Positions 1 to 64,000 of a DNA stretch of 64,000 nucleotides are shown piece after piece. Numbering within the stretch: the stretch's first letter is position 1; each line of letters starts with the position of its first letter. A program made the translations under genes and the position numbers. This stretch comes from Rhodosorus marinus CCMP1338 (lineage: Eukaryota; Plantae; Rhodophyta). The notes below the pieces were generated by a model that ran no database searches, was not told the DNA's origin, and worked only from the letters and a program-made list of their open reading frames with translations. Location of the stretch: NCBI GenBank assembly GCA_029953675.1, contig JAMWBK010000004.1, positions 2,480,001 through 2,544,000 on the forward strand. Reading direction: 5' to 3'.

Positions 1-593
1 GTCTTCATCAAAGAGAGAGCCTTGTATATCAGCTCCGTAAGTAGGCCTACGAAACCGTATGTTTCGCCAATAGTAGCGCTCCTTATCCTCCTCAGAAAGG
101 TCTAGCAAAATATACAGAGAAAAAACAACACATACAAAAAGACCTTCAGCGTCCACAAACAGTTGTTTATCTGACTGGGGGGGGATGGGGGGGGGCCTCC
201 CCCCTCATAGATCTTACCGTTCTTTCCTCTCAAGTTGTTTTCCGGTGCATACTGTTTCTGAAAGGCCTCCGCTGACTTCCTGAATTTCTTGAGGTTTTGA
301 GACCGGGATTCAAGAAGAACACAATAGTAAACACCCTTTGAGCCAGTGAACTCCTGCCTAATCGGTTTCTGTACCACCAGCTCTTCCACATCATCGTAGC
401 TCGTATTCTTCCTCGGGGACCAGCCTTCGGGAGGAACTACAATGCACATTCCGTGCGCATAGGCTTCAGCTTCAATCTTTTTCACGTAGCCATTGAAGTC
501 TGCAAACTCTTCAGCCGTTGGGTAGAACCGTGGGGCCTCCAAGCTATCAACAACCTCCTCATTCGTTCTCTTCATTTCTGTACAGCCGCTCAC
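1..593 (-). CDS. JmjN/JmjC histone lysine demethylase (KDM4/KDM5-like), 5' part; runs off the left edge of the window
   Basis: Exon 1 (593-218) has the JmjN motif [32 protein letters not shown]. Intron 217-102 (GTAAGA..CTAG) splices to exon 2 [34 protein letters not shown], which matches the conserved YW..YGAD..GSLF block before JmjC. Confidence 0.9.
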
Positions 594-1409
594 CTCAAAA
601 ACAATCCCAAACCACCTCCAAAAACTGCACTATCCCCGAAAGACCAAGCCCAGGAACAATCAAAAAAACTTCCTGTCACGGCAGAGAAACCGACTCTTCC
701 AGTCTCCTCGCTTAAGAAGATGTCATACCGGCACAGAGACAAAAATTTACGCGCCTCATGAATGCCAAACTTTTCCACTTCCTCCTCGCGCTCCCTTTGA
801 AACAGAACAAGTCGTCACATAACTCCCGCATTCAATCCCCCCCAATCAATCCGACTTCAGTTTCTTAACACACATCCTCCCCAATCTCTCCAAACAGCCC
901 CAGTTTTTTACTAGCACTCACGCACACCAAACGAATAATTGAAACACGTAAATAAAATCCGGGCCCAAATGAAACGGCTGATGTTACAAACGGAGCCTCT
1001 GAGGGCTGAAGCCTTTCAAAATAACCAGAAAAAGAGTCTGTTTTTCCAGAGCGAATCCGGACGCTCACCACGCGCTAGTTCAGTTGAAGCTTATGATTCA
1101 TCCCTTGCCGGAAGCCATCAGGCGAGGCCGCTTATGTGCAGGGGTTTCGGAACAGGATGATGTCTTTGATAGTTAACAAGATGACCAGAGATCGTGTTCG
1201 TCCGGTTTCACCGAGTGCCAAATCTTCGTCAAAGAACGAAACCGATCGGCTCTTAAAAAGGCTATGAGCCAGGCCCCACCTAATCGATATGAAAACTAAA
1301 AAAAAAAACAAGAACAGGAAAACTTACACAAACAGATTCTTTAAGAGTAAGAGATGTGGATTTTCGATAGTTTTTAGGCTGATGGGTTTGATTTTTTCGT
1401 AGTTTTGGA

Positions 1410-1680
1410 TTGAACAGCTGTCCGATTTGTTGTTTCCCAATCGAGTCTCGGTTGTCCTTCATGTCGATGGCATCTCACTCACCGGAACTGAATAAGGGAT
1501 AGAGGGGACGATTCGCAGACGGTCAAAAGAGTTCAAGGTATAGGTAGAGCTGGGAGGTCTGTGAAGTTTTTTTGGAGAGAGAAATGCCAGATACCGCTGC
1601 TGGCGAGCGATCGACCTTGCTCCTGCCATGCAGAGGTTAAGAAACTTCGAATTGACGTCCTTGAAGGCAGTGTTCCGATC
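1410..1680 (+). mobile_element. Degenerate Ty1/copia reverse transcriptase fragment
   Basis: The + frame reads QLSDLLFPNRVSVVLHVDGISLTGTE*GIEGTIRRRSKEFKV*VELGGL*SFFGER..LRNFELTSLKAV. This aligns by eye to copia RT (D.CLF..VLLYVDDILITG..I..L.KEF.MKDLG.LKYFLGIE..L..F.M..CKPV). It has in-frame stops and YVDD is mutated to HVDG. Confidence 0.55.
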
Positions 1681-2337
1681 CTCGTCTCTCATCCTTGTGA
1701 GGGAATCGAATCTATGAGAAACCCGATCTCTGGAACAAACTCTCCGATCACCTCAATTCCCTTCCCTACCCTTCTCTTGAGACGAAGCGTTTTGAAGGAT
1801 AACCAGGGTTAGACTCTATTATCAAAGAGTCCTGTCTAATCAATTTTTTGTGCAGTATACGTCTAAATATAGGATATAAGGCATTAATTAGATTCATTTA
1901 GAGTAGTTTTGACCTATTATTAGTGCTTCCGCGAAATAAAATTAAACGACTACGCGAAAATAGCGTCATTAGCTGGTATTTAGCGCATAGGAGTCATAAT
2001 ATTTCTAAAATATATTTATTCGGACGTTATTTGCGTCTTTCCGTAATTCGCGCAATTTGAGATCTTTTGGTGGTGGCAAGACTTTAGCGATTGCGCTGAT
2101 GAGGATTGAGTGGAGGTGGGGAAGGGATAGAGGTAGATGTTGACTTGTAAATGGGGAAGGGGATCACTAGCGTACTTGTTTGCGGAATATTCCATAGAGT
2201 ATCCTGAGCTTAAACGTTATTTTGAACGCTTCTGAAGAGGGCGGTGGTTCTGGCACTTTTCCGTAAATACCAAAAGCGTCTTGGGGAGTTTGCTGTCGGA
2301 GACCGGAGGCTGGACGTTTCCTAGAGCTGTGGGAACC

Positions 2338-2769
2338 ATGAGACCCCCAAGGATGGGTAAGCAAATGGGTTTCGACCACATGTCGGCCCTACTTTCCCGC
2401 TTGAATATAGCCGGCCGCTCTGGTAAGGCCACGATCAAAATACCCCGATCATTGGAAATTCAGCAAACGATAAATGTGCTATTGAAGGAGGGCTTCATTC
2501 GAGGCGTTACACCATTCGGTAACGGCATGTACGACCATCACTATTACAAGGTGCACCTCAAGTTCGACGACAAGGGTCTACCTGTTGTTAAGACCGCTCG
2601 ACGAATATCAAAGCCTGGTCGCTCGATAGAGGTTGAGATCAAATATCTGCCCCCTTGCATGAACGGCCTGGGGATATTTTTATTGAAGACAAGGAAGTAT
2701 GGCGTACTAAGTGACAAGGATGCGAGGAGGTTACAAGCGGACGGAGAACTACTTGGACTGGTTTTCTAG
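2338..2769 (+). CDS. rps8: Bacterial-type ribosomal protein uS8, nuclear-encoded, probably mitochondrial
   Basis: Intronless ORF with uS8 motifs D..S.LLSRL.IA, VLLKEGFI, RISKPGR, NGLGI..L.T..GVLSD..AR...GELL..VF. It has a short basic N-terminal extension (MRPPRMGKQMG). Confidence 0.88.
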   Translation: MRPPRMGKQMGFDHMSALLSRLNIAGRSGKATIKIPRSLEIQQTINVLLKEGFIRGVTPFGNGMYDHHYYKVHLKFDDKGLPVVKTARRISKPGRSIEVEIKYLPPCMNGLGIFLLKTRKYGVLSDKDARRLQADGELLGLVF

Positions 2770-3486
2770 AATCATCCGATTAACCAACTAACCTATATTC
2801 CAGTGGCTGTTTAAAATATTCCCTCTCAAAGCTAATTGACATTGTTTGTAGACCTGAAATAAACTGGGAAGCTCATGACAGTACTTGGGTGCCAAGCCCA
2901 ACTGTCAAAACCAGTGATCGGACTGTTGGAATCCGGGGCCCCGCAGTGCTTAGGAGCCATAAAGAGTCAGCTACGGTTCCAATTCGCAGTTGAATCAAGC
3001 AGACGTTCAGTGCTTGCTGTGTGTTCGACTAGATCTGTCTCAAGTATTGAACGTGTTGAATATGACACACTGCACGTGCAGAATCCCGGTTAGGCCTTGC
3101 TGTCATGCTCAGTTGATGCAACTTTTCAACGGAACTGCACCAAGGGACCTTCTCATGTCACTAAGAAGATCCTGAGCTTGAACAGAGAAGCCGCGATGGC
3201 GTAGAAATGACGTAGAAAGCTTGCCGGGTGTTCTAAGAAGTTCTGGTTTAGTTCAACTCGATTTTGCCTTTCTCGATTGGTTTTGAGTTCTATCAGGTCT
3301 TTCCAAGCAGTAGTTTTAGCTAGAAAGCCGTGAACAACATTGGAAGGGTTTACCCGGACTCCTTTCGGACACGAGTATTCATGTGGGGACCGCCCCCTCG
3401 GTCAGAGACTGAACTCATCATTGGGCAATTCAATGCTCATGGAAGGTTCTAAGCAAAACATCCCTCCTAATTTCCAACTCAACCAC

Positions 3487-3504
3487 CACACACACACACA
3501 CACA
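3487..3504. repeat. (CA)9 microsatellite
   Basis: Seen directly in an intergenic region. Confidence 0.9.
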
Positions 3505-3879
3505 TACATTCACGTGCGCACATTCGCTGGGGGGGTCAGTTTTACTCTCCAGATCATGAAAGTTCCCGAGAAAGACGACCGGCTCAGTTCAATCAAAACA
3601 AACGGGAATCATCATCTAGTTAATATTCCCTGGTTTTAATGACTAACTTTCAGCCCAGATTCTCAACGCGATAATGGGCGTCAACTGGTAAGACGACTTG
3701 GCCGCGGGAAGAGGACTGACAAAGTCGTTCAGCTTATAAAGTCCGGAATGGATGGATTCGCCCCGTGATATCTGAACTTTTTTTGTAATAGTATTTCATT
3801 TCTGGCTATTGTAAATCGTGAGAATAGGAGTTTTCGTTGGTTACTTTTTCGTCTTTGTCTGTTTTGGTTTGTCGTAGGC

Positions 3880-4633
3880 ATGACGCTTGGTTTCGTTGTT
3901 GACCTTGGTACTGCCTTGGGGAGGAAGGGAAGGCATCAGTGTAGGGCGAACGTGAACTTGAATGCGCCAAACTTGCTGCTTCCTGATGGAATTCATAGTA
4001 GCGTTGGGAGGTGAGGCCTGGCAGGATGCGTTTCTGCTTCTGTTTTTTTGTTTTATTTTTTTTTAACCTTGTTTTAGGTTTTACCGACGTTGCGTTGGTC
4101 GAGGGGACTTTGTTGTGGAGTCTCACTATTGTTTCCTTTTTCATGTTACTGAAGATGGAAGTGTGTGAAAAATTGTGGTGCGTGCTGTTTTCTTGACCCT
4201 GATTTTCGCGAGCCCCTGGAGCCGATTCTTTCCAATGAGGACTTTGCCCTTTACATGTCTATGGTTGGACCAGATGGATGGTGCATTCACTTCAACAAAA
4301 CTACTCGCACCTGTGGAAACTACGAAAGTAAGTGCTGAGCCGAATCCGTCTCACGCTTCTCCATCGAAAATCGATTCGATGTGCTTAGCTTATGTTGGAA
4401 TGCCTACCACAGACAGACCGATGTTTTGTCGTGTAACAAAAGAGCAGCAGGCTAAAATATATGGAACATCAGAAGAAGACGGTGACCTAGTAGCTGTGGA
4501 AAGTTGTATGGACCATATTCAGGAGGTGTATGGACCCGAGAGCAAAGAGATGAGAACTTATGCGGACGCGGTTGCGGTGGATCTCGAAATCGAAGACCGA
4601 GACGACGAACAAGGGACCTGGGTTGAACTGTGA
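3880..4633 (+). CDS. YkgJ/UPF0153 cysteine-cluster (putative Zn/Fe-chelating) protein, plastid-targeted
   Basis: Exons 3880-4010, 4155-4327 and 4413-4633 give MTLGFVVD..(transit)..RWKCVKNCGACCFLDP..MVGPDGWCIHFNKTTRTCGNYENRPMFCRV..CMDHIQEVYGPES. This has the CxxxCGACC, GWCIH, C..Y..RP.FCR pattern of the family. Confidence 0.88.
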
Positions 4634-4814
4634 ACTGGCAGCCAGGGCAGTTGTAGTTAAACTCTTGGAATATTTATTAACTGCCCTTTCATTAACTGCT
4701 GTGATATTATGAATGGATGCTTGGCATGTTTTGCAAGACATCCTCACGCAAGTTCGGCAACGCTCTCGTCCCCTGACATTGACCTCGTGGCTTGTAGCAC
4801 CTCACGGGACTCGC

Positions 4815-6237
4815 TCATGATCCAGGTTTACCGCTGGGTGGAGAAGGAGACCAGAACCGATGAGCGACGACAACGTTGTTGGCTCCGTCGGTAATCAGCT
4901 GGTATTTGTCAAACTGTACAGTTGTCAAGTACGCGGTATATCCACCAATCGCGAACCGGTGCTTCCCAAGTGACGTGTCCCATACGTTGATCTCCCCATC
5001 ACGCCCTCCGGTAACAATCTTGTCCTTATCCCACTGCAAAGACATCACAGGCCCTTTGTGCGCTGCAACAGAGCAAGGAACAAAACTCTCAACATCGTTC
5101 TCGATTGTTTGTGAACCTTTCGACGGTAATACCTTTGAAGCTGAGGAGGATATCGCCTGAGTCTAGATTCCACATGGTAACATCTCCATTAGACCCTCCT
5201 GCGACCAGACGATCGGACTCTTCGTCATATTGAAAGCAGGTTACATTAGAACTAAAGCACTTTAGCGATAGTATGTGCTGCATCTTGTCCGCCGAGTACA
5301 CCTCGACACATCCACTTTTACATCCCAAGAGCACAAACTTTCCTACGACAGATCCACACAAAATTCCCGAGGGCAGTTTCTCCTTTCCAAGAAGTTCACC
5401 CGTTGCCAAATCCCAGGCTCTAAGTGTGCCCTCGACGCATCCACTGAAGAACCTCCTGTATCTCACAGCAAGCTGAGCCATAGTCACGATACCTGCCGGT
5501 GTGCAATAGGCTCGTCAACATGGGGATGACCGAAGTGTCTGGATGCGGAGAGAGCCAACTCTACCTGCGTGTCTTGCTTCTGAGCTCAACTTCAACGGCT
5601 CTCCCTTCGAGTTCATGAGCTGCACCGTTCCATCAACCGCACCCGAGACAACGTATTTACCGTTGAAGTCCAGAGCGGTTACTTCAAATCCATGAGCAGC
5701 TGCGCTCCACTCCTATGGATAATTCATTTTTTGGAGGGAGGAGGATCAAGAGATAAGCTTTCTGGGAACAGGAGTCCTATTGTATGGGCGCAAGTGCTTG
5801 TTCAACTCGAACCTTTTTCGCGTTTCGAAGGTTGAACATATGAATCGAGCCAGTGTGGCTCCCTGGTTTTACGGCATAAGCCGGGAAGAAGAGGCTAAGA
5901 TTAAGTCCATGGGCCTTTGTCGAGAGACCATGAGCGTTCAACTTTTACCGCTGATTAGTTTAGGTCCGAAAAGTTTGAGTCTGCGAAAGTAGTCCTCCTT
6001 CAAGTACGCTGCGATCTCCTGTGTAGCCTTACCCGTTTTCCAGTTGCTGGAGTATTCCTTTTCGCGTTCTTCTTCCTCGTTTCGAACTTTAGATATTCTC
6101 TTCTGCATGAGGTCCCAATCAAATTGGAACCCATCACCGGATGAGTCGCCGGCCTTCATTCTCATCTTGTTCAGACAAACCCTCTTCTGCCCATCATTGG
6201 CAACCTGGTATCGCCATCCAGAAACGAAGCCTTCCAT
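4815..6237 (-). CDS. WD40-repeat protein with probable plastid transit peptide (multi-exon)
   Basis: Starts MEGFVSGW. Several WD repeats lie across exons (ISGSHTGSIHMFNL; AHGFEVTALDFNGKYVVSGAVDGTVQLM; SGCVEGTLRAWDL; VAGGSNGDVTMWNL; IVTGGRDGEINVWD), separated by GT-AG introns. Internal exon boundaries are approximate. Confidence 0.85.
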
Positions 6238-6508
6238 TTCCAAGCCTCCAATCACAAAACGAAACACCCACACACACACACAAAACGAAAAACCAAGACC
6301 CACAGCTCCACTCTCCTAAACAAACCTAGAAACGAACCAAAACCCCATCTCAGGCTCCCAACTTCCACCCCACCTCAAGCTTGCCTCCCAATAAGAAACC
6401 TTGCTAAATGTTTTTAGTAAGTGTCTGTTTCATCAAGTCATCTCCTTCGGATAGTCACTAGTCTGTAGACTCTTAGACTATCACCTGTTCTACATCATAA
6501 GGAAGAAC

Positions 6509-8687
6509 TTAAACCTTCTCACTCCCCACCCATACCCGTGCATCCTGATTAACATTAAACATTCTGCTGTTTTGAGCACGGGAGATCTTCCCAACTAATT
6601 TTTTATAACCATTGTCAAATTTTAATTGGATTAATATTCTCAATGTGACACGTGGTAAGACTTTATTAGTGGTTACTTGGATGAAGAGCAGTTGAGATGC
6701 TAATTCAGCTGTTGGAGTGCTTGGTGCGGAGGCGAATTCTGATGATTGGTCTGAGGTACTCAGTTTAGGGGGTTGTTTTTCTTGATATCTGTGAGATGAA
6801 AAACGTACCAAGGATAGCTGTTTACTGCGCAATCCAACCGCCTCCTGTAGCTGACTCTATCGCTGGAAAGTGGACTATGTTCCTCCCGAACAGTTAAAAA
6901 AACAAAACGAAATCCCGAGAAACCCCATGACAGACACGAGGCGAGCGGTTCGACCTTGACATAACGATGTCTTCTTCCTCTCAGGGTTGTTGGCTCTAAG
7001 GAAACGACGAGTGAGATGATACCGACGAGAAGCTGGAAGATGGCGTGGGAGGTGAAGTCTGGAGGCAACTCTAGAAAGGGAAAATTTCGGATGGCTGCGG
7101 GAAGCTACTACGATTGTAGAGGCGGTAAGATTTAGTTGATCAAGTTAATACAGTTGTTTTAAATAGAATGATGCGGTACTATTTTCTAAGTTGATCCGCT
7201 GTACAGACGCGCGTGAATGGATAAGTAGTTGGACATGACTTTGATCTCCTCGGCTCCATTGATGCCGAGCCGTAAAATTCCAAGCGCTAGCTGAAGAAAT
7301 GTAGGTGGTGGCAGATTCCCAGAGGGGTCAGGTCGAAGGTACGGAAGTCGTCCTGTTGAGGATGTCATGTCAGCGACTTTTCGAGCAATGGTCTCGATAG
7401 ATCTAGCGAACGGTCGCATTGAGAGAGAATCGTGAGCCAGTGCAACCTACCAAAAGACGATAACCCGGTTAGCAGGAAATACAAGCGAAAGCAACTCGAA
7501 GAGTTGCGTAGATTGAAACTAACCTCGTCGCACCAGTTAACGTAGCCGAGCAGCTTCTTCCCACCAACGTATGGTATTTCCTGGTCAGACACGTCGTCAG
7601 CCTGCCTTGCGTGCGCTGCAGCTTCCAGGCGTGGTCGCAACTTGTAATCTGTTAACTCCGCCGCTGTGAGAACGTCTGCCATGAGCTCCAACTCAGTGCA
7701 GGAAAAGTACGGCGGACTTCGGTTCGCGCATATAAAGTTCACAATATCTGGGCTGCTATCTCCAGTAAGTGTTTGAATAGATTTCAATCGGCAACTTCTC
7801 AGCTGCAGTGCTTTTGTGAAGGCCTCGTCGCTGAGATTCAAGTGTCTTATGAATCGCCTTAGAACAAGCACCGGATTTCCAACCGGTAGATCTGGAATAG
7901 AGCGAATGGCTGTCGGTTCGTAGATGTTTGGGACGCCATCCATAGTACACGCGATTTTCTGCGCTACCCTCCGGATCTCGGCCGCCGTTGGAAAATTTTC
8001 AGCTCGAGTGAGTCTATGAACGGCAGGCCAGCGGTCGAACTTCGCCAAAGCCTCCTGCGTTGCTAGCCCATAGGGGAAAGCGCGTTTCTTGGTCCAACGT
8101 TCTATATCCTAGAGGTACGCGTAACATTCTCAGTGAGATGAAAAATCAACTCCAAGACGTCAGAGGAAGTTTGCTAGATGAGTTTGTTGTACACGGCATA
8201 CTGTTGCTAAGACAGCCTCCCTGCAAGTCACACATGCCAAGTATATTATTCCCAAAGTGGTCATCGCGCTAGCCTTGGCCCTTGAATGCTTGTCTGTGAA
8301 CGTCACCCAACGCTCCAGCAGCAGCTTTGAAATTATGAGCACGTATCCACTGACACTCTCATGTTCTCGGGCCCAGTTTACCTGAAGACTGCAGAGAACT
8401 GCCATTGCCGCCACAAGCGATTCTTCTGCAGAAAGGTACGTATCTTGTTTTGCTTGCGACCTGATCGTTACATTATCGTCTTTCGCTTGGGAGAATTGAC
8501 TCGCACTTTGAGGCTGAGAAGACCGGTAGCCTCGCATGGAAACTCCGGGCATGAGCACATCTGCAACCTCTTCCCGGAATCCGGCGGACGCAGTCCCGCA
8601 ATCCTCACAGACGAGAACTCCATCAGCGTTTATAAAAAACTGATCTGAACCGCATACTTCACAAATAAATTGTTGTTGAGACGCCAT
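6509..8687 (-). CDS. RRN7/TAF1B-like RNA polymerase I core-factor subunit (multi-exon; 3' exons uncertain)
   Basis: The N-terminal Zn ribbon CEVCGSDQFFINADGVLVCEDCGTASAGFREE is typical of RRN7/TAF1B. It is followed by helical exons (8048-7365, 7419-7186) and probable further exons to about 6509. Confidence 0.65.
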
Positions 8688-10134
8688 CGCTGCATCCAAA
8701 GCAAAAAAAAAGAAAAGTCAGGCTAAGCCACAGGCCCGTATGGCAAATGGCACCTGCTCCGGTGCCCGCGGGCTTCGACGATGCAATCGCAAGGGCCATG
8801 CTGCTCTACATGCATACCAACTGATAACGCACAACTGATCCGGAGGGAAGCAAATTCATCGGTCCCTTGTCAAAACCTATTCAGCTGCATTACTACTCTT
8901 CGAAGATGCGCTTTACGCAGTACACTACCACTTGAAATAGAACTGGTTCCACCGGCGCCGCGACAACCAGGGCATGTGGCTAGCAATCAATTACTATCTC
9001 TGACTCGGCCATTGATGTCCTAGATTCTAAATACATCCTATCAAACCGCCTTCAGATAGATCAGAGCTTGGACTAACAATTGAAGGTTAAGGTTTCCATC
9101 ATCTTGACAGATTCTCGAGATGGCTTCCCCTAACTCCTCCGAACACTCACCAGAAAACCACAGACGCTACCCAACCCTTCTCAACCTAAAATCCATTCCC
9201 GCGTTTTTTTCTATTAACAAAACAATTCAATGCAAAAAAAAATCAATCTCTCCCTCCCCCTTCCTTTCCAACTTCACCAAAAAACGAAATGACATTTAAT
9301 AAAAATAAAATTAAACGTTTGCTTTTTCCCCAGTTTTTTCAACGAACCCCTTGCACAACTGATTGAAATTAGATTGAATACAATCAATATATGCGAGAAT
9401 CAAAATTGTTTTAACAAAACAAGTTTCAATGCTACCCCGGAAACTTCAGACGATGTATTTCTTCCTACGGGGGTTGAGGGGCTAATTGTATTCGCAAATT
9501 GCCTTGGAATAAGCATTAGAATTTTATATGAAAGGATATTGTTGAAGCCTATAGTCAATGTGAAACGGAGGGATGGGGGGGAGGGGGAAGGGGGGAGAGA
9601 GATGTACAATTTTTTTAATGTTATTATGTTTTGTTTTTTTTTGTTTCGGAGAGAGACACAGAGAGAGAGCAAGAAGAGCAGGAAGGCGCGAGCCGGAGAG
9701 AGAGATGTCATTTTGACAAAAGGTGGCAGAAAACGGGTACGAAAAATTTTGGTCTGGCGGGGAACTTCATTTAATTTTTATTTTTCCGATGAATATGGCG
9801 CGAATGGGGTGGGAAACGTTGGCGGCTTCGGGGTGTGATGTGTGCCGGGAGAATGGGACGATGAAGAAGGGCGGGGTGGGGGAGGTTGGGAAGGGGGAGG
9901 TAATATTGTTAAGTGATATGCTTAATTTCATTTCGAGTGGATTTTGTTAAGGTTTCTGGGATTTTCTTGAGGGTTTTTGGGGGGTTTGGGTTGGGGCGGG
10001 CTGTGTTTGTTTTGTGTGCTGAGTAAATCTGTTTGAACTTTGATGGGGTCTGAGCTGCGGTGAGTTGGACTGGGCTGGAAAAGGGGTAGAAAAAGGTGTG
10101 TGGGGTTCGGTTGAACTCTCTTCCCCCTTCAGCG

Positions 10135-11209
10135 ATGGGTGGAGATGTAGGATATGTAAATGTGATATCCTTAGATTTTGGCAGGCATGGTAATTCGCTG
10201 AGGAATTGTGAAGCAAGGGGTATGGCGTTTAGGACTTTGATAGGGAGGAGGCCGCTGTCGCACATGACGGAGAGAATAGTGCGGCCGGGTCCTGCTTCCA
10301 AGGGAGGAATGGAGCTTATCATTGGGCCCATGTTCGCTGGGAAAACGACAGAACTGCTGAGAAGATCTGAACAGAGAAGGTGAGAACCGCTCTTGCTCGG
10401 CGCTGGCTCCCCCCATCAACTGCCGCACCTGCTTTCTTCACATTTTTGCTGAAAACTAGTTCACCGATTTTGAAATTAGAGCTGCCGGTGAGCGGGTGCT
10501 CCTGGTCAAGAGCAGCGTAGATACCCGATATAGTAATGTGGAGGTTGGTACACCGGAAGGTAGCAACGGCACTATGAGCATGGAGATCTGACTCTCCTCT
10601 TTTATTCATACCAGATTGTGAGCCATGATCAGAAACGAGAGCCTTGCTACAGCATGAAGGAACTGAGCCCTTTGCTTTCAGAGGCAATTGCGTCCGATTA
10701 CGATGTCGCAGCGATTGACGAGGCTCAGTTTTTTCCAGACTTGCTAAGCTTTTGCTTGGAATGGGTGGACAAGCAGAAGAAAACCGTACTTGTTGCAGGC
10801 CTAGACGCCGATTGTGAGCGGAGGAAGTTTGGCGAGGTCCTTGATCTCGCTCCTCACGCAGATCGTATCACGAAGTTGTCTGCCCGTTGTGGTAAGTCGC
10901 TGACGGAAGAAGAGACAGACCGGGACAATGGTCAAAAACCGGTTGATCGCTGGTGCTTTGGCTGTCCGAGAAACTGAAAAGATTGTTTTACGCTGTGCAG
11001 GAATATGTGGTGAGGCTGCGTGTTTCACGAAGAGGAAAGGATCCCTGACAAAGGAGCAAGTTTTGATCGGGGGTTCTGACCTGTACATGGCGGCTTGCAG
11101 AGATCATTATGCTGTGGAACCTCCAGCTGCCCACGACTGCGCCATAGAATCAAAAGCATCTTCTGTCCAGGAAGAGCACATCAGCGTTCAAGGCGTTGCG
11201 CGTGCTTAG
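10135..11209 (+). CDS. TK1: Thymidine kinase (TK1 family) with N-terminal extension; about 4 exons
   Basis: P-loop LIIGPMFAGKTTELLRR; VKSSVDTRY; Walker B AIDEAQFF; VAGLD; C..CG..A.FT.R; IGG..Y.A.CR.H. Three GT-AG introns interrupt the motifs. Confidence 0.93.
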
Positions 11210-11600
11210 CGAAAAGCTTAGGATAACCCGGGCTGTGGTGAATTTGTGCATAGGCAGCTAGTTTTTCATTGGACTGACTGCAACAACGTGATAGTTTGAT
11301 TTTGATCTTTGCGGTCGCACTGTAATTTATTTTAACGGTTGTGGTTCTGTACCAGTATTCGGACGCGGTCTAAACTGAAGCGACTGAGTCAAAAGACCCA
11401 AGTTTCGATGCTTCGAAAAAACATGAATAGTTTAATAACCTGATTGACAGGAGTACTATATACACAAATACATATATCATGGCCTGTCTGTCCAAATAAA
11501 AAGTGGCTCAACACCAACTTCAAGAGAGAGCCATAGAAGCGCGAACACGCTCCTTTCCCCCCGCCCTAGCAGCTACGCTTGTTATCCTGCGCTTGGCGTT

Positions 11601-13870
11601 TTAGAGCGAGGCTTTCGAACTTTGGAGAGCAGCTTCCCTCAACCTCACGAAGGTTTTGTCTGATGGCTGAACTCCCTTACTCTTCATCTCCTCAAGCATA
11701 TCAAGACCGCCCTTCAAATCTCCGGATTTCACATATGCCTCTATGAGGGAAGTGTAAGCCTGTGGCGTTGCTTTGATTTTGCGTACCACGGTCATCTCCT
11801 TGAACATCTCTCTCGCTTCCATGGCCTCCCTGCAAGATTGGCAGAAAAGCGCAGGCCGTGATTCAGTGAACAATCTCGGCCAATTTTTGGTCCTCAACTC
11901 TCGACGGCGAGGAACTGTCTTGGGATCTTACCCGCGCAAAGCAGAGTTTCGAATAAACATGCCGTAGGTAATGCTGTTGGGCTTGAGGTGCACACGTTGC
12001 CCTCTCCCCAACTTCTCAAGCACGTGAAGTGCATCTTTTCGTTTTCCGCAAATCAGGTAGGCAAATATCAGTTCGTTATAGCAGTATAAGTCTGGCCGAG
12101 CTATTGCCGCAAAAACCTTCTCTGCTCTGTCGACCTCTTTCATCATCCCCAAGGCTCGGATCAGGATTGAGGTTGATGAGTTACCCTTCGGGATACCCGC
12201 CACGATCATCTCGTCAAAAAGTTGAACCGCATCTTGGGGGCGACGGGTCTTTATCGCGCTTGTCATGACAATCGTGAAACACCTCTCATCCAATTCAATC
12301 GACGGTTTCATTTCCTGCATTTCCTTGAGAAGGGAGAGGGCTTTCGCAAACTGGGTGGCCTGCAAGCAGGGCAAGGCAGCGGTACTTTAAGTTCAAGGTG
12401 CGAGTCTCCGCAAGTAGAAGGTAGGTTGACCTACCCTTGCATAAGCATTGAGCATTGCCGTCAAGGTCTTAACCGTCGGTTTGTATCCCCGAAAGATCAT
12501 TTCCTTCAAGGTACGTTCCGCATCTTCAACTCGGTTGACTTTGGAATAGTTCGATATCAAGCACTTGAAATAAGCCTCATCTGGATAGACTTTCCGCTCC
12601 CTCATCCGCTCCACAAGCCCAGCTGCATCCGAAAAACGACTCTTCTCCAGTAGTTGCACCAGCACTGGCGCGAAGGAGTCATATTCAAGGTTTTCCTCCT
12701 GCTTCATCTATAAACAGGACGGGTTTCAGCGGAGAGCCTCTTCCGTAAGCTTCGATCGAAAAGTTGAAAATTGCTTACCAGCAACTGCAGCAGGTCATAG
12801 GCTTGGTCAACATCTCCACTCTTCGAAAGCGAGGCAATAACGCTGTTAAACGCGATAATATCCGGAGAGATCCCCTCCGAGATCATATTTCTGAAGTGAC
12901 TCAATGCCAGGTCTCCTTCTTGCGCTTTGATGCATGCTTTCAATACAAGTGAGTACTCGACAAGACGCGCCTCATATCCTTCTGATTTCATTTCGTCCAA
13001 CGTTCTCGAAGCCCTCGCTACATCCCCGTTCTACATTTGAACAGCATGAAGATTCACTGAGAAGAGAAACTTGGACAAGACTCAGAGCGCGCTTTCCTAC
13101 CTCTGCATAGCAACTCAAGAGCGCTGCGAACGTGCTCCGATTCCCTGAAATTTTGTGCTTCTTCATTTCTTCGTGAAGTTGCCATGCGCGTATACGCGTA
13201 TCTCCCTTCCTAGAAATCGAAATCAGCGCGTTGAACTCATCTACAGCCGCTTTTCCGCTTTTCAACCGAGCTTTGAGCATTCCCATAGCCCTTTCAAAGA
13301 GTCCAGCCTATGGTCAAGCGCAGAAACAACTTATCGATGAGCATGGAATGAGACCACCACACAGAGACTAGCAACTGGCTCACTTGTTCTAAGATCTTGT
13401 ATCCCTCTGCGTAAAGCCAAGGCTCTGGATCTGAGCCCGTAGAGTTAATCTCCTGGAGAACAGAAATAGCAGCCAGTGGTTTGCGTCTGTTTCGATATGC
13501 TATCATCAGCTCAAAGAGCATAGCTGGAGTCGCTCTCGCAGTTCCTCGACAACCCATTCTCATCAGTCCACGAACGCCCCGGACATCTCCTGCTTTCGCA
13601 CGAATTCGCATGGCTTGGAGTAGGTCATCCATGGTTTCCGACCGACAAAAAAAAGCGCTCAACTCATAGACGCATCGTATCGAGAGAATTGCAGTTCACA
13701 AAAAACTCTGCAGACCCCTTACATTGAGAACGTAATCTCCTCCAAAAACCCTTCAAAAACTCTGCCCTCACATTACCAGAGCCGGGCTGGCCAACCAACC
13801 AAACGATGCCCGTCCCGACAACCACCCTTCCCCCGCGGGGAAAACAACAAGCAAAAGCCCTAACCAAGCA
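11601..13870 (-). CDS. Pentatricopeptide-repeat (PPR) protein, multi-exon; 5' end uncertain
   Basis: Many 35-aa helical repeats across minus-strand exons, e.g. YTSLIEAYVKSGDLKGGLDMLEEMKSKGVQPS, FNSVIASLSKSGDVDQAYDLL, YNELIFAYLICGKRKDALHVL, LTAMLNAYARVG. Confidence 0.9.
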
Positions 13871-14426
13871 AAACAGCTTCTACGCGGACCCTAACAACTT
13901 TTCAATCCATCCATCACACTCCAAAACAGTTCCTTGGACCACAGCAAAACCCTCGACTAGCTACTCCTTAAAAAGAACGGGCAAAACCCCGGGCCCTCCC
14001 CTCCCAACAACAACGTAATCAAAAACACAAACCAAAACAACAAACCACCCGTGAATCCCCCCTCCAGCAATACAGAGATTATTCCTCTAAATAACAGCAA
14101 AACAAATAAAAAATTGCACGCAAAGGCACTAAATCCAGCCTTCTCCACTTCCTACACACACTCCATTCCACGACCCTATCCCCCACCCGCTTCCCTTCTC
14201 CCACCAACCATTTGTACCTCAACAAATACACAATAGAAAGAAAACACCTCCCCGAGCACACCATTGGCGTTTCTTCGGTTCTCCCCAAACCCTGAGTTTC
14301 ACATCGCGATAGGGGACCTCACTCATTTACGACCCAAATTTTTTTTGACTGATCAGACTATGTAATGATTGATGGTATGGATATTGATTGAATGGATTGA
14401 ATGGATAGCTTTTGCTCCCGATTTCT

Positions 14427-14453
14427 GGTGGTGGTGGTGGTGGTGGTGGTGGT
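14427..14453. repeat. (GGT)9 microsatellite
   Basis: Seen directly, upstream of the PPR gene. Confidence 0.9.
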
Positions 14454-16104
14454 GTGGTGGAGGTGATGTGCGTGAGTCATTGCGTTTTGTGGAGTGGTTT
14501 GGGTATGGCTCGACTATCGACTTTCTCCTCCTTTGAAAATGCTCCTCGATTTTTTTTCTTGCTTCCGAGCTCTTGCGTGTGTGAGAATTTTTTTTCTTCT
14601 GTATACGATGCTCTTTTGTCCCACTTTGGAATCAGGGTTAGGTTTTCGGGGGGTTTGGTGAAGAACCTCGACTTTCTCAGCGAGTTGGAGCGCTAGGATA
14701 TGCTGACTTTCGTTAGGCTCTCATAGCCATCGCACAGATCGACTGATCTGATCTCTCACGATGCAGGAAACATTTTGCAACTTGCCTAGGCGGTGCTGTG
14801 AACCCTCACGCACATGAAGAAGTGTACGGAAAGCGGATCTACTTTTGGGGAACCGCAGTATACGGTACTGGACTTCTCTCTTCACGAGTTGGCACAAGTA
14901 GCAAGCCGTTCGACGAATCTTGCGGAACGTGCCGACGAGTCGATAGCCGTGCGTTCCCGCCAAGATCTAGCACCCCTGCCAATGACCAGTCGGAGCACTA
15001 GCCCTGTGTTAGTAAACACGCGCGAAGGTCTCCCCCGAGCTCGTACATGTCTTAGTCCCACGCTGACCTGCACCGTCGTCGTTTCGAAACGCCACAATCC
15101 AGCAGGCCTACATGAATCTTGAAGCGGACCGGATGTACCCAACATCTTACAGGCATTCCAAGCCGGTCCCGGACTACCTCCACGCGTACACATACAGAGC
15201 TGTTGTCTACGTACAGAACGGAAGCTGGCCAGACCAATATTGATCCGAAATTCTTGCCTCCGATCAAAAACTGCACTTCGGAGTCACGATCTAATTCCGA
15301 TCACCGAACAAACAACGATTGGCCATACCAATCCCTAAGTCACTAAAACACTAAATAATTGGTCAAAATCAATCCTAACAACACCAAAAATCCCACTAGA
15401 TTTCAGCCATTATAAAATTATTGGATATTACCTCACTATATCAATTCTCTACCCAACTTAATTGGTTAACTGGTTATCAAACTATCCAAAACAGTTTTGT
15501 ACATAAAAAACAAAGGTGGGAATTCCCCCCAAATGTCCAAGGCCAAGACAAAAGGCCAATGTTGCCTTTTGTCCTCCGGGGGTAGGGGTCACGGGCGGAG
15601 AGATTGGGTTTTTAAATACTTTTTAAACTAAGATGAGTTAGTTTTACTACTTTTTAGTTTTTTGTAGAGATATTTTTTAGTTTTCCAAAACGCATGTGTA
15701 TATGCTCTATTTATAGGTTTTTCAGTTATTTTTAAGAGGATTTTCAAGAAATTTGGGGGGGTAAAGGAAACTCATGATGTGAAACTCGGGCTTGAAGAGG
15801 GTGGATTTGGGAGGAGAGTTGGGGTTTTGTACAAGAGGAGATCTTGAAGATAGTTCTTTTTCGGGGGGGAGAGGGGAGTGGGTGTTATATGGGAGGGAGA
15901 TGGGGAGGGTAGAGGAGGCGGTGAGGAAGCTGCGGGAGGGGGTTGGGTAGGAGGGGGAATGGAGGGGAGGGAGGTTAGCTAGGTAAACCGTGGAGGATTT
16001 GTCCGGTTTTTTAATTTGAGATGAGGTGAAAGGTGGGATTTGTGTGGGATTTGGGAGGTCTTTTGGGGTTTGGTGGTCTTCGAATTGGGGTGTGGTATTA
16101 GGGG

Positions 16105-19100
16105 ATGATGGAGCCTATTTCGGGATTTGTGATAACTGTTGGCAGCTCTTACAGCAAGGAGCCCAGGAGAGCTGACATTTCGAGGAGATGTCAGAAGGTG
16201 AAGGTTTGGCAATCGTCTGGAGACAAGAGGACTGACGCTTCTGTGAATGACGATGACTACTGGGCTGATCTGGCCAAGGATATTTATGGTGAGCTGCCTG
16301 AAGACTCGTCCAAGGCCGAGAAGAAGCCCAAGTTCGTCTACCCGGACAATGTCGACCCGAAATCGTTCTTCAACCCCTCCGACGAAATGTCGCAGGCGTT
16401 TGATCAGTGGACGAGTTCCTTGAAGAAGTACGCAGTCAGATATTGCCACAGGGCTTTCTTGGTTGCATTGAATTGTCTCACACTTGTAAATTTTCTCGTT
16501 GCTCAGGGATATGACTAAGCCGGAAGCTGACCTGGAGGCGAGAGATCCAAAGAAGGAAACGGAGTTTTGGCGAAAAAGCGCACAGAACTTGCTTTCAGAT
16601 GACGAACAGGAGGCAGCTGCAGATGAAACTGAGCTATCTTCTTCCGAGAAGATTGACCGTGGAAAGTCGAAGGAGGGGGGAGATACTGTGGCAAGCAGCA
16701 TCGTAAAACGCGAGCAGATGCCTATAGTTCAACAGTCGAAGGAAGGCGCGAGAAACTCTATCTTCAGCTTTTTGAGTAGCGCCGTCCGGAGTGGGTTTGA
16801 TCGGGCTCTCAACACTATTCTTTCTTCCCAGGACAATACCAAAAGAAAGGAGAGAAGGAAGGTAAGCTCCCTTTTGAGGTCAAGCTACTTGTTTATTGTT
16901 GGACAAAAAGACATTGATTTTCTGCATGTCCTTCACCAGTCGCAGGCAGAGGACACGGCAACCACTGAATCCGTCCAGGATGAAGAAGACGAGGACGTGG
17001 AGGAAGAATACGACGAAGATTTCGTTGAATATGAGGAAGAGGACGGAGAGGATGACGGCGAGTATGAATATGATGATGCCGACTATGAGTATGGCGAAGA
17101 GGACAATGAATATGACGAGGACAACGGAATTGTTAACGAGGACGACACAGATTTTGACGATGACTTTGAAGGCGACTATGATGAGGACCTTGAAGAAGAC
17201 GTTGAAGAAGACACCGCAGTTGCTGCCGAGAGAGTAGAGCTAGCAGGAGCTTCCCGAACTGTCTATCCTCCTGCGTCAGAAGCGGACCTCCCAGATGTTT
17301 CCATGTACAACGATTTGGTTGAGGAGATCTACGGGGATCCAAAGGATCAGAAATCAGCAGAGGAGTCTGATGCTCCCAAGTGGGTGTATCCTGATGACGT
17401 TGATCCCAAGCAGTTCTTCAACCAAAGTGACGAGGACAAAACTGCCTGGTACAGCTGGAACGAGTCCTTTACAGGGTGAGATACGAGCTACATTCCTTAC
17501 TAGACGAATAGAATTTTGGAATCTTTGTAGCTAAGAGTGCATTCCCTCGATTCCGCTCCCCCAAATTTTCTACTTGTGCAGAGACGCCGACTCCGGGGTC
17601 CAGGTCCCCGAGTCCAGAGATCCCGCAAAAGAAACGGATTTCTGGCGAGGTGCTGCGACAGAAATAGTGGACGAAGCTAGAAAAGCAGAACCGAGTCCGG
17701 TGTCCAAGGACGTACTAAAGCCTACGGGGTCCTACTCATACCTAGCCGAGGGCAAAGCCTCATTGTATGCTGATGTCACTGACGAACCAGACGAGATCAA
17801 GCCCGCGGACCTAGAAGACATGAATGCTGATGTGGCAAACGACGTCAACGACGTTGCGCGGCTTACGAAAGAGAAGGATGCTGCTCTAGTGGAACAAAGT
17901 GAAAGCCCAAGAGGCGGCGCGGAAGTAAAACCACCAGAAGAGGCTACCGGCTTGGATCTTGATGTCCCTACATTTGACGGTGGTTTTTCTGAACCGGCAG
18001 AAAAACCCAGGGGCGACACGGAAGCGGACCTTTTTCAGACAATTTCCCGGAGGTCAAAGCCGCAGGGGAAATCCGGTCCTGTATTTCAATACCCTGAAGG
18101 AGTAGATCGCAGCACTTTCTTTGATGACAATCCAGAAGAAAAGTCGGCCTGGAGTTCCTGGAATGAGGCCCTGATTCGGTACCATATGAGCTGTCCCTAG
18201 CACCCTTGGTCGGGTAGAGTTAACTCATGTCAAGTCTCCTTCGTCGTCGTTTGTCTCGGATAGGGAAGCTGAGGACTTTTCCGAGGAGGTAGAAATGAGG
18301 GACCCCGGGAAAGAGACAGATTTCTGGCGAGGAGCAGCACGGTCTATCACTGGTACCGAAGCTGGTCAGAAATCGGATCTTGCAGGTGCCACTTCTACGG
18401 GTGAAGCTAGTCAGGGACTGGAGCAAAGAGATCCGGCAAAAGAGACAGATTTTTGGCGCGGAGCTGCGCGAGACCTCATCGGAGGCAACGCAGCAGCAGA
18501 CGCAGGCTCTCAAATCACCTCAGACGTGTCTCAACCCGCTCAGAGTTTCGAGGATACTGAAGAGAAGTCCCCGGAACTTCGAGAAGCTGAAGCCGCTGAC
18601 GAAGATAACTCGGGTCCGAAATGGGTCTACCCGGAAGACGTGGACCCTGATGAATTTTTCATCGAAAGTGCAGAGGACAAGGCTGCATGGGGTTCTTGGA
18701 ACCAAGCGCTCATTAGGTATGTTGCGCGTTGTGTTCGGCTCATGTAGAAGCTCTTCTTGGTTTCTGAAATCTCTTCAATTACCTCCTATCGTTGTGATAG
18801 GGAAGCACAGGAAGCCAGTGGGGAAACCACATACCGAGATCCTGCTAAGGAAACGGACTTTTGGCGTGGAGCAGCCCAGGATATTGCCGAGGAAGTTTCC
18901 AGGGAAGGAGTCCCGGCAGAAGCAAATAGAGAACCGCCCACTGCACCTCTTCCAAATGACCCAACGAAAATCTGGCAGGCAGCAAGAGATGTTGCAGCTA
19001 AAACGCAGGCCTTGCAGTCTGATTTGCAAGATGAGGTCGTAAACTTCAACCCATACGAAGAGTCGGACACTTACAAGGATGCGGCAAAGGAGGTAATCGC

Positions 19101-21426
19101 TGGTTTGCAGCAGCAAGGAAAGGAACCGGCGGAAGATTTAGTGGCAGATTTGCAACAGAGGAAGGTTAGTGATATGCCGGAAAAGAATCTGTGCCCTGAA
19201 CAGCTACCGGAGTCTGATGAACGATTGACTGAATAGGAAGCGTACGATGCGTTGGCGTCGGAAGAAGACGCACTAACGGATGGGAGGGAGGTCTCGATCA
19301 ATGACTGGGACCCTGACAGAGATTGGCGAAGATTCGATGACATTGGAGCAGAACTTGAGCGCCAAAGGGAGGCATTGGAGAACAGATCTCAGTACCTCCA
19401 GGAAAAGGCAGAAGACGAGGCGGACTCTGATCCCCTTGAAACAGCTCCTGAGATGGAGCAGTTACGCTACGTGGACGAGACTGGACGGGTACGAAGTGGT
19501 GCTTACTCTGTTCGAGCCCGAGCGCGGCTACTTTCCGGAGTAGAAAAGATTACTAATCCGGATGAGGTCGTTTGGTGCATTTCAACAGGAACTGACTCCG
19601 GAGGAAGTACAGATGCTGGAAACAGGGGATACAGTATTTGTAGACGAACAAGGACATATTGTTGACAAGGACGGAAACATGATCGATACTACTAACTCGG
19701 ACATGGGCAGCACGGCTGCCCCTGACATGGCACAGCCTACAATAGAAGAGACCACAATAGAGTTTCCAACTCAGCAGTCTCCTATCGATGACGATACTCC
19801 CATCGAGTCAGCCATGAAACCTCCTGTTGTGCTTGGCAGTGCCCCAACCATGGGAAGGAAAAGATTTTCAAGTTCAACATACGGCGGAAGTCGTGGAGGA
19901 ATTGAGCAAGATATAAAAGCACTTGAAGCGCAAGGATTCTCTCTGAGGTAAGTGTGCGATTCTCTGCGAACTTGCGAATTGATGCTCCTTTGCTTTTGAA
20001 CGTACTCACTCGAAAGTCTGGCATCTTCTGCGCAGAGATCCGAAAGCGGACGCTGAGGCTTGGAGAGACGCTGCGAGGGAGGTTGGCTCGGCTGGGACTG
20101 AAACTGACGTAGTGCAGTCGCCAGGGCAGGGGGCTGTGGATGCTGAGGAGACCACTTCAGATACCGCTGAGGAGTCCACTGCAAGTACGGCGGAGAAGAC
20201 CACTGCCAGTGTCGCGAAGGAAACCACCGCAAGTGTTGCTCAGGAGACCACCGCAAGTGTATCTCAGGAAACCACTACAAGCGTCGCTCAGGAAGCCTCC
20301 GCAAGTGCTGCTCAGGAGACCACTGCAAGCGTCGCGCGGGAGACCACTGCAAGCATCGCTCCGGAGACCACCTCAGGAGTCCCTCAGGAATGGAAGCAAA
20401 TTGCGAAGGACCTTGGTACCTCTGCAAGCGACAGGGCTCCGGAGACCACTTCAGGAGTCCCTCAGGAGCGGAAGCAAATTGCAAAGGATCTTGGTACTGC
20501 TGAAACTGAAACTGAGGTATCACAAGCTCAAGAGAAAGCACTCGAGGACGAGGAGACTCCTGCGGGTCTCACTGACCCGTGGAGGGCAGCCGCAAGGGAG
20601 GTTGGCTACATTGTAAATGAAAATGAGCTACCGTCTCCCGAGGAGTCTGTGGAGCCCAATCAGCCTCTGTCAGCGGAGCCGCAGAGCAGTGCCGCAGAGC
20701 AGGCGCAAACCAAATCCCAGGATCCAGTTGATGAAGCAAGCGCTTGGAGCAGCTGGAGTACAGCGCAGAATGCGTGGCAGAGCAACCTTGAGAATCTTGA
20801 GCAGAGAGACCCTGAGAAGGTATCTAGATCGATCCGGACGGACGCCATACTGATTCGATACTGATTCGTGTTTTTGCGGATGTTGAATATTTTCGTTTCA
20901 GGAGGTGGACATGTGGCGCGGTACTGCACAAGAAGTAGCCGGTAGTTCTTCAAGTGAAAAGGGTGGCGACTGGGGGTCTGGATTGGGTGAAGCTCCAACC
21001 GAGCAAGCTTGGAGCAGCTGGAATACCTCGAATCCTCTCGGGGAACCGGAGACGTTTTCATGGTGGAAGAACAGAACCGACGGGGTTCCGCAAGGCCGTC
21101 GGGAAAATCCCTCTGCCTCCGCGGTAGGAAGTGGCGACCAGTTACGATTGAATTACTGCGCCTCCAAGGACTAATTGGCTCATGTTTGTTGCGCCACTTG
21201 TACGCAGGATCCCTCGTTTTGGAGCGGGATGGTGGACAGTGTGACACAACCAAGCCCGCCGCAGCCGAGCCCGCCGCAGCCGGAGGAGCAAAATAGCAGA
21301 GCCCGTGACTTGGGCGATTCGGTCAACATGTGGAAAGATTTTGCGAAGGATGTGAAGGAAGTGAAGCCAGAGGATGACGTCGTATCCCCGGATGGGCAAA
21401 CAGGTACTAATGGGGAGGAGAGATAG
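16105..21426 (+). CDS. Giant (~1,487 aa) acidic, low-complexity, plastid-targeted repeat protein of unknown function; 11 exons
   Basis: Introns placed at GT-AG sites 16428-16506, 16862-16939, 17476-17581, 18179-18263, 18717-18800, 19165-19236, 19489-19588, 19948-20035, 20820-20901 and 21124-21207 leave 4,464 nt, or 1,488 codons including the stop, in one frame. The N-terminus MMEPISGFVITVGSSYSKEPRRADISRRCQKVKV resembles a transit peptide. Repeated motifs are RDPxKETDFWRxxA and PKWVYPxxVDPxxFF..AWxSWN. The last exon boundary is less certain. Confidence 0.8.
20142..20498 (+). repeat. Coding tandem repeat: ten 24-bp units (AxETTASV octapeptide) followed by a 78-bp duplication
   Basis: Translation AEETTSDT AEESTAST AEKTTASV AKETTASV AQETTASV SQETTTSV AQEASASA AQETTASV ARETTASI APETTSGV, then PQEWKQIAKDLGT and a second APETTSGVPQERKQIAKDLGT. 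Confidence 0.92.
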
Positions 21427-21636
21427 GCTTGCTTAGGTTCGATTTGGGATTTGTTATCGGCTATTTGAAGTATGGTCGGAAACTCAACTATCCAAGGCAA
21501 TCTTGGCGTGAGAGTAAAAAAACTAATCCAAGCGTTGAGTTCCTTGTCAGTCAAAAATATCAAAACTCCTTTCCTTTGTGCTTTATCGGAGGTGCGGACT
21601 GCCGACCTTGTTTACGCTGCAAATTTTTTGGCGAAA

Positions 21637-24600
21637 TCAAGGCGAGAAGAGAGCGGCAATCTCCTTCTCGTAGGCGTTACAAACGACTGGGCGCTTGACC
21701 TTAAGTGTTTGCGTCATCATCTCATTCTCCTGAGTGAATCCTTCAAGGAGTAGCTTCCATTTGGCTACCCTCTCCTCAGGTCTGTATCCTGGCCGCTGCC
21801 GCACACGAACTGAGAGTTCGTCATCATAGTAAGACTTCAGGTCGGGATTCTGCTCCAGTTCTTCCTCGAGCCGTCTCAGCTGCTTCTGCTTTTGCGCCTC
21901 CAACATGTATTGAACCTGCTCCTGCGAACAGAAGATCAAGCGATGTCAGCTTGCGGTATCGTTGGGCTACTTGGGTTGAATTTCAACGTACTTGGTCAAC
22001 CCATCCTTTGCTATTCAGGAACTCTACGGATGGTACGATGAGTGCACCCAGGTGGCGCTCATCCTGGCCAACTAGCATTACTTGATCAATTGCCGGACTT
22101 TCCGTAATCGTTGTTTCGATAATCTCCGGTTCAACATTCTCTCCATTGCTCAGAACAATCACGTCCTTTTGCCGGCCACTGATGACGAGGTCCCCAGTGC
22201 TTGACCACCAACCAAGGTCTCCAGTATCGATATAGCCGTCTATAAAGGATTTCTCGTTCGCTTCCTACATTCGCTTGCAGAACAGGGCTTAAGAATCAGA
22301 GACGAAACCTTCTACCCTTCTTCTCAACCACCGGTGGCAACGTAACATACCTCGTTCTTATAGTAGCCCGCCGTAACTTGAGGCCCGCGTGCCAAAACCA
22401 GTCCCTGTTCCCCCCGCTCCACTTCAACACCGCTTTCGACATCCACCACCTTCACATCGCAGTTCGTAATTGGGAGACCAACTGAGCCTCGGACGTTCTG
22501 CTCAGAACTTCTATTGCAGATTACTGGAGAAGTTTCCGTCATTCCGTAGCCAACGTAAATATCCAGTCCAGCGGCCTCATAAAAGTCTTCAATATGCGAT
22601 GCCAGTGCGCCTCCACCACATATCGACCCCTTATGCCTTCCTCCAAGCCCTTCTCTGATTTTCTTCCATACCTGGAGCGCCGACGAATCCCGACCAACGC
22701 TGATCAGAAGGCAATCACACCAAAACAGAAGCAAACAGTCTGCATCCAGCTTGTTGGGGATACGAGCTTACGAGCACTTGCGCGAGCAGATCCAAAGGCG
22801 TCAACAAGACCATAACAATCAAGCCGAGCACTTTCTTCATTAGAGGCGGAGCCTCCTTCGTCTTTGCGTAGCCCAGTACAATCCGTCGAGCCAGGACACG
22901 CTTTTCTGAGTTTCCCAGGCACGTTGTCTTGGTCAGCGTAAGTCTGATACGAGAAACGGAAAAGGGAAAAGAAGCCTCCCTTCGTCCGGGGAGTACTAGC
23001 ATAGTTCATCAACATGGACGCAACAACTCACTCGAAATCCAGTAAAATAGAAAGAAGATTGCCTTCTTCAACGTGCTTTCTCTCTCCATCTTATTCATTA
23101 TGCCAGTGTAGATGACGTCGAATACTCGCGGAACGCCAACGAGGAACTCAGGCCTGCGGAAAGGTAGTACAAGTGAGTTGTTAGGTACCTCCTCGTCATG
23201 TCGACTAAAAATTAGAACGAAGTTCTGAGCTAACCTGTGCTTTCTTAAATCGTTCCGGAGGTTCTTGGTGTTTGTGAACGCTATTGCCGCCCTACGGGCA
23301 GAAAAAAAGTGCTGCCCAGTGCGCTCAAATATGTGCCAGACTGGTAAAATGCTGAGAAAGGTTTCTCCAGGACGAGGGTCCGCTGCCCCCATGCTCACGT
23401 GCTTAACCTAAATTGAGGGTTACAAACAATCACAATCAGTCCTCATCCCCAAAATCATCTAATGTCTATCCTTCCGCGGATGTGCATCCCTACCTGGTGG
23501 AGAAGATTGTCATGCGTAAGTGGAACCCCCTTCGGGTGGCCTGTAGTGCCGGAAGTATACAACATCGCGGCGAGCCCGCCCCTCTCCGCCTTGATCTCAC
23601 GAGTTTCTGGTTGTGCATTCTCCCTACCCAGCTCAGTTGCTTCTGCAAAGGTATAGCATTTAACGCCACTTTCTAAGGCCTCCTCAGGCAAATCACCCAA
23701 CAAAAGCACAACGAACTTGACCTTTCCCAGCGGCTATCGCACAATAAAACCCATGAAACAGGTCAAGTAAACATCTCTGACAGCGACCATCCAAAACCTC
23801 GCTCGTGCTTCGCTACGCACTGCGATTTTATACTCTCCCTGCCCAGGAGTAACACGACCCACCTACAGCCTGGTGCATTGCGCTTACCAAAATTTTCAGC
23901 ATCTTCCTTAGGACTCTTCGGCTCTCAACCACAAGACCAACGCTCTCACTGTGTTCATAGATGTACTTGAGCTCCTCTACAGGGGCAGTCCCACCTCTCG
24001 CCGCCGATGCGCCTCCGACGAACAGAATTCCAGCATCAGCGACAGTCGCGCGTGCACTCGACTCCGAAAAAATTGAAACCACGTCTCCTGCGACGGGCAA
24101 AACCATCCACAGATCAATGTCCGCATCTCAACTTCGAAGACAATTCTTGACATCTCGATCGAAGAAAACCAGTACATGTCTCACCTTTCTTAACGCCCAA
24201 TTCCTCCATAGCAGCTGCGAACATACAGATCTGCACATAGGCTTCTCTGTGTGTCCAGCGCACGGGATCTCCATGATGTTCGTCAATCATCGATAGTCCA
24301 TCATACTTTGCGTTTCTCTGAAAGTGCTGTGCCACACATTTCCACGAACTGCTCTCCACCGCCATCTCCATCTACTCGACAAAAAAAAATACAAAACGAA
24401 AAAACCAGAAACAAAACCCACAACATCCCTTTTTAAGACCAAAATCTCTATCAAGCAAAAACAAAAACACAACCAATCTCTGAAACAAAACACTCACAAC
24501 ATCCATAACAGGCGACTGCGGATACGTCGAGACCGACACATCCTTCTTCGCAACGCTCTTTCCATCTCCCACGCTCACCGCCACATCCTGAGCTACACTA

Positions 24601-24662
24601 CACTTCACCGCCCGCCTCCGACGAGGTCCTAACCCACTACTCAGCAAAAATCCAAATACCAT
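21637..24662 (-). CDS. Plastid-targeted long-chain acyl-CoA / acyl-ACP synthetase (AMP-binding; cyanobacterial Aas / plant AAE15-like), multi-exon
   Basis: Transit peptide MVFGFLLSSGLGPRRRRAVKCS. Motifs YTSGTTGHPKGVPLTHDNLLHQ, LSILPVWHIFER, ICGGGAL, VGYGMTETSPV, GPQVTAGYYKN, and C-terminal ENEMMTQTLKVKR. Confidence 0.9.
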
Positions 24663-27105
24663 AGCTGAAGTTTTAACCCAATACTAATAATTATTCTAAT
24701 ACCCAACTAATTCTCCACGCAAACCCTCCCCCTTCCTCCTCCCCCACGGATACGCCTCTTCACTCCTTACCAATCTTATCCTTTTACTGTATATCTCGTC
24801 ACAATGACCAAAAGCCTTAAGCACCAGATCGAAAAATATCTCGAGACGTTGACTGAGAGGCAAAAAAGCCGCCAATACTTTTTTTTTTTGGAAGGAGGGC
24901 GGGAGGGAGGCGGCCCTGGTGGTGGAGGGGCAGTTTCGCTTTTGTCAATGTCAAGATGAGTTTAAGGCTTTAAGAGTCTTGTACTCTGATTTGATTATGT
25001 TCTTCGCAAACAGTTGAAGAAGGAGTTGGGTTTGGTTCTTGTATCTTCTTCTACAGTTGCGTTTTGGATGGAGACGTTTGTGATCGTCCTATTGGCCCCG
25101 GAGGCTTTTTCTTGGGGTGTATCCATTTTGTGTTCGTGCTGGTTCGTTCCCTCGCGAGGGAAGGGGAGGAGTGGAGGGGTGTGGATGGGGTGGGTCGTCT
25201 ACGGGTTATAGTTTTTGGGTTGTGTGATTTCATGTGGTCTTGTTGAGAGCTTTTGCAGTAGTGGACAATGTGCTGGGGGGGGAAGTGTTTGGGTTTTTTG
25301 TTGTTTGTTTGGCGGGTGTGTGAATGGTTTTGCACCAGGGGGAAGGAATAGTGTTGCGTTGAAAGGAAATGGGAGGGTTGGATGTGGGATATCAGGGAGG
25401 CTAGTTTTGGGGGGGAGGGGTTGGTTATAAAAGGTCTGTGTGTCGATCGTACAATTCATACTGTTGAGTACCATCGTCACGCTTAGCCGTCTCCTTTGGC
25501 ATGGCGTGTTGGTATCGACTGGAAAACTCGGGCCGCTCACGCATAGCCGGTAAGCTAAATTCACAAAACCTTTTAACTCCAGGGATTCAGAGCCGTCCGT
25601 GGTCGGCCAACCACGGCAGCCTCTCCCGTCGCATTCCACATCGTAATCTCAACAATGCAAAAAAAACAAAATCGAACAACCCAAAAAAAAATTAAGAGGA
25701 GAAGCGCAAATTTCGAGTCGATAAGAAGTAAGAAAGTCCTCTCTCGTCCTAGAAAGCTTCAAACGCTTCCTTCTCCACCTCTTGCCGGGACCTCCTTCAC
25801 CCACCCACACACTCCCCCCCCAACAAACTCCTACCCTGCCGAGAACTTTTCCCATTCAAAAAAATCTCCGCGCGGCATGTCGCAAAAATATGTATAATAC
25901 ATAATACGTGTATCTCACAAAATCCCAACGAATTCCTTTAGCCATTTAGAACCCCTTTACATGTTCCAAACAAATTCGTTCTTTAATAGTTTTCTTAGGT
26001 TTTGGTAGAACTGCTATAAAATTTGTTGTTTATGGGTAAGGGGTTTGAACTGATTAAGAACCAATATGACATTGATGCGTGATAATTATGAACGATTTAA
26101 ACCAATTTTGTGAAAAAAAGGAGTGAAAAAAGCTTGAATATGCAGATATTCTTCTATTTTAGATCTGATTAGTTCATAAAAATGGTGGATATGGTTGGGC
26201 AACTGCAATGGAGAGAAGGGCTCGGTCTGAGAGTCGAGCCTTGACGAGGATTCGTAGTTAGGATGCTCTCAATCAGACAATTGCCCAATGGAGCGCGTTC
26301 AGATCTATTGTATTAACGGGTGTTCCGCTTGCAATTTGCTGGACTTTTCACGGTCTGCGCTCTCGGCAAAGCCTCTGTGATTTTGGCGGGTTCATCTGAG
26401 TCCACAGTAACCAAACGACTAACTAGAAATCGCAGTCCCTCTTGAGGCTGATGATGTGGTCGAATAGTCAATAGCATTTAACTCAAGGGGGATTCCGGTT
26501 CTTCACAATCTCTCCGTGCAAAGCCGAACTTCCCCTAGGTGTCACGAACGCTCGGCTGACAGTGCTAAGTTCAAAGCCCAACAAGCGTTGACTGAAAGCT
26601 TCCCTTCAGGTTGCCGACGTGTTGGATAGGGGAGCCTACATTCAATGATCTATACCGAAAAGGTGGTCATCGTTGGAAGCGCCTGAATCCAGCAAACACT
26701 AAATTTGGTGAAAGTCTTTATCTGAACATCGCGGTAGTCAACAGCAGGGGAGCGCAGCTCTGATAAGTACGCCTTCATTCTAATTAGAAGGCTTTATAGA
26801 GCGTAGTATAAACAACCAGTCAGACACGGAAGCCTGAATCCATCTACAACAGTCTCTTTCTGTGCGTGTTTAAACGGTTTCCATTCCCTCGTGGACAGAG
26901 CGTTAGCATTGTATTTCCGAAGAAAAAGTCTCTCTTATTATTAGGGTTTTGATGGACGTTGATGTGGGATGGATGGAAGGGTGGAAAGGCAGGTTGGGGA
27001 GGCGATTGGATTGATGTGAAGGAATATTGCGGAGAAAAGTGTTCGAAGAGGGACAGCTGAGTTTTGGCTTGACATTAATCCCCGGTGCAGAGGAATTCGG
27101 GGGAA

Positions 27106-28330
27106 ATGTCGTCGGAAGAAACGCAGTTTGCAAGCGTTCATCGGGTGAATCAGCTGGATGCAGTCCGGCTCGATGAAGAACTAATAGAGCTGTTCAGGTC
27201 TCAAATGTTTTCCTCTGTGAGACTACTCAAGGTTTGAGATCATATTCTGCCAAATTTCGATTCTTGGTTTCTTCCTCTGGCGAGTCCTGGCTTGGCTTTC
27301 TGTTTTGCTCTTGTGTGAAGACCGATCTCAAAGACGCTCAACGTCTGTTTTCTCTAAATCTAGAGTTCCACTGTGGAGGCACTGCACCCAGAGCTTACTG
27401 CACTGCTGAGGCTGGTTTATTTTGGATTCACCGTCATGAGAGATATTCCATCACCTGGTAACCAATACCAAAACTTGAGATACAGGGACGGTTCAAGCAG
27501 CACTCAGAGGTTGGTTCTGCGCTTAAACTGTTTCGTAGAGAATGATAGTAACGAACGCCTCTTCCTCTCGGGTCTTTTAAAAGGCACCTTCGCATTTTTC
27601 AGAAGCTTGGACTCGGACTTTGCTGTGTCCTCGTGCGATATGCATGGCAGAGACTCGATCGAGTAGCTTCAGAGCGCAGGTGGGCTGATGCGGAGCCGGG
27701 AAGTCTGCAGAAACTCTTGTGGCGGGCTATGAGGGTTACAGAAAAGTCGTATAGCGTTCTATCAACTCTTAACTTTTTGATTTTCATATGGAGAGGGGTT
27801 TTTCGTACCCTCGAGGACAGACTAATGAATGCCAGGTTGGACTACATCAAGCCCAACGCGATCCGAACTGTGAGTGAGCTGAATCCGTTTTCGACGTTGA
27901 AGGTCTGAGCTTGTCTTCTAATTTATGCAGCTCTTCCTCTTGTTGTTTTGTATTTCTGTTATGTACATAGGTTACTTTCGAATTTCTGAACCGCCAACTT
28001 GTATGGGAGGGGTTCACGGACTTTGTACTCTTTATGGCGCCACTCCTTCGCTCGAGCAGATGGCTTGGTATTCTCCGCGCAAAGGCGGCATCCGCTCTCG
28101 GTATCCTATCCGGTGGGAGAGATGTTCCTAGGGAGGCAATGCAATCAGTTGAAGATGTTTCGTCGTGCAAGATTTGTCAAAAGTCGACGCTGATGATGCC
28201 TCACTTCGCTTTGCCGTGCAATCACCGGTTCTGCTACGCATGTATCACTTCAAAGATCGAGACTGAGGCCTCCTATCGGTGTCCAATCTGTGCCACAGTC
28301 GTCGAGGACGTGGTTCGAGACCGCTACTAG
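27106..28330 (+). CDS. PEX2: Peroxisomal RING E3 ligase PEX2
   Basis: HRVNQLDAVRLDEEL; HPELTALLRL..PSPGNQYQNLRY; LNFLIFIWRG.FRTL..RL; FEFLNRQLVWEGFTDF (after an intron); C-terminal RING CKIC..LPCNHRFCYACI..CPIC. Confidence 0.93.
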
Positions 28331-28362
28331 AAAATTTGTTAATACACCGCATAACTGTGAGC

Positions 28363-29607
28363 TCATTCTTCGTCTACGTCGTTCTCAGCGGGTTCATCTT
28401 TGACCAAACCGAGTCGAACTAGTTGAGTTTGTATGAAAGGGGCCGTTCCAACTGCGAGCGCAAAGCGAGCTGGCTTGGTAACTTGAGATCCTGTCCATAT
28501 CATAACCCACGCTGAAGCCATCGATTTGCTGGTAAGCTCCTGTTTCTAAAGGATGAAGAAAAGACGGGAAAACAAATTAGCGAGGGCGTTCGACATCACG
28601 GAGCAGGCAACTTTTGGGATTGCGTTACATTGAGAGATGATAGCACGACAACGAACACGATCGAGTAGTACAGAATGTTCATGATTCCATAGGCTATCAG
28701 CCCGGCCAATCCATAAGTCTTTAGCGAGTTTTGGTGCGCTGATACTCGTTTGCTGATGGTCAGCATGATAGGAGATTTTCTCTGAGCGTATGCCTGCCGG
28801 AACGGCAAGCAATCGTGTTAGGAAAGTCTGCGGAATCCCTGTTCCAGCTGGGGGCAAAGTGAAAGTTACTGGTTTCTTGCATTCTTGCGACTCACAAATC
28901 CACATAACAATCCAATAACTTGAGGGAGTATTAAAGTCGCTAGTGCAGTTCTGGTCCATCCATTTTCCAGGCCTGCGCATAGAATAGCTGTGGGAGATGG
29001 AACGAAATGTGAACGTTGTTAGCTCATGGTTTCGATATCCTGAACAGCACTTTTTTGGTGGTTGGCGGTATTGTTTCCCACCTGCGGAGCTTGGAAAATA
29101 ATGTGGGAAGAAAGCTGTCAGCGCCAAAATCGCCGACGGGAGATTGCGGTTCGAGCTTGGTCTGCCCAGTGTGATACCGCACACGATCATGGTCAGAAGG
29201 CTGCAGTAGACGACGGTTTTCAATGTATACGTCGGAGGGAAAATGGGAGTAAGACCGTAATTGCATATAGCTGTCGCCGCAATAAACTGAGCAGCAATCC
29301 GAAGTAAGGCTTCACGTCTCGAAGGCATCGCCAAGTCTGCAGTAACGTAAGCTGAACTAACACCAGGCAAGATGTGTGCCTTCGTAACTGCGCTGCTCCC
29401 AAACATTAATAACCCAGCAAGAATATTCGGTCCTGAAACACTCCCTGTCGCTACTGCCATATATCCAACGGAACCCACAAACTCCAATCCTACCCTAATC
29501 CCTTCTCTCTTGACTGACCGCGAACTCATCAAGACTCTTCTGCGGTCTCCAGAACATCGCCTTCGTTCCCTCAGAGACCCGGGAAACAAGCCTACGAACC
29601 CCAACAT
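28363..29607 (-). CDS. Plastid-targeted multi-pass membrane protein of unknown function (about 5 exons)
   Basis: Starts MLGFVGLFPGSLRERRRC. Spliced at GT-AG sites, it gives several hydrophobic helices, then YGLAGLIAYGIMNILYYSIVF..SAWVMIWTGSQVTKPARFALAVGTAPF, which I recall as resembling a small conserved plant/algal chloroplast membrane family (unverified). Confidence 0.65.
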
Positions 29608-29849
29608 AACTTAGTCGATCCTCCGAACACGCTGTCTTTCAATCGATCAATAACCAGTTCAACTGGATCTACATTCAGTAGCTAAACCTACAAAGGCGTG
29701 CCAACGCTCTTGCGGCTCAGATTCCTAAGCATCGACGTTTCAATCTGGCTCCACTTTACCACAATAGTCCAAAGCCAGTTCCCTCTCTTGCACCAAAGAT
29801 CAATCTCCAGATCACCCAAATCTAAATCCGGCAAACCCCCATCATCGTC

Positions 29850-30500
29850 AGTGCTCTATCAGATTTCAAAGGCTTCAGTCACTCAGAACATCGAGCTGAC
29901 AATCCGCCTCTTCATTGAGCGGTCGACATTCAGCATCCAAATCTCCGAAAGCACAGTGCTTCAACCACAAGCCCGAGGCTTGCTGGTACCCCGGCTCAAT
30001 AAATTCTAAAGCACAAGTGACGAGATTTTTCATTCGCTAAGGCTTGATCGCATCCAGTAGAGGATTCCCGTGACTGTATCAAAGCTTGTAAACATTCTGA
30101 CTGAAGTGCGCTAATGTAACCAGTACGTGTGACCTCGTGAGGTACATATAGGCGCTCGCTGCAAGATTAGAAAAGTCAATGGATCGCGTGGAGATGCACC
30201 TGGGTGTCTCCTAAGCGTTGATCGGTTCTGATCTACCCAGCGTTGGTGTTTTGAAGCGCGTTTAAGTTTGCAACCCAGGCATAAGGTCGGGTCCAGTAAG
30301 AAGCCCGGAAAGTCTTCTGAAGCTGGTACAAGGCAAGTCCGACTACTCCGCGCTTTGATCCATTCACACACTGGTCTTCAGAGCTTTACAACGGGACGGA
30401 TGGAAAATCAACTTCGTGGTTACTTACGAAGCCAGGCGCATGGATTCCAGGACACAGGTCGGCATCGCTCAGATCCAAACTAGCGAGCATGGCCCGTTTT
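29850..30500 (-). CDS. Possible small spliced hypothetical gene
   Basis: Minus-strand GTAAGT donor and CTAAT..GCAG acceptor sites join open frames (MLASLDLSDADLCPGIHAPGF|CVNGSKRGVVGLAL..|ERLYVPHEV..). No family recognised. Confidence 0.25.
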
Positions 30501-30648
30501 GCACTACCAACAATGCTCCTTCTTACTTCACTGTCGCAGTCAGCCGCGTGCGTGTGAGTCTCTCTTAGTCTTTCGTTTTGCTGAGAAGGAAAATGTTGTC
30601 TTGGGTTCATTATTTATCTAGAGCACGCGGGAACCTTTTCCTGGACCT

Positions 30649-31837
30649 CTAATTGAACAACATTCTCGATCGGCCAACTGCAACGAGGGGATTAACAAGC
30701 ACTACTGACAGGAAGTGCGAGACGACGCCCAAGAGAATTGAGACCGGCAACGCGGGTAACGGTTTTCTGCCCCGCAAGGCGATCATCAGAGTGACAATGA
30801 GGCCTATGCGCACACACAGCTTAATATTAGAACATCGCGAGTTTCGATTTGGGTGCGACGAACAACGCTCGGATTATCTGTTGAGAGCCTATCTTACCGG
30901 CAAGAATTGCCGTAAACGAGACAACGACCGGCACTACGCCTGCTATGGAACTGCGTATTACCAGGATGGAGTAGAAGATGAAGTCTCCAAGGCCGAGCTG
31001 AAGGTGTCTCCGCTCCTCAGCCGCCTCTTCCTCCGTTTCTTCGGGGATGATCTCATCAGTACTGGGCTCGGGCTCAATTGCAATGAGACTGGATGCTTCT
31101 GAATCCGATGCGTCTGCTGCGACAGTCCGGGATGACGCAGCTTGGGCTGGGGTGACGGGCTTTGGCGCTCGAGGGGTCTCTCGATAGGGGCTTGTATCGT
31201 ACACGAGAGCGGGAAGTTTCTCTTTCCGAGATTTTGCTATCTCAACGATCTGACGCAGTGGACCAGAAGGGCTTAAAACGGCGTACAAGTCCCATACCAC
31301 AAACGCTATAAGTATAATCCAAATAGTCCATCCAGCAACTCCAGCAATCACGTTGCTAACGATCGCGCTTATGACTATCAAGTATCCCTGGTTTACGAAC
31401 CGAGGCGCATGATAGAACACTGCGACAACCCCGCCGACAGTGAAGTTCCAGAGGACAAAGTGGAAAGTTATTGCGTCCGCGTACATAAGAAATCTGTGGG
31501 TCTGAAACCACAGCAGCAGAGTTCGACCACCCGCCTCTCCGAGAGTCAGTGCGACCGACAGAGCCATCCAATACCTAATCAGATTCGATCGTCCTCGAGC
31601 ATACAGCCGAACCAAACAGTACGTTGATAAAACCGTGAAGAACACGAACGAAGCGATCAGAGCAATTGAAGCCGTCAGATCTGGTGGTCCTTGCTCTAGA
31701 CTTTGGAACGCGGTCCGACCACCCCGCGAATGACTACCAGCCTCCGGTGGGTAAACGCTCCAGTGAAGGTACAAAGCCAGACCCATGCATATCACAACAG
31801 GGTAAATTACTCTTGTCAGTTGCTCAGGTTCAAGCAT
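30649..31837 (-). CDS. PSEN: Presenilin (gamma-secretase catalytic subunit, peptidase A22A)
   Basis: TM6 aspartate in VVWDLYAVLSPSGPLR, TM7 LGLGDFIFYS, and after an intron a C-terminal exon with KPLPALPVSI (PALP). NFTVGGVVAVFY, QGYLIVIS and KLPALVY are also typical. Confidence 0.93.
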
Positions 31838-34334
31838 CGCATGATAAGGTCCATGAACCCGCCTGCACTCCAGGCGACGATTCTCACCAGGAACAGATTA
31901 CAACCCTAGTCCTGCCCCCGGTCTATGATTTTCGCCCTCCACAATTCACTTCCATCCATTGTATCCGTCTACATATGACCTGACTCTTACTTCACACATA
32001 TCAAAATCTCGTACAATCCGCAGAATACCTCGCAGAGCAGTTCCAAAGCTCTCTGCGCAATGCACTTGACCCTTTGGCTATGATTAGACGGTTCTCAGCG
32101 AGCTCCATTGCGGTGTAATCAGACCACTTGATGCTCTTTAGACCTTTCACTCGCACCTGTGCGTTGATAGCATTTCTCCAACAACGTTTTGCAAGGATCG
32201 GCCTTGCATGCGTTCCAATCGCGTTGATGGAGTGTCTCTTTGTTTAGCATTTGCTCGTTTCGTCTGGATGGCCGAATGTCAGGCGGTGGGGTGCGGTCCT
32301 AATCTTTCCAACACTAGATTCGAGAGACTTGGAAGAGGTGTAGAAAACAATCTCTGATCTGGTCGGAGTGTTGTGCAAGTCCCGTGCACTGCTTACAAGG
32401 GTCTCTTCGCGGACGTTTCCTGGGGTTTGTGCTGGAATTTGATTGCTCCTCTTCTACTACCACAATCTGGTTTTGGAGATATTTGCAGTCGTGCTAGCTA
32501 GGGTCCTTGGCATATGACTCAGAAACTTACAGACAGAAAATTATCTTATCCGATAGCCGATTCACCGGCCTCGGGGGCAGACCTGGATCATCGTTGACTT
32601 CCGCGCCGTGCCCCGCAGTTCCCTCGCAGAACAGCCCAGCGATCCGTTCGCTAGTGCGATCCCAATTCGACCACAAGTCAAAACCCTCCAGTGCTGAAAA
32701 ACTTCAAAACTATCAACGTGCAAACGACTATACTCAGATCGATGTACATCCTCTGGAATCCGGAACCGGAACAGGCTTCTTCCACGCCTCTACAGAATAC
32801 AGCCCCGCACTCTCAGCCCCAAAGTCAGAAAAGTCGAGCTATGCAGTGTGCCCGAGCCGGACTCTGGTCGGAAATCACAGATTCCACTATGAAATTTTAC
32901 TGAGCATGATACCTCCCTTACGAATTTTACAAAACGCGATACCTTTTTCAATAAATACATCGAAAATATGAGTAAACATGAATTCACTGTTTTGCTTTAC
33001 CCCCTCAACGATGAAATCATCCGTTTCTGACCCGTGAAGAGGGGATTTAATTTTTTTATTGGGGGGGGGGGATCCACCATAAGAATGCAAGTATTTCTCA
33101 TTAATAAATACAGGTCCATAAAATTTCCGTGCTTATTCCCAGGGGGTAGACAAGTTCCCCTTAACCCCACGAATATTTGAACCGTGTTGTTTTCGAAAAG
33201 AATTCTCATATCACCAATTTATCAATAAAAAAACATATCAGAAATTTCCAACTTGAAAACCCCTTAAAAACAAAACCCTCCGGCGGTCGCCTCCAGTCCT
33301 ACACCCCCCCTTCTTTTTTCCCTAGCTCCTCTCATCCCCCCCCTCCGCTTCAGCAAAAGTCTCATTTTTACCAAAATACGCACTTGGCCACATGTAGCAA
33401 TCGACTAATCGTATCTCCATGCAAGAGCCTCGGAGGGGGGGAAGACAAAATCTGACACGCAATGTGTCCCCACCCATTTTCAGCTTTTTCTGTTAATACT
33501 TAGTGGGCAACACCATTGGCCAAAGAATTGCATGAAAGCGTCATCTGTCGACAACAATCAATATTATATTGACTGATCTTATCATCGTTTATATTAAATA
33601 CCAAAACATATCAATCTTTTATAATGACTGAATTTTGGATGACACTTGAACGTCTGTGTGAAAACCCTGTGCTAACTTCGTGCCGGGAAGGGAAGGGATG
33701 GCAGAGCGACACCACAACCTCTTTTCTAGTTTTCCTCTAAGAAGAACGTCAGGTGTGGTGAAATCTGACTGTTTTCGTATTTTGGGTTTGTTTTTATTAT
33801 TATTGTTAATATTATGTAGGAAACTTAGAGGGAAGGCCTTTTTTGTATTGCGCTTGCTTGTGTGGGTTGTCGGAATTTCCAGAAAGAGACAACGACGTAT
33901 TGTCGATGGGTGGGACCTGGTTTGCATGCTTTTAAGAGGCTTCGCATCGTAGATTATCTCTTAGTTTGTTCCTTTGGCTTTTCTGGTGTTGGGTGGGGTG
34001 AGGCGGGAGGGGGAAGGGGGAGGGGGGTTGCAGAGTAGGATTTTCTGGTGATTTGATTTGGGAACGTTTGTTGTCGTTTGTGGATGTGGGAAGCGGGTGG
34101 AGAGAGGAACTGGGATTTCATGAGGTTCCTCGCTGAGGGACATGTGAGTTCTTTGGGTGATTTCTTTGCTATTTGAGGGGTGTGACTACGTTGGTTTGTT
34201 GAGGGGAGGATTTGAGCTTTTGTACTCACAACCATCCTTTTCTTCGCTTAGTAGTGGGGCTGTGGTCTGTGCTTGTGAGTTTTTTTTGGAGTTTGGGTGT
34301 CGGGCTTCGGACCGACGAGGGAGGTTTAGCAATC

Positions 34335-36649
34335 ATGGCGTCCACCGCTGATATGGAGACAATTAAGCTGAATCACATTCGGCGAAGCCGCGGAAAACGC
34401 ACCGAGAAGATCGTCTTGGAGGAGCGCCTGGGACCTGAAGTAATGAAGCGGTTGGAGGCGATGGCGCATGAATATGTAAGATTTGAGCGAGGACAGTTTG
34501 GATTCTACATTGACCCTGCTAGGTATGCAGTTCGTCAGAGGCAGATCGGCCCCATGGGTCGCGGGCGAAGAAGACAGGTTATTGCCGGTGTGGATAAGGA
34601 CGGAAACGTTATCAAGGCTTGGATTGGAGTTGACAATAGGCTTGAACGTGGTGGCAAAGGAGAGATGATCAACATCCCTATGGATTTCGAGAAAGCCGCC
34701 CTCGGTGGATCTGACTTCGGACCAGGAATGGGTCCTGGGGAAGGAGGTGGAGGCGGTCCTGGTGGTGGTGCTGGTGGAGGGCGAAGGAGGAGGAGAAAGA
34801 AGAAGGGAGGCGTCGCAGATTATAGTTCCGACGAGGAAGGTAGCGAGCTTGACTCAGACGAAGATTCAGACGACTCGTCTGGTGACTCTGATTCGTCGTC
34901 CAGTGGTGACGACGAAAACGGAGTTCCAGATGCCCCAGAAGATGGCCCAGAGGCTGCGGCCGACGGACCTGGTGCTGCGGCAGCCGCTGCTGCCGCTGCT
35001 GCAGATGGCAAGGGCCTGACTGACAAAGAAATACAGGACAGAATTGCTCCGCCTCCACCCAAGCCGGCTGGTGCTCCTGTGAGTGCAAAAGCAAATGAGA
35101 GAATCGGTCGTCAGAAGAAGCAACTGCAGTGGGTCAAGATTCCGAACAACTTGATACCGGGAACCGTGTGGCAGACCAAGGTCGATGACTCTCGGGTTCC
35201 TATTAACATTGAGGAGCTGGATGACCTCTTTGGTGTCGATGCTACACCTAAGTTCGAGTTGAAGAAGGAAGAGATCAAGCCGGAGGTTTTGCCTCACAAG
35301 AGAAAGCACAACATTAATATCTTGCTCGCGAACTTGAGATTGAGTGCGAAAGAAATCCTTGACGTCGTGCGAGTGCCTACTTACATGGATCTAGAGCAGA
35401 GTGCTCTGCAGGCGTTGCTTATTATCTGTCCGTCGCCGGAGGAAGAGGCGCTGTTCAAGGAAAACATGGCGCTCAAGGATCAAGTAGACTCCACCGATCA
35501 GTTTATGTTCGAGCTCATCCAAATGCCAAGTCTTCGTGGAAAGATTCTGTGTGCCTTGGCTGCGAAGAGTTTCAACGAAGAAGCGTTAGAAGTTATTAGG
35601 CAAATGGACACTTATTCGACGATCCCAGATGAGGTATGAACAATCTACCCATTGATATGATTTATATGGGTTACGCTGTCGGGGCGTGACAACTTGCTCA
35701 CGATACTATGTGCAGCTCTTGATCCCCTCCGTTCTCATTCGTTTTTGACAATGCTTCGTGTGCAATAGATTATGAACTCGAACAAGCTTGCAAGAGTTCT
35801 GGAAGTAATTCTCGCACTTGGGAATACTCTCAATTCTGGAACTAACAAAGGAGGTGCTCATGGCTTCAAATTGGAGGCCCTGGCCGCCATTCAGACCGTG
35901 AAGGATTGCAACGGACAGAATCTTCAGGATTTCCTCATAGAATTCTTGGAGAACGAGTACACGGGCCTACTCCCAATCGACGATATGCCAGCACTGCCGC
36001 AGTCCGAGTTCATTTCGCTGGATGGTATTAATGACAATGTTCAACATTTGCTCGAAAGCATAAATTCTGTGAACTCCCAAGTCAAATCTGTCGGTGCGGA
36101 TCCAACGTTGGTAAAGTTCAAGGCGGAGATGGAAACCTTCCTTGTGGACGCCAATAAGGTATGGGCCGTATTTTTAGCTTCAGTGAAGTTTTTTATTTCG
36201 AATTAGCTTTTGCACTAGTGCTAAGCTCTGAATCGTTATGTACCGCTCAGGCAAGAGAGGAGATCGTTTCGCTTAAGGGTTTCATGGAGAAGAAGCTTGA
36301 GGAGTACATGGCGTACATTGGAGAACGAAACAAGAAGTCGCGTAATCGACAAGAAGATACGATCCGATTGATTCGGGAGTTCCTGATAGAACTCAGGGAT
36401 GCGTTAACCAAATTTGAGGAAAAACAAGCCAGGAAGAACAAGGGCAAGGGCACCGACAAGAAGAAGAAGGCTGAGGAACGGAAGAAGAAAAAGGAAGACA
36501 AGGATGGGGTGAAGGAAGCCATGGAGGTGAAGGCCGAGGTGAAAACCGACGAAAAGCCCCAAACTGTTCCACCTCCGCCTCCGGCCCGACCAACGCCCAC
36601 AGATGGAATACCCGTGCCTCCTCCTCCTCCTCCCCCAATGGGATTGTAG
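34335..36649 (+). CDS. Formin (FH2 domain) with atypical N-terminus and C-terminal polyproline
   Basis: Exons 34335-35633, 35769-36158 and 36251-36649. FH2 motifs QLQWVKIP..GTVW, EELDDLF, KRKHNINILL, LARVLEVILALGNTLNSGT.KGGAHGFKLEAL. Confidence 0.9.
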
Positions 36650-38059
36650 GTGTGGTTGCTGGATGGGAACCCCCCACACCGCGCTGTGCGCCAGCCATGA
36701 GGGCATGAGTTTCAGGTTTTGGTGGTCCAATTGTTCATTCGAAATATTTCCCTTCTTGGAACTCAACCACCGAGGACCGTGTAGAAAGCCAGACAGGAGT
36801 GTCGTACCCCAGAAGGAAAAAAGTGAAAAATTTTACAAATCTGTAGTATTAGTTGCTGAGCGTTAGAGGCCGGCATCCAGCGCGCATGGATTGTCCCAGC
36901 CGCAATCAAAAGCCAAATAGGCTCCCTGGCTTGGCTGCTTGGACGCTAAGCAGCTCTCGAATTAGACAGGAAAAAATACCAAACCGAACGTTGCACTGCT
37001 TCATACGTCCAGTTTCAACGCACGCATTTTCTCATCTCAAGTTCCAGAGATAGCTGACTGCAAAACCCCTCATCGTGACGAAGCACAGAAGTCCCTAACC
37101 CCAATGCCGGTTGCTCCAACGTCCTTATTGCACAGAGCTAGAAAACGGCAATACGCCGATGAGGATAAAACAGTGTTCGAAGCTCCTTAATCCTCAAGCT
37201 ACAGTATTGCTAATCCGCGGTGCAAGCGCTCGCTCGCTTCCTCTGCACGGCGGCCAGAGAAAGTTACGGATGAGTCCGAATCTGCGCTCAAGGGAGGCGC
37301 TCGTCGTGAAAGCAGGATGGTACGGACCAACATGGACTGCAAAACTTCCCCAATGACTTCGCCACCACCCGTTCACAATAACCCCTCCAAACGGTCAGCT
37401 CCCGCAAGGTAGTCAAAACCACGAAATATTCAATCAACGAACAGGGACACTAACCATTGCACTAACTAACACATCAAATGCCCTCAGAGATTTCCCAAGC
37501 CGACCGACTCCAAAAGCCATCTAGCTATGCTTTTCTGTAACATCATAGATGGCTAGATAGTCTGGGGTTAGAAGGCTATGGACGCTCCTAGAGAATTAAA
37601 CGATGTCAACAAAGCAGTTCACAAGCTCACAAGCCCAAAAGAAGAATTTATTCCAATGGTTGAGACCCTGCAACCTCAGAGGTACGAACACTGGAAACCG
37701 TCTCTTTGGGCAACGACCGCCGTTTTGGTGCTCTTTTTCTGTTTGGCTTTTTCCTTAGATTCTATTGATCGGGAAAACGAAAAATTTGGCGTTACACATT
37801 TTATCACAAGTGATTCTATTTTTTTTTCACTTGAAAAATGGAATGGTTTCGAGGGTTTCCTGATCTCATCTCTTTTGTCGCGGTGGGGACGCTGTGGCAC
37901 ATTCAAAGAGCTTAGGGTGGTCTGTTGTTTGCTGCTTTGGTTTGGGGAGGGTTTGCCGTGGTGTTGTATTGCTCTCCTTTTTGTTTTTTGTTTTTGTTTT
38001 TGGTTCCCCTTTCTTAATTCTTCTGAGTAAATGCTGCCATTGTTCAATGATAGAGAACA

Positions 38060-41000
38060 ATGTCAGGTATCAGAGCCGAGTTTACTGTGAAGTGCAGCAC
38101 CAAATTTGGAGAGAATGTGGGGATAATTGGTTCAGACAGGGCGCTTGGCAGGTGGAAGACGAATGGCGTGGTGAAACTCAATACGAATGAGAGCGCTTAC
38201 CCATCCTGGTCATGCCAAGTCGAGATACAGGGAGAGGGAGAGGTAGAGGTGAGGTCAATCGAGAATTCGAGTCTGCTTGTTTGGTTTGAGGGAATTTCCT
38301 GACTGAGTAGCTGAATTGTCTGGTCTGTTTTCCTGCTTTTTTAGTACAAGTATGTGATCCTCAAGGGTAATAGGATAAAGAAGTGGGAGCTTGAAGGACG
38401 GAAGAACAACCGAACAATCTTGATAGAGAGAACTGAGGCTGGTGGTTCTGTCGTCAGGGACGACGGAGAGTTCAATAAGCTCCCGTCTGACCTAGTACAC
38501 CAACCGGCTGCTGTTTCCGAGGAGAGAACAAATGGAAATGTATCGGTCGGAGATGATCGTCAACAGGTTGCTCGTTTTTCCCCATCTGAAGGCAGCTTCC
38601 TCAGTCATCTTCAGAAGGAGAGTAGTACATCCAGAAGTTGGAGGAAGCGCCTGTCCTACATCAGGGCGCTTCTGAGCGATCCGAACTGTGCCGCTCAAAA
38701 TGCCTTTGACCCGAAATCGCTAAACGATCTGGCCATCGTTGTTGTATACCTCACGTTTGTGAGCAGCGGTGAGCAATCTCTACGTTCCAGAATGATTCTC
38801 CACTCTGCTGAAAGGAATACAACAATCGCTTGCGACGACAATGACGATAACGGTGACGATGACGACTTTGAAATTGCGGGTCGGTCATATATCAGGTCAA
38901 ATTGCATGCGAAGAAGATGGATCCCACTACAGACCGAATCATCACGCGAACGAAGCACGAAAGATCGAAGAGGCGCTTTCTCAAATCTCCAATGACCAAA
39001 ACGCGTATCTCATCCGAAAGATCTATCCGTTGCTCCCGTCGTACCGTAGCGAATTCACGGCTTCAGTCCCGCTGACTAGAATTCGTGATATTGCGCACAG
39101 AAACGACATTCCTCATGAGCTCAAACAGGTAAACAATCAGACCTGACTAAAACGAGAACCCAATAGACAATGAGCCGATGCTAAACGAATGCGGTTCTTC
39201 CTGCTCTTGGGGGAACTAGGAAATCAAACACACGCTTCAGAACAAGCTGCACCGAAGCGCTGGACCGGAAGACTTGGTTACAACAGAGAACCTGTTGAAT
39301 CGAATAACCGCACCCGGAGCCCAGTATTCTGGTGGTAAGTCTGCCAGTAGTCATGACTTTCTACTTGAATTCTCCCGTATGAGCCTGCATACTCGGTCCG
39401 TCTCAAAGCTATGGATGGATGCTGCTCAGCGATCGGTCAGAATGCCATGCAAGATGTTCATGGTCGTGAGCGTGCTCATGAGATTATCTGAGCTCACCCT
39501 GTTCAAATACTTTATTCACAATAGGCTTTGTCAGTGAGTTTCAGATCTTCTATCGAGAACTTCGTGAGTTCTTCAATGCCACGGACCTCGATGAGAACCT
39601 CAAGGAGCTGATGCAAAAGGAAGAACCTAGGAAGTCCTCCTTCGCTGTCCTGAAGGAGTTTCTAGACCTCAAGAGCGCCGGAGTTAAAGCAATTGTCCAG
39701 TTGGAAGCTCTTCTCAATTTGAGACGCGAAATTTCATATGCGATGAACGATTTGGAGCCGGGGGAGGTATTGCAAAGTTGATCCGATTGTTTTTCCTCCG
39801 GCCTTGGCAGGCGCCGGATGGAAGCAAGCACTTATGGCTGGTATTCTTTTTCAATTCAGGTGATGCAACGGGTCCGATTGGTCGATATACAGCTCGAAAA
39901 ATTTTCTTTTGTCCTCCTAGCAGGTATCAACAATACAAATCTGAAGTGGGCTACAACCCTGCACGCTATGAGTCTCGCACTGGAGGGAATTAAACTCTCC
40001 GGGGTTCAATCTGTCGAAGCCGGGTCCATACTCTCTGAGCTTAAACTCGTGTCGGAATCTGATCCGCTTCGGGCTAAGGCATCTGCCGAGAGGTGTGTTC
40101 GCTTCTGCGATGATTTCACAAAGCAGACTGCGGAGCTCTTCGAAGAGTCTGTTAAGGTCGTCGGCGGTGCCTTCAACGTCGAGCAACGAGCCGTGAGCGT
40201 TTTTATCGAAGCGGTACGTGACTGTCTTGACGGTTTGACTCGAAATGCGTTCACGGATTTCATTTCAGTTAGTTTGGTTTTTGCTGATCTTCAAAGTGGT
40301 CCTCACATTTTCCAGGAGGTTCGTTCGACCGTTGTTTTCCAGTTTTCCCGGTTGGCCTCATGGACTATGCGGAACGTAAGGACGCTTCTAGGACAACCTC
40401 CGTGGGACGTACTCTTTCCCGGCACAGCGACCGGCTCCTTGCTTTTCGCACAGAGCATCTCTGAGATTCCAGAACGCGAGCTTCAGCAGCCGCGTGTTGT
40501 CGTATTGGATCGGGCTGAGGGTGATGAAGACATTCCGCAAGCGATTAAGGGTGAGACTTGGAAACGAACGGCCCAAACCAGCATTCAATCACGTCCTTCT
40601 TGAACTTTGACCAAGAATCCCTCTGACTGAAAACCAGGAATCGTTTTGGGACATGAACTTCCTCACTTGTCCCATTTGGGGGTCCGTGCTCGGCAAGCCA
40701 AGGTGGTATTCATCAACTCTGAGGATGCGACTGTTTTTAAGGATTTCAAAAAGGGCTGGGTCTCAAACGCGGAGAACTTGGTTAAACTTGTTGTCAGCCT
40801 CGGCGTGGATTCCCTGAGCATGGAGGATGCTGCTGATACGAGAGCGAAGGAGGACTCTGATACTCGTGATAAAGTTGTAATTGATATACCCGATCCAGTA
40901 GCCAAAAGAGCGCTGGTCGTTGCAACGACGGATGTGAGGATAAGTACGATATACGCATCTTCCCGTCGAATGAGTTTTAAATTATTGTGCGCGACGTTTC

Positions 41001-42115
41001 TGGCCTTCCTACAGGTTTCAAAGGAGTCGGCTGGGACAAAGGCTAGCTCTGCAGGAATTTTGGAAGCAGCGGCAAAAGAAAATCAAGACTTTGAAGTTCC
41101 TCGCGGAGTGGTAGTCCCGTTTTCCTCGTTTCAACGGGCGGCGCTAGCAGGTAATCTTACTCGTGTAAAAGACGGACTTCAAAGTTTCCAGGTCCCTCAA
41201 TATTGCGTGTTCAAACGGCGCAGGAGGCCCGGAGTTGGACTACTTCGGCATACTGCAAGGTTTCGATGAGCTGAGCTTGGCAGAAAAGGAAACACGGGCT
41301 GAAGCAGTTGCAGCAACTATTCTGTACAAGTTCCCCCTCAACCAAGACATTGTGCGCAAGATTCAAGGGGTAGGCTGAAGCTGTCGACTGTCGCTTTTAC
41401 TAATGCTAACAAGCTACCTGACAAAGACAAGTTCCTGCGTCAACCTGGTTCTCAGAATTTCGGCAAGGAGACTCTTCTCATGGTCCGCTCGAGCGCGAAC
41501 TGCGAGGATCTTGAGGAAATGTCCGGTGCTGGTCTGTACGATTCCTTCGCAAACGTGCCGGTGAGCGACAGGGGTGCCATCGCCGAAGCTGTGCGTAAAG
41601 TCTGGTCATCATTGTGGACGAAACGGGCCGCTCTATCCCGGTCTCAATACAAAGTCCCCCATGAGAAGGTTGTCATGGCGGTGCTCGTTCAGGAGATGTT
41701 AGAAGCCGAGCTTTCATTTATCATGTTTTCCAACAACCCTATAAACGGGGCAACCAACGAAGTCTACATCGAGATGGCAGTTGGTATGGGGGAAACTCTT
41801 GCCTCCGCCGAAGTTCGAGGATCACCTTACCGACTGGTGTACAACACTGATACGGATAGAGCCGAAGTTCTTGCGCTGGCTTCCTTCTCCTACAGTTTAG
41901 AACCTGGAGGCGGCAATCTCGGACTTGAGAAGAAAGCCGTGGACTACTCCACAGTGAAAATGACGACCAGCTCCGACTGGAGAGAGGAGATGACAAGAAG
42001 ACTTGCTAGAATAGCAAAGTTCCTTGAAGCTCACTACGGTAAACCACAGGATATAGAGGGCGTCGTGGTTGGTGAGACTATTTATCTGGTGCAGTCTAGG
42101 GCGATGGTTAAATAG
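38060..42115 (+). CDS. PWD: Phosphoglucan, water dikinase (PWD/GWD3 type), multi-exon, no transit peptide
   Basis: N-terminal CBM20 ([28 protein letters not shown]); [10 protein letters not shown]; phosphohistidine motif [15 protein letters not shown]; nucleotide-binding domain [39 protein letters not shown]. Confidence 0.93.
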
Positions 42116-42236
42116 GGGATGCCAGCAGCAGAATGAATCCCTTCCACATTGGAACGCTGTAGTGATGCCTGGCGCGCAAGAGGAGACCTCAAGGTCTTGC
42201 ACTGTGTTGTTCCATCTCTTCCTTCTTTGTTCTTAT

Positions 42237-44766
42237 TTACACAATGTACCCTTGATGTACATAGAACAGTAAACACGCAGTTTCCTGCCGGCTTTCGTCT
42301 ATATAAGGACAGTTGGATTGCATGGGTATGAGACTACCGTGACTGTACTCGTACCACAGACCTGTCGATGGTTTTCTACATGGAAGCGACGGAAAGGGCA
42401 GTCTTGGGGTGTGAGTTGAAGAAAAACTAACCGAGCCAATCATCTGTACCATACCTGAGATCAGCCTCATAGTGTCCTTTGGCGTGCACGTCGTTGCGGC
42501 GTACGATACCATGCAGTCTGTATCTTGCGCATACTTTCCTCTCACTTGCACTATTCTTCCTAACGTCCTCACGGTCCTCACGGTCCTCACGGTCGTTCAG
42601 ATATTTACACAAATCAAAAACTCTCTCCGTCAAGTTCCTCTCGGCAACCTCATCGTCATAGATCCTGATACACTCGCCGTCGGCTAAACCTGATCGTAGT
42701 TGACATGTTTTCTCGCTATCTACATCCATCGCAGCATTTCCCTGCGCCTCCTGGATTCGAATGGTTCCAGATTCCTTGACTTCCTCCGCTGAGCCGGTTC
42801 CACTGGTGGTGTCTTCAGAGTCGATCGCCTCTACCGAAAGTGATCCGTCGCCCTCGCCAGATGAGAAGGTGTCTTGTGTTTCATTATCTCCGTCATTGTA
42901 CTTTGGTTCTATAAACAGGTCTGGTCCTAGCGCCTTTGCGGCGTACTCTTCGAGGTTAATATACATTGGAAATGATACTCGATGATTGATGATCGCGGAT
43001 GTCGAATCCTTTTCCACACTTTCGGAGCGTTTGAGATGAATGATGAGCACTTGAGGGAGGACATCTATTGACGACAACAGGTTGCAGCGCTGGCTTGAAC
43101 ACTCCGTGCAGGTTTTCGCCACTGGTTGCGGGGCAAAATATTTTCTCACCGCCTTGACGAGCGAGATCCTCAACTTCTTCGAGTTATCTTCAGGTAGACT
43201 GACGTTCAGATCCTTCAGAACTTGCCGTTGAGACTCTCCGACGTGTTCACACTCCGAGCACTTGTATTCGCGCTTGACCACGCAGGAAAATGACTTCGTA
43301 ACAGCATTCGCTTCTCTCGGCGACATGGTGTTCTTCAAGCTTAATTCGGCAAGTTCATGCTCCATCTGCATCAGTGACAATCTCAAGAACTCGTGTACAT
43401 CTCTACCGGACTCCTTGCCGTGCTCCAACACTAGGCCGAGTTGACCTTCCGGATTCTCCACGCCCGCCCGCGACAAAGGTTCTTCCGCAGTGCTCGCTTT
43501 TGCCTTTGGCGATCGCATCGTATTTCTGAGCATCGAAGCACACAACGTGCCTGAGCGATTTCTTCCCGTGCTCCTGTGTGATCGCCGTAGAAGCGCATAG
43601 AACACGTCCAAGTTCATCAGCGTTTCCAGTATCGTCCTCGTTGGACATTCGTTCCACAAGGTCTCCATCTCGGCTACCATCGACGTGGTAGCATCTTCCT
43701 CGCCACCCGAGGCGACGCCCGTCCCTGTTTCCTCCTTTGCGTTATCGTCAGTCATGTCAACGGTTGCCGCTTTCAATGCTCCCACGACTGATGTACTCTC
43801 TTTCGCGTGGGGTGTCCCGCTCTGCCCACTTGGTCGTGAGTAGAAGTCCTCGTCAGCGACCGTGGGCAGACGCCCGTCATCTCCATCCAGCTCGGCGTTT
43901 CTTTCGCATGTCGCTGGTCCAGTTCCCTCGGCCTCAACTGTCGCCGTGCTTTTGCCTTCCTGTCCATCCACTTGAACGACGATCGCGACCTTATCATCAG
44001 TACTGCAGTTCTGCTTCGGCTTTCGTTCAATTGCTGCTTTTGGAGAACTGGACTCTCCTTGTCTAATGCTTTCGTTTTCGCTATCCAAGTTGACCACTTC
44101 GTCCTCACCATCAGGGACCTTCGAGGCCCGAGCCATCCCACTCGGTGATGTCGACGGCGAGTGCAAGTCCTCTGCACTTGCGAACCTCTGAGAACGCTGA
44201 GGCAGATCTGATCTTCTTTTCTTCATTCTTCTCGACCTCTGGTTGGAAAAGTCTCGATCGACGATCTCCATTTTAGTCCGTCCTCTCAGAGATACGGCGC
44301 CACTGTTTACTCCTTGCTGCCTCTTGTTTCTCTCGGGAGTGGACATTCTGGAAGCGTCATTGTCCCCCTCGAGCTCAAACTTTGACAACAGTTTGGTTTC
44401 CAGCGCACGTCTCATGAGCAGGCTACTCGGCCAGTACTCAAAGTGCGGAGAAAGTGTAAAGTTCGTTCCGTCGGGTAGCCAAACCGACAAGCGCTTGGAT
44501 TTCTCCATTCGCTCCAACGAAATCACCTTTTGCAAATCTCTGATCCTGTAAACGTCGTCTACCTTCTTCGACTTGACCATGAACCAGTTCTTCTCGATCT
44601 TGAACGTGCCCTCATAGCTCGTGACCACCGCTGACCTCGCAGCCAGCGAATGCTCAAGCTTTCCACGGACAATCAGGCCTCCAGGTTGAAAGCCAGATGC
44701 GTCCACATCTTCATCGCTAAGTTCCATAACATCCACTCCATCCTTCCTTCTACCTCGGCTTCTCAT
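42237..44766 (-). CDS. Ubiquitin-specific protease-like (peptidase C19) with divergent catalytic boxes
   Basis: Cys-box-like WNECPTRTILETL; RDVHEFL; Zn knuckles CSECEH and CTECSS; LPQVLIIHLKR; YRLHGIV..GHY. After intron 42454-42376 comes WYEYSHG..ACLLFY. The N-terminal region may be PH-like, as in USP26/29/37 (inference). Confidence 0.8.
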
Positions 44767-45902
44767 CGTTTCTCAAGTACACCAACAGATAGTCCTTCAC
44801 ATCCGTTTAACGCCATCGAACCAAATATCACAACAAATCGCTTCAAATCTACATCTTTGATTGTCTTTTACTGTTTTAAAAAGGAAATACTCCAAAAATT
44901 CCATCCAATCCTTGAATTTTTTTTCCGGGTCGCGAGGTCTTTAGCGTGTCTTGTTCTTCGTCTTCTTCAGCCTCCCGCACGCGACGGGGAGACTTAGGTG
45001 AAGTACCCTGAACACCGTTGAAAGTCTTTTGTTCATATGTTTTGTAGTTCTTCATCCACGAGCAACCTAGCACAGGGTGTGACTGTGCTTAATAGAGTGG
45101 TTATCAGTTCTGGAATATGGTTTGCACATGAACTATCTTGAGAGAGCAAGTCGTTCAGGCCACATACAGCGTCCCCAGCTGGGACTAAGGGCCTGAGGGA
45201 GCGGCGCTTCTTAGGGATGAAGTGTTATCTGCTTTGTGAAGTTTAGACTTTTTCGGCTCGTCCTGTTCGCGCGGGTCGGGGGGTGTAGTATCCGACACGG
45301 ATTTGTCTCTCTTGTATTCCTTCAAGAACAGGCAAACTCGGGAGGTTAGTTCTCAGTGAAACAGGACGTAAAAGAGAGGGCAGACTAGAAAGGGTTTCGT
45401 CTGCTCACCCTTTTGGTCGCGTGACTGACAACTAACTGCCCGAGTGGAGCACCAGATCTTACGCTGAGCAGAAATTGATTTGGTTAGGGTTTCTCAGGAG
45501 GTTTGCTAAGCGAAATGCCTTGCAAGACGTTTGTGTTGAGGTTTCTAGTAGGCTGTTGATTGATTCATGGCTTATTTTGGAAGCGGACAAGAACCCTTTA
45601 CGGTTGACGACTGGAGAAGTTGAGGAAGAGGAGACTGGTTTGGTAGGGAACTGCAGTAGAAGGGTGTAGGTTTGCAGGTGAATTGACAAGGCGGACGCTT
45701 GATAAGGATTTTTGGTAAGAACTGGAGAGGAGGGTACTTTCTTGTGGACTGAGGACGAGGAGGCTGGCGACGCTGTTTGGTCGGTGTTGGAGAAGCGCCT
45801 GGGAAGTCTCTTTTCGGGCTTGATTTGCTTAAATTGAGCTGGGAGATAGGACGGGTTGGGTAAGCGGAGAGGGCTAGGGATCGCTAGTTGCGTAGGACAA
45901 GG

Positions 45903-46876
45903 ATGATCGGATTTCAGAATTTGATCGGAACTTCCAGAGTGAGGAGAAAAGCTGCTGTGATGAATAGTGAGGATAGCTGTGGAACGCTCACTTGGCTTCC
46001 GGTCTCGAATTACAGTGCGAGGTGCCGGTACATCATTCTTAAGAAAGGATTGAACATTAAGATCGAGGAGCCGACTAATGGTATGAAGAGCCCTGAGCAT
46101 CTTGCGGTTAGTCCGTTCGGCCAGGTCCCATGCTTTCAGATGGAAAACGGGGATGCCATGATTGAGAGCCTGGTAGGGCAGCCAGAGTGTACAAAAGGAT
46201 GCTTTTTCGTGTAGAGCGGCAGATGCTTAAGTTTTGTTGGCTTTTTTGTTTCACCTTCTTCGTTGGAACTTAGGCGATTATGGACTATCTAATTGATCGA
46301 TATTCTGATGTTGAACCACGGTTTCTACCAGCGACCCCAGAGCTTCGAGCGAGGGCAAGGATGATCTGTCAAGTTCATGATTTTCACTGCGGGATCAACC
46401 AAGGAGCAATGTACAGAGCAATGAACAGTCCAGCGGATCGAGAGGTGGGCCTTGAGAAGATTAGAAAAGGTCTTGACGTGATCGAGCTCTACTGTGAGGC
46501 ATCCCCCTTCATGGTAGGCGATGACCTCTCGATAGCGGACGTCACCGTATTTGCGTCTTCTGCGTTCTACGTTTTTATGCTCCCGAGATTCTTCGGATGG
46601 GACTTTCGGTAAGCTCGCCCTTTCAAGAAGCTCCACGATAAGCCAAAGTCCAGTTATCTGAACAAACCCCCCCTGCGCGTATATAGGGATGGCCGTCCGA
46701 AGCTTGCGAAATGGTTTGAGTACATGCGACAAGAATCACCTGAAGCGGCAGAAGTCTTCAACACTGTTTTCAAAGCGTTGGCTGCATGGGAGAAGAATGG
46801 TCGGTGGGAGAGGCTCGGAATTCAACGAGTACCGTCCTTCGTCGAAGCAGAACATGAGCTCATTTCAAGCCCCTGA
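45903..46876 (+). CDS. Glutathione S-transferase, plastid-targeted; 3 exons
   Basis: Exons 45903-46172, 46274-46608 and 46687-46876. MIGFQNL transit; SNYSARCR; SPFGQVPCF..IESLAIMDYL; LSIADV; RPKLAKWF. Confidence 0.9.
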
Positions 46877-47789
46877 GATCTTATCAAAATTGTGAAATTC
46901 CTTGCACCAACCCTCACGTCACAGACGCAAGATGCTTCCAGCTCAGGAATCGACCTCATTTTTAGCTTCATTCCATCCCTGTCACTGGTGAAGCAAAGGT
47001 TCCAGCAGCCAGTATACAAACATCCTAAGAACCTTCGAACTGATCTCCATGAGCAAGCACGACTGGGTAGGTCAGGGGAATCGACCTGACCGAGATTTCT
47101 AGAAGGCTGTTCAGCGTGCTCTACCTGTTACTACTGTGCATGTCAAGCCAAATTAGCGCTCACTGGACACAGGCAGATCACTGAGAATCCTGGAAGAGTT
47201 GTTCGCGGGTGGGCACGTTTGGACGTCTACCAGCAAAAACTCGCTCAGAGCGATTATGATCCCCTCACCTTCATCCAGTCCTCCTCGTCGAATCCAGGAA
47301 TACGCAAGGAGCACTTTCTGTGCCTTCAAGTCTGGATCAAACATCGGCCCTCCAGACTAACGAAGTCCTAGCTCCGTCCATATGCTGTCCAAGGGCTTTG
47401 TCGAATCCCTGCCATGTCGAGCAGGAAATCTGCTCTGAAGTGTCCCAATGCACCCGGCCGTAAACAGTCTAGTCCGATGTCCATACGAATCCCTCGTGTA
47501 GTGCCTTTCTAAGCTGCTAGGCGAGACAACATCTGAAGAACAACAAGTTGCTCCGCCTATCTAACTCTTACTGCATCCACATCCAAGCTCCGCGTTGTTT
47601 CCAGGTGAATTGGTTTCATTTTGAGAAGGAGACATCGATTATTCGCGGTGTTCTTGGACTTCCCTCAGGTCGTCGAAAATTAATCTACTCACAGCGATAG
47701 CGACTGAAAAACAGGCAGCGCCATCTACGTCATCTGCATCAAAAGCAAGGATCTGGAGTTGGATCTTGACCCTCATGGAGAGTAACTTG

Positions 47790-48210
47790 ATTTTGCATCG
47801 TTGTCGCGATGTCTATGTATGGATTGGTTTTAGATATCGTCTTGAGAGCTCAAGTCGACAAAAGACCTATCGACAAGGACAATGTCGTTTAACCTCTTCA
47901 ACATCCAAGGCATCCGCATCCCATCCAAGGACGTTCATCTGCCCTCATAGCGAGAAACTGGTTTCGCATCATTGTCGCAGATGTCCAGGTGCAGATTGGA
48001 CTTATTATAGTTTTTGAGGTTCCAAGTCGACGAAGGACCTATCGACAACGACACTGTCGTTTAGCCTCTTCAGCATCTAAGGCATCCGCATCCAATCCGA
48101 GAATTTCGATCTGACCTCAAACGGTGAAACTGATTTTGCATTTTGCATCATTGTCGCAGATGTCCATGTGGATTAGTTTCAGATATCATTTTGAGATTTA
48201 GTCGACGGGG
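47790..48210. repeat. Degenerate tandem repeat, ~172-175 bp period, ~2.5 copies
   Basis: TTGTCGC(A)GATGTC recurs at 47801, 47972 and 48151, and GTCGAC blocks at 47854, 48026 and 48201. The first two copies share a long, highly similar segment (AGTCGAC..ACCTATCGACAA..TGTCGTTTA.CCTCTTCA.CATC.AAGGCATCCGCATCC). Confidence 0.85.
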
Positions 48211-48446
48211 CAGGAGAGAGATTCATCCTTCGAAGGGTGGTGAGGGTGGCTAGATTCCGTTTAGAGGGATTGGGTTGGAGAGATCTTATCGTGCTTATGA
48301 ACATCTGAAGGAGAGAGAAGGATCTTAATGAGATCAAAACGGTAGCTTGTTTGAGGGGGGTTTGAGTGGCTAAATGGTTGCATTTGTGTATTTCTAGTGG
48401 AGGATTTTGTGATTTTTTTGGGAGGGTGAAGATTTTGGGGATCAAG

Positions 48447-50086
48447 ATGGGGATTGGGTTTGTTGGGAGTTTTGGAGGGCTTGAACGAGCTCGTTCAGGG
48501 AGGAAAGTAGAGAGGAAGAGGAAGGTGTCGGTGACGATGGTTTTATCAGATTTTCTGGGGGCTGCGGGTGAATACCCGATCGTACCGAGTCCTGTCGCGC
48601 CGGTTTTTCCCCGTGGAGATCCGCTGGTGGTCGATACGAGCGTGAAAGTGGAGGAGGTTGACGGAATCAGGGGGCTTGTTGTGACCAAGGATGTGGAGAA
48701 AGGAGATCTGCTTGCAAGTTTGAAGAGAAGTGAGGTGATAAGCGTTGAGAGAAAATTCTCCAGGGGTTCCCCCCTTGAGGAGGAAGCGGAAAGAGTCCTT
48801 TTTCTTCGAAGGTCGTTTTGGGGGGAAGAACTACGCGTCGTTGGAGATTGGAGACTGAGGTTGGCACTGAAATTACTGATAGAAACACGAACAAACACAG
48901 AGCTCTTACCGTACTTTGCGCTGTTGCCGAAGGAGACCGGTGTGCCAGTCTTCTGGAACCGCACAGAGGTTACTGAGCTGCAACACTTTGAGCTACAGAA
49001 GCGAATCCTCAGGCAAAAGGTGCAATGGGAAACGGTGAGCTTTTATCATTTTCTTCCTCGATGTGGTTCTATCACAGTTTTATCCGCTTGTGCTGGGCTG
49101 AAAAACGCCGGAAAGCCTTTAGCCGTTATCGTCTATTGCTGGCTAATACTCGGTTTTTGATTCTGCCGTTTCCACAGATTTGCGAACTCATCATGCAAAA
49201 CTCTTCAGCCCTAGATGTCCGAGAAGTTCTATGGGCGATGGATATCGTAAGATCAAGGGCTTTCAGCGGAGAGTTTCAGCAACGTTCGTCCCTCGTCGCC
49301 ACCTTCGCTGCTTGCTGGACAGCTGGCCTGGCCCTTCCGCTCCTCAGCAATGTGAATACGGACCTGTCACTCGCTGGAACAGTTCTATTCATCGCCGGGA
49401 TTCTAGTGACTGAAGCGAGCGGTAAAAGGGCACGAAGACGTGGTTTCTTGGCTCCCATTGCGGACATGATGAACCACTTTAGCGGCGCGACGACGGGGCT
49501 AACTTACGATGCGTTCTCGGACTCTTTTCAAGTCCGCGCTGGCGAAAAGATTAAGAAGGGGTCTGAGGTTTTGTTTGACTACAACGAGAAAGGATACAGT
49601 CGGCCTAACGACGAACTGTTGCAATACTATGGATTCGTAAACGAGGAAAACAAGACAAGAACGTACCTGATTTGTGATACCTTGAACCAGTTTTTTGATG
49701 AAAAACGCTTTGGTGTACCACGGAGGCGAATTCGCGAGCTCAAGGTGACCAAGAAGCGGCTGAAGAGGCGTTCGGTCGATGGTGGAGGTGTAGTGTTGAG
49801 CATCGATGTAGACGGAAAAGCTTCATTCAACGACAGGTTTATAAACCTTGTAAAGAAGCTGGAACCCTCCAGGACGAGGAGACGACAGTTGGTGGCTCAC
49901 ATATGTAGAAGGGAGCTCGAGCAGATGCCGACAACTATTGAAGAGGACAGGATAATAAGATCCAACCTGCGATCACAAAGACCGCCTAATCCCAGAAAAT
50001 TACTCGCTGTCAACTACCGGATAGAAAACAAGCGGCTCCTGATGGAAGCTGCAGAGTACTTTTTACGGAACGACAACGAGTCTTGA
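48447..50086 (+). CDS. SET-domain protein of the Rubisco LSMT-like family, plastid-targeted
   Basis: Exons 48447-49034 and 49178-50086. MGIGFVGSFGG transit; GIRGLVVTKDVEKGD; PYFALLP; P.FW; WAMDIVRSRAF; PIADMMNH; Y..PNDELLQYYGF; C-terminal TTIEED substrate-binding region. Confidence 0.9.
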
Positions 50087-50570
50087 TAGCGTGCCGATCC
50101 CAACGGAAGCCTTGCTTCTGCGAATGACTGACTTAGCACAAGAGTACACAAAGACCTTGGAGATACTGACTACAAAAGAAATTATAAAAGGATATTAAAG
50201 AATCTGTATCCTCTCTGTACGCTTTATACCTTCCTTTCGCCCTAGACACCGTCGCATCAAGAGTCCGTCAATGAAGGGCAAGATTATTGTCGCACTTTTG
50301 ACGTGGAGTTCCACGGCACGCGCTTATGATGAAGACTGCGGTGAAGGAAAACCTCGCGCGATCACGTAAACGCATGGCATGCTTTTCTCTCTCTGAATAT
50401 GCTTCCTCGCAACTCTCCGATGCCGCTGTTCGCTTTAAGCGTATTGCGAGCGTCACCGGGAGCGCGCGCCGTCCTGGTCGCCCCTCCCGGTCCTCCACTT
50501 AGACCAGATAATGGTACAAAACGGCAACAGACTGGATGACACGTTCGAACAATTTCGTGAGCTTTTCGGT

Positions 50571-51686
50571 CTAGTCCTCCATGTTGCTGAATACTGCGTC
50601 AACGTCATCAATGTCCTCGAGCAACTGAATGATTGGGATAACGACAAGAGCGCGAGATTCAGACGGGAGCGCTTTTTTTAAGCGCTTGTGTTTGCTTGTA
50701 GTTTGCTGTCGTACCTCAATTGCAGTCGTGTTCTTGTCCGCGTCAGCATCTTCGATAGTGACTGTAGTCTTGGGAATAAGCTCAAGAGCACTGCTGTCGA
50801 CGCTCAAGCCCGATGCAATGAGGACCTTTCGAACCGCGTCAAAGTTCTGTACTTCAGTGATTACCGTACAAATTTCATCTTCCATCAAGCAATCCTCTGC
50901 TCCCGCCTGATAAGAGGGATTGAGGTTAGATGTCGAGACGTTAGAACCATCTTGTCAGATTCGTTTGATGATCCTGAGGTGGGAAACTTACCTCAGCAGC
51001 TTCAAGAAAGAACTCATCGAAATCTTCTATAAGTTCGCTGCGGATCCTAATAACTCCTTTCCGATCAAAGTTGAAGCCGACCGAGCCTGGGGAAGCAATC
51101 TTGAGATTGTGCTTGTTTACGACCGCCCGGATTTCGGATGCCGCGCGGTTGTTGTTGTCCGTTAGCACATCGACAATTATTCCAACCTTTTTATACGCCA
51201 CAGAGACGAAATTTTTTGTATTACGTAAAATTTTCACGGTCAAACACAGTGCATTTGATCTCTTAAGCCCATCCATACCCCTCCATGCCCGTAAACCTCA
51301 AAAGTCGATTCCTTGTAGTCTGCCTGGTCTTTACTGGCTGCACGCTGAATGGCACGCTCAACATTATCTTTCGGGACGTTTGAGGCACGAGCTAGCTCAA
51401 GCACGTCGGCTAAACCCTTGTTCGTCTCAGCTTCAGCTCCTCCGGATTTAACCGCGGCGGTAATCAGCTTGCCTATCCTGGCATAAACCTTCACCTTCGC
51501 CCTATCTTGCTTCTCCTTCCTTCCCTTGATTTTTTCAGATCTCCTTCCCATCATCACCACCCTACTTCTTCCCCTCGAAGCCCGCTCAGATGCCCTCCTA
51601 GCCCCACAGACCTCAACCTTCCCATTGCCACCAGTCCCAAACCCTCCAGCCAATCCAACAAACCCTACCTCCCTCATCGTGCCCAA
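50571..51686 (-). CDS. YebC/PmpR/TACO1 family protein, plastid-targeted; 4 exons
   Basis: MGRRSEKIKGRK..D.AK.K.YARIGK; NVPKDNVERAI; EVYGHGGVGIIVDVLTDN.NR; GSVGFNFDRKG; LLEDIDDVDAVFSN. The start has a VGFVG transit motif. Confidence 0.92.
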
Positions 51687-52633
51687 AACCTGAAATCTTC
51701 GGAAACCTTCAACCTGTCTTCTAAGTACTTAAGCAGCCACAAAAGAAGCCAACAAAAAGATACAGAATACACCAGTACCAATTCCTTCCACTATGAAATC
51801 ACTCCCTCTACCACCTCCCCCAATGCTCAGTCCATCCTCCCAACGAACTCCATCGAGATCTTGCACAAGACTTTCTCTCAGTGTCATATCCGTTTTATCA
51901 TATTGACTGAATATCCATCTCAAAAATAAATGTTTTGGGTAAATATTTTATAAATAGACTGAATTATGTAGGTGATGGTTAGATAGATTTTTGCATGAGC
52001 GGATCTGGATACGGCTGATGTTACCGTCGTTGGCCAGGAATTCTGTGCTGTGAGAGCGGGTCCATGTGGAGCGGGAATTTTTGAGATGTTTGAGTGGATT
52101 TGGTGTGTGGGGTTTTTCTTTACTGTCAGACGTTGAAGAGGGTTTAGTCATAGGTTTGGTATGGGATGGGATAGGGAGACTCATTGCCTGAGTTGAGAGG
52201 CTAGATTGATGAGGACGATATTGCCGTCGTGTTCTGCTCACAGTTGAATTTTTAGTTATTCGCGCCTGGGCAGATTCGTTAGGGAAGATGTAGGTCAATG
52301 CGAATGTGGCGTTGATCGTTATTTGTGGTATTCTTGTTCTGTTAGAAATTAAAGCCTGTTGGTTTTGCACGATCTTGGGAGCTCTTTGCCTGGTTATTCT
52401 GCTAGATAAGCAAGCAGAAAGCAAATTTGCTGTTCAAGCCCGTGGGGTTTTGTTTGACCCAGGTTTTACTCGCGGTCAGGTTGCTCCTCTGCATGCTTCC
52501 TGGCACTTTGGCATCTTTTCTGATCTGTTATTTCGATTTAATTAGAAGAAAAATCTATGCTGCCTTTCATACAAGTCATTCTTTTTTAAGTGAGTCGTTA
52601 ACAAGAAACGGTTTTGCATGTATACGTATCCCC

Positions 52634-53645
52634 CTACACGACTTTCCTGGCTGAAATCCATGAATCCATTGCGGATTCAAATAGAATCGGATCCTCCGTT
52701 TCAGGATCGTGCGTAACGAGGTTCGGGAAAACAACCCTATCCGTTTTCGCGGGATTGAACAAAGCCATGAGCTTGTCAGAAAACTTGGCCGGGAGTGTCG
52801 CATCCCATGCTGACCACAGCAACAGAGTATGTGCCTCCGGAAGCAGATAAGCCTCCTTTCTCATGAGGTATCCACCAGATATCAAAACCAATCCAGCCAG
52901 CTGAAAATACCGAAACGTACAGGGAGCGAGAAAATGAGCGGAGTCGAGCAGAGAGTTCAGAAACTGGGCTAGTACATGGTTTTACATGCATGCTTGACCA
53001 AGACCGTAGATCGCAAGGATCTTGCGCAGTATTGTGTATTCATACCTTGTCGGTTAAGTCGTCCACCGTCGACTTCGGCCCCTTCGGGGTGTAAAGAAAG
53101 AAGTCGATCGCCGGCTTGAGGTTGAGCCCCTTTGAAATTACAATCAGGGTCCGTGAATCGCCAGTTTTAGTGATGCCTTCTTCATCGAGTATTCTCCTGA
53201 TCGCCTTCTTCCGCGCTCGTGGGTCTGATCCTCTCTTCAATGGCAACGTACTTTCCCCAAAGCCAGGCATGCTTATCATAAGTACCTTGCCGTACTTCGT
53301 CAAGACTCCTAAATTAGGTCTCCAGTGTTCCCACGTGGACTTCTCGTCCTCTCCATGAATACAAAGAATTAAAACATCATCCCGCTTCCCTGCGGCAACC
53401 TTCGCATGCAGAGTTCCATAATACCAATCGACATACATGTCCTCCAATATTCCATCAAACTTGGTAGCCCTGCGCAAATTCTTAACGTCAATTGTGCTCT
53501 CCACCTTCTTCGCAAACAATCCGGTTCCGTTTCCTTCCCCAGTAAACACTCGTATAAGAACCAGCAAGACCACGACCCCTCCCGCACCCAAAATTTTCAC
53601 TCCGAGATTGGACTTTCGCGGTGGCATCTTCGTGGAGCTCGGCAT
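52634..53645 (-). CDS. Type II membrane-anchored alpha/beta-hydrolase-fold protein, paralog 1; 2 exons
   Basis: N-terminal TM ILGAGGVVVLLVLIRVF; LCIHGE; ISMPGFGES. After an intron: LAGLVLISGGY..LLLWSAWD..VTHDPE. Confidence 0.75.
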
Positions 53646-55149
53646 GGTCTACTAAACGCGAGAAAATCAAAAACAAGTTACTCAACAGATCACGCCACCG
53701 CCCTCTGACTTCCCCTCAGTCCTTCCTAGCCGTCCAATAAAAACTTCGCGCGCGCCAAAAAGCTTTCCAACAAAGAACGAAGAAAGCCAAGATCCTTCCC
53801 CAAACGAACGAATGCAACCGTCAGATTGAAACTTCACAAGCTCAATCCGTCCTCTTCATTCCTATGACATCGAAATCGCCTGGTTTGCCTACGACCTACC
53901 ACACACTCATGACATCATCATCACCCATCAAAAAAAATTACCAAAAACGTTTTTTCCATACCAGACAAGCACTTCACGAGGTTTCCGTTGTCCTACCCAG
54001 GAAGCGCGGAATAGAAATGTAGCTAATCGTCATCATTAACATATCAAAATTATGAAGTACTTGAAGCGTAATTAGGTCCTCTACACTTGATTAAGACATT
54101 ATTTAGGCAGTAATATCTAATTTTAGTATATTTATATATTTGTAGACGTACAAGTTGGTGACGTTTAATTCAGGGTCTTGCGAAGGCGGGATCTGGCAAA
54201 CTGTCTCAACGAAAGACGTGTCCATGGGGAGCTATGAATTTCCTTTGTCTTTAAAAATGAATCGCTGTTGTGAAGTTTCCGCTGCCAGCCTGTATTCGCG
54301 GTACACCTTGAGCGTTGGACGGTTGCGGTGGTGGACAGAGGCGGAGACGAGGAAGAGGAGGAGGATGATTGTCCGCGAGGAACAGGAATAGGCCGTTGAC
54401 TCTCGAAGGGGTTTCCCCGAAGTCGTCCAAGACACGTCACCGCTACCTTGGGACTTTGTTTAAAGGCGTACACCACGGGCCATAGCCGAGGCGGGCTCTC
54501 AATGCCTTAGGAAAAGATCGATACGTCTGAGGGAAAGCAAAGGGACTATCGATTCTCTTCCTCCCCTTCAGCTTAAGTTTGGGGAACATTTGGGGTGAAC
54601 AATGTGAAGCTTCTGCTGCTATCCTGTATTCGAGCTACACCTTGAGTGAAGGAACCTACCGTTTCAGTTGCCCCTTGCTGCTATGCTTCTTTTTTGCACC
54701 GTTCCTCTATTACTACTTTGTCGGCGTTCTTTATGAAGGTTTTTCCTTAGTTTTTCCTATTTCCGCCTGCTAGATGTCTGCCTTTTCGCCTTCTTTACAG
54801 CAGGCACGTTCTCCATTTCTCTACTCTCCATCAGATAGATGTCAGCCAGGAAGTTACAACGCTGAAGAACCATTTGTCTTCAGGTGTCAGCTGGGTAGTG
54901 TCACAACCCTAGACAACCATTTGGTGATTAGGTGTCGAACGTATTTTGTTCTACATATATAGTCATTGTTGAGGCATTGGCAACGGAAAAGAGATGCTTG
55001 TAATAATCTCCATAGACTGTTTTTTGTAAGTTTTTTGGCCGCAGTTGAAGCGGATGGTGGTTTAAAGTTGGTTTTTTTTAAGTAATACAAGCTTCAGGGT
55101 GAGCAGTTCTCGGGGCTGCTTATGGATGCCATCATCCGTTTATTCAGAG

Positions 55150-55880
55150 CCTAACTACCCTAGGAAGCGAGAAACAAGAAGCTGATGACGCGCGACCAAC
55201 AATAAAGCAATTGTATGAACGCTAGAGGGTCAAAGAGAGCTCCGTGAGAAGGCTATCCAGACGCCCCGGGTCGCCATGAAATAGAGCACGGAGCTAACGA
55301 GAACCTACACTATCAGCAACGACGACAATTTATTCGGAACTAACTACCCTGAGGAGCGGGAAGGGAGACGCTGATGGCACGTGTCCAACAACAGAGTAGG
55401 GTTCGAACGCTGTGAGGAGGGTGGAAGACTACTTCTGTCGTCGCATCGAACCAGCTGCATCACCACGATGTTGTGCAGACGTGGGAAGATATCGTCCAGC
55501 CCGAGGACAAGGATTAGACAAGTCAAGATATTCACTCCTGCGAGAACCTGGGCCAGTGACCACCAAATCCCCCGCACTCTGCTTACACTATCAACTAAGC
55601 CAAAGCACTCAATGATGAGGGAAACAAACCGGTATGAGAATGCCGAGTCGCGAAGCGTAAAGTGTAACATCGGCTCAGTCTACTGGAATTTTTTCAATAA
55701 GCGCATTGACCGAACTGCGGCTCCACGGCGTCGAGCGGACGCACGGACGTACCTGGTTGGGTGGGGACAAGGAATAGAAAGGTCGACGTACTCACTTCGA
55801 CGAGCACTCAGGTCAGCCACCACCAGGTCCCACACCCGCTGCGCTACTGGGGCGTCAACTTCATCAGCAATTGCCGTTGC
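55150..55880. repeat. Degenerate direct duplications (three overlapping diverged units, spacing ~190-260 bp)
   Basis: CTAACTACCCT..GGA.GCG.GAA..GCTGATG.C.CG.G.CCAACAA occurs at ~55152 and ~55340. GGACAAGGA.TAGA.A.GTC.A..TA.TCACT occurs at ~55505 and ~55765. Confidence 0.75.
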
Positions 55881-56495
55881 CACCGGCAGAGGGACCTCAT
55901 ACTCCACTTCCCGGTCTGTACCGAGCGCCTGATAACGAAGGTAGCGGAACAGCAAGCGGGAAAGCCGCGTATGGCGTCGGCTCCGCCCCCCCCCCCGGAC
56001 CTCCGCACAGGACGCCAACAAGTGCCCACCAAAATCACCGGAATGCACGGGAGGGCCTGCACAGATCGCACCTCGAATCCCGCTCCACAGGCCATGGGGC
56101 ATGTGCAATGAATCACCGTGTCCAATTGGGACGATTGGATACTGGGTCGTGGTAGAAGATGAGCCCAAACCATGAGAGTTGAGGATAGATCCATAGGCAT
56201 TCTGCGCGGCTATTCTCCCCTGCTTGATTGAGCTGGAGCATACAACCAATGCTGTTTATTTTATGTTAAGGTACTTTCCTGGCGGTGTAACAATCGTCTT
56301 TTTGCAGTTTGCGCCTTCTCAGCCCATGTCATTTGGCTAATTCATGCCTCGTGTTCACCAGGCTCGAAGCTTGTCTTGCGGCGGGTTACCGCCATACGCC
56401 AGCTGCCCGTAAGCAAAACGTTCCCGGCAGATCTCATCTCAAAAATGCTCAAGTCTTGTTATTGACTGTAAATGGAGAGCCTAGACCGCTCTCCG

Positions 56496-57438
56496 TTATA
56501 TCACCTCTTTCTCATTTACCCATGACCGGAGAGCGGACTCAAACAGAAGCGGGCTCTCCTTTTGTGGAGCATGAGTTTTGAGCTTCGGCAGAACTATTCT
56601 GTCGGCAACCTCAAATTGGGTCAGCAGCTTATCCGAATGCTTGGCGTCAATGACTGGGTCGACTTCAGACCAAATAACGAGTACTTTCGAGTATCGCAGC
56701 ATCAGCTTTGAACTTTCTCCGTTGTACGCACCCGATACGATCACCATGCCTGCCAGCTACATGATCATTCGTTTTCCAAAGGTAAAGAAGGGCCTCAGTA
56801 CATGCTGGAAGACATTGATTAGAGCAAAAATTTCCTCAAAAGGTATCACGTACCCTCGGAGCAGCAACTGTTTTAGCAGAACCGAATCGGAAGTATTCAA
56901 TTGCTGGTCTGGTGTTTAAGCCCTTGGCGAGCATGATCATTTTTCGGTCGTCCCCTTCATCCAAAAATTTCAAAGTCTTGAGAATCAGTTCGATCGCAGA
57001 TTTTCGACATCGTGGATCTGATCCTCTTTTCTCTGGTAGAGTACTTTCACCAAATCCGGGCATATCCAGCATTACCACCTGGCCGTAGTCTGTGAGTACG
57101 CCAAGATTTTGTTCCCAATCCCGCCAGGTCGCGCCTTCCTCCTCTCCATGGATACATACAATCAAGACGTCATCCCTCTTGCCTTCGGCAACCACAGCAT
57201 GAAGATTTCCATAGTACCAATCTAAGTTCATGTCTTTCATCCCCTCTGACCTTGCTGATTGATCATATGCGGTGACCTCGTCGACAACTTTCAGCTGAAC
57301 AGTGCTGGTGGGGCTTCCAGACCACAAAACAGAACCCACACCGGTACCAGTCCAATACTGATGAACCAAAATCAGCGCCGCAACAGCCATCAAGCCTGCG
57401 ACCACCTTTCCGCCCGTCGACATGTTCTGTGCCACCAT
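56496..57438 (-). CDS. Type II membrane-anchored alpha/beta-hydrolase-fold protein, paralog 2; 2 exons
   Basis: TM VVAGLMAVAALILV; DWYYGNLHA..EGKRDDVLIVCIHGE; LDMPGFGES.LP.KRGSDPR. Exon 2 reads LAGMVIVSGAY..LVIWSEVD..KTHAPQ. Clearly homologous to 52634-53645. Confidence 0.75.
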
Positions 57439-58463
57439 CTTAGGAGAAACCAAACCGCCCCAAAAAAACAAAAATTACCGTGGGCCGATCACAAACAAAA
57501 GTAAGTTATTGCTTTCACAAGTCCAGCAAACCACACAGAATCTTTCTGAACGGTAATAAATTAAGAACCGAAAAATTCACTCCTCTTTCAATTCGAACCC
57601 ACTTCTCCCTCCATCATCAACCCCCTCCCCACCTCCCCCTCCTCACCAAACACCCACCCAACGGAAAAACCCCAAACAAAACCACCTCTGATAAGCACAT
57701 TCCCAACCAAACCTTCAAAATATTATTCACAAAACAAAAATCGTTTCCATAAATCCTTTCAAGAGCCACCATTACCTGGACTTCATTGAAAGCTTTGAAA
57801 ATGTAGTATTAATTCAAGAAAAGTTGAGGGTCTCCTGTTCTTCTATCTAAAAGTGTGTAATTTCGACGGTGAATGAAGAAGCTTTTAATCGCGGTAAGAA
57901 TTCAACGGTAGTTGCACACGTCCTATTATGATTGGTTAAACGTATTTATAATTTCGTTGTTTTTGAAGTTACTGGAGTAAAAAATAGTTTATTTAAATGT
58001 TTAGCACGTGTCCCTTTGGCGATTGTTTTGGGAAAGAAAAGTTGGAAGTTTTATTTGTTTACTCAGGTGGGGTGGACCGGGCGAAATTTGCTTTGTTTAA
58101 GCAGGGCGCTACGGAAATTTGGGGGCGAAGTGAGGATATTGGAAGGGATGAATGGCTGGACACGTGAGTGTGATCACTCACGGTTTTGAGTATTGCTAGC
58201 GCCTCATTTAGTTCTAGATGACTGTTCAGAAGAGACTGAACTCTGAGAGCAGTGCGCTCCGTTCCCGGCTCAGACATGTCTAGTTTTGGGGCTGTCGTTG
58301 AGCCTGTCGAAGACAGAAAAGTACTATACACTAGTTTTTTTGGTCGCGGCGACACTTGGACGTACTTGGCGGAGCGGCTGGTCTATGTACTCATCCCTTC
58401 TGTACATAGAAGAGAAAGAAACCCTACGGAAATTTGAAGGGAAGTATGGTTTTCAGGTTAAAC

Positions 58464-59635
58464 CTATTCGGATCGAGGATATCCTTCGGGATTCTGCGAC
58501 TGCCACCTCCAGACATCAGCGCACATATCATCCAGAGTTAGCTTTGCCTCCCAGTGCAAGAAGTCTCTCGCAAAGTCTGGGGAACAGTACAGTTCTGCAA
58601 TGTCGCCCGCCCGGCGTTCAACGAGTTTGTAAGGCAGGTCCTTTCCAGCAGCTTTTGAGAACGCCTTCACCATCTCCAAGACCGAAGCTCCTTTCCCGGT
58701 GCCCAGATTTACAGGTGTACAGCCAACTTTGCTGCTTGCTAGTTTTCTGAGGGCCTGGACGTGACCCTTAGCGAGATCCGTGACATGTATGTAGTCCCTT
58801 ACTCCAGTTCCATCCGGTGTTGGGTAGTCATCTCCAAAAATGCTCAAGAACTCGCGCCGACCAACAGCAACCTGAACGGAGGTGAATGAAGGACGAAAAC
58901 AGGAAATCCGACGATTTAATAACAGTTTCTATCCCGAACATCCCGTGGCAGCTTCCCAAATGCTACGCTCGGTGTAGTCGCGTTTGCTCTTACCTGAGCA
59001 ATGAACGGCATAAGGTTGTTCGGTATTCCGGATGGATCCTCTCCAATCCTTCCACTCTCGTGAGCGCCAACAGGGTTGAAGTAGCGAAGGATGACAATGT
59101 TCCACTCAGGATCTGAAGTGTGAACGTCTCGGAGAAACTCCTCAATAAATAGCTTCGTTCGTCCGTACGGATTGGTGGAACCGAGCTGGGTGTCTTCAGA
59201 GACAGGCATTTTATCCGCCATGCCATAAACGGTCGCGGACGATGAAAAGACAAAATTCTTGCAGCCGTAGGCCGTGCAGAGCCGCAACAGATTCAGTGTT
59301 CCGGTGAGATTGTTCTCGTAGTACATCAAGGGAATCTTTACTGACTCCCCGACAGCCTTCAAGCCCGCGAAATGAATGCAGGCGATAAACTCATGTTCCT
59401 TGAAAACATTTTCCAGTTTATCGAAATGCAAGAGATCCACCTCCAAGAACTCGATGCAATCCTGCTTGCCCGTGATTTCACCAACGCGTTTCAAAGACTC
59501 CTCCGAGCTGTTCGCAAGGTTATCCACCACAACTGCCTTATAGCCAGCCTGAACCAGCTCCAAAACAGTGTGAGATCCAATATATCCGCTTCCACCCGTC
59601 ACCAAAACCGTTCCTAAACCACCAACGTCCCCCAT
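58464..59635 (-). CDS. UGE: UDP-glucose 4-epimerase
   Basis: [14 protein letters not shown]; [11 protein letters not shown]; FSSSATVYG; YGRTK; [10 protein letters not shown]; [10 protein letters not shown], intron 58993-58872, then [33 protein letters not shown]. Confidence 0.97.
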
Positions 59636-60907
59636 GCTCCCAATCTTCTTTTAAGACGCGAAACCAAAACCAAAACAAAAAAACCGTATGCAATACCGCG
59701 AGTCACTTGATGGTCCCCTGTTTTTCGTTCCAACTACCTCGCTCGTCCTTCCTCACTATAAATATCAACGCTGCTCAACACTCAAAAGCCAGATACCAAA
59801 ATGCTTCCAGCTCTGTCTGCTCCAACATTCCCCCTCTCCCGCCACATACTTCTTGCAAGCCCAATGCTGAACAACACAATCCTCCACCTCAACAGCCAAT
59901 ACGGAGACAGAAGGCACCACCCACCCCTAACCAGCACAATAGATTTCCTCGACATGATTCTCAATAAACAAAATAGTAAACTTATTTCGCTGCTTCTACT
60001 TTCTCAATGTCTAGGTATACCCCTAGGTTGTAGTTAGTGCCAGCGTGGTCTTCTCCGTGAGTGTCAGCTTGTTCGAGTCAGTCAAGAAAAATCTGTGTAG
60101 CCAATGAACAGGAGTATTGACTATATATTCAATCTAAATGAAAACTATTATCTAATGAATATAGTACAAGTGTCTTTATGCTCTGAAATTTGATAATTTA
60201 GGACCCACTTTGATTGAGCTCATGAGCGAAAATCGAGGACTGGGGAAGAATCGCGCGGGGGAGGGGGTTTGCAACAACTTCACTTTGTCGGGAGCAACTA
60301 CATCGAACATTGCGAAGACTGTTCTCCCACGGTTCATCGAGTGAGAATACTGAATGTCTGTCGGTAGGAGTGGCTTCTTAGGGTAGTTTGAATGAACAGA
60401 TCATGAGCACCTCGCGAAACTAGATCAAGGTTGGAAGTGTCCAGGTTTTGCAATCTTTTTTTTTTTTTCCCAGTGTATGCACTATTCCACCTGGAGTATA
60501 CTTCGAACGTTGAGCCAGGACTCGTCGTTTGATATAATCAGATATGTCGCCCGTCCAAAGTCTTCCATCTTGATTCGGAGCGCATGTGCATTTCTTGGGA
60601 GGATGACTGTCTCTTTCCCTAGACTTCTGGACGCGGCGGAAAACCCGTTCTGGGTGGGGTGCATTCAATCATGCTTCAAGTGATCCAAAAGCATTCCGAG
60701 CTTGTATCAAAGGCAGTTGCTATACATGTGGGTCGCAACTTCTTGAGTTGGTTGAATCGTCGTTTATAACTTTATTATTGGCTTCATCTGGAGAAAACGC
60801 TAGCTTGCAAGCGCATAGATCCGGGTTTAAGATGAACAGCATAAAGTCTATCCAATCGCAAGCGGCTTGTCACGCTCCTCAGCATGGGCACAAAGTTTTC
60901 ATGCATT

Positions 60908-61445
60908 TCAAGCAACCGGAGCTTCCTCCACTTTCCCTTCTGCCTTAGGCGGGTTCAGCTTCTTCTCGAGTTCCTCAATTTTTTCATCGCGCATTATGAC
61001 CTGCTTCTTCCAGCGTTCGTCCCTTTCCGCTTTAACTGCTTTCTATCTCAGAGGGCCAGAAACCAAAGTTCACGCGTTAACTAGTGAGGATTCCCGGACT
61101 GAATCAGTTACAAAGCGTCCAATTTTGTTTCGTACGTACGAATTGCTTGTTTCCTGCAAAGATGCCAAAGATCAGTGCGCTTGCCCTTACAAACTAATAG
61201 TTAAAACAGTTGAAAATGGAACAGAAAAAAGAGTCTTCGGTTAGAGGCTACTCGGAAACGCGCGAAGTGACCACCAGTCACGCAAATTCCTCATCCCAGA
61301 CGCAATTTTTGAGAACTACAAAACGCCCAGAAGATGATCACATATGCAAAAAGCGAGCGAACAATTCTTGCAAACGACATACGTGCCCGATAGATGAGTA
61401 TGACCGCAACGTCACCGCAGTAGAAGCAACCGCCGAAGTCGCCAT
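60908..61445 (-). CDS. Small multi-exon hypothetical protein with C-terminal coiled coil; possibly organelle-targeted
   Basis: MATSAVASTAVTLRSYSSIGH followed by GTATGT donor; last exon KAVKAERDERWKKQVIMRDEKIEELEKKLNPPKAEGKVEEAPVA*. The internal exon phases are not fully resolved. Confidence 0.4.
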
Positions 61446-62423
61446 CCGAGTCCCTCCTCTACTCGTAACGCAAAGTCCGAATCCCCAAACCCCCAACAGC
61501 CGCTCTCAAACCTTAGCACTACTCCACGCGAAAACAAGACGTTTCCGCCGAAAACCAAGCGTGGAACCAACAACTGGAACCTAGTCCAAGACACGTCTAT
61601 TCAATCGACCTCTTTTTACCACCGTTTCCGATCTCCTGTAGACCATAAACAATGGAAAAGGTACACAATTTTCCCACCCAATGCAAACCGATCAACCTTC
61701 ACCTCCCCGATTGACCTGGGACCAACACCAGCTCTGCGTGTAGAAAACGGACTTCCAATCGACCCCAACCAAAAACTAAGAAAACGATGCTCAAATTGAA
61801 GGACTCTTAAAATTACCCCCTTAATCAACCATAATTAAATGAATAAGCACTTGTTTTAGATCAAAGACGCTAGTCTTTCCAGGGAATTCATCCCCAGTTC
61901 CGGAGGGGTAGATTATTTTCAGCGAGATTAGTACTAGTAGTTTGTAGTATCAGCAGTACAAACCACTATTCTTGTTTGTACGCAAGCTTGCTCAGGAGCT
62001 CCTGACGTTTGGCCGTTCAAAAGAATTCTGGGCGCTGCGTCATGTGGGGTTGGGCATTGTGGTTACTGTCAGCGTGCAGTTCGGTAGAAACCACCCGAGG
62101 AAGGGTGGTTCTTTTCCCGGGACAAAGATTTTAGGGGAAAGTAGGACGTTGTGCAGCTGTATAGGTGGTTGGGGGTTGGGAGGGGGATGACGAGCTGCGG
62201 CTCAGCTATCTTCGGCTACAGCGTGAATCCGGTTCTAAAAATACTACGGGTTTTATAATATTAAAGATTTCCTCTATTGTTACAGCACCTTCCCGGGGTG
62301 CAAATAAGTCATCACATATATGTTTTTCTTCATGATCATTCATCAGCCAACATCGCTTCCAGCCCGTGAATGGCGGCTGCCCCTTCCAATTCCTCCATTT
62401 GTAGTATACACCATTCCACCATG

Positions 62424-64000
62424 CTACGCAATCTTCAGGGTAGGTGACTCGACTTGCTGTTGATCTTCATCGCTCAAGCTTATCTTGTCGAACAAGTCCA
62501 CAAGGTTCTTCTTCTCCTCCTCCTTGAACCTTTTGTAGGTGAATCCAGCAAACTGTACATCACTCTCCTTCACTTTCCACGTCTCGAGCTCTTTGCGAAA
62601 GCTTCCTCTCCTGCTCTGCATGGAGCATGAAGGAGAAGACAACGGTGAACAGCTCAAGTCCCTATCCTCCGAATTGGTGGAAAGCTGGGAACTACCCCTC
62701 GTTGTTTCACAAAAGTCACGCTTTTGCCTGTCACTCTCTTCCTCTTCGGGCAAGTCGAAGTATTTCAAGTCGACTCTGGACGAGAGCTGTGGGACGAAAG
62801 GTGGTTCTTCACCCAGAATAGTGTCCCAATTTATGTTCCTAAAGAACGGGTGCTTCTTAATCTCTTCAACTCCGCTGCTGCCCAGCCTTGAATTCCTCCC
62901 ACATAAGAGCTTGATGATTAGGTCTCGAGCCTCGTCGCTAACTGCCATCTCCGACGGGAACGTCAAGTAGGTTTCCCAATTCAACACACGGTGGCACACA
63001 TCTTCAGGTGTGATGCTGCAGAAGGGTGGATGCCCGATGAGCATCTCATACAATACACATCCGACGGACCACCAGTCACAGTCTTCGCTATAAGCATCAC
63101 CAGCCAACACTTCAGGGGCAATGTAGTCGGGAGTTCCGACGGTTGAGAATTTTTGCCTCCGCGAGAGCTTCCTCCAAGCTCCGCGCCTCGTCCAATAGTC
63201 CTCTGCCTGGGGTAAGCTTGGCTCTAGTGCGAACGTTGCCCTTCTAACTGCCTTAGAGACTGCAGGTCGGCAAAGTCTTAGAGCTTTGCTCAGGCCGAAA
63301 TCCGCTAGCGCAAGATGCCCATCTTCGGCAAACAGAATGTTGTCGGGCTTCACATCTCTATGTATTATTCCGTGCTTGTGGAGACGTTCCACCGCGAGTA
63401 CAAGTTCCGCTCCAGTCCTTGCCACGAAGTCTTCAGACACGGTCTAAAGTAGCAGAAACAAAGAAGTTCTCAGTCAGCGTCTTCTTGCTAGCCAAAATGT
63501 GCATTTTTAAAAGAAATACCTTACCACTTCGCGGGATAGTAGGCCAAGCAGGTCTCCTCCTTGTAGAAACTCCATGACCATGTAAAGATTTTCTTCGTCC
63601 TGAAACGCAAAATGCAGGGAACACCCCGAATTCTGAAGAGCGACGAGTATTGAGCGTTCCAACCATACTCTCGACACTTGATCACGTCTCAACATTTCCC
63701 TCTTTGAGAGTTTCTTCATAGCATATATGCATCCATCACGAGCATACTGTACGAGACTAACTGTCCCAAAGGATCCGGTCCCAAGGGTTTGAAGTTCCTC
63801 AAAATCACTGAGGGACACGTTTTGCATTTGGGTAAATACTTTGCACACATCCTCTCGAGACCACAGCTTCCTAATCCTATCTTTCCCCTCTTCTGACAAT
63901 GGTATCCTCTCTTCCAGCTGTGCCTCTCTCTTCAACCTAACTTCTCCGCGTTCCTTGACATTGGCGAGGCACTTCTCAATCAATACCTTACCAAACTCTG
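62424..64000 (-). CDS. AGC Ser/Thr kinase of the NDR/LATS family; 5' end beyond the window
   Basis: LGTGSFGTV; YAMKKL; FAFQDEENLYMVMEFLQGGDL; HRDVKPDNIL; LADFGLS plus a long activation-segment insert; STVGTPDYIAPEV; hydrophobic motif FAGFTYKRF; a basic MOB-binding-like segment upstream. Confidence 0.95.

Follow-up and report, generated by a model that had tools for sequence, protein, structure and literature searches.

The gene at positions 16105-21426 encodes a large acidic protein with repeated Trp-anchored motifs. Judged from sequence searches, it belongs to an undescribed nuclear-encoded family that is confined, as far as detectable, to red algae and glaucophytes. It is somewhat probable that this family acts in the plastid stroma as a multivalent adaptor or scaffold built on Trp helices, with the phycobilisome-bearing thylakoid surface as the suggested partner side.

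The gene is real. Joining its 11 exons gives a coding sequence of 4,464 nucleotides for a protein of 1,487 amino acids, and the ten introns are all GT..AG and 72-106 nucleotides long. The predicted protein equals the hypothetical protein NDN08_002547 of Rhodosorus marinus at NCBI (100% identity, 100% coverage), which bears out the 11-exon model of about 1,487 amino acids proposed in a sequence-only reading of this DNA. Over the junctions of introns 1/4, 7, 8, 9 and 10 it is collinear with the Bangiopsis ortholog P0002, which comes from a transcriptome. The strong acidity described in the same reading holds as well (D+E 23.6%, net charge about -206, pI 4.11), while the description of the protein as almost entirely low-complexity was overstated. 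True tracts of this kind are limited to the D/E/Y region and the ETTASVAQ-like array, and outside them the protein consists of conserved short motifs in a defined series. The D/E/Y tract is absent from the other orthologs read, with an unrelated EEQQVVNFDK repeat at its position in Bangiopsis, and the ETTASVAQ-like array is a lineage-specific spacer. Cys constitutes 0.1% of the residues, and a composition and hydropathy scan over the full length found no hydrophobic segment.

Seven canonical motifs, RDPxKE[TV]D[FM]WRxxA[RK][DE][LIV], and about six degenerate Trp helices are found in the protein, far more than expected by chance. For W[RK]xxA there are 10 occurrences where 0.33 are expected (at most 3 in any of 5,000 shuffles), and for W...[AV][RQKT][DESN][LIVM] there are 11 where 0.05 are expected. 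Scanning all six frames of the window, the 64,000-nucleotide stretch of DNA that was analysed, revealed the motif only within this gene, apart from one loose match. All motifs listed earlier are present at the exact coordinates; for instance, the R codon of RDPKKETEFW begins at 16541. That list had the Trp helices right but overlooked that every full repeat forms a module of three parts, PKW.YP..VDP..FF followed by SAWxxWNxA and the RDP..W helix (Table 1). Introns 1, 3, 4 and 5 interrupt the module at an identical column and in identical phase. When the 14 core codons of the five best copies are compared, third positions differ by 59% but first and second positions by only 11%, which indicates that the copies are old duplicates kept by purifying selection and not recent repeats.

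Table 1. Exons and sequence features of the Rhodosorus gene, with positions in the window
Feature	Positions	Strand	Remark
Exons 1-6	16105-16427, 16507-16861, 16940-17475, 17582-18178, 18264-18716, 18801-19164	+	joined-exon CDS
Exons 7-11	19237-19488, 19589-19947, 20036-20819, 20902-21123, 21208-21426	+	joined-exon CDS
Transit-peptide-like N-terminus MMEPISGFVITVGSSYSKEPRR..., Phe at position 8	16105-16206	+	N-proximal Phe conserved in family
First degenerate Trp helix DDDYWADLAKDIYG	16249-16290	+	matches W..(L/M)A+.L at mature N-terminus of orthologs
Module 1: PKFVYPDNVDPKSFF, AFDQWTSSL, intron 1, canonical motif 1 RDPKKETEFWRKSAQNLL (16541-16594)	16327-16594	+	28.1 bits
Acidic D/E/Y low-complexity tract, aa 237-317	16970-17212	+	
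Module 2: PKWVYPDDVDPKQFF, TAWYSWNESF, intron 3, canonical motif 2 RDPAKETDFWRGAATEIV (17616-17669)	17375-17669	+	33.0 bits
Module 3: PVFQYPEGVDRSTFF, SAWSSWNEAL, intron 4, canonical motif 3 RDPGKETDFWRGAARSIT (18298-18351)	18078-18351	+	33.2 bits
Canonical motif 4 RDPAKETDFWRGAARDLI, solitary, 43 residues past motif 3	18427-18480	+	36.6 bits
Module 4: PKWVYPEDVDPDEFF, AAWGSWNQAL, intron 5, canonical motif 5 RDPAKETDFWRGAAQDIA (18835-18888)	18616-18888	+	33.9 bits; aligns to the single N-terminal module of shorter orthologs; AW..W and RDP..W separate helices in AF2 model, pLDDT 83-93
Central conserved two-helix block DPTKIWQAARDVAAKTQALQSDLQDEVVNFNPYEESDTYKDAAKEVIAGL	18958-19107	+	AF2 helices 91-117, 121-141, pLDDT 90-94; family consensus W..AR.VTGEM..LQ..LR.EL..YNP.E..D.YRDIARELVGP
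NDWDPDRDWRRFDD block, then long charged helix	19300-19380	+	family consensus GSGWNPDVDW.RFDD
LRYVDETGRELTPEEVQMLETGDTVFVDEQGHIVD block across intron 7	19462-19666	+	sole segment with predicted short beta strands, model residues around 251-290
RKRFSSSTYGGSRGGIEQDIKALEAQGFSL, intron 8, canonical motif 6 RDPKADAEAWRDAAREVG	19856-20087	+	22.2 bits
ETTASVAQ-like tandem array, about 9 copies of 24 nt (8 aa)	20163-20378	+	repeat family D1
70-nt duplication, 89% identical: VPQEWKQIAKDLG and decayed copy VPQERKQIAKDLG	20379-20495	+	repeat family D5; Trp changed to Arg in decayed copy
Degenerate Trp helix LTDPWRAAAREVG	20568-20606	+	8.0 bits
SAWSSWSTAQNAWQSNLENLEQ, RDPEK, intron 9, EVDMWRGTAQEVA (canonical motif 7)	20739-20940	+	32.1 bits; most conserved motif of the family (RDPK.EVDMWRSSAREL)
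GDWGSGL...AWSSWN...SWWKNRTD block	20965-21081	+	family consensus SDWGAGL..SERSAW..W....WW..R.D
Two C-terminal degenerate Trp helices: ADPSFWSGMVDSV (across intron 10), DSVNMWKDFAKDVK	21121-21357	+	

When 1.84 billion representatives were searched exhaustively with an HMM, 50 matches came up. Every named relative is a red alga or the glaucophyte Cyanophora, each unnamed one has its nearest relative among the members from red algae and glaucophytes, and the family is present in all red-algal classes sampled. The format of the Cyanophora identifiers fits the 2019 assembly. There was no named or recognisable diatom, haptophyte, cryptophyte or green-lineage member among these matches, and no bacterial or archaeal relative in 185,579 species genomes; the HMM may not be sensitive enough to reach divergent relatives in green lineages or cyanobacteria. 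Searches in the PDB and in the literature gave no match for the family, and no Pfam family matches the red-algal members. A segment of the Cyanophora ortholog, PPKWVIPEGYEMDGASVP, scores 25.5 bits against Pfam DUF1353 (cutoff 22.5) but covers 20 residues of a 91-position model. The likeness to DUF1353 is limited to this segment, the red-algal members have no such match, and it is probably due to chance similarity with the PKW.YPEG sub-motif.

The members share about 14 short motifs in one fixed order, and all are acidic (pI 4.1-4.7, net charge -29 to -208). The spacers between the motifs vary freely in length and sequence among species. A usual member has 650-700 amino acids and three canonical motifs. 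The enlargement in Rhodosorus came about by tandem duplication of an exon-intron module together with insertion of low-complexity spacers.

By eye, essentially every complete member has a transit-peptide-like start with an N-proximal Phe (MAAFVG in Cyanophora), in nearly all of them within an uncharged leader of hydroxylated and basic residues. This fits the import signal of red-algal and glaucophyte plastids, which depends on Phe (PMC2222254), and supports the earlier suggestion that the protein is plastid-targeted. AF2 models have low pTM (0.31 and 0.24) and show isolated helices but no overall fold, and Foldseek found no match for the model. In the C-terminal part 392 of 784 modelled residues have pLDDT below 50, and the confident stretches coincide with the conserved motifs. 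The models thus agree with the view of a largely disordered chain with helical Trp motifs. Glaucophyte members P0003 (Cyanophora; mean hydropathy 2.27 over 19 amino acids) and P0005 have a C-terminal transmembrane helix, which is found neither in Rhodosorus or Bangiopsis nor in the other red-algal sequences read.

In the stroma, the imported protein would be a long, strongly acidic and mainly unfolded chain with short, Trp-anchored amphipathic helices along it, whose canonical form is R-D-P-K-[AK]-E-[TV]-D-[FM]-W-R-[SG]-[AST]-A-[RK]-[ED]-[LIV]. Each helix would be a weak docking site, and with several per chain the protein would work as a multivalent adaptor or scaffold, whose partner or partners would have to be conserved from red algae to glaucophytes. 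The glaucophyte chain may be tethered to a membrane through its C-terminal tail anchor, which would have been lost in the red-algal copies. The best candidate on the partner side is the stromal face of phycobilisome-bearing thylakoids, where the protein would take part in assembly, organisation or turnover and would not be a fixed structural subunit.

The eukaryotes that bear phycobilisomes are red algae and glaucophytes, and because the distribution of the family coincides with theirs, the protein is suggested to belong to the stromal side of such thylakoids. The pattern points weakly to this surface rather than to Rubisco, which is not thought to be the partner. It is the one line of evidence that links the family to phycobilisomes; primary plastids with unstacked thylakoids, or failed gene transfer to secondary hosts, would give the same pattern. 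Phycobiliproteins are acidic like the protein itself, which speaks against docking to them, though the motif has conserved Arg and Lys. The Porphyridium purpureum ortholog P0015 has no chain-sequence match in the PDB, which includes phycobilisome and megacomplex structures of this species, and the protein is therefore not a resolved stoichiometric phycobilisome subunit.

A rather unlikely alternative is a component of plastid biogenesis or protein import at the envelope. It would be an acidic platform for docking that is associated with the membrane and peculiar to the ancestral translocon type of red algae and glaucophytes. Its analogues would be the acidic domain of Toc159 and the N-terminal half of PEX5, whose multiple WxxxF/Y helices dock on PEX14. 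This half of PEX5 resembles the Rhodosorus protein as a disordered chain with several Trp-anchored amphipathic helices for low-affinity multivalent docking, but the compartment and the motif are different, there is no sequence relationship, and the folded cargo-binding domain is absent here. Besides these helices on an acidic chain, the tail anchor of glaucophyte members and the retention of the family even in the highly reduced genomes of Cyanidiales fit such a platform, as does the difference of red and glaucophyte import from green import (PMC2222254). However, secondary red plastids keep the Phe-dependent step (PMC2222254) but the searches detected no member of the family in them, red-algal members are without a membrane anchor, and Pfam searches show no similarity to any Tic/Toc family.

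The headline of the sequence-only reading was a candidate pyrenoid/Rubisco linker. Such a linker or tether would condense or anchor the Rhodosorus pyrenoid matrix, its W[RK]xxA helices binding form ID Rubisco as stickers, with acidic stretches between them as spacers. Rhodosorus has a pyrenoid, no rhodophyte linker is known so far (PMC13655443), and its seven canonical motifs are the highest number among the red algae sampled. Like EPYC1 and Chlamydomonas Rubisco-binding-motif proteins, the protein appears plastid-targeted and largely disordered, with a sticker-and-spacer layout of short helices in which Trp is followed by Arg/Lys and by a small or aliphatic residue at +4. The glaucophyte anchor combined with many motifs also recalls the Rubisco-binding membrane proteins of Chlamydomonas. 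There is no homology, however, and Trp is preceded by Phe/Met here but by Asp/Asn there. Neither the strict green motif [DN]W[RK]xx[LIVA] nor the PYCO1 sticker KWSP has any match in the protein, and the spacing of its motifs is irregular (37-297 residues), compared with the 20-120 used in defining linkers. PYCO1, the linker of red-type Rubisco in diatoms, is likewise a repeat protein of a form ID plastid with Trp-containing stickers (KWSPRGGS), but it is prion-like with a pI of 10.03 and EPYC1 is also positively charged (PMC10288592), in contrast to the polyanionic family.

Known linkers are moreover lineage-restricted, EPYC1 to close relatives of Chlamydomonas and PYCO1 to Phaeodactylum, whereas the Trp-motif family is ancient. 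It was not detected in diatoms or other secondary red lineages, in which form ID Rubisco and pyrenoids are retained. Cyanophora has a nearly unchanged motif although its Rubisco is of the green-type form IB and not the red form ID. Orthologs with these motifs were found in the pyrenoid-less Cyanidium, Cyanidiococcus, Gracilariopsis and Agarophyton. Their 3-4 canonical motifs equal the number in the pyrenoid-bearing Porphyridium, Timspurckia and Porphyra, which is essentially the finding that the sequence-only reading had itself named as a refutation. The absence of pyrenoids from cyanidiophytes is on record (PMC10154280). Because the family occurs in pyrenoid-less species and glaucophytes, a linker role is unlikely, and we give it a low probability. 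The headline is thus not supported, while the reading as a plastid-targeted, largely disordered, multivalent Trp-helix protein is, and the scaffold that was offered as a fallback is viable.

It is similarly doubtful that the bulk acidic chain is itself the functional part, as a polyanionic buffer of the stroma or an entropic spacer (for cation binding or separation of unstacked thylakoids, for example), with Trp helices only for self-association or weak membrane adsorption. The acidity conserved throughout the family, the unconstrained spacers and the C-terminal part with more than half of it predicted disordered agree with this. But the motifs are under strong purifying selection, fixed in order and near-identical from glaucophytes to red algae, as is typical of specific docking sites, and the conservation of Arg and Lys within them suggests a defined acidic or pi-cation contact. 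A cytosolic or secreted protein without transit peptide is very improbable: the targeting call was made by eye, but nearly all complete orthologs share the Phe leader, which matches the documented signal (PMC2222254), and Rhodosorus has no signal-peptide-like hydrophobic core.

The stromal adaptor or scaffold proposed here also has a parallel in CP12, a small disordered regulator of the stroma whose conserved Trp-containing helix (AWD.VEEL) docks on a partner enzyme. CP12 occurs in cyanobacteria and green plants too. The Rhodosorus protein had no match to the Pfam family of CP12 at E<=1; Leu is at +7 here, not +6, there are no Cys pairs, and the protein is 20 times larger. For the first degenerate Trp helix, DDDYWADLAKDIYG, the family consensus (A2) reads WxxxARxLG.

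The gene NDN08_002547 brings to light a lineage-defining protein family with tryptophan (Trp) motifs that is undescribed to date, with no identity in Pfam, the PDB or the literature. Its 11 exons join to a reading frame of 4,464 nt encoding 1,487 amino acids, and all ten introns have GT..AG borders and measure 72-106 nt. From end to end, the predicted protein matches the NCBI entry 'hypothetical protein NDN08_002547 [Rhodosorus marinus]' with 100% identity, which bears out the 11-exon ORF of about 1,487 residues described in the sequence-only reading. The transcriptome-derived ortholog from Bangiopsis sp. CCMP1999 is collinear with the model at the junctions of introns 1/4, 7, 8, 9 and 10 and thus gives independent support for the splicing.

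The thirteen Trp motifs listed in that reading were all found where it had placed them, and their repetition is sharper than it had realised. W[RK]xxA occurs 10 times in the protein compared with 0.33 expected and a maximum of 3 in 5,000 shuffles of the same protein, and W...[AV][RQKT][DESN][LIVM] occurs 11 times compared with 0.05 expected. A six-frame scan of the whole 64-kb window restricts the motif to this gene, one loose match aside. The canonical motif has 17 residues (RDPxKE[TV]D[FM]WRxxA[RK][DE][LIV]; RDPAKETDFWRGAARDL) and is present in seven copies of at least 15 bits with the motif HMM, together with about six degenerate Trp helices (DYWADLAKDI, KIWQAARDV, QEWKQIAKDL, DPWRAAAREV, SFWSGMVDSV and NMWKDFAKDV). 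The five best copies are 64-80% identical at the DNA level, and their 14 core codons differ at 59% of third positions compared with 11% of first and second positions, which indicates that the copies are old and that each is held by purifying selection. The family logo, R-D-P-K-[AK]-E-[TV]-D-[FM]-W-R-[SG]-[AST]-A-[RK]-[ED]-[LIV], applies from Cyanophora to the red algae. The canonical helix has a small-residue hydrophobic face of Phe/Met(-1), Trp(0), Ala(+3/+4) and Leu/Ile/Val(+7) with conserved flanks of Arg(-9), Lys(-6), Arg(+1) and Arg/Lys(+5), and the Asp-Pro pair ahead of it is a typical helix cap. The motif is unusually sharp and under strong selection, and such a motif is almost certainly the mark of a specific, so far unmapped, interaction.

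The helical repeat reported earlier is real, but the repeated unit is larger than was seen then. A full module has three parts: P-K-W-V-Y-P-E-x-V-D-P-x-x-F-F, S-A-W-x-x-W-N-x-A and R-D-P-x-K-E-T-D-F-W-R-G-A-A-x-[DE]-[LIV]. In the Rhodosorus protein there are four complete modules, a fifth that lacks the first part, and two canonical motifs besides. Four introns (1, 3, 4 and 5) cut the module at one shared alignment column and in one shared phase, after ...SLKK, ...SFTG, ...ALIR and ...ALIR, between ...SWNxALIR and EAxx...RDP; the module was therefore copied as an exon-intron unit. Introns 8, 9 and 10 are located directly ahead of, or within, an RDP..W motif. Lineage-specific spacers include an 81-residue D/E/Y tract and about nine tandem 24-nt units encoding ETTASVAQ-like octapeptides. 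A 70-nt duplication with 89% identity gives VPQEWKQIAKDLG and VPQERKQIAKDLG, and in the younger of the two the anchoring Trp is gone (TGG to CGG), a natural case of sticker decay within the gene. A 288-amino acid protein on a JGI contig of 3,065 nt (P0006) is 87% identical to Rhodosorus residues ~608-890; the intron-5 junction is spliced, and where introns 4 and 6 would lie the fragment runs into intron-like sequence. Either the transcript was only partly spliced, or the gene was called from another Rhodosorus strain or species.

A family profile built from 14 modules of three proteins was used in an exhaustive HMM search of 1.84 billion representative proteins, rendering 50 proteins at E<=0.001. 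The named members are from Bangiopsis sp., Porphyridium purpureum (FVE85_7132), P. aerugineum, Timspurckia oligopyrenoides, Porphyra umbilicalis, Agarophyton chilense, Gracilariopsis chorda, Cyanidiococcus yangmingshanensis and Cyanidium caldarium, in addition to a protein bearing a Cyanophora paradoxa gene ID, the format of which is confirmed (PMC6704402). Each unnamed match is closest to a named red-algal or Cyanophora member. All red-algal classes sampled have the family, even the Cyanidiales with their minimal genomes, and so do glaucophytes. No relatives were found in 185,579 bacterial and archaeal species genomes, where 17 matches to the motif pattern included none, and the family was not detected in cyanobacteria, green plants or the diatom, haptophyte and cryptophyte transcriptomes, of which the library searched holds many. 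Few plastid proteins are known that are specific to red algae and glaucophytes. The taxonomy is based on the exhaustive HMM search and cluster look-ups; word-index searches rendered 3 proteins for the full protein, 1 for the module profile and 3 for the central-region profile, and were of little taxonomic use because their candidate lists filled up with low-complexity words.

Twenty-six members can be aligned over their whole length and share about fourteen short conserved blocks, always in the same order, and the Rhodosorus protein is collinear with the 25 orthologs through all of them. The blocks include W..LA+.L, P.W.YPEG, SAW..W, RDPK.E.DFWR.AA, a central two-helix block, WNPDVDW.RFDD, STYG...LRDPKAD..WR, RDPK.EVDMWRSSAREL, DWGAGL..SAW..W..WW..R.D and a C-terminal W+..A+D. 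The usual member has 570-800 amino acids and three canonical motifs. Expanded red-algal members are those of Rhodosorus, with 1,487 amino acids and seven motifs, and Bangiopsis, with 1,175 amino acids and four motifs, and the two glaucophyte-type members (1,394 and 1,248 amino acids, eight and six motifs) were expanded independently. The shorter of these, P0005, was found on a JGI metagenome contig and contains long tracts of Ser/Thr/Pro with NW/KW dipeptides. Three Cyanidiococcus-type orthologs (P0018, P0008 and P0039) have two or three perfect or near-perfect tandem units of about 40 residues ending in FEPRDPKKETAFWRGAAQELIG, so the number of motifs evolves by recent duplication in pyrenoid-less extremophiles too.

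Pfam searches with the Rhodosorus protein, the Bangiopsis and Cyanophora orthologs (P0002 and P0003) and all 26 aligned members gave no family, only one DUF1353 match and scattered noise in single members. The DUF1353 match, in the module part 'PPKWVIPEGYEMDGASVP' of P0003 (residues 824-843; 25.5 bits compared with a gathering score of 22.5; 20 of 91 model positions), is found in no red-algal member and is probably due to chance. Neither the P. purpureum ortholog nor the module profile matched any PDB chain sequence, even at E<=1-10. Searches with ten accession numbers or locus tags found no literature on family members, and the Cyanophora N-terminome supplements list no peptide of the Cyanophora ortholog. 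A relationship to CP12 was rejected because there is no Pfam match and the motif register is different. The ESV1/LESV-type Trp-rich starch-binding proteins were rejected because the starch of red algae and glaucophytes is cytosolic and there is no match.

The protein had been described as disordered, and the predicted structures agree. AlphaFold2 with family alignments gave a mean pLDDT of 77 and a pTM of 0.31 for residues 719-915 (197 amino acids), and 56 and 0.24 for the C-terminal part (784 amino acids, collinear with the shorter orthologs), where pLDDT is below 50 in 392 of the 784 residues. The confident stretches are isolated helices coinciding with the conserved motifs, the Trp helices being predicted as helical with pLDDT 80-94, and there is only one short beta element, within YVDETGRELTPEEVQMLETGDTVFVDEQGHIVD. 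A Foldseek search of the 197-residue model against the PDB gave no matches, which carries little weight because the model has no tertiary fold. These models describe an intrinsically disordered chain with pre-formed or inducible helices.

In nearly every complete member the leader is uncharged to basic and has a Phe among its first four to nine residues, for example MAAFVG in Cyanophora, MPTLLFAL, MFLPLFVP, MKLLFVRP, MALLFLPT, and MMEPISGFV in Rhodosorus (F8). The GFV transit peptide noticed earlier is therefore of a type that recurs across the family, and it fits the Phe-dependent signal for import into the stroma, which is documented in cyanelles and has been inferred in red algae (PMC2222254). 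By inference from these leaders, a stromal location of the family is well supported. Both glaucophyte-type members have a C-terminal hydrophobic helix, LGAIITGAVALVGTVLAAL in P0003 (residues 1371-1389, mean hydropathy 2.27) and VLIGVSVFCSLIIIMLAVAV in P0005, which suggests a tail anchor. No such helix is present in Rhodosorus or Bangiopsis or was seen in the other red-algal sequences read, and the Rhodosorus protein has no hydrophobic segment at all.

The fixed order of the motifs, the strong selection on short helices, the freely varying spacers and the lack of a fold point to a multivalent adaptor that docks via short linear motifs. The Rhodosorus protein is accordingly predicted to be a multivalent disordered plastid scaffold. 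Red algae and glaucophytes are the eukaryotes with phycobilisomes on unstacked thylakoids, and detection of the family in these two groups only favours a role at the stromal face of the thylakoid. The wider reading is given slightly better than even chances, and within it this particular role, which might be in assembly, organisation or turnover at phycobilisome-bearing thylakoids, is proposed tentatively. The ancestral form would have been held at a membrane by the tail anchor still present in glaucophytes. A fitting partner for the canonical helix would present a shallow hydrophobic pocket with an acidic rim, and this partner must be conserved between red algae and glaucophytes. The argument for the thylakoid comes from the phyletic pattern alone, which is a real weakness. 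The P. purpureum ortholog is absent among the chains of solved structures, without a match to a resolved red-algal phycobilisome or photosystem subunit, and phycobiliproteins are themselves acidic; both are further weaknesses. A family confined to phycobilisome-bearing eukaryotes and predicted to be membrane-anchored in glaucophytes is a positive lead.

It is unlikely that the docking helices serve a platform at the envelope or one associated with import. The Rhodosorus protein has 23.6% Asp+Glu, a pI of 4.11 and a charge of about -208 at pH 8, as might be expected of a polyanionic buffer or spacer; it also has the selected Trp helices, and such a function is considered improbable.

The sequence-only reading had proposed a pyrenoid Rubisco linker or a plastid scaffold. 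The scaffold holds, but a linker is improbable because the protein differs from Rubisco linkers in distribution, charge, spacing and strict motif. By the FLIPPer definition, candidates for the linker class of EPYC1, CsLinker and PYCO1 are largely disordered, with regularly spaced stickers 20-120 residues apart. The Rhodosorus protein is largely disordered and has repeating structured elements, namely the canonical and degenerate Trp helices. Rhodosorus has a pyrenoid and the most motifs among the red algae sampled, and no linker is known from any rhodophyte; reviews published as late as April 2026 describe the molecular components of rhodophyte pyrenoids as essentially unknown (PMC13655443). 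However, the stickers are 76, 297, 199, 43, 108, 37, 276, 110, 63, 84, 74 and 37 residues apart, with three gaps above 120 and no period. The number of canonical motifs is 3-4 in Cyanidium, Cyanidiococcus, Gracilariopsis and Agarophyton, and also 3-4 in the pyrenoid-bearing Porphyridium, Timspurckia and Porphyra, and the occurrence of the family does not track pyrenoids. Cyanidiophytes are described as having none (PMC10154280). Gracilariales are not known to have them. Equally repeat-rich orthologs in pyrenoid-less red algae, which the sequence-only reading had itself named as evidence against a linker, are thus nearly what was found.

The motif logo is shared by Cyanophora and red algae although their Rubisco types differ, Cyanophora having the cyanobacterial-type form IB and red algae form ID, and the small subunit is very different between these forms. 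It is the small subunit that EPYC1 and the main PYCO1 sticker bind. The pI is 4.1-4.7 in all members, all of them polyanions, whereas PYCO1 has a pI of 10.03 and, according to the literature, shares its positive charge with EPYC1 (PMC10288592). The published green motif, the Rubisco-binding motif of Chlamydomonas ([DN]W[RK]xx[LIVA]), has no strict match in Rhodosorus or in 10 orthologs (the relaxed W[RK]xx[LIVA] has 10 in the Rhodosorus protein), and the PYCO1-type KWSP(RGGS) sticker has none. Moreover, the family is older than the split between red algae and glaucophytes, whereas known Rubisco linkers are confined to narrow lineages. The protein resembles EPYC1, PYCO1 and the N-terminal half of PEX5 in working as a sticker-and-spacer or short linear motif scaffold, but it is a member of none of them. 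Since this look-alike fails on distribution and charge, it should be kept off candidate lists for pyrenoid engineering unless binding is tested.

There is also a slim chance that the family acts as an ancient organiser, of the sticker-and-spacer type, for a stromal assembly older than the divergence of red algae and glaucophytes, which would be either a condensate or a layer tethered to a membrane. The Trp-Arg helix would dock there on some conserved complex of photosynthesis, and with 7-8 or more stickers the expanded Rhodosorus and Cyanophora members would gain valency for organising the antenna or for a role like that in a pyrenoid. Should Rubisco prove to be the partner, for example through a conserved surface of RbcL, the family would be a first in three respects: as a linker of rhodophytes or glaucophytes, as an acidic linker and as a linker family shared between phyla. 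That the targeting of a family with such recurrent Phe-type leaders has been mis-assigned is very improbable.

Features of the Trp-motif gene and its neighbourhood, in window positions
Feature	Position	Strand	Remark
Purine-rich, G-rich stretch	15780-16100		directly upstream of the start codon
Trp-motif gene NDN08_002547	16105-21426	+	
Intron 1	16428-16506	+	within module
Intron 3	17476-17581	+	within module
Intron 4	18179-18263	+	within module
Intron 5	18717-18800	+	within module
70-nt duplication	20358-20505		
AMP-binding enzyme gene, acyl-CoA-synthetase-like	~21637-22734	-	PF00501, E=1e-22
Presenilin	30827-31837	-	ordinary nuclear gene
Formin FH2 protein	34212-35639	+	ordinary nuclear gene
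Alpha-glucan water dikinase fragment	39818-40603	+	ordinary nuclear gene
Ubiquitin C-terminal hydrolase	42427-44766	-	ordinary nuclear gene
ORF with 'Rubisco LSMT substrate-binding' domain	49025-50086	+	PF09273, E=5.6e-6
NAD-dependent epimerase/dehydratase	58916-59635	-	ordinary nuclear gene
Protein kinase	62424-63440	-	ordinary nuclear gene

The ORF with the PF09273 domain probably encodes a SET-domain protein-lysine methyltransferase; its Rubisco name is suggestive but the family is broad, and it is unlinked to the finding of the Trp-motif protein. The AMP-binding gene is tail to tail with the Trp-motif gene, its last exon ORF ending about 210 nt from the stop codon of the latter. The G-rich stretch ahead of the start codon has GGGAGG / GGAGGG runs and a GC skew of +0.17, and is possibly part of the promoter or the 5' UTR.
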